A DNA stretch of 27,268 nucleotides from Myxococcota bacterium (GCA_963676915.2 CAXXVK010000002.1:1-27268); one strand, 5' to 3'. Shown: positions 1 through 27,268, counted from the first letter of the stretch. The notes: a model not told the origin generated them from the letters alone. Program-made: numbers and translations.

Positions 1-722
1 GTGTCACCTCGCGATTGGTGACCGGGTTCGGAGCCGTCAGATTGACCGCTCCACGAATTTCGCTGTCGATCAGAAACTCCACGACTCGTACGACATCCTC
101 AACATGCACCCAGGACAGCCATTGCTTTCCACTTCCCAACACGCCTCCGAGATAGGATTTGAACGGAGCCAGCATTTCGGGCAATGCGCCTCCTTTGTCG
201 CTCAAAACCACGCCGGTTCGCAACAACACACGCCGAACGCCCAACGATTCCACCTTCAGGCTGGCGGCTTCCCACTGACGGCAGACTTCCGCGAGAAACC
301 CGGTACCGCTCGCTTCGGACTCATCCGCCACGATACCGCCCGTCGAACCATAAAAGCCAATCGCCGACGCCTGAATCAGCGCGGCAGGTTTTTCCTTCGC
401 CTTTTCAATGGCTTGCACGATGGGCTCCGGCTGCGTCGAGACGACTTTGGAGAATTTTCTTTCGACGAGAGGTCGTCCAACGCCCCCTGACCGATATTCT
501 CACCCGCCAGATTGATCACGGCAGCCGCTTTCTCGACATGAGCCCCCCAACCCTCCGCGCTCCGACCATCCCAGCCAACGGGTTCGGCACGTTCTCCCAA
601 TTTCTTTCGCGCAGACTCGGGATTGCGGGTCAACGCGAAAATTTCGTACCCCTTTTTCGTGAAGATGCCGCGTCAACAACCTGCCCGACAAGGCCCGTAG
701 CTCCCGAAATGACGACATGCAT
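1..722 (-). pseudogene. TIGR01777/YfcH-like NAD-dependent epimerase, frameshifted four times (real pseudogene or sequencing error); 3' end runs off the window
   Basis: Manual translation across frames gives [13 protein letters not shown] / [11 protein letters not shown] / YEIFALTRNPES...AVINLAGENIGQG / RWTTSRRKKILQSRLDAAGA / IVQAIEKAKEKPAALIQASAIGFYG...FLAEVCRQWEAA...RTGVVLSDKGGAL...GSGKQWLSWVHVEDVV...GAVNLTAPNPVTN. Each junction is one extra base in a G/C run (684-686, 649-652, 483-487, 422-424). Confidence 0.85.
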
Positions 723-777
723 GGTTTCCCCGCCTTTCGTGTGGTAAAAAATGCCTTGTGTATTAGGAATAATGTAG

Positions 778-816
778 GTTTCATGGAAACGAGATCAAGC
801 GGTTTTCGTGAAAACC
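778..816. promoter_or_regulatory. Two related palindromes in the divergent epimerase/uvrB intergenic region
   Basis: GTTTC-ATG-GAAAC (778-790) and GGTTTTC-GT-GAAAACC (801-816). Confidence 0.3.
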
Positions 817-854
817 CCTCCGTAACAAATGGCATTCCGAGAAAGATCCGACCG

Positions 855-3023
855 ATGAACGAAAAAAATCCCGTAGAAGCCCTTGTAGAAGGTCTATCCT
901 ACGAACAACGCCGCCACCGGGGTTTAAAACCCACCGAATTCAAACTGGCGGATACCTTCAAGCCGACCGGCGACCAGCCCGATGCTATCGAGCAACTCGT
1001 CCAGGGTGTCAAAGAAAACCGAAAGCACCAGGTTCTGCTTGGAGTTACGGGATCGGGCAAGACGTTCACCATGGCGAACGTGATCGAGCGCGTGCAGCGC
1101 CCGGCGCTGGTATTGGCTCACAACAAGACGTTGGCCGCTCAGTTATACTCGGAGTTCAAAGAACTGTTCCCCGACAACGCGGTGGAGTATTTCGTTAGTT
1201 ATTACGACTACTACCAGCCGGAAGCCTACATCCCTTCGACCGACACTTACGTGGACAAAGAATCGACCATCAACGACGAAATCGACCGAATGCGTCTCTC
1301 GGCTACCCGTTCGCTGTTCGAGCGCGACGACGTGATCATCGTGGCGTCCGTCTCCTGTATTTACGGTCTGGGCAGCGCCGAGGCTTATTTCGGCATGATG
1401 GTGTTTCTGTATGAAGGACTGGAAATCGACCGAGGCCGCTTTCTGAAAAAGCTTGTCTCCATGCAATACGAACGCAATGACGTGGATTTTCATCGTGGAA
1501 CTTTTCGCGTTCGTGGTGACAACGTGGAAATCTTTCCGGCCTACGAAGAAGATCGTGCCTTGCGCGTCGAATTCTGGGGAGACGAAGTGTCCGAAATCAA
1601 GTGGATCGATCCCCTAACCGGCAAAGTCACGGGAAAACTGACCAAAGTAGCCGTCTATCCGGCGTCGCACTACGTTGTCACCGCCGACCGGCTGCAAAGG
1701 GCTATGGATTCGATCCGTATCGAGATGGCCGAACGTGTCGGACATTTCGACGACAACATGAAACTGCTCGAATCCCAGCGTCTCAACGAACGAACCCGCT
1801 ACGACCTTGAAATGCTTGAACAAATGGGATATTGCAGCGGTATCGAAAACTACTCGCGCCACTTCACAGGGCGTCTTCCAGGCGAAGCCCCACCCTGCCT
1901 GCTCGATTTCTTCCCTCAAAATTGGCTGATGTTCATCGACGAATCCCACGTCACGGTTTCCCAGGTCGGCGGCATGTATCGCGGCGACCGCTCCCGCAAG
2001 GAAAATCTTGTCGAATTCGGATTCCGTCTGCCCTCGGCCCTGGACAATCGCCCGTTGAAATTCGACGAGTTCGAAAAACGGCTGGACCAGGTGATTTACG
2101 TCTCCGCCACACCTGCCGACTACGAATTGGAAAAGGCCGAGGGAGTGGTGGTCGAGCAGGTGATTCGTCCCACCGGTCTTGTAGACCCGGTGGTGGAAAT
2201 CCGCCCCGCCGCCGAGCAAATCTACGATCTGCTGGAGGAAATCCAGCTACGCATCGAGAGCAAGGAGCGGGTACTCGTCACGACGCTGACCAAACGCATG
2301 GCCGAGGAGTTGACCGACTATTACAACGACCTTGGCATCAAAGTTACCTACCTGCATTCGGATATCGACACACTGGAACGTATGGCGATCATTCGGGATT
2401 TACGATTGGGTAAATTCGATGTGCTCGTGGGCATCAACCTTCTGCGCGAGGGCTTGGACATCCCCGAAGTTTCGCTAGTGGCCATTCTCGACGCCGACAA
2501 AGAAGGTTTCCTACGCTCCGAACGTTCGCTGATTCAGACCATGGGCCGTGCAGCACGACACGTCCACGGCAAAGCGATCCTCTACGCCGATTTCGAAACG
2601 AAATCGATGAAAAAGGCCATCGGCGAAACCGAGCGCCGACGTAAAATCCAAATCGCCTACAACGAGAAACACAGCATCGAACCGCGCTCGATCAAAAAAG
2701 CGATTCACGATATGGGTTACTATTCCGACGGCGACTACCTCCAGCCCACGGCACTCGATGACGACGCCGCCCCGATCGACATGGGACGAGAGGAACTTCG
2801 TGACGAAATCGACCGTCTCAACGGCGAGATGATCGCCGCCGCCGAAGCGCTGGAATTCGAAAAAGCGGCAGATTTACGTGACCAGATCAAGATTCTCAAA
2901 AAGATCGAACTTCAACACGAACAGAAAGAAAAGAAAACAAACCGCAAAGAACGTGAAAAAGCCGCTCAACGGGCACGAATACAAAAGAAGAAAAAAGCCA
3001 AACGAAACATGAAAAAAAGGTAA
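855..3023 (+). CDS. uvrB: Excinuclease ABC subunit B
   Basis: PTGDQP, Walker A GVTGSGKT, beta-hairpin [28 protein letters not shown], and C-terminal UVR motif [17 protein letters not shown]. Start placed at ATG 855 rather than 717. Confidence 0.97.
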
Positions 3024-3087
3024 TGATTCGTTAAAAGTGTGTAATTTTCACACTCCCCTGAAACTTCCCCCCCCCTTTCCGTCGTAT

Positions 3088-3120
3088 AAAAAAAAGAGCA
3101 CGTCGCTTGACGTGCTCTTT
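3088..3120 (-). terminator. Rho-independent terminator for tpiA (possibly bidirectional)
   Basis: Perfect 12-bp stem AAAGAGCACGTC-gctt-GACGTGCTCTTT (3093-3120) next to an A run (U-tract on the minus strand), between convergent uvrB and tpiA. Confidence 0.85.
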
Positions 3121-3164
3121 CGATACAAAACGGTTCAAACCCGAATTAGTCGGGACAAAACCGC

Positions 3165-3920
3165 CTATTTTGTGTAATTGACGATCCCTGCAAAGCTTTC
3201 CGCTGTCAGCGACGCACCACCCACCAGCGCGCCATCGATATCCGGCTGGGACAGCAATTCCAGGGCGTTGGCCGGTTTGACCGATCCGCCGTACTGAATG
3301 GTAATGTGGGCAGCGGCATCCGGGCCGAGATGGTCGGACAAACGCTTGCGGATGAATTTGTGGATCTCTTGCGCCTGCTCGGGTGTAGCGGTTTTTCCGG
3401 TACCAATGGCCCAGATCGGCTCGTAGGCAACGATGGTCTGCATAGCACGTTCGTGGCTGAGGCCGACGAAAGCCGCATCGAGTTGGCGACCGATTTTCTC
3501 GGTGGTTTTGCCCGCTTCGCGTTCTTCGAGGCTTTCACCGATACAAACGATAGGAATCATTCCCTCGCGGTGAACGGCATCGATTTTTCGGCGTACGAAT
3601 TCGTCGGTTTCGCCGAAAATCTCGCGGCGCTCGGAATGTCCGACGATCACGTAACGCGCTCCGGTGGCCTTGATCATTCCCGGCGAGACTTCACCCGTAA
3701 ACGCCCCTTTTTCCTCGGGATATACGTTTTGTGCACCGACCTGCACGTTACTTCCTTCACAGGTCCGCACCAAAGCCCGCAATCCTGGGAAAGCCGGACA
3801 AAGTACGACCACCACATCTTTGGTTTTGGAAACAAGCTTGATCAACTCCGTGGCGTGCGTTACGCCCTCTTCGGGAGTCAAATGCATTTTCCAGTTTCCG
3901 GCAATGACGATTTTACGCAT
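3165..3920 (-). CDS. tpiA: Triosephosphate isomerase
   Basis: AGNWKMH, GAFTGEVS, GHSERR, AYEPIWAIGTG, YGGSVKP, LVGGASL. Confidence 0.98.
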   Translation of the reverse strand: MRKIVIAGNWKMHLTPEEGVTHATELIKLVSKTKDVVVVLCPAFPGLRALVRTCEGSNVQVGAQNVYPEEKGAFTGEVSPGMIKATGARYVIVGHSERREIFGETDEFVRRKIDAVHREGMIPIVCIGESLEEREAGKTTEKIGRQLDAAFVGLSHERAMQTIVAYEPIWAIGTGKTATPEQAQEIHKFIRKRLSDHLGPDAAAHITIQYGGSVKPANALELLSQPDIDGALVGGASLTAESFAGIVNYTK

Positions 3921-4085
3921 GATGTTCCTCCGTTGAAACGGTAGTATTTCTTACCCACTCAATACCTGTTGAAAAGCGACATTCGTTATCCGGCGAATGG
4001 TTTTTGCCGGATGGTCGTCTGCTTTATAACAGAATTGTGCGGACTTGAAAACCCCGAAAGCGACAGGAGGTTGCCAAAAGAGAAC

Positions 4086-5303
4086 TCACGTATGATGGTT
4101 TACGGCCTGTTTCAGAAACGGGTCTTTCAAGGGAATCGGATTGTGTCGCTTCATCGAGGCGGAAAACACCAGATAAAATGCTCCGGCAAATCCTAAAAAT
4201 ACAAGAAATTCCACCCACGGAACATGGGCGTGGGAACCATGCCCGCCGTGACCGCCGACCGCCGGTGCGACAAGCAGAAACAGGTGGAAAAACTGCGCCA
4301 GCAGCACCAATGACGACAGCACCACCACCGCCACAGGATGACGTTTGACATGCCGCGAGGTCAACACCACAAAGGGAATCACGAATTTCACGAGTGGCAG
4401 AGCGATCATGTACGGCAACCAGCCGTTGGAACCTCTAGATAGGAAATACAGGGTTTCTTCGGGAAGATTTCCGTACCAGATCAGCAAAAACTGGCAAAAA
4501 TAGATATAGGCCCAAAATCCGGTAAAGGCATACATCATTTTCGCCACATCGTGCAGGTGATTTTCGTTGACGAAGCCTTCAAGCCTGCCGGTCAGAATGA
4601 ACCACGCCGCTACCAAAGACATAAATGCAAGACCGGTCTGCATCATGTCGGTAAACGTCATAACGGCATACATCGTCGAAAACCAGTGCGGTTCCAGCGA
4701 CATCAGAAACAGGTAGCTCAACAGGGTAAAACTCAGCGCAAACAGCACGAGAAACACCGCCCCCAGTTTCCAGTTCGCAAATGTCAGTTTTACATCTCCG
4801 GTCGTATCCTGGCGACGAGAATTGCGGTTCATCAGCAGATTGAACACAAGATAGATGGCGAAACTGATCGCAATGAATACGTAAAACGCGGTCATATTGA
4901 GAAACGGTTCCTTATGCCGCAACAGCTCATCGGCTTGCACCGCTTCATGATGCGTCCAATGGTACAGAGAATGCGCACCCAGCCCCAACAACAACCCCGA
5001 AAGCGCCGCAAAAGGCAACCAGGCCGCCATGGCTTCCGAAACCCTACGCAACGGCACCGACCAGACGCCTTTGGAAAGATATTGGATGGCATTCCAGGCC
5101 GTTCCGAATACTCCCAGGCTGAAAAAATAGAACATTGCCACGAGATAGGCTGTCCAGGCTCGCGCAGGATCTCCGCTTAAAAGCACCCAGGCAAAGGCTC
5201 CCGCTCCGACAAACAGCAACAGAATCGCCAAAAAAGTCCCCGAAAGAGGAAAAGCGATCTTTTGCGGGGCTTCAAGTCGTCTTGCTTCGCTATGGTGGCT
5301 CAT
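4086..5303 (-). CDS. actF: Alternative complex III membrane subunit ActF
   Basis: About 10 hydrophobic segments; MSLEPHWFSTM and FWAYIYFCQFLLIWYGNLPEET motifs; last gene after actA-E. Confidence 0.88.
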   Translation of the reverse strand: MSHHSEARRLEAPQKIAFPLSGTFLAILLLFVGAGAFAWVLLSGDPARAWTAYLVAMFYFFSLGVFGTAWNAIQYLSKGVWSVPLRRVSEAMAAWLPFAALSGLLLGLGAHSLYHWTHHEAVQADELLRHKEPFLNMTAFYVFIAISFAIYLVFNLLMNRNSRRQDTTGDVKLTFANWKLGAVFLVLFALSFTLLSYLFLMSLEPHWFSTMYAVMTFTDMMQTGLAFMSLVAAWFILTGRLEGFVNENHLHDVAKMMYAFTGFWAYIYFCQFLLIWYGNLPEETLYFLSRGSNGWLPYMIALPLVKFVIPFVVLTSRHVKRHPVAVVVLSSLVLLAQFFHLFLLVAPAVGGHGGHGSHAHVPWVEFLVFLGFAGAFYLVFSASMKRHNPIPLKDPFLKQAVNHHT

Positions 5304-5315
5304 CCGTTTCTCCGT

Positions 5316-6029
5316 TTACGGGGTCGGTGTCTGTAACGCAGGTTGATCCTCGGCGGCATCTTCAGCGGCTTTTCGAGCCTCTTCCTCGGCAGCTTTGCGT
5401 TCGGCTTCCCAAAACGCCAGGTCGGCTTCCGTCGGTGGTGCAACCGGAAGTGTGGCTTGAAGGTTGCGAATGTAATGCACTACGGACCAGAGGTCTTCAG
5501 GTTCCAACTGTGTGGAATGGCTAGGCATCGATGCCTGCCCCCTCATTGGAACGTGGAAAATCCGAGCGTCGGTATAGTCGCGTACCCGTTTTCGCATCAG
5601 ATGTGGAGGTTTGGGAAAAAGTTGTGTCAGATTGCCATCCCCCGCCGCCTGTTTTCCGTGACAGACGATGCAAACGTTTTCGAAAACGGTTTTGCCTTCG
5701 AGAATGCGCTCCGGCGTGCTTTTGTACGGATTATGAAGCGCAAGCGCGGCTTTCTCGGCTTCATCCTGTACGAAAGGATAAACAAACTGATCGAGAGCCA
5801 CAGTGCCTTCAGGAGGTTTTCTCATCCCGACGGGATTCGGACCGAACAGGTCCGTCCGCTGCGGTTTCAGCTTGGGTTGGTCGGCCATATCGGCCCAGTT
5901 GAACTCGTAAAACGGCTCGGCGCCTGCCGGGATTCCCGGCTCGTATCCGGGAACATCTCCCGGTCCGCAGGACCATCCCGCCACGGCGGAAAAAGCCAAC
6001 AGAAAAACCGCCGGTAAACTACGCCACAT
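5316..6029 (-). CDS. actE: Alternative complex III monoheme cytochrome c lipoprotein ActE
   Basis: Signal peptide ending in Cys (AVAGWSC), DMADQPKLKPQ...MRKPPEGTVA, a single CIVCH, and MPSH distal Met. ATG 6029 lies downstream of GGAGG. Confidence 0.88.
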   Translation of the reverse strand: MWRSLPAVFLLAFSAVAGWSCGPGDVPGYEPGIPAGAEPFYEFNWADMADQPKLKPQRTDLFGPNPVGMRKPPEGTVALDQFVYPFVQDEAEKAALALHNPYKSTPERILEGKTVFENVCIVCHGKQAAGDGNLTQLFPKPPHLMRKRVRDYTDARIFHVPMRGQASMPSHSTQLEPEDLWSVVHYIRNLQATLPVAPPTEADLAFWEAERKAAEEEARKAAEDAAEDQPALQTPTP

Positions 6030-6573
6030 CGTCAACCTCCTCGTCGATCACACGAACGCCGTGCAGGTTCAAATCTTTCAGGAATCCAGCCGCTTTCTCG
6101 GCGTCGAACTCGGGATCGTCGGCGCTGATCCACAACACGAACTTGTCGATCGTCGCTCCCGTACGAACCTTCAGAGACGGTGGCTGGGGAACCGTCCATT
6201 TCTTTCCGGCGAATATGGCAATCACCGCCGTCCCGATCCCCGCAAAAAGCACCATCAATTCGAAAGTGATCGGGATGAACGACGGCCAGGCATTGAAGGG
6301 TTTTCCACCGAAATTCATCGGCCAGAGAAACACCATGATTCCCACCATCATCACCTGCGCCGCGAGAATCCCCGAGGCGGCCAACCCCGCCGTAATCCAC
6401 GGAACCCAGGAACGCTTCAGCCCCATCGCTTCGTCCATGCCATGAACCGGAAACGGTGTCAGGACATCGAAACGGGTATACTTGGAATCTCGCATTTTCT
6501 GCGCCGCCTGAAGCGCTTCGTCCGGTGTACAAACATATCCGCTTACACCAAAAATCGCGTCGGATCGCGCCAT
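6019..6573 (-). CDS. actD: Alternative complex III subunit ActD (DUF3341)
   Basis: TPFPVHGMDEAMG, WPMNFGGKP, FIPITFELMVLFA; two TM helices. Confidence 0.92.
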   Translation of the reverse strand: MARSDAIFGVSGYVCTPDEALQAAQKMRDSKYTRFDVLTPFPVHGMDEAMGLKRSWVPWITAGLAASGILAAQVMMVGIMVFLWPMNFGGKPFNAWPSFIPITFELMVLFAGIGTAVIAIFAGKKWTVPQPPSLKVRTGATIDKFVLWISADDPEFDAEKAAGFLKDLNLHGVRVIDEEVDDVA

Positions 6574-6574
6574 G

Positions 6575-8056
6575 TTACGCCTCCTCGTTCGAATCGGACT
6601 CGGGTTTGCATCGCGCCACGTCAGGGTCCATTACGCCCTTGACTTCGGACATCGCGATGGACGGCAAGAGCCGCACGAACAGCAGAAACAGCGTGAAAAA
6701 CAGCCCGAACGATCCGATCAGGATCGACCAGTCGTAAAACGTCATGTGATACATACCCCAGCTCGACGGCAGAAAGTCGCGATGCAGCGAGGTCACGATA
6801 ATCACGTAGCGCTCGAACCACATACCGACGTTCACCAGAATGGCAATGATCAGTAAGGTTACGGGGTTGCGGCGGATTTTCTTGAACCAGAAAAACTGAG
6901 GAATGATGGCGTTGCAGGTGAACATGATGAAATACGACCAGCCATAGGGACCGAATGCCCGGTTGCGGAAAACGAAGCCCTCGTACTCGCTACCGGAGTA
7001 CCAGGCGATGAAGAATTCGGTCGAATACGCCAGTCCCACCAACATGCCGGTCAGCATGATGATTTTCGCCATCGCTTCCATGTGGTTGATCGTAATGTAG
7101 TTTTTCAGGTTAAAAACATGACGCATGAAAACCATCAGCGTCAGCACCATCGCGAAACCGGAGAAAATCGCCCCGATGACAAAGTACGGAGGGAAAATCG
7201 TCGTGTGCCACCCGGGCATAATCGACGTAGCGAAGTCGAACGATACGATGGTATGCACAGAAAATACAAGCGGCGTCGCCAGGGCGGCAAGAATGAGATA
7301 GGCCGCTTCGTAGTGCCTCCACGCACGGTTGGAGCCGGTCCAGCCCAAAGACAGCAAATGATAAAGCTTGCGCCGCCACGGATGCGTGGCGCGGTCGCGA
7401 ATCGTCGCCAGATCGGGCAGCAATCCCACATACCAGAACACCGCCGAGATCGTGCCGTAGGTCGAAATCGCGAAAATATCCCAGGCCAGTGCACTATTGA
7501 AGTTGATCCACAGAGGTCCACGATCGTTGGGTAAAGGCATCAGCCAATAGGCGAACCAGGGACGCCCTAAATGGATAATGGGAAAAATCCCCGCACAGGC
7601 CACGGCGAACAGAGTCATCGCTTCCGCCGAACGGTTGATCGCCGTACGCCACTTTTGTCTGAAAAGAAACAGAACGGCGGAAATCAGCGTTCCGGCATGG
7701 CCGATACCGATCCAGAACACGAAATTGACGATGAACGTTCCCCACCCTACCGGGTGATTGATCCCAACGACTCCTTCACCCGTGTAAAACAGCGTCGCCA
7801 GGGAAAAGAATAACAATCCCAACATACTGCCCGCAATGATGAAACAGATCCACCACCGCCTCGTGGGAAAATTCTCGACGTGGAAGGCGATATCTCCATC
7901 CACGTCCGCATAGGTTTTGTTTCCCGTAACCAGCGGTTCGGTGATCAATTCGCTACCACCCAGCAAGCCGCCGCCCTCTACAGTGATGGGTACTCCGTGG
8001 AGATCGGCATCTCCGGTCACGGTTTCATAAGGACTTTTCATGGTTTCACTTTTCAT
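6575..8056 (-). CDS. actC: Alternative complex III quinol-oxidising NrfD-family subunit ActC
   Basis: [73 protein letters not shown]. Confidence 0.95.
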
Positions 8057-11000
8057 TGCGGACCTTCGTCAAGTAGGCGATGGACGGAATGACATTGGTA
8101 ACTTCGAGAATCTTCATCGCTCGCGAGCTTTGAGAGGTGCGAGAAACTTTTGCATCGGAATCCAGCACGTTACCGAAAACGATGGCTTTCGAGGGACAGG
8201 CCGCCTGACAGGCGGTTACGACATCGCCATCTCTGAGTTTACCGGTACGACCTTCACGACGCGCCTTCTCACGAGCATCCATGATGCGTTGCACGCAGAA
8301 CGAACATTTTTCCATCACGCCCCGGTAACGAACCGTTACCTCTGGGTTGTTTTTCATCTGCATTTTTCCGCGTACGTTGAGTGTCGCGTGTCGCTTGATT
8401 TCGGGAACCAGCACCTTGAACAACAGGTTAGGACGCGGTTTTTGATAATCGAACCAATTGAAGCGTCGCACTTTGAATGGACAATTGTTCGCACAATATC
8501 GGGTTCCCACACAGCGGTTGTAAATCTGCTGGTTCAGTCCGTCCGCACTGTGCATCGTTGCCACGAATGGGCAGACCGTCTCGCAGGGTGCATTCTCGCA
8601 ATGCTGGCAAAGCATCGGCTGAAACAGGGTTTTCGGCTCCTCGACAACTTCTTGAGGCGCATCGAAGACCGAATCATCCCAACCGCCTTTCTTTTCGGGA
8701 GCATCGTAATAGCGATCGATGCGCATCCAGGACATCTCGCGGCCATCCAACACGCCTTTTTTCCCGACTACCGGAATGTTGTTTTCGGCCTGACAGGCGA
8801 TCACGCAGTTTCCGCACCCCGTACAACGAGAGAGATCGATGGACATCCCCCAGCGAATATCTTTGTAGTCATGCTCGGGCCAGATCGATTCCCCACCCGG
8901 AATCTGCCCCGTCCCGGCTTTGGGATCGGCAAGATATTCGGCAAGCGTTGCAGCGGGTACCAACGGACGCCGTACCCGGTCGAGGACATCGCCACCTTGA
9001 CAAATCGCCAGCGGTTCGTTTCCTTTGGCTTTTTTCACGGTCACGGGAATACCGGAGCGTACGAGCGTATCCTCGGAGATGGCCAAAGATTGAAACAAAT
9101 TGCGCCCCACATCGGAGCCAATATCCCCAACGTGGGTCCGTCCCCATCCCAGAGGTACGGCGAGCACGTCCCGATGCATTCCGGCCTGACGAAACGCCGG
9201 TATTTTCAACGTGTTTCCGTTGAATCCGATTTCGACAAGATCTCCGTTTTGCAGTCCCATTTCATCAAAGCGACTCGGGGCCAACGCCAGCCATTCCCCC
9301 CATGCCACTCGGCTGATGGGATCGGGAAATTCCAGTAGCCATCCGTTGTTCCCCTGACTGCCATCATACAATGCGTGGCTCGGGAAGAATTCCAGCTCCA
9401 GCCCATCTTTCGACGAGATCCGACAGTTCTTGAATGTCTCAAAAGCCACTGGATTGAATCCGGCCAGAGGACTTCTGCGCCCGCCCAGATCGATCCAGCC
9501 TTTTTTCAACGCATCCTGCCAGGCTTGCTCCGAATCGGGACGCATCCTGAAAAAGTGCTCGATCCAGTACGATTTCACGTAATGATACGCCGGAGAATGT
9601 ACGAGCGCTTTTTTTCCCTCGGTGTCGAGCGCCGCCCGGTAGGCTGCATCGAGTCGCCCTTTCTCACCGGCCAATGCCGCCCAGGAAATCAGCAGGTCCA
9701 ACATGCCGTAGGTTTTGTAAAGTGGACGGATCGAAGGCTGCACGACACCATACAAACCTCGATCCAAACCGGCATCTCCCCAGGATTCCAGCGGATGACT
9801 GAGCGCTGCGAGATAGTCGGCCTGACGAGCGGTTTCATCCACACGATCGGCCAGAGAAACCACGAGCTTCGCTTTTTTCATCGCCTCGGCGAATTTCAGC
9901 GAGGCGGGAGCGTCGAATACCGGGTTGACCCCGGCAATCAACAACAGGTCGATACGCCCGGCATTCAATTCATCCGTTAGCGTTTCAAGCCGTTTGACAC
10001 CTCCCGAACGAAGAGATTTGCTATAGCGGGGATCAAAAGTTTTCGAAAAATTCCCCAGCGTGTAATTGAGCAGGTTAACGGCGGTTTCCAACGTTTCGCC
10101 CTGTTCGGACGCCGTAGCCGTAGCCCCTGAAATAACGAGGCTTTTTCCCTGATGATCCACCAGTTCATCGGCGAGACGAGAAAAGATTTTCGCATCCACG
10201 CCGATAGCCTTGGCGATACTTTCCGCTGAAAACGGTTCCAATACCGATTGCACACCTTGCAGTTTGGCGGCTGGACCGATCCGCCGTTTGGCAACCAGTT
10301 CGTAGACCAATGCCATCGCTGCCGCAGGAAGATGGCTGGAACGCACCCGAATGCGCTCGTCCGCGTTGGCTCCCGTCAGCGACAAACGCCCCTCGAACGC
10401 TACGAATCGCCCCATCCTCTCCTTTTTTCGGTCAGGATCTCGGCTATCGGCATAGTCCTCATTCATGCCGCTTTCGGGATAATCGAGAAACTCCGCGCCA
10501 AAGCCCACAATCAATTCGGCCTTGTCGAAGCGGGGCAGCGGTTTGGGAACCTCACCGAAACATTTCGTCCAAGCTCTTGCTTCGTGATCCTCCTCCAGCA
10601 TCGAAACATGAAAGACCCGAGCCTCGAAAGCCTGTGAAAACTCCTGCAACACGCTTGCCGAAGCCGGTCCTCCATCTTGACCGACCAACAACGCGATTTT
10701 TCCCCGGCTCTCTTTGAGCGCTGCCGTCACTTTTTTCGTCACGGTCTCCCAGTCCACCGGCTTGGGCAATCCTTTCGAGCGACGAACCGAAAGCGGTCCC
10801 TGGGCGCGATCAGGATCGTAGAGATCGAGAATTGCGGCCTGAGCGCGAAGATCCGGGGTTTTGACACGCGGATGCGAAGGATTGGCCTCAACCAGAATCG
10901 GGCGGCCCTCTCTCGTTCGAACAAGAACGGGAAAACCGCCCAGCGTCGTGGAATAAACCATCGGCTTACCGATCTTCCGCTGTTCCTCCGGTCGATCGAC

Positions 11001-11204
11001 ATAGGGAACGATCGGCTCTACCGGCATCTGGCACCCGGCGCCGGCCAACGCCATCGCGGCGGAGGCCGCCCCGGCCATACGGAAAAACTCGCGTCGATTC
11101 AATGAAAGCGGTTCGCTGCCATCGGGAAATTCCACCCGGTGGACGATCTCTTCTCCGGCTTTTGTCGCGTTCACCGCTTCGTCTTTTACTAGATGTTTGG
11201 GCAT
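8046..11204 (-). CDS. actB: Alternative complex III subunit ActB (Tat-exported molybdopterin-oxidoreductase-like domain plus Fe-S domain)
   Basis: Tat motif NRREFF with Cys at the end of the signal (ALAGAGC); [15 protein letters not shown]-terminal Fe-S motifs [42 protein letters not shown]...CQAACP. Start at ATG 11204 (upstream GAGG) avoids overlap with actA. Confidence 0.93.
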
Positions 11205-11232
11205 TTCGTCTTCCTCGGTCGTAGCCGTGTTT

Positions 11233-11865
11233 CTAACGATGACAAATGATGCAATCGAACGGACCTTGCATGTCGTCTTTCCAGTGGCATTCCAGGCACC
11301 AGCCCATGTTGAAGGGGTTCTGCACCCGCACGATTTCGTCTTTTTCGACTTCGCCGTGACAGTCCACGCAATCCACTTTCTGCTTTCCTTCATCATTCAA
11401 CGCGGTCATGTGAGCGGCATGGTTGAAATAGACAAAATCCGGCAGGTCATGGACCTTGATCCACTCGATGGGGCGGTTCGCGTCGTAGTATTCCTTCAGT
11501 TTCAGCACCCATTCCAGATTCTGACCCACCACGGAGTGACAGTTCATGCAGATGTTTTCGGAAGGAATCCCGGCGCTACGGCCTTTGTCCACCATCGTGT
11601 GGCAGTAGCGACAAGGGATTCCCCACCCTCCGTTGTTGATTTTCTCACCGTTGGCGTCGGTTCCCCACTGCGGCTCTCCCGCCATCAGCTTGTGGTTGAA
11701 CTTGATCGGCTGGTACGGCTCATAGCCCTCACGCGGGGAGGAACATCCCACCCACGCTAGCAGCCACAGTGCCATCATCGCCAACACAGCGCCTCGGAGC
11801 CTCGTTTGCCTTCGTGTCGATTTCATCGAAAACCTGTCTCGCTTGAAAAGTGACATCGTGCTCAT
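11233..11865 (-). CDS. actA: Alternative complex III pentaheme cytochrome c ActA
   Basis: Five CxxCH motifs (CRYCH, CMNCH, CVDCH, CLECH, CIICH); GYEPYQPIKFNH, WIKVHDLPDFVYFNH, MGWC. Confidence 0.93.
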   Translation of the reverse strand: MSTMSLFKRDRFSMKSTRRQTRLRGAVLAMMALWLLAWVGCSSPREGYEPYQPIKFNHKLMAGEPQWGTDANGEKINNGGWGIPCRYCHTMVDKGRSAGIPSENICMNCHSVVGQNLEWVLKLKEYYDANRPIEWIKVHDLPDFVYFNHAAHMTALNDEGKQKVDCVDCHGEVEKDEIVRVQNPFNMGWCLECHWKDDMQGPFDCIICHR

Positions 11866-12080
11866 TGCCTCTCTCCCGTCGCGTCGGAAGGATTTGGCGT
11901 ACTTTCTTCGTTTTTGTTCGTTTCTTTGCCGCTTAAGTGTTCGTCATCATCGAACAGCATCCGTAAGGCCGGAGTTTTCAGGTCGTCGAACTGACCGGAC
12001 CGCACCGACCAGTGAAACAGCACCACGAAAAGCCCCACCAGAAGCAGGCTGATCGGCAATAAAAAAAACACCGCGTCCAT
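11862..12080 (-). CDS. ccoS: cbb3 oxidase assembly protein CcoS/FixS
   Basis: LLPISLLL...WSVRSGQFDDLKTPALRMLFDD signature. Confidence 0.93.
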   Translation of the reverse strand: MDAVFFLLPISLLLVGLFVVLFHWSVRSGQFDDLKTPALRMLFDDDEHLSGKETNKNEESTPNPSDATGERQ

Positions 12081-12092
12081 AGAATCTTCCTT

Positions 12093-14591
12093 TCACACCA
12101 CCGCAACCCTTTTCACAGGAACAAACGAACGCCCGAGCACCCCGTGGGAAATGACGGTCAACGAGCTGATCGGCATCAGCACGGCGGCGGCCAGCGGATC
12201 GATTTTCCCCATCATCGCAAGCGTGGCGCAAACAGCATTGTAAGCCAGTGAAAACAGCAAGTTACGATAGATAATCCGCAACGTGCGCCGCGACCCTTCG
12301 AGCAACTCCCACAAAGGCTCCAATCCGGGTTGGGTCAACGTGACATGCGCCGCCCCAATGGAAGCGCCGCTGCCACCCTGCACCGCAACACCCACATCCG
12401 CCTCGGCCAGTGCGGCGGCGTCGTTGACGCCATCGCCGACCATCATCACCGACACGTCGGCATTCGAGGACGTTTGCTTGAAGGTCTGTACGAGTTCGTG
12501 TTTTTCTTCGGGTAACAGCCCGCCTCGAATCGTCCGCTCGTCGAACCCAAGGGAACCTCCCACCGTTTCCGCCACAAGAGGTGAATCCCCGGAAAACAGG
12601 TGCAAATTCCACCCCAGCGCTCGTATTCGGTCGAGTACGCTTTTCGCTTCGGGACGAATCGGATCGGCAAATCCAGCCAAAGCTTTGACCTCACCAGCCA
12701 CCGCAACGACGACCGGCGTTCGAGCTTGACCGGCCAGCTTGTCGCCCCTATTTCTCCACACTTCGGACACGTCGATTCCCAACGATTCCAGGTAGCTGGA
12801 ACGACCGACTGCAACGTGGACATTCCCAACCTTTCCTTCAATACCCTGCCCCAGACTTTCACGTACGTCTCGGACATCTTCAGAAAGCTCCTTCAGGAAG
12901 GAAAATCGCGTAACAAAAGCCCGTGCCAGCGGGTGGGAAGACTGCCGTTCCACCGCAAGCACCAAGCGCGCCGTTTCATCGTCACCTTCCCACGCGACGA
13001 GTTCGAGACGTCCACCGGTCAGAGTGCCGGTTTTGTCGAACACCACGCGGCGCACCCTGCGGAGACGTTCCAACACATCGGCATCCTTGATGTAGATCCC
13101 AGCCTTGGCGGCTCGCGCCAACGCTACCGAAACGGCCACCGGCGTCGCCAATCCCAACGCACAAGGACAGGTGACCACCAGCAGAGCGATGACGTGCTCC
13201 ATCATTTTCGCGGGATCGTACACCCACCAGATTCCAGCCGTCACCGCCGCGAGAACCAACACTGCGCTTACGAAATAATGACTGACGGCATCGGCAACCT
13301 TGACGATCCTCGCCCGCCTGCCCGAGGCTTCCTCAACAAGCTTCATCAATCGCCCCAACCTCGTATCTTCGCCTTCCGCATCCACGCGGACCACCAACCG
13401 CCCCCCGAGATTCACCGCTCCGGCATAAACATCGGCCCCGGACTCCACACGGACGGGACGAGATTCTCCGGTGAGAATCGAGGTATCCAAGCTGCTTTGC
13501 CCTTCGATCACCCTGCCATCGGCGGGAGAAACGTCACCGGACAGCAACTCCACCTCGTCACCGGTGACAAGAGCTTCGATTGGAACTTCCTCGAACGTCC
13601 CGTTTTCGTTACTCTTTCGGGCGAACTCCGCTCTTCCGGCGCGTTGCATCCGTTCGGACAATTCCACCGCCGCTCGCTGGGATCTCTGTTGCAGGTATCG
13701 CCCGGCAAGCAACAAGGCGACAAGTGCGGAGGTTGAATCGAAGTAAATCGGTCCTTCGCCGGAAAGCGTCGAAACCGTGCTGTATAGAAAACCGCTTAAA
13801 ATCCCTAAAGAAATCGGAAGATCCATATGGGGAAACCGGTTTTTCAATCCAGCCAGCGCAGCAGAGAAAAACGGCAGCGCCGCATAAAAAACCACAGGAA
13901 GGCACAACAGAAAACTCACCCAGGTGAAAAACTCCCGGAAACGGGGGGCGATCCCCTCGTATTCCCCGGCATAGAGAGCGATTTCGATCAACATGATGTT
14001 CATCGCACAAGCCGCCGCCACACCGAGCCGCACCAGCAACCCGCGTTCTTCTCGTTTGCGCAGCATCGCCACATCCCCGGAACGCACGGCATGGGGTGCA
14101 TAACCATAGTCGTCGAGACGCCGGGCGATCTCGGAAAGGTCCGTTTGGTCCGGGTTCCACTCGATTTCCGCCATCGAACGTGGGAGGTCGAGACGCAGAC
14201 GGATCACGCCATCGAGATCGTCACCGATTTTTTCCACAAGCCAGACGCAGGCCGCGCAATGCACGCCCTCTAAAAAAAGCCGGATGCGTTTGTTACCGTT
14301 CGGACGTATTTCAACGTGTTTTTGCTCGAAAAGATCGTTGTCGAAATCGGTAAAGCGCCGCCCACTGACCGTCGCCGGAACGTTTTCACGAGAATCGGCG
14401 CGACGCAGACGATAGTAGTTCTGACCCAAGCCCTCGGAATGCAGAAAACCGTAGACGTGCCGACACCCGTTGCAACAGAATTGCAATTCGTCACCGGGAC
14501 GCATTTCCTCACCCGGAACCGGCGTTCCGCAATGACTGCACCGGGCTTTCGCCATCGGTTCATGCAATCGGGCTGTTTTCGTCAACGTCAT
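12093..14591 (-). CDS. ccoI: Cu-transporting P1B-type ATPase CcoI/FixI
   Basis: N-terminal CSHC...FCCNGC, HMA motif GVHCAAC, TGES, CPC, DKTGT, GDGVND, YN in TM; located in the cco cluster. Confidence 0.93.
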   Translation of the reverse strand: MTLTKTARLHEPMAKARCSHCGTPVPGEEMRPGDELQFCCNGCRHVYGFLHSEGLGQNYYRLRRADSRENVPATVSGRRFTDFDNDLFEQKHVEIRPNGNKRIRLFLEGVHCAACVWLVEKIGDDLDGVIRLRLDLPRSMAEIEWNPDQTDLSEIARRLDDYGYAPHAVRSGDVAMLRKREERGLLVRLGVAAACAMNIMLIEIALYAGEYEGIAPRFREFFTWVSFLLCLPVVFYAALPFFSAALAGLKNRFPHMDLPISLGILSGFLYSTVSTLSGEGPIYFDSTSALVALLLAGRYLQQRSQRAAVELSERMQRAGRAEFARKSNENGTFEEVPIEALVTGDEVELLSGDVSPADGRVIEGQSSLDTSILTGESRPVRVESGADVYAGAVNLGGRLVVRVDAEGEDTRLGRLMKLVEEASGRRARIVKVADAVSHYFVSAVLVLAAVTAGIWWVYDPAKMMEHVIALLVVTCPCALGLATPVAVSVALARAAKAGIYIKDADVLERLRRVRRVVFDKTGTLTGGRLELVAWEGDDETARLVLAVERQSSHPLARAFVTRFSFLKELSEDVRDVRESLGQGIEGKVGNVHVAVGRSSYLESLGIDVSEVWRNRGDKLAGQARTPVVVAVAGEVKALAGFADPIRPEAKSVLDRIRALGWNLHLFSGDSPLVAETVGGSLGFDERTIRGGLLPEEKHELVQTFKQTSSNADVSVMMVGDGVNDAAALAEADVGVAVQGGSGASIGAAHVTLTQPGLEPLWELLEGSRRTLRIIYRNLLFSLAYNAVCATLAMMGKIDPLAAAVLMPISSLTVISHGVLGRSFVPVKRVAVV

Positions 14592-14594
14592 TCG

Positions 14595-15134
14595 TCAGGA
14601 CTCCGGTCCTTGTCTCACCACGATCCGTTGGGTATCCAAAAATTCGAGTTCCCCTCGCTTCGCCTTGACATGTACTTGCCACTGACCAAGCGCAGGAAAC
14701 GTCAGCATCACCCGGTAATGACCGGGATCGTGGGGCAATTCGATCAACGCCCCTTGGCTGTTCATGCGGGTATCCGAAGGTCGAACCGCCAGCACATCAC
14801 CCGCAAGCCCGCTTACCGGCTGCTTTTTTTCGTCCGTTACGATCAAATCGACCGGCCACGGCATCCCCCGCACATACTGTGGTCCCTGAGGAAGCACGAA
14901 CCCTAAATGCCAACCGAGTTGACGGCGAACGTCACGCAAAGCGAGTTCGTCATCCCAGGCCACCGCTTTTTCGTAGTAATTCTCTTCGGGTAACACTACG
15001 CCGGAATTCAACGCGAAATACACCATCGTTCCCTGAACGGACACCATCGCGACAATCGCCAGTGTCAATCCGACCGGCCAGCGGTAATAGGATAGCCATT
15101 GCCGAAACGTTTTGAGTTCTTTCGCGTCGTTCAT
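14595..15134 (-). CDS. ccoH: FixH/CcoH-family protein
   Basis: WPVG + TM helix + ENYYEKAVAWD, RPSD...PGHY...GQW; lies between ccoG and ccoI. Confidence 0.85.
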   Translation of the reverse strand: MNDAKELKTFRQWLSYYRWPVGLTLAIVAMVSVQGTMVYFALNSGVVLPEENYYEKAVAWDDELALRDVRRQLGWHLGFVLPQGPQYVRGMPWPVDLIVTDEKKQPVSGLAGDVLAVRPSDTRMNSQGALIELPHDPGHYRVMLTFPALGQWQVHVKAKRGELEFLDTQRIVVRQGPES

Positions 15135-15142
15135 GGTCCTTC

Positions 15143-16564
15143 CTAACGGTACGGTCCCAACAAAAGAAATTCCTTGGTGAGATCCAAGCCTTTGTCCGAC
15201 TTCACCCGAAACAAGGCGTTCAAACGTCCGTTCTTGAAAACATCTCTTCCCAGCGTCACCACGAGATCAAGCGAACCGTGGGCTTGAGGATCGAGTACAA
15301 AAGGAGAAATACTTGCTGTAAACTGGGCGTTTTTCGGCTCGACCAATTCCAATTCGAAGCTTTGCGTTTCATCCGTGCGATTGGTCAGGTGTGCCACAAG
15401 CTGATTGGCCACATCCCCCGTCGGCAGGATCTTGTACACATCACGCCCGGTGCGCATCAGTTGAACATCCGCCGGTGCCCGAAACATAAGCAGGTAAGCG
15501 AACGTCGAATAAATCGTGAGAGAAACGAGAGCGTACAGCACCACACGAGGCCGCAGCCAGCGGGTCTTTCCGCCATCGAGCTCCTTGAGCGAGGTATAGC
15601 CAATCAATCCCGGAGGCTTGCCGATACGCTGCATCACCGAATCGCAGGCATCGATACATTGGGCGCACCCGATACATTCCATTTGCAGGCCACGACGAAT
15701 ATCGATGCCTGTGGGACAGGTTTTTACGCAGCGGGTGCAATCGATGCAATCGCCTGCCGGAACCTCGGAGTTTTCGCCGGTCAGCCGAATCGATCCGCGA
15801 GGCTCTCCCCGCTTGGGGTTATAGCCGATAATCTGCGTGTCTTTGTCGTACAGCAGCGTCTGTAAACGCCCGTACGGACACGTTACGGTACACATCTGCT
15901 CGCGGAAATACGTGAAATCGAACAATACGAGTGCCGTCGTAAACGCCACGGCGAAAAAGACACCTTTGTGTTCGGCAGGCGAGGAGCCAAGCTGTTCCAT
16001 CAAGGAATCCCACCCGATGAAATACGCAACGAACGTATGCGCCAGCAAGGCGCTAAACGCAAAAAACACCATAAGCTTCAAAAGCTTACGCATCCGCGAG
16101 GCGGCATCCGGCGGTTGATTCTCCCGGCGTTTTCGCAAGTAAGACGGACCTTCGAAAAACTGTTCTATCGGTCGGTAAATAAACTCCAGGTACACCGGCT
16201 GCGGACACAAAAACCCGCACCAGACCCGACCGAAAACAGAGGTTGCGATAAAGACCGTCCAGACCACCGACAATCCCAGTACCATCAGGATCACGTTATC
16301 GGTGGGGTGAAACGTCGCACCGAATACCGAAAACTGCTGCTTGGCCAGATGGAAAAACACCAACGGCTTACCACCAAGCGTGAAATGGGGCGCGAGGAGA
16401 AAAAACGCGATCAACCCCAACCCAATCCACTTTCGAAGCGAAAGGAAGCGTCCCCGGCTCGTCAACGGATGCACCCAGTTCCGTCCGCCACCGACCTTGA
16501 TGGTCGCAAGCATCTCGTCCTGCGTCGCCTGTGGAAACAAATGAGGTTTGGAGTTTCTCGCCAT
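15143..16564 (-). CDS. ccoG: cbb3 accessory polyferredoxin / cupric reductase CcoG/FixG
   Basis: GRVWCGFLCPQ, REQMCTVTCPYGRLQ, RGEPRG, CIDCTRCVKTCP, CIGCAQCIDAC. Confidence 0.95.
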   Translation of the reverse strand: MARNSKPHLFPQATQDEMLATIKVGGGRNWVHPLTSRGRFLSLRKWIGLGLIAFFLLAPHFTLGGKPLVFFHLAKQQFSVFGATFHPTDNVILMVLGLSVVWTVFIATSVFGRVWCGFLCPQPVYLEFIYRPIEQFFEGPSYLRKRRENQPPDAASRMRKLLKLMVFFAFSALLAHTFVAYFIGWDSLMEQLGSSPAEHKGVFFAVAFTTALVLFDFTYFREQMCTVTCPYGRLQTLLYDKDTQIIGYNPKRGEPRGSIRLTGENSEVPAGDCIDCTRCVKTCPTGIDIRRGLQMECIGCAQCIDACDSVMQRIGKPPGLIGYTSLKELDGGKTRWLRPRVVLYALVSLTIYSTFAYLLMFRAPADVQLMRTGRDVYKILPTGDVANQLVAHLTNRTDETQSFELELVEPKNAQFTASISPFVLDPQAHGSLDLVVTLGRDVFKNGRLNALFRVKSDKGLDLTKEFLLLGPYR

Positions 16565-16602
16565 GTCGTTACGTCGTAAAAATCCTATTTCATTTCATAA
16601 AG

Positions 16603-17196
16603 TTACGGTGCTTTCTCGGGAAGTTTTTCCATCGTTACAGGCGTTCCCTGGGGTGCCCGAGCATTCGGGGGATTCGTTCCCTGGATACTACGGACATACG
16701 CCGCCAGTCCGGTAATGACCTCAGGCTTGAAAGCTCTCCCCCACGGCGGCATTCCCTTGGCAGGAACGCCTTTGGTTATCGTGGTCCAGATTTGCGCGAC
16801 CTCGCCGCCGTGAATCCAGAAAGGATCGGTCAGGTTGGGACCGATCAAACCCTGAGCCTGATCTCCATGGCAGGCCGCACAGGTTTTGATGAATTGATCT
16901 TTTCCCAACGCCAGGGCTTTTTCATCGACGGCAGCGGCCAGCAACTCGCTAGTGGTTGGCGGCACAACCGGATTGGCTACGTAATAATCCTGAATGGCTT
17001 TGTAATCGGTCAGCAATTCCGCCTGATAGCCGGACTGAATCGAGCTACCATAATTGAAGCCATAATAGAAAATGTAGAAGATGGCGAAAATGATCGTCCC
17101 GTACAGCAGCCACATGAACCATTCGGGAAACGGATTGTCGTACTCCCGAATCCCATCGGAGTCATGATCAAGCAATTTATCTTTGAATTCAGCCAT
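16603..17196 (-). CDS. ccoP: cbb3 oxidase subunit III CcoP, short monoheme form
   Basis: FixP N-terminus HDSDGIREYDNPFPEW, one CAACH, GPNLTD, KGMPPW. Confidence 0.92.
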   Translation of the reverse strand: MAEFKDKLLDHDSDGIREYDNPFPEWFMWLLYGTIIFAIFYIFYYGFNYGSSIQSGYQAELLTDYKAIQDYYVANPVVPPTTSELLAAAVDEKALALGKDQFIKTCAACHGDQAQGLIGPNLTDPFWIHGGEVAQIWTTITKGVPAKGMPPWGRAFKPEVITGLAAYVRSIQGTNPPNARAPQGTPVTMEKLPEKAP

Positions 17197-17206
17197 TTAC
17201 AAGACC

Positions 17207-17404
17207 TCACTCCCCTTCTTCGGCAGGACTGCCACCGTCGTTTCCCTTCGGCTCATCCAAAGGAATTCGCCCCCACTGCCGGTACTTGCTGCGATCTCCG
17301 GAAAAGATGGATACGACGACAAAGACAAACGCCAGCACAAACAACACCAAACCGATCACGGCATAGATTTCCATTCCGGCTCCGGCTACCAGTTCGCTTT
17401 TCAT
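17207..17404 (-). CDS. ccoQ: cbb3 oxidase small subunit CcoQ (65 aa)
   Basis: MKSELV...GLVLFVLAFVFVVV...RIPLDE; single TM; ATG at 17404 overlaps the ccoNO stop (ATGA). Confidence 0.85.
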   Translation of the reverse strand: MKSELVAGAGMEIYAVIGLVLFVLAFVFVVVSIFSGDRSKYRQWGRIPLDEPKGNDGGSPAEEGE

Positions 17405-19641
17405 GGTGTCCCGCTTTCCGTTTGGACACTCAACGGTTGCAAGCCGGTTTCCCGCCAGCGGATATCCATTCCCAAGCGCTGCAAGTAGGCGGTAAGAGCC
17501 ATGATTTCTTTTTTCGCCAACCCTTCGGGACCGGTCTGCGCCACCACTTCCTCGGATATGGCATTCGCCTGCTGCTCGATCGATTCGAGCGCGTGTTCGA
17601 TATCCGCGTCCGAATACGGCACGCCGAGACGAACCATCGTCCTCATTTTGGCCTGAATATCGGACAGGTCGAGATCGTCTTCCAGAATATGCGGAAAGGC
17701 GGGCATCAGCGATCCGGGGGTGGTACTGGGCGGAAGCTCCATATGCCGTACGTGCCACAGGTGGGGATATTTTTCACCCACCCGGTGCAGGTCGGGACCG
17801 GTTCGCTTCGACCCCCACTGGAACGGATGATCGTAGACGAATTCTCCCGGCTTGGAATATTCGCCGTAACGTTCCGTTTCATGGCGGAAGGGTCGGACCA
17901 TCTGCGAATGACACAGGTAACAACCTTCCCGAAGGTAGATATCCCTACCGAGCAATTCCAACGGCGTATACGGTTTTACGCTGGCGATTTTCGGCACGTT
18001 GTCTCCGGCCAGAAACAGCGGAACCGCTTCGACCAGCGAGCCTATCGATACCGCGATCACGACCAGCACGGTAAACGTCAACGGCATGCGCTCCAACGCC
18101 CTGTGAAATCCATGGCTGAGCCAATGCTGAACGCGGTACAAAGCAGCATCCATACTGCGGGGCCCGTGCGCGAGTGAAGCCTCGGGAATCGCCGGACCGG
18201 TTTCGCGCTCCAGAGCGGGGGCGCGGACCTCTTCTTCCACGGCGTAGCCTTCAGGTGCGCTGAAAATCGTTCGATACAGGTTGTAGGTCATCAGGAATAC
18301 GCCGCCGAGATAGAAAATCCCACCGACCAGCCGCAACCAGTACATCGGCGTCAGTTTCAAGGCGGTTTCGATGAATTCCGGATAGACCAGACGGCCATCC
18401 GCTTCGAAAGCGCTCCACATCAAACCTTCCCAGATCCCCGCCACCCACATGGCAACCATATAGGAAACGATGCCAATGGTCCCGATCCAGAAGTGAATTT
18501 CAGCCATCTTGACGCTATGCAGTTTGGTTTTCCACAGGCGAGGCACCATCCAATACAACGCACCGAAGGTAATGAAGCCATTCCACCCCAACACCCCGGA
18601 ATGAACGTGGCCGATGGTCCAGTCGGTATAGTGGCTCAACGCATTGACCGATTTGACCGCCAGCACCGGTCCTTCGAAAGTGGACATACCGTAAAACGTG
18701 ACACCCAGCATGAGGAATTTCAGGATCGGGTCTTCCCGTACTTTGTTCCAAGCGCCTCGCAAGGTGAACAGGCCGTTGATCATTCCGCCCCAGCTCGGCA
18801 CCCAGAGCACTACCGAAAACACCATCCCCAACGTGCTCGCCCAGCCGGGAAGTGCCGTATAATGGAGATGATGCGGACCGGCCCAGATGTACACGAAGAT
18901 CAGCGCCCAGAAATGCAGAATCGAAAGCTGGTAGCTGAACACGGGCCTTTCGGCGGCCTTGGGAAGGTAATAATACATCAACCCGAGAAACGGAGTGGTA
19001 AAGACGAAGGCCACGGCATTGTGTCCGTACCACCACTGAATCAGAGCATCGTGTACCCCTGAATACATGGAGTAACTACCCAGCCAGGAATACGGAATCG
19101 CCAGAGAATTGAAAATATGAAGCATCGCCACAGTGATGATGGTGGCGATATAGAACCAGATCGCAACGTACAAATGAGGTTCGCGGCGTTTGAGAATGGT
19201 GCCGAAAAAGTTGATCGCGAACACCACCCACAAAATCGTCAACACGACATCCAGACTCCACGGCAGCTCGGCGTATTCCTTGGCCTGAGTGTGGCCGGTC
19301 AACAAGCACAACGCCCCGGCAACGATCAATAGCTGCCATCCCCAGAAATGGATTTTCGACAACAGGTCGCTAAACATTCTCGCCTTGAGCAACCGTTGCG
19401 ACGAGTAATAGACCCCGGCGAAGATGATATTGCCGCAGAAAGCGAAAATCACTGCATTGGTGTGGATGGGGCGCAAACGACCAAAGGTCAGGTATGGTGC
19501 AAGATTGAGATCGGGCATGAATAAAAGCGAGGCGACCACCACCCCCATACTCATCCCGACAATCGCCCAAAATACCGTCGCGTGAACAAACAGCCGGACC
19601 GTCTTGTCATCGTAACGAAACGTCTCGATTCTCTCACTCAT
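17401..19641 (-). CDS. ccoN: Fused cbb3 oxidase subunits I and II (CcoN-CcoO)
   Basis: GRLRPIHTN, KEYAE, QWWYGHNAV, WAGPHHLH, STFEG, GHVHSG, then the CcoO domain YLREGCYLCHSQMVRP, WGSKRTGPDL, SLMP. ATG 19641 preferred over GTG 19653. Confidence 0.97.
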   Translation of the reverse strand: MSERIETFRYDDKTVRLFVHATVFWAIVGMSMGVVVASLLFMPDLNLAPYLTFGRLRPIHTNAVIFAFCGNIIFAGVYYSSQRLLKARMFSDLLSKIHFWGWQLLIVAGALCLLTGHTQAKEYAELPWSLDVVLTILWVVFAINFFGTILKRREPHLYVAIWFYIATIITVAMLHIFNSLAIPYSWLGSYSMYSGVHDALIQWWYGHNAVAFVFTTPFLGLMYYYLPKAAERPVFSYQLSILHFWALIFVYIWAGPHHLHYTALPGWASTLGMVFSVVLWVPSWGGMINGLFTLRGAWNKVREDPILKFLMLGVTFYGMSTFEGPVLAVKSVNALSHYTDWTIGHVHSGVLGWNGFITFGALYWMVPRLWKTKLHSVKMAEIHFWIGTIGIVSYMVAMWVAGIWEGLMWSAFEADGRLVYPEFIETALKLTPMYWLRLVGGIFYLGGVFLMTYNLYRTIFSAPEGYAVEEEVRAPALERETGPAIPEASLAHGPRSMDAALYRVQHWLSHGFHRALERMPLTFTVLVVIAVSIGSLVEAVPLFLAGDNVPKIASVKPYTPLELLGRDIYLREGCYLCHSQMVRPFRHETERYGEYSKPGEFVYDHPFQWGSKRTGPDLHRVGEKYPHLWHVRHMELPPSTTPGSLMPAFPHILEDDLDLSDIQAKMRTMVRLGVPYSDADIEHALESIEQQANAISEEVVAQTGPEGLAKKEIMALTAYLQRLGMDIRWRETGLQPLSVQTESGTP

Positions 19642-19991
19642 CGCGTTCCCCACCTGGAAAGAATAACTTCCATCGACTTCCTAGATATTCCGCCACAACT
19701 TTGATTCACGTCCGGATCATCGAATGCAAATTTGATCCATTCCGTGATGGTTCGCTACGAACGCTGTCAACCGTGCGGTACATCCATGCTGTAAAGGGCT
19801 GTCATTGCAAAGAATAATCACTTTATCATAGCCATATCGATTGGGCAACCATCCCCAAGAAAACAAAGCAAAGCTTCAATAGATTTCAGGAGTAGATCCC
19901 TAAAAAACCGTTTTTACTCATCCTCAATTATTCGAAGCGTCGAGTCGTCTTGATAAATCATCTTGTGCCAAACACCTGAAACACTTTAAAT

Positions 19992-20005
19992 TTAATCAAT
20001 ATCAA
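19992..20005. promoter_or_regulatory. Candidate FNR/CRP-family binding box upstream of ccoNO
   Basis: TTAAT-CAAT-ATCAA matches TTGAT-N4-ATCAA at 9 of 10 positions; AT-rich context lowers specificity. Confidence 0.4.
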
Positions 20006-20192
20006 CTAGCAATAGCTGTTCTTAATAATTTGTCCAAATTTATGGGTCAAAAAAGACAGGTATCCGTAAAAACGATACTAACAGTGTAACTCGCCCTGGA
20101 TACACCGCCATGTTTCAAATCATTGGGAAACGTTTTTTTGTGGAATCTTCAACGATGACAACCAAAGATTCGACATCGTAGGTACAAAAATG

Positions 20193-20247
20193 GGAACAAT
20201 GTTCCGTTTTTCTAGCACAATGTTCCCCATTTTCGGAACAATGTGCG
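20193..20247. repeat. Three phased palindromic motifs (GGAACA-A-TGTTCC consensus) at 21-bp period; probable regulator binding array
   Basis: The ACAATGT core starts at 20196, 20217 and 20238. Copies are GGAACAATGTTCC, AGCACAATGTTCC and GGAACAATGTGCG. Confidence 0.75.
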
Positions 20248-20274
20248 GGTTGTCACCGCGAAAACCGGCAGAAA

Positions 20275-20682
20275 TCAGAATTGTTTGAAGACTCGTGCTA
20301 AAGGATGTCCGGGAGCGTCCATTTTCAGATCGAGAAAGTACCCGTAGGGTGTTTGAAAAGCCTGATATCCCGCCGTTTCCAACCGGGCCTGAGCCCGAGC
20401 CAGCAACTCTCGACCGAAAGCCGGGTCGGCTTTGTCCTCGCCGAGATGGGTAAACGAATGCAGCACAATGCTTTTCGTCTCCCATTTTCCGGCAAGCCAC
20501 TTGCAGTTTTTTACCAGTTTGGTTTCGACTTTGGAAGCTCGTTCTTCGTCTTCCGGTTCCATGTGAATGAAGGCTGCCACCGTCTTTTCATGGCGTCCCG
20601 GATGCGCTTCGGGTACGTCTTCCAGGGTTTGGCGTGCTGGGGTCCAAGCCATTTCATCGCAATACCAGAACAATACTCGCAA
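20275..20682 (-). CDS. Free-standing archaeal-type threonyl-tRNA synthetase editing-domain protein (tRNA-Thr_ED / DTD-like fold)
   Basis: (M)RVLFWYCD..., FIHMEPEDE, IVLHSFTHLG, QTPYGYF, GHPLAR. TTG start at 20682 follows GGAGG. Confidence 0.82.
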   Translation of the reverse strand: MRVLFWYCDEMAWTPARQTLEDVPEAHPGRHEKTVAAFIHMEPEDEERASKVETKLVKNCKWLAGKWETKSIVLHSFTHLGEDKADPAFGRELLARAQARLETAGYQAFQTPYGYFLDLKMDAPGHPLARVFKQF

Positions 20683-20714
20683 AGGAACCTCCCTCAAAGA
20701 CATGAAATCGCACG

Positions 20715-20739
20715 AAAAAGCCCACCAGAAAAGGTGGGC
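20715..20739 (-). terminator. Rho-independent terminator after the zinc-ribbon gene
   Basis: GCCCACC-agaaaa-GGTGGGC stem (20720-20739) followed by U5 on the minus strand. Confidence 0.75.
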
Positions 20740-20774
20740 AACATATTAAAATCACTGCTTAAAAACAAGGTCCA

Positions 20775-21605
20775 TCACTCTTTTTTCGCCGTGGCTTTCT
20801 TCGTGGTTTTGACCTTTTTGGTTGTTTTTTTCACCGTGGCTTTTTTCGTGGTTTTGGCTTTTTTGGCTTTGGTTTTCTTCGGTTCTTCCGGAGGCGTTTC
20901 CGGCTCCTGGTAGACCAGAATACGGGAGCAGCCAGGGCACGAATGCAGCCGACGCATGGTCATCAGTTCGTTGAATTGCTGGGGAGGAAGCGCCATATTG
21001 CATTGCATACAATGGCCGTTCTGAACGACTGCCACCGCGATGCCTTCCTTGTTTTCGGAAATGTTTTCGTATTTCAGAAAAATATACTCGGGAATCTTTT
21101 CGGCCAGTTCGTCCCGTTTTTCGTAAAAATCATCCAACTGGGAATCGAAATCCCCAACGATCGCCTTCAGTTCGTCTTCTTTCGTCTTGATCTGTCCCAA
21201 AAGATCATCGATCACGCTCTGGATATCCGCTTGCTTCTTCTGGAGAACCTCCAGTTTGGCATCGATCTCCTTGACCTCTTCATCGAGTTCGTCAGAGCTT
21301 TTTTCCTGCGTTTCGATTTCTTTGACGTAGGCTTCGTATTGCTTGATGTTCTGAATGGCCGCCTCTTTGTGGCGGGTGTTTTTCAGTTTCAGCTTTTCCA
21401 ACTCCAAAGAGTTGAGCTTGTCTTTTTTATCGGCTTCCAGGCTGCTGGCCTGCGTCTCGAATTCCTCGATGATCTTCTTTTGATCTTCCAATTTTTCTTC
21501 GAGTATAGCGATTTCGTCCGGAATCTTGTCCCGTTCCATCTCCACGTCGATGATTTGGTTATCCAGTTCTTGAAGTTTCAACAGCAATTCAAGGTGTTCT
21601 TTCAC
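20775..21605 (-). CDS. Coiled-coil, C4 zinc-ribbon protein (DUF164 / CT398-CdsZ / HP0958-like) with Lys-rich tail
   Basis: LLKLQELD start, long heptad region, GIAVAVVQNGHCMQCNMALPPQ...CPGCSRIL. GTG start at 21605 follows GGAGG. Confidence 0.9.
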   Translation of the reverse strand: MKEHLELLLKLQELDNQIIDVEMERDKIPDEIAILEEKLEDQKKIIEEFETQASSLEADKKDKLNSLELEKLKLKNTRHKEAAIQNIKQYEAYVKEIETQEKSSDELDEEVKEIDAKLEVLQKKQADIQSVIDDLLGQIKTKEDELKAIVGDFDSQLDDFYEKRDELAEKIPEYIFLKYENISENKEGIAVAVVQNGHCMQCNMALPPQQFNELMTMRRLHSCPGCSRILVYQEPETPPEEPKKTKAKKAKTTKKATVKKTTKKVKTTKKATAKKE

Positions 21606-21912
21606 GTCATGCCTCCTTACGTTGCGGTATCGGGCGTTGATCCGTAGGACGAAACTTGTCTGCGAATGTGTTGGGATGGACATTTCCCCTCTCGGGGATA
21701 TCGTGGCGTGAGGTTTTATCAAATGACCTCGAAGCACACCACCGGCCAAAATCTAAGGATTCCCGTGAGTTAGAGAATATTTCCTGAGGTCTCGGCACAA
21801 AAAAATGCGCCTGGCAGTCCAAGCGCATTCTTACTAAACGATCGTCGTAACACCGAATTTTGCAAAGTTTTAATTTCATTCGGGCAATGAAGCAGTCTGA
21901 ATATCAAAAACG

Positions 21913-21989
21913 TGGTGGGCCCACCAGGACTCGAACCTGGGACCACCCGGTTATGAGCCGGAGGCTCTAACCAACTGAGCTATGGGCCC
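21913..21989 (-). tRNA. tRNA with CAT anticodon, most likely tRNA-Ile2 (lysidine-modified)
   Basis: GGGCCCATAGCTCAGTTGGTTAGAGCCTCCGGCTCATAACCGGGTGGTCCCAGGTTCGAGTCCTGGTGGGCCCACCA: cloverleaf with encoded CCA. Paired G1-C72 and no GGG/CCC anticodon stem, so not initiator. Ile2 versus elongator Met is inferred from sequence style. Confidence 0.93.
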
Positions 21990-22006
21990 GACCCACAGGG
22001 CAATAT

Positions 22007-22034
22007 AGTTTATACGGAAAAAGGGAAAAGGCAA
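22007..22034 (-). promoter_or_regulatory. Putative sigma70 promoter for the tRNA / zinc-ribbon unit
   Basis: Minus strand TTGCCT-16 nt-TAAACT, ending 17 nt before the tRNA 5' end. Confidence 0.4.
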
Positions 22035-22403
22035 TTTGTTTTTCGTTTTTCTTCAAACCTGTAAAAGCCCATGAAAACATAAACGATTTCCAGTAGCATC
22101 CAACGGCTTGCTGTTGAAAATCACACCTTAAAATCTCGAAACAAGCCCGGAGTCTCCATCGTCAGGCCGAATCAAGGGTTTCTCATTGCGACAATCTCAC
22201 TGCTTTTCACAACGCTTGAAAAACAGAAATTCCCCGCTTTTCAATTTTCGCACCCATCTTTCTTTCCAATCCAAACACCGCCATCATCGATCGTTTGGAT
22301 GTATAATCGATTTTTTAGCAAGTTTTCCCAAAACTGCTTGGTAATTCTTAAGGCTATTAGGTATACTTTCGGGAATATTATTTCCCATCTCGTTGTAGCA
22401 TCC

Positions 22404-23702
22404 ATGTCGAAATTTGAAGTTTACATCCCGGGTTTACCGAAAAAAAAGCGTCCCCCCCTTAAAATGCGCATCGATGCTTCCGATTGGGAGCAAACCGCCA
22501 TCATCGGAATTCAAACCACTCGTGGACACGGTTCGGTTAAAAAAGACACCCTGATCGGAAAGCCGCGTGAAAACGGGCTGTTTTTCGTAATGGACAGCAC
22601 CGACAAGCAGGTTTTGCTCATTCGCGATCTGTCCATAGATCCATCCGTCTGGACGGTTGTGGACTACAAACGAAAATTCCGAGAACTCCTCGGCTTCGAT
22701 CTTCCCGATCATTTAATCCGGGATGAAAAGGGCGTGAATTCCCTGGAATCGCTGGATCGTCCCATCGGCGAATCTTCGGACGGAGAGTGGACCTATGTAT
22801 CGTCCGGCGAGTTGGCGGGCGTTCTCGATGACGGCTCGATCGATCGAGCTTTGGATGTCATCGAGTCGGGTACGAAAACCACCGTCGCCACGGCGAGTTC
22901 CACCGAACTTCCCGTAATCGAAGAAGAACTTCCTCTTACGCCGCCACCGCTGGTTTCTGAAAAAAGCAAAAGCAGAGAAACAGGCGAATACCAGCCTTTG
23001 CTGGCCGAAAGCGAGAAAGCCAAATCCTCGGCCACCAGTTCATCTTCTTTGGAACTGGATGTGGTTCGTCAACTCGATCCCGTTCCCGTCTCGAATACGA
23101 TGTTCCGAGGCGAATGGGAAACCTCGTCGGGCGTCATCGAATCGAAAGTTACCGGCGGAACCTGGGACATCGACGACCTGTTGACGGAGATGTTCATGGA
23201 AACCGGGAACTTCCACGACATGAACCTTCAAGAGGTTTGCCGCTACACGTTGGAATTGGTCAATCGGGTCGGGCGTAGCGAAGCCGGAGCGATCATTCTG
23301 AATCAGGAAAAAAGCAACAGCATCATGCGGCATTTCGTTGTCGTTCGCGGACCGCAACGTCAACTTCTCGAAGGCTTCAAGCTACCCAGCCGAGACGGAC
23401 TGATCGACAAATGCATCCATAACAACCAGGAAGTTTTCAGCGCCGATGCAGCCATGGAAGATCCTGTGTACGCCAAAATCGATCGACGAACCGGCTACAT
23501 CACCATGTCGGTGTTTTACATGCCGATTCCTTATCAGGATCGTGTACTGGGAAGCATTGAAATCATCAACAAGATCGACGGGTACGAATGGTCCGACGAT
23601 CAACGAGCGGTTGTAAAATTCCTGGCCGGCAAGCTTGGAGAGAGATTGGGAGTCATAGAAGAATTCAAAGAAAGCATGGAATTTGTCGTTGACGACGACT
23701 GA
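22404..23702 (+). CDS. GAF-domain protein with unassigned N-terminal domain and low-complexity linker
   Basis: C-terminal GAF-like pattern (SEAGAIIL...GLIDKC...IDRRTGYITMSVFYMPI...VLGSIEIINK...WSDDQ). Start at ATG 22404 is tentative. Confidence 0.72.
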   Translation: MSKFEVYIPGLPKKKRPPLKMRIDASDWEQTAIIGIQTTRGHGSVKKDTLIGKPRENGLFFVMDSTDKQVLLIRDLSIDPSVWTVVDYKRKFRELLGFDLPDHLIRDEKGVNSLESLDRPIGESSDGEWTYVSSGELAGVLDDGSIDRALDVIESGTKTTVATASSTELPVIEEELPLTPPPLVSEKSKSRETGEYQPLLAESEKAKSSATSSSSLELDVVRQLDPVPVSNTMFRGEWETSSGVIESKVTGGTWDIDDLLTEMFMETGNFHDMNLQEVCRYTLELVNRVGRSEAGAIILNQEKSNSIMRHFVVVRGPQRQLLEGFKLPSRDGLIDKCIHNNQEVFSADAAMEDPVYAKIDRRTGYITMSVFYMPIPYQDRVLGSIEIINKIDGYEWSDDQRAVVKFLAGKLGERLGVIEEFKESMEFVVDDD

Positions 23703-23807
23703 CGACGCAGTTGGGCAGAAAGCCCGCAGATTGGCCTGCCGGACCAGGATGGTAGGTATTTCCCAGCGTGATGCCGGGTCATGAATCGGTGGCGAATGGT
23801 GGCCACG

Positions 23808-24605
23808 TCATTTACCCCATTGAAGGTTGCGTTTCTTGAACAGCGAAGGTTTTAACCCGCTATTCCCCTTGAAATCGTTTATTTTCAGCTCGGTCTTGTG
23901 ACCGGTCAGCATGTTTTTCATGACGATCAGGGTGTATCGACGATAACCGCCCTCCCACAACTTCAGATTGTGGCTCGTCATGTGCTTGGTTAGCTCGTCT
24001 TTCGCGTTGTAATATTCGATCCCTTTCAGGAAATAGCCGTCCTTTTCCACGGCGAGCACGATATGGTGCCAATCACGCTCTACACCCTTTTTGGGGTCGC
24101 AACGCACATACCAGGCAACATCGTCCTGACGAATGTACGTAAGGTCGCAAATCGGCCCGTACAGTGACGACGCCATATCATTGTTCGTGAAATCCGAGCC
24201 TGCAACGGTTTGGTTCATGTCCGAGTTAGAAATGCGGCGAACACGTTTGAAGGCAGGAATATAGACATACGCCTTGTTATCGCCATCCATCAAAATGCGC
24301 ATTCCTTTGTTTTCACCCGACAAAAACTTCACCAAGCGCTTGTCCATACCCATCTGCTGAATCAACAGGCGATAGCTTTTCGTTTCTCCCCTGTCGCCGA
24401 AGATGATCATTTCCACATCCATCTGCTGATCTTTGTATCCGCTGATTTCGTTGTCCATATGTCCGATCAACGTATCAACGTCCACTTTATCGTCAGGTTT
24501 AGCCGTTTCGGCTTCAGGCATCTGGGCATAAACCATTGAGTTCAAACCAAACGTGAGAACCATCAGCAACGTACCGAGGAGAATGAATCGCGGGGAGAAT
24601 TTCAT
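23808..24605 (-). CDS. Outer-membrane lipoprotein-sorting (LolA-like) protein
   Basis: Sec signal peptide; KRLVKFLSGENKGMRIL, YVYIPAFKRVRRIS, GSDFTNNDM, IEYYN...LTK, LF...NL motifs. Confidence 0.85.
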   Translation of the reverse strand: MKFSPRFILLGTLLMVLTFGLNSMVYAQMPEAETAKPDDKVDVDTLIGHMDNEISGYKDQQMDVEMIIFGDRGETKSYRLLIQQMGMDKRLVKFLSGENKGMRILMDGDNKAYVYIPAFKRVRRISNSDMNQTVAGSDFTNNDMASSLYGPICDLTYIRQDDVAWYVRCDPKKGVERDWHHIVLAVEKDGYFLKGIEYYNAKDELTKHMTSHNLKLWEGGYRRYTLIVMKNMLTGHKTELKINDFKGNSGLKPSLFKKRNLQWGK

Positions 24606-24659
24606 GCAATGAGTTCCTTCGCTTGAAACGCACTACCATCCACTACGGATACTGCGTCG

Positions 24660-25304
24660 TTAGTCTTCCTTCGCTTTTTTTCGAACCTGTTCAAAATTGT
24701 CACGCGCCTCGGGAAGAAAAGGTTCCGTAACCAGACCGAACATGTACAGATCGAGCAATACGGAGGTAATCTGTCCTTCTTCGGCGTTCAGATACCCACT
24801 GACCAGGTGATTTTCGATCAGTTCCTTGATAGCCCCGAGGAACGAATACGCCACGATATCCGGGTCCAGTGGCCGTAAAATACCCATACCCTGGGCTTGT
24901 TTCACCAAGCCACTCATCCATCGCACCAACTGCAACTGGATTTCGCCAAGACGTTCCCTGGAATCGGATTCCAAGGCGGTGGTTTCGTGAATGAAAATCC
25001 GGGCTAAATCCGGGTCTTCGGCAAAAACGGCTTTGACACGATCGAGGTTTTCTTTTACGCACTGCAAAATCGCGTCGGTATCGTCAAAAGTCGGTGCTAC
25101 CAGCTTGTCATCGATGGTCTGAATGATGTACTCCACCAGGGCTGAGAACACCTCGTGCTTGCTCTTGTAGTAGAGGTAGAAGGTTCCCCGGGCGATCCCG
25201 GCTTTTGCGATCACGTCCGCCACGCCTGCCCGGTGATAACCTTTTTCGGCAAACACGCTTTTTGCGGCGTCGAGGATGATCTTTTTTCTTTCATGCGGAT
25301 CCAT
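24660..25304 (-). CDS. TetR/AcrR-family transcriptional regulator
   Basis: ILDAAKSVFAEKGYHRAGVADVIAKAGIARGTFYLYYKSK HTH; ATG 25304 follows AGGAG. Confidence 0.95.
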   Translation of the reverse strand: MDPHERKKIILDAAKSVFAEKGYHRAGVADVIAKAGIARGTFYLYYKSKHEVFSALVEYIIQTIDDKLVAPTFDDTDAILQCVKENLDRVKAVFAEDPDLARIFIHETTALESDSRERLGEIQLQLVRWMSGLVKQAQGMGILRPLDPDIVAYSFLGAIKELIENHLVSGYLNAEEGQITSVLLDLYMFGLVTEPFLPEARDNFEQVRKKAKED

Positions 25305-25317
25305 GTTGTCTCCTGAC

Positions 25318-25364
25318 AACTAGAATGACATGTCAGTCATACCGACTGACATGTCATTCTAGTT
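25318..25364. promoter_or_regulatory. Perfect 21-bp-arm inverted repeat; probable double TetR operator
   Basis: AACTAGAATGACATGTCAGTC-atacc-GACTGACATGTCATTCTAGTT; each arm contains the palindrome TGACATGTCA. Confidence 0.85.
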
Positions 25365-25383
25365 TGCAAAGGGGGATTGTCAA
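25356..25383 (-). promoter_or_regulatory. sigma70 promoter of the tetR/LolA-like unit
   Basis: Minus strand TTGACA (25383-25378), 16 nt, TAGAAT (25361-25356); the -10 lies inside the inverted repeat. Confidence 0.75.
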
Positions 25384-25539
25384 GAAGTTTCCCATCGACC
25401 TTGTCGATTATGCGAAACTTCACTTCTTTCCATAGGTTAGAGGGTACAAACCTCTTCATTTTCCTGCCTGGACAGCAACGTACGCCAAGCAGATTTCACA
25501 CCTTGCAAGAAAATTATTTGTAACAAACTGTCTCAGTCG

Positions 25540-26157
25540 TCAATCGTCGAGGAAGAAACTAACGTCTCCTTTGCCTTCGCGCAAGACTTCCGGCACCTCG
25601 TCCGAAAGATCGACGATAGAGGATGGCTCAGGGAAAATCAACCCGGCGTCGATGGTGAGTTGAATGGCATGACCGAAAACTTTTTCGATCTCCTCCGGGT
25701 CCATCATTTCCTGATCGGTGTCGTTGTTTTTCACGGTGGACGTTATGATGGGGTGCCCCATGGCTTCTACCAGCGCAAGGGCGATGGGCGTATCCGGGAT
25801 ACGGATACCGATGGTTTTCTGTTTGGTGAGCATGATTCGCGGCACAAGCTTCGTGGCCGTCAGAACGAAGGTGTAGGGACCGGGCAAGCAGCGTTTGAGC
25901 AGCTTGTGCGTATTGTTCGTCATGTAGCCGTATTGAGACACCTGGCTCAAATCGCTGCAAATCAGCGACATCCGTTTATTTTTCGGCATTTGCCGAATTC
26001 GCAGCAGGGTTTCCACGGCTTTTCGACGGTTGGGGTCGCAACCGAAGGCATAGCTCGAATCGGTGGGATAGACGATGATACCACCGCGCTGCAAATGAGA
26101 CACCGCCTGGCCGATCTTTCGAGGTTCAGGATGCTGGTCGTTGATTTCAAGCAACAT
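25540..26157 (-). CDS. Sua5/YciO/YrdC-family protein (YciO-like; usually annotated L-threonylcarbamoyladenylate synthase)
   Basis: GGIIVYPTDSSYAFGC, LPGPYTFVL, KTIGIRIPD, PSSIVDL, LREGKG. Confidence 0.9.
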   Translation of the reverse strand: MLLEINDQHPEPRKIGQAVSHLQRGGIIVYPTDSSYAFGCDPNRRKAVETLLRIRQMPKNKRMSLICSDLSQVSQYGYMTNNTHKLLKRCLPGPYTFVLTATKLVPRIMLTKQKTIGIRIPDTPIALALVEAMGHPIITSTVKNNDTDQEMMDPEEIEKVFGHAIQLTIDAGLIFPEPSSIVDLSDEVPEVLREGKGDVSFFLDD

Positions 26158-26220
26158 TTCGGTTCCTCGTTCGCTTCGAAAAACTACGTACGTAACGGTT
26201 CTCCGCCCCCGCTCGTCGGA

Positions 26221-27268
26221 TTATTCGGCGGATTTCGCCTCGACCTTTTCCAACTTCCGCTTTTTGGCCGTCTCGATCAGGTGATAAAACAGTTCGGCCG
26301 GTTTCTCGAGCTTGCTGGTCAGTTCGGGATGGAACTGGCTGCCCATGAAAAACGGATGCTCCGGCAACTCGAGGATCTGCATGATCTTCTTGTCCGGGGC
26401 ATGGCCCGAAAAGACCATGCCGGCTTCGCGCAGACGTTCCACGTAGTCTGGATTGACTTCGTAGCGATGACGGAAACGCCGCCGGATGCTGGGACGGTTG
26501 TCGTAGATTTCCGCCGCTTTCGTTCCGGGTACCAACACCACATCGTGACCACCCAGACGCATCGTGCCGCCTTTGTAATGAATGTTCTGCTGCTCGGGCA
26601 GGATGCACACCACAGGTTCTTCGACAGCCGAGGTTTCGGCTTCGACTTCGACGGTATGCGCCTTCTCGATACCGCAGACGTTGCGGGCGTATTCGACCAC
26701 TGCAAGCTGCATTCCGTAACAGATACCCAAAAACGGAACATTGTTTTCGCGGCAGTATTGAATGACCTGGATTTTGCCTTCGATACCTCTCGTTCCGAAA
26801 CCACCCGGAACGATGATGGCGTCCACATCGCGAACCGCTTCTTGCAGATCGATCTTGCCACGCTCGATATTGGTGGTTTCGATCCACTCCACCTTGACAC
26901 TGGTGTTCAGGTGGGCTTCGCAATGCTTGATCGCCTCGAGAATCGAGGCGTAGGAATCCTGCAAATCCACGTATTTTCCACAAATCGCCAGTCGTAACGG
27001 CACACCGGCTTCCTTGTTGCGCAGATTCGCGACAAGACGCTTCCATTCGTCGAGTTGCGGAGGCGAATAGATGCCCAGAAGGTTGTGCAAAATACCGGTG
27101 ACGCCTTCCTCTTCGTAACTGATCGGGATTTCGTAAACGTTTTTCACGTCGATCCCGGTAATTACGGCTTCGGGCGAAATATTACAGAACAAGCCGATTT
27201 TGCGCTTCGTTTTATCGGTCAGTGTCTTTTCGCAGCGACCGATAATGACATCGGGATACAGGCCACGT
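26221..27268 (-). CDS. pyrG: CTP synthase, 5'-truncated by the window edge
   Basis: The frame stays open to the window end (RGLYPDVIIGRCE...KIGLFCN); GKYVDLQDSY, PGGFGTRG, GICYGMQ (catalytic Cys), GGTMRLG, RHRYEVN, QFHPE. Confidence 0.97.
   Translation of the reverse strand, partial: RGLYPDVIIGRCEKTLTDKTKRKIGLFCNISPEAVITGIDVKNVYEIPISYEEEGVTGILHNLLGIYSPPQLDEWKRLVANLRNKEAGVPLRLAICGKYVDLQDSYASILEAIKHCEAHLNTSVKVEWIETTNIERGKIDLQEAVRDVDAIIVPGGFGTRGIEGKIQVIQYCRENNVPFLGICYGMQLAVVEYARNVCGIEKAHTVEVEAETSAVEEPVVCILPEQQNIHYKGGTMRLGGHDVVLVPGTKAAEIYDNRPSIRRRFRHRYEVNPDYVERLREAGMVFSGHAPDKKIMQILELPEHPFFMGSQFHPELTSKLEKPAELFYHLIETAKKRKLEKVEAKSAE

Follow-up and report, generated by a model that had tools for sequence, protein, structure and literature searches.

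A cbb3 oxidase, its assembly genes and Alternative Complex III encoded head to tail in a Myxococcota bacterium: a probable menaquinol-to-O2 module

Thirteen genes on the minus strand of the window (the whole 27,268-nucleotide stretch of Myxococcota DNA analysed here) run in the order ccoNO(fused)-Q-P-G-H-I-S-actA-B-C-D-E-F over 15.6 kb (4086-19641). We read them as one co-expressed menaquinol-to-O2 module, in which three known units lie head to tail on one strand, and give this reading a probability of about 0.7. The first unit would be a high-affinity C-type (cbb3) haem-copper oxidase composed of the CcoNO fusion, a CcoQ-like protein and a monohaem CcoP; the second would comprise CcoG, H, I and S, dedicated to copper supply and assembly of that oxidase; the third would be a six-subunit Alternative Complex III (ACIII), ActA to ActF. 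Gene clusters of ACIII with an oxidase are termed "superoperons" (PMC8407424), and the adjacency of act and haem-copper oxidase genes on one strand places the locus among them. The features are as follows.

19642-20274, minus strand: probable promoter/leader of the unit, non-coding, 633 bp, where GC falls to 0.48
17401-19641, minus strand: ccoNO, fused cbb3 subunits I and II, 746 aa from ATG 19641
17207-17404, minus strand: ccoQ-like small membrane protein, 65 aa; position and size fit CcoQ
16603-17196, minus strand: ccoP, monohaem form, 197 aa; Pfam FixP_N (60 bits) and one Cytochrome_CBB3
15143-16564, minus strand: ccoG, assembly protein with 4Fe-4S domains; Pfam Fer4_18 and FixG_C
14595-15134, minus strand: ccoH, cbb3 assembly factor; Pfam FixH 71 bits (cutoff 23)
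12093-14591, minus strand: ccoI, copper-translocating P1B-type ATPase; TIGR01511 421.3 bits (cutoff 397)
11862-12080, minus strand: ccoS, 72 aa; TIGR00847 59.7 bits (cutoff 28.35), Pfam FixS
11233-11865, minus strand: actA, pentahaem cytochrome c with signal peptide and lipobox; five CXXCH
8046-11204, minus strand: actB, fused molybdopterin-like (B1) and Fe-S (B2) subunit, 1052 aa; Pfam Molybdopterin and Fer4 families
6575-8056, minus strand: actC, NrfD-like quinol-binding membrane subunit; Pfam NrfD
6019-6573, minus strand: actD; Pfam PF11821 (ActD) 166.4 bits (cutoff 25.7)
5316-6035, minus strand: actE, monohaem cytochrome c, probable lipoprotein; one CXXCH
4086-5303, minus strand: actF, second NrfD-like membrane subunit; PDB 6f0k_F, E = 2.4e-53
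3980-3999, minus strand: weak terminator-like hairpin, possible end of the unit, about 87 nt past the actF stop

All 13 genes named by the first-pass annotation were recovered with Pfam, NCBIfam and solved ACIII structures. Family searches and these structures assign 12 of them; the ccoQ-like gene is the only one weakly identified (Pfam FixQ, E = 1.5e-4, 22.1 bits, under the cutoff of 29). The ccoNO product, with an alternative opening at GTG 19653, scores 1160.7 bits against the bifunctional subunit I/II family NF011053 (cutoff 1080), and both its ccoN part (TIGR00780, 685.7 bits, cutoff 583.15) and its ccoO part (TIGR00781, 243.9 bits, cutoff 200.65) exceed the equivalog cutoffs; its Pfam domains are COX1 and FixO, with a single CXXCH. 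CcoP reaches 99.9 bits against TIGR00782, under the cutoff of 179.95, and carries one CXXCH, which sets it outside the dihaem class: judged from its sequence, it is a monohaem variant. The assembly set is complete, with all four CcoGHIS proteins encoded, CcoG scoring 392.3 bits against TIGR02745 (cutoff 316.7) and CcoI showing E1-E2_ATPase, Hydrolase, ATPase-cat_bd and HMA domains.

Every ACIII subunit matches chains of the solved structures 6F0K and 6BTM. The best PDB matches are subunit A chains for ActA (8k9e_A, 6btm_A, 6f0k_A and 6lod_A; E = 5e-30 to 9e-25), 6lod_B, 6f0k_B, 8k9e_B and 6btm_B for ActB (E = 7e-151 to 6e-129, with 6lod_B and 6f0k_B at 5e-142 or lower), and 6f0k_E, 6lod_E and 6btm_E for ActE (E = 6e-13 to 4e-11); ActF, for which the Pfam search returned no match, also matches 6btm_F, 8k9e_F and 6lod_F. 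The first ATG given for actB by the ORF finder, 11396, would overlap actA; ATG 11204 follows a GAGGAAG motif, and a protein started there has both the Tat motif RREFF and a lipobox near its N-terminus. The six genes follow the canonical A-B-C-D-E-F order on one strand, as in most of the best 80 surveyed ACIII loci, and ActC is 56-78% identical to the ActC proteins of those loci (best 80 of at least 589 stretches).

Could the act genes instead encode a Qrc-like quinone reductase, or an ACIII engaged in reverse electron transport, the role suggested for iron oxidisers, and not a quinol oxidase feeding cbb3? NCBIfam ranks QrcA, QrcB and QrcC first for ActA and ActB, and reverse electron transport by ACIII has been proposed in Sideroxydans (PMC8788666). 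The Qrc scores, however, lie far under their cutoffs (72 versus 180, 121 versus 440 and 185 versus 400), solved ACIII chains are matched much better by all six subunits, and ActD (PF11821), ActE and ActF are all present. We know of no counterpart of these last three in the four-subunit QrcABCD. Furthermore, actB is fused here, as opposed to the split actB1/B2 described for iron-oxidiser clusters (PMC4643136), and the act genes share one unit with an O2 reductase, so that we regard this alternative as very improbable.

The gene content bears out the earlier proposal of a complete quinol-to-O2 branch, in which ACIII would act as the donor to this cbb3. Menaquinol would be oxidised in the membrane at the NrfD-like ActC, together with ActF and ActD, and ActB, a lipoprotein exported by Tat, would relay the electrons over its Fe-S clusters to the five haems of ActA. 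From there they could proceed to the lipid-anchored monohaem ActE, or leave straight from ActA. CcoP and CcoO would receive them at periplasmic haems c, and within CcoN they would cross haem b to reach the haem b3-CuB centre, where O2 would be reduced. Such a module would be complete without a separate soluble cytochrome c gene, and transient or two-dimensional transfer between lipid-anchored cytochromes would suffice. The window covers just 27 kb of the genome, so further oxidases, a bc1 complex or soluble cytochromes c may be encoded outside it.

The genes are tightly packed. The successive intervals from ccoNO to actF measure -4, 10, 38, 8, 3, 12, -4, 28, -11, 1, -17 and 12 bp, so the first-pass description of gaps "under 40 bp or overlaps" holds, and Shine-Dalgarno-like motifs stand ahead of the cluster genes. 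The overlap of the ccoS stop with the actA start as ATGA (11862-11865, minus strand), also proposed earlier, can be read directly from the sequence, with a Shine-Dalgarno-like GGGAG for actA inside the 3' end of ccoS; a second ATGA overlap joins the ccoNO stop to the ccoQ start (17401-17404, minus strand). Alternative in-frame ATGs for actA lie at 11856 and 11826, the latter leaving a 36-bp gap, so that its use would abolish the ccoS/actA overlap. The same junction recurs in the Acidobacteriota MAG locus L001, where the order ccoNO-P-G-H-I-S-actA-F is equally tight (ccoQ is absent from that locus): the ATGA overlap lies at 6224-6227, with AAGGAGG 7 nt upstream. Proteins of L001 are 39-78% identical to those of the window (ActC 78%).

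This packing fits the single transcription unit proposed at first pass, of which the single transcript itself is the inferred part. The accompanying statement that no terminator separates the modules holds as far as strong hairpins at the junction are concerned, but three weak terminator-like matches (12142-12127, 12048-12034 and 12045-12032, minus strand; 5-6 pairs, 3 G-C) lie nearby in the end of ccoI and in ccoS; the consensus scan returned 39 such matches in total, compared with 24.1 +/- 5.6 for shuffled sequence. RNA spanning the junction (11800-11960) shows no folding advantage over its shuffled versions (z = +0.35). Sigma-70-like promoter matches on the minus strand number three, two upstream of ccoNO (20256-20229 and 19956-19927) and one inside actB (8524-8495), with none at the ccoP-ccoG gap or the ccoS-actA junction; the host's promoter consensus may differ from the one used, so an internal promoter is conceivable.

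These observations bear on a second reading, in which two or three abutting transcription units (ccoNOQP, ccoGHIS and actABCDEF) have promoters within coding sequence and ACIII, expressed independently, serves several acceptors. The rule in model proteobacteria is for ccoNOQP and ccoGHIS to form separate, though adjacent, operons, and the widest gap here, 38 bp and A+T-rich, falls exactly at ccoP-ccoG; the weak hairpins and the promoter-like match in actB point the same way. Against it stand the lack of promoter-like matches at both junctions and the unstructured RNA at ccoS-actA, as well as the conservation of the 4-bp overlap and of the Shine-Dalgarno motif in ccoS between the window and L001 despite only 56% identity in ActA. 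We consider separate units unlikely. On this sequence evidence of spacing, conserved coupling and a signal-free junction, the genes from ccoN to actF are probably co-transcribed as one module, with translational coupling at ccoS/actA.

A promoter in the 633-bp region upstream of ccoNO would drive the unit; this region holds no Rfam match and no convincing ORF. It also contains an FNR-like box with one mismatch (19992-20005), although the window as a whole has 19 FNR-like matches against 14.1 +/- 3.8 expected, which is no excess over chance. The suggestion of microaerobic regulation therefore draws on general knowledge of cbb3 oxidases and this one weak box, and low-O2 use of the module is plausible at that strength. 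At the other end, 3921-4090 gives a more stable fold than its shuffled versions (z = -2.5), and tpiA follows actF after 165 bp; a far stronger terminator (13 pairs, 3121-3092) lies past tpiA, so that read-through from actF into tpiA is possible.

To gauge how unusual the arrangement is, we surveyed ACIII loci from species-representative genomes. The best 80 of at least 589 stretches were kept, so the rarity estimate refers chiefly to more distantly related ACIII loci; of the 80, 61 had 3 kb or more of readable sequence ahead of actA, and 67 could be read downstream of actF. Within these best 80 of at least 589, cco genes precede actA in one of the 61 loci (L001) and a CuA-type oxidase in three, while CuA-type (Cox2/Cox1) genes follow actF in 46 of the 67 and cbb3 genes in three, all from Verrucomicrobiota (L035, L050 and L058). 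The usual order, with the oxidase downstream of actF, is thus not followed in the window. Four ActC hits of the 74-99% identity class (P0005, P0010, P0031 and P0036) and four CcoNO hits (P0123, P0136, P0156 and P0230) agree in the length of their longest contig (5975757, 38220, 2774005 and 25473 bp). These circumstantial matches suggest that the two genes share a contig, and that ActC and CcoNO lie within 38 kb and 25 kb of each other in two of those four relatives.

The act-cco neighbourhoods mentioned at first pass for Opitutaceae are indeed in print, along with others from verrucomicrobial methanotrophs (PMC8498564, PMC6688271), and there too the genes for ACIII and cbb3 are immediate neighbours. 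The surveyed Verrucomicrobiota loci, however, place actA-F first, followed after 0.5-0.75 kb by separate hits for ccoN and ccoO and a monohaem cytochrome c; their CcoN is 23-31% identical to that of the window, and ccoG, H, I and S had no hits in the three loci. The UvrB encoded in the window points to a lineage other than Verrucomicrobiota, its best named matches being Myxococcales and Thermodesulfobacteriota MAGs (67-70% identical). A quick IQ-TREE phylogeny of ActC (81 rows, SH-aLRT support only) groups the window with L001 (99) and places a Bradymonadales locus as sister to the pair (97); the Verrucomicrobiota act-then-cco loci fall into a separate clade (97). In this sample the window-type linkage, with the oxidase first and ccoGHIS in between, is rare rather than unprecedented, as first proposed, and by this sequence comparison looks like a second, independent joining of two known machines, which suggests recurrent selection for co-expression of both complexes.

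The six act genes of the window are found in unchanged order in the ACIII-caa3/aa3 clusters of Rhodothermus marinus, Flavobacterium johnsoniae and Acidobacteria, which likewise gather complex III and IV genes in one cluster on one strand, but whose oxidase is CuA-type and downstream, whereas that of the window is C-type and upstream, with ccoGHIS between both complexes. Proteobacterial ccoNOQP-ccoGHIS clusters agree with the window in their eight functions and in how these are arranged, N-O-Q-P and then G-H-I-S; the window differs in its ccoN-ccoO fusion, monohaem CcoP and one apparent unit running into act. Overall, we read the arrangement as a variant of the known ACIII-oxidase superoperon in a new gene order. 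The complex III of Rhodobacter capsulatus is a bc1, unrelated to ACIII, and to our knowledge its bc1 and cbb3 genes are not in one operon. Its bc1-cbb3 pairing also links a quinol:cytochrome c oxidoreductase to cbb3 via membrane-anchored cytochromes c, the solved complexes being "engineered" according to a title cited in PMC8361435. The earlier generalization that cbb3 is normally fed by bc1 was overstated: transfer from ACIII through cytochrome c to cbb3 is already a published model for bc1-less organisms, as in the scheme for Melioribacter roseus (PMC5492636).

The proposed ACIII-cbb3 supercomplex fared less well, with no sequence feature favouring stable assembly. Under this model the two complexes form a stable stoichiometric assembly, the operon fusion serves joint assembly and ActE perhaps provides the missing haem domain of CcoP. 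Its attractions are the co-linear, tightly coupled genes kept in L001, the precedent of ACIII-aa3/caa3 supercomplexes whose genes are clustered too (PMC5928083, PMC8552683), the single haem of CcoP and the cytochrome domain PF13442 common to ActE and CcoP. Yet the ACIII-aa3 contact in F. johnsoniae, the only one described, runs via oxidase subunit III (PMC8361435), which is absent from cbb3, and no COX3-family protein was found by Pfam among the 13 gene products. Moreover, CcoP relatives of monohaem length (about 190-225 aa) are frequent among the best 150, so a single haem is not a mark of this arrangement. Gene clustering has been read as a sign of functional coupling (PMC5928083), and co-regulation alone explains it equally well. 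A stable supercomplex is possible and required by no observation; we find it rather doubtful. Less likely still is that a poorly known clade has hard-wired ACIII to cbb3 as a 12-13-gene module that moves between phyla whole and forms an obligate menaquinol oxidase supercomplex with ActE as entry haem. The bins concerned are labelled Acidobacteriota, Myxococcota or "Deltaproteobacteria". If true, it would be the first ACIII-C-type supercomplex and would name the "missing" second ActE partner postulated for F. johnsoniae.

Many bacteria use ACIII in place of a bc1 complex, and the partners of ACIII beyond aa3/caa3 oxidases have so far been inferences. In this locus the link between ACIII and a cbb3 oxidase with its assembly genes extends to a start-stop codon in common; we have met no more direct genomic hint that cbb3 is an ACIII partner. 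Were a common promoter all that links the genes, the locus would be a tidy example of operon fusion and no more. This defined, compact 15.6-kb gene set lets structural biologists ask whether ACIII docks to a C-type oxidase without subunit III.

The 13-gene cluster described in the first-pass annotation, ccoNO-ccoQ-ccoP-ccoG-ccoH-ccoI-ccoS-actA-actB-actC-actD-actE-actF, is present on the minus strand, running from 19641 down to 4086. Its cbb3 oxidase and copper/assembly genes were assigned as follows.

ccoNO, minus strand: fused cbb3 subunit I/II (NCBIfam NF011053, 1160.7 bits; cutoff 1080)
ccoQ-like open reading frame (ORF) of 65 codons, between ccoNO and ccoP: weak FixQ match (22.1 bits, under the cutoff of 29)
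16603–17196, minus strand: CcoP, 197 aa, monohaem, with FixP_N and a single cytochrome c domain (Pfam)
CcoG: TIGR02745 (NCBIfam, 392 bits; cutoff 317)
CcoH: FixH (Pfam)
CcoI: copper P1B-ATPase with an N-terminal metal-binding domain of the FixI type (Pfam/NCBIfam)
CcoS: TIGR00847 (NCBIfam)

CcoNO scores above the cutoffs of both the ccoN and the ccoO equivalog models, and CcoP under the curated ccoP cutoff (NCBIfam). In the Alternative Complex III (ACIII) part, ActA to ActE are recognised by Pfam/NCBIfam family searches, while ActF, which is without a Pfam match, resembles the ActF chain of solved ACIII structures (6f0k_F, E = 2.4e-53); the top PDB matches of ActA, ActB and ActE are ACIII chains of 6F0K, 6BTM, 6LOD and 8K9E. 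Cofactor motifs agree with these identities, namely five CXXCH motifs in ActA and one each in ActE, CcoO and CcoP, together with a twin-arginine motif and a lipobox in ActB. The monohaem CcoP is not peculiar to this arrangement, since many of its best 150 relatives are ~190–225 aa long; others of these 150 measure 280–490 aa, and many of these longer ones match via their C-terminal part, leaving an N-terminal extension.

Successive intergenic gaps are −4, 10, 38, 8, 3, 12, −4, 28, −11, 1, −17 and 12 bp, and Shine–Dalgarno-like motifs lie ahead of the cluster genes. The ATGA in which ccoS ends and actA begins (11862–11865) can be read directly, as first reported, and a second such overlap joins ccoNO to ccoQ (17401–17404). 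The start of actB was corrected to 11204 from the first in-frame ATG (11396); for actA, in-frame ATGs at 11856 and 11826 are alternative starts, and choosing 11826 would give a 36-bp gap. Candidate transcription signals, including those from a consensus scan compared with shuffles, are the following.

20256–20229 and 19956–19927, minus strand: promoter-like matches in the 633 bp of lower GC content ahead of ccoNO
8524–8495, minus strand: promoter-like match within actB
12142–12127, 12048–12034 and 12045–12032: weak terminator-like matches in the ccoI end and ccoS
3121–3092: terminator of 13 pairs, after tpiA

Promoter-like sites over 3000–20800 number 4, against 9.7 ± 3.3 in shuffles, and the scan gave zero promoter-like matches in the ccoP–ccoG gap and at the ccoS–actA junction. 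Terminator-like matches are more numerous than in shuffled sequence (39 against 24.1 ± 5.6), mostly short stems in coding sequence. For the RNA across the ccoS–actA junction, folding does not exceed that of shuffles (z = +0.35); the 165 bp that follow actF form more structure (z = −2.5). The distribution of these signals fits a transcription unit that would start upstream of ccoNO and end after actF or after tpiA. On gene packing and signals, the single operon proposed in the first-pass annotation is well supported, though still putative. Rfam searches returned only the tRNA across the whole window and, at a permissive threshold, zero matches in the region upstream of ccoNO; small ORFs in the 633-bp region included none that was convincing.

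Two kinds of candidate regulatory site lie upstream of ccoNO. The 13-bp palindrome GGAACATTGTTCC and two variants (2 mismatches) form three copies within 20193–20247, beginning at 20193, 20214 and 20235 with a spacing of exactly 21 bp. This trio, just downstream of the gene ending at 20275 and ~550–600 bp upstream of ccoNO, overlaps the promoter-like match at 20256–20229 and looks like a putative operator array. FNR/CRP-type boxes have the consensus TTGAT-N4-ATCAA, from which the box TTGATATTGATTAA at 19992–20005, ~350 bp ahead of the ccoNO start, departs by one mismatch. Matches of this type number 19 window-wide against 14.1 ± 3.8 expected, that is, not above chance, so the box is weak evidence; microaerobic regulation of the cluster is conjecture.

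Elsewhere in the window, 20275–20703 (minus strand) encodes a protein of 142 aa with a match to the archaea-specific threonyl-tRNA synthetase editing domain (PF08915, 119.8 bits); it stands alone, with no synthetase body attached. The UvrB ORF (717–3023, plus strand) has 768 aa, of which family models match from residue 74 only; the stored gene call has 746 aa and most relatives 664–676 aa, so that the surplus reflects an extended N-terminus or a false start called too far upstream. The closest match to UvrB is ~71% identical, and the best named metagenome-assembled genomes (MAGs) are labelled Myxococcales (70%) and Thermodesulfobacteriota (67%). The following genes have no evident link to the respiratory cluster.

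21913–21989, minus strand: tRNA-Met (CAT)
22299–23702, plus strand: GAF-domain protein
23808–24605, minus strand: LolA-like lipoprotein-sorting protein
24660–25319, minus strand: TetR-family regulator

How common the cco-first order is was assessed by aligning the window's ActC with 17 homologues (alignment A1) and scanning a species-representative genome collection. The scan gave at least 589 stretches, 588 of them confirmed, from which the best 80 loci were kept, with flanks typed by tblastn using the 13 window proteins. CcoP, CcoG, CcoH, CcoI and CcoS occur upstream of actA in 1 of these best 80 loci, namely L001, an Acidobacteriota MAG. Upstream flanks were readable in 61 of the 80 (an ActA match and at least 3 kb upstream; ten had no ActA match and nine were too short), and the synteny survey of ccoS–actA adjacency proposed in the first-pass annotation bears out its expectation of rarity: among the best 80, a C-type oxidase precedes actA in 1/61 readable loci, again L001, and a Cox1/Cox2 oxidase in 3/61 (L047, L054 and L066; Ignavibacteriota and Kapaibacteriota). 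Among the 67 of the best 80 with at least 3 kb after actF, Cox2/Cox1 follow actF on the same strand in 46, CcoN and CcoO in three (L035, L050 and L058, all labelled Verrucomicrobiota) and neither oxidase type in 18. Here CuA-type denotes a best tblastn match to Cox1/Cox2 queries from Pfam-labelled loci, with A and B families pooled. Pfam labels were checked for 132 of the 268 extracted ORFs downstream of actF, the remaining ones and all upstream flanks (134 ORFs) being typed by tblastn only; within the 132, CuA-type loci carry COX2, COX1, COX3, SCO1, CtaA and CtaB, and L035 carries FixO and cytochrome c. L035, with ACIII and then cbb3 genes, is titled Akkermansia muciniphila and groups with other Verrucomicrobiota MAGs, and we suspect that its species label is loose. 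Three loci (L008, L036 and L059, at ~11300–12600) have an ActE-matching ORF of 379–428 aa with an ActD-like N-terminus, an ActD–ActE fusion known from Ignavibacterium and Melioribacter in passages of PMC3362086 and PMC5492636; L059 is labelled Chitinophagaceae, yet the ActC tree puts it with Ignavibacteriota.

The ActC of L001 is 78% identical to that of the window, and its gene order, ccoNO-ccoP-ccoG-ccoH-ccoI-ccoS-actA-B-C-D-E-F, is as tight, without ccoQ (ccoP starts 12 bp past the ccoNO stop; 784–930, 815–828). Proteins of the two loci share 39–78% identity, and the L001 stretch examined is much more G+C-rich than the window. L001 also has the ATGA overlap of ccoS stop and actA start (6224–6227), with AAGGAGG 7 nt upstream of actA, within ccoS. 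That the overlap has outlasted this much divergence between the two loci argues for selection on the junction, or at the least for an old fusion. Circumstantial hints that act and cco share a contig elsewhere come from ActC matches P0005, P0010, P0031 and P0036 (74–99% class) and CcoNO matches P0123, P0136, P0156 and P0230, whose longest-contig values agree in pairs: 5,975,757 bases for P0005/P0123, 2,774,005 for P0031/P0156, and only 38,220 for P0010/P0136 and 25,473 for P0036/P0230. Close metagenomic relatives have ActC 80–99% identical, ActC is 75–83% identical across bins labelled Deltaproteobacteria, Thermoanaerobaculia, Myxococcota and Acidobacteriota, and CcoNO matches at ~70% are labelled Thermoanaerobaculia, Vicinamibacterales, Holophagales, Latescibacterota and Gemmatimonadota. 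Labels this mixed suggest that the module or ACIII clade has spread horizontally, or else that bin taxonomy is loose.

A tree built from 81 ActC rows by a quick IQ-TREE search, rooted at the midpoint and with SH-aLRT values as its sole support measure, groups the window with L001 (support 99). Sister to this pair is a Bradymonadales locus (97), and all three sit within a group made up mostly of Bdellovibrionota loci, which lack a neighbouring oxidase. The three Verrucomicrobiota loci with act before cco form their own clade (97), placed elsewhere, and one change suffices for each cbb3-linked state; their CcoN is just 23–31% identical to that of the window. The distance between the two linkages on this tree suggests that they arose separately. 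Refojo et al. (2010) reportedly surveyed the oxidase types beside ACIII. Neither a cco-first order nor ccoGHIS placed between the complexes was described in the full-text literature searched; tables in Refojo et al. (2010) and Sun et al. (2018) may list more. Clustering of act with oxidase genes is textbook for ACIII in passages of PMC5928083 and PMC3362086, the acidobacterial act–oxidase cluster is termed a superoperon in a passage of PMC8407424, and act genes adjoining cbb3 genes are reported for Methylacidiphilum in one of PMC6688271. Passages bearing on cco–act order in the literature searched yield just the verrucomicrobial act-first order and general ACIII–oxidase clustering. The window represents a second, architecturally different and apparently independent ACIII–cbb3 linkage, rare in our sample (1/61 among the best 80 loci), for which we found no description.

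The most economical reading of the cluster is a co-expressed menaquinol-to-O2 branch. Electrons would pass from the ActC quinol site through the ActB Fe–S clusters to the ActA haems, and from there via ActE, or directly, to the c haems of CcoP/CcoO and on to CcoN. The stable ACIII–cbb3 supercomplex put forward in the first-pass annotation is conjecture: the single ACIII–oxidase contact described, in a passage of PMC8361435, is via oxidase subunit III, which is not encoded in the cluster (Pfam). Complex prediction for the soluble part of CcoP (residues 55–197; alignment A2, 41 rows) with ActE (residues 22–237; alignment A3, 46 rows) scored 0.00 in both runs and is counted neither for nor against binding. 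For the co-expressed branch, lipoboxes on ActB and ActE, and in this organism on ActA too, would hold the donor cytochromes at the membrane surface beside membrane-anchored CcoP, a placement that could allow fast two-dimensional electron transfer without a soluble carrier and with no need of a stable supercomplex.
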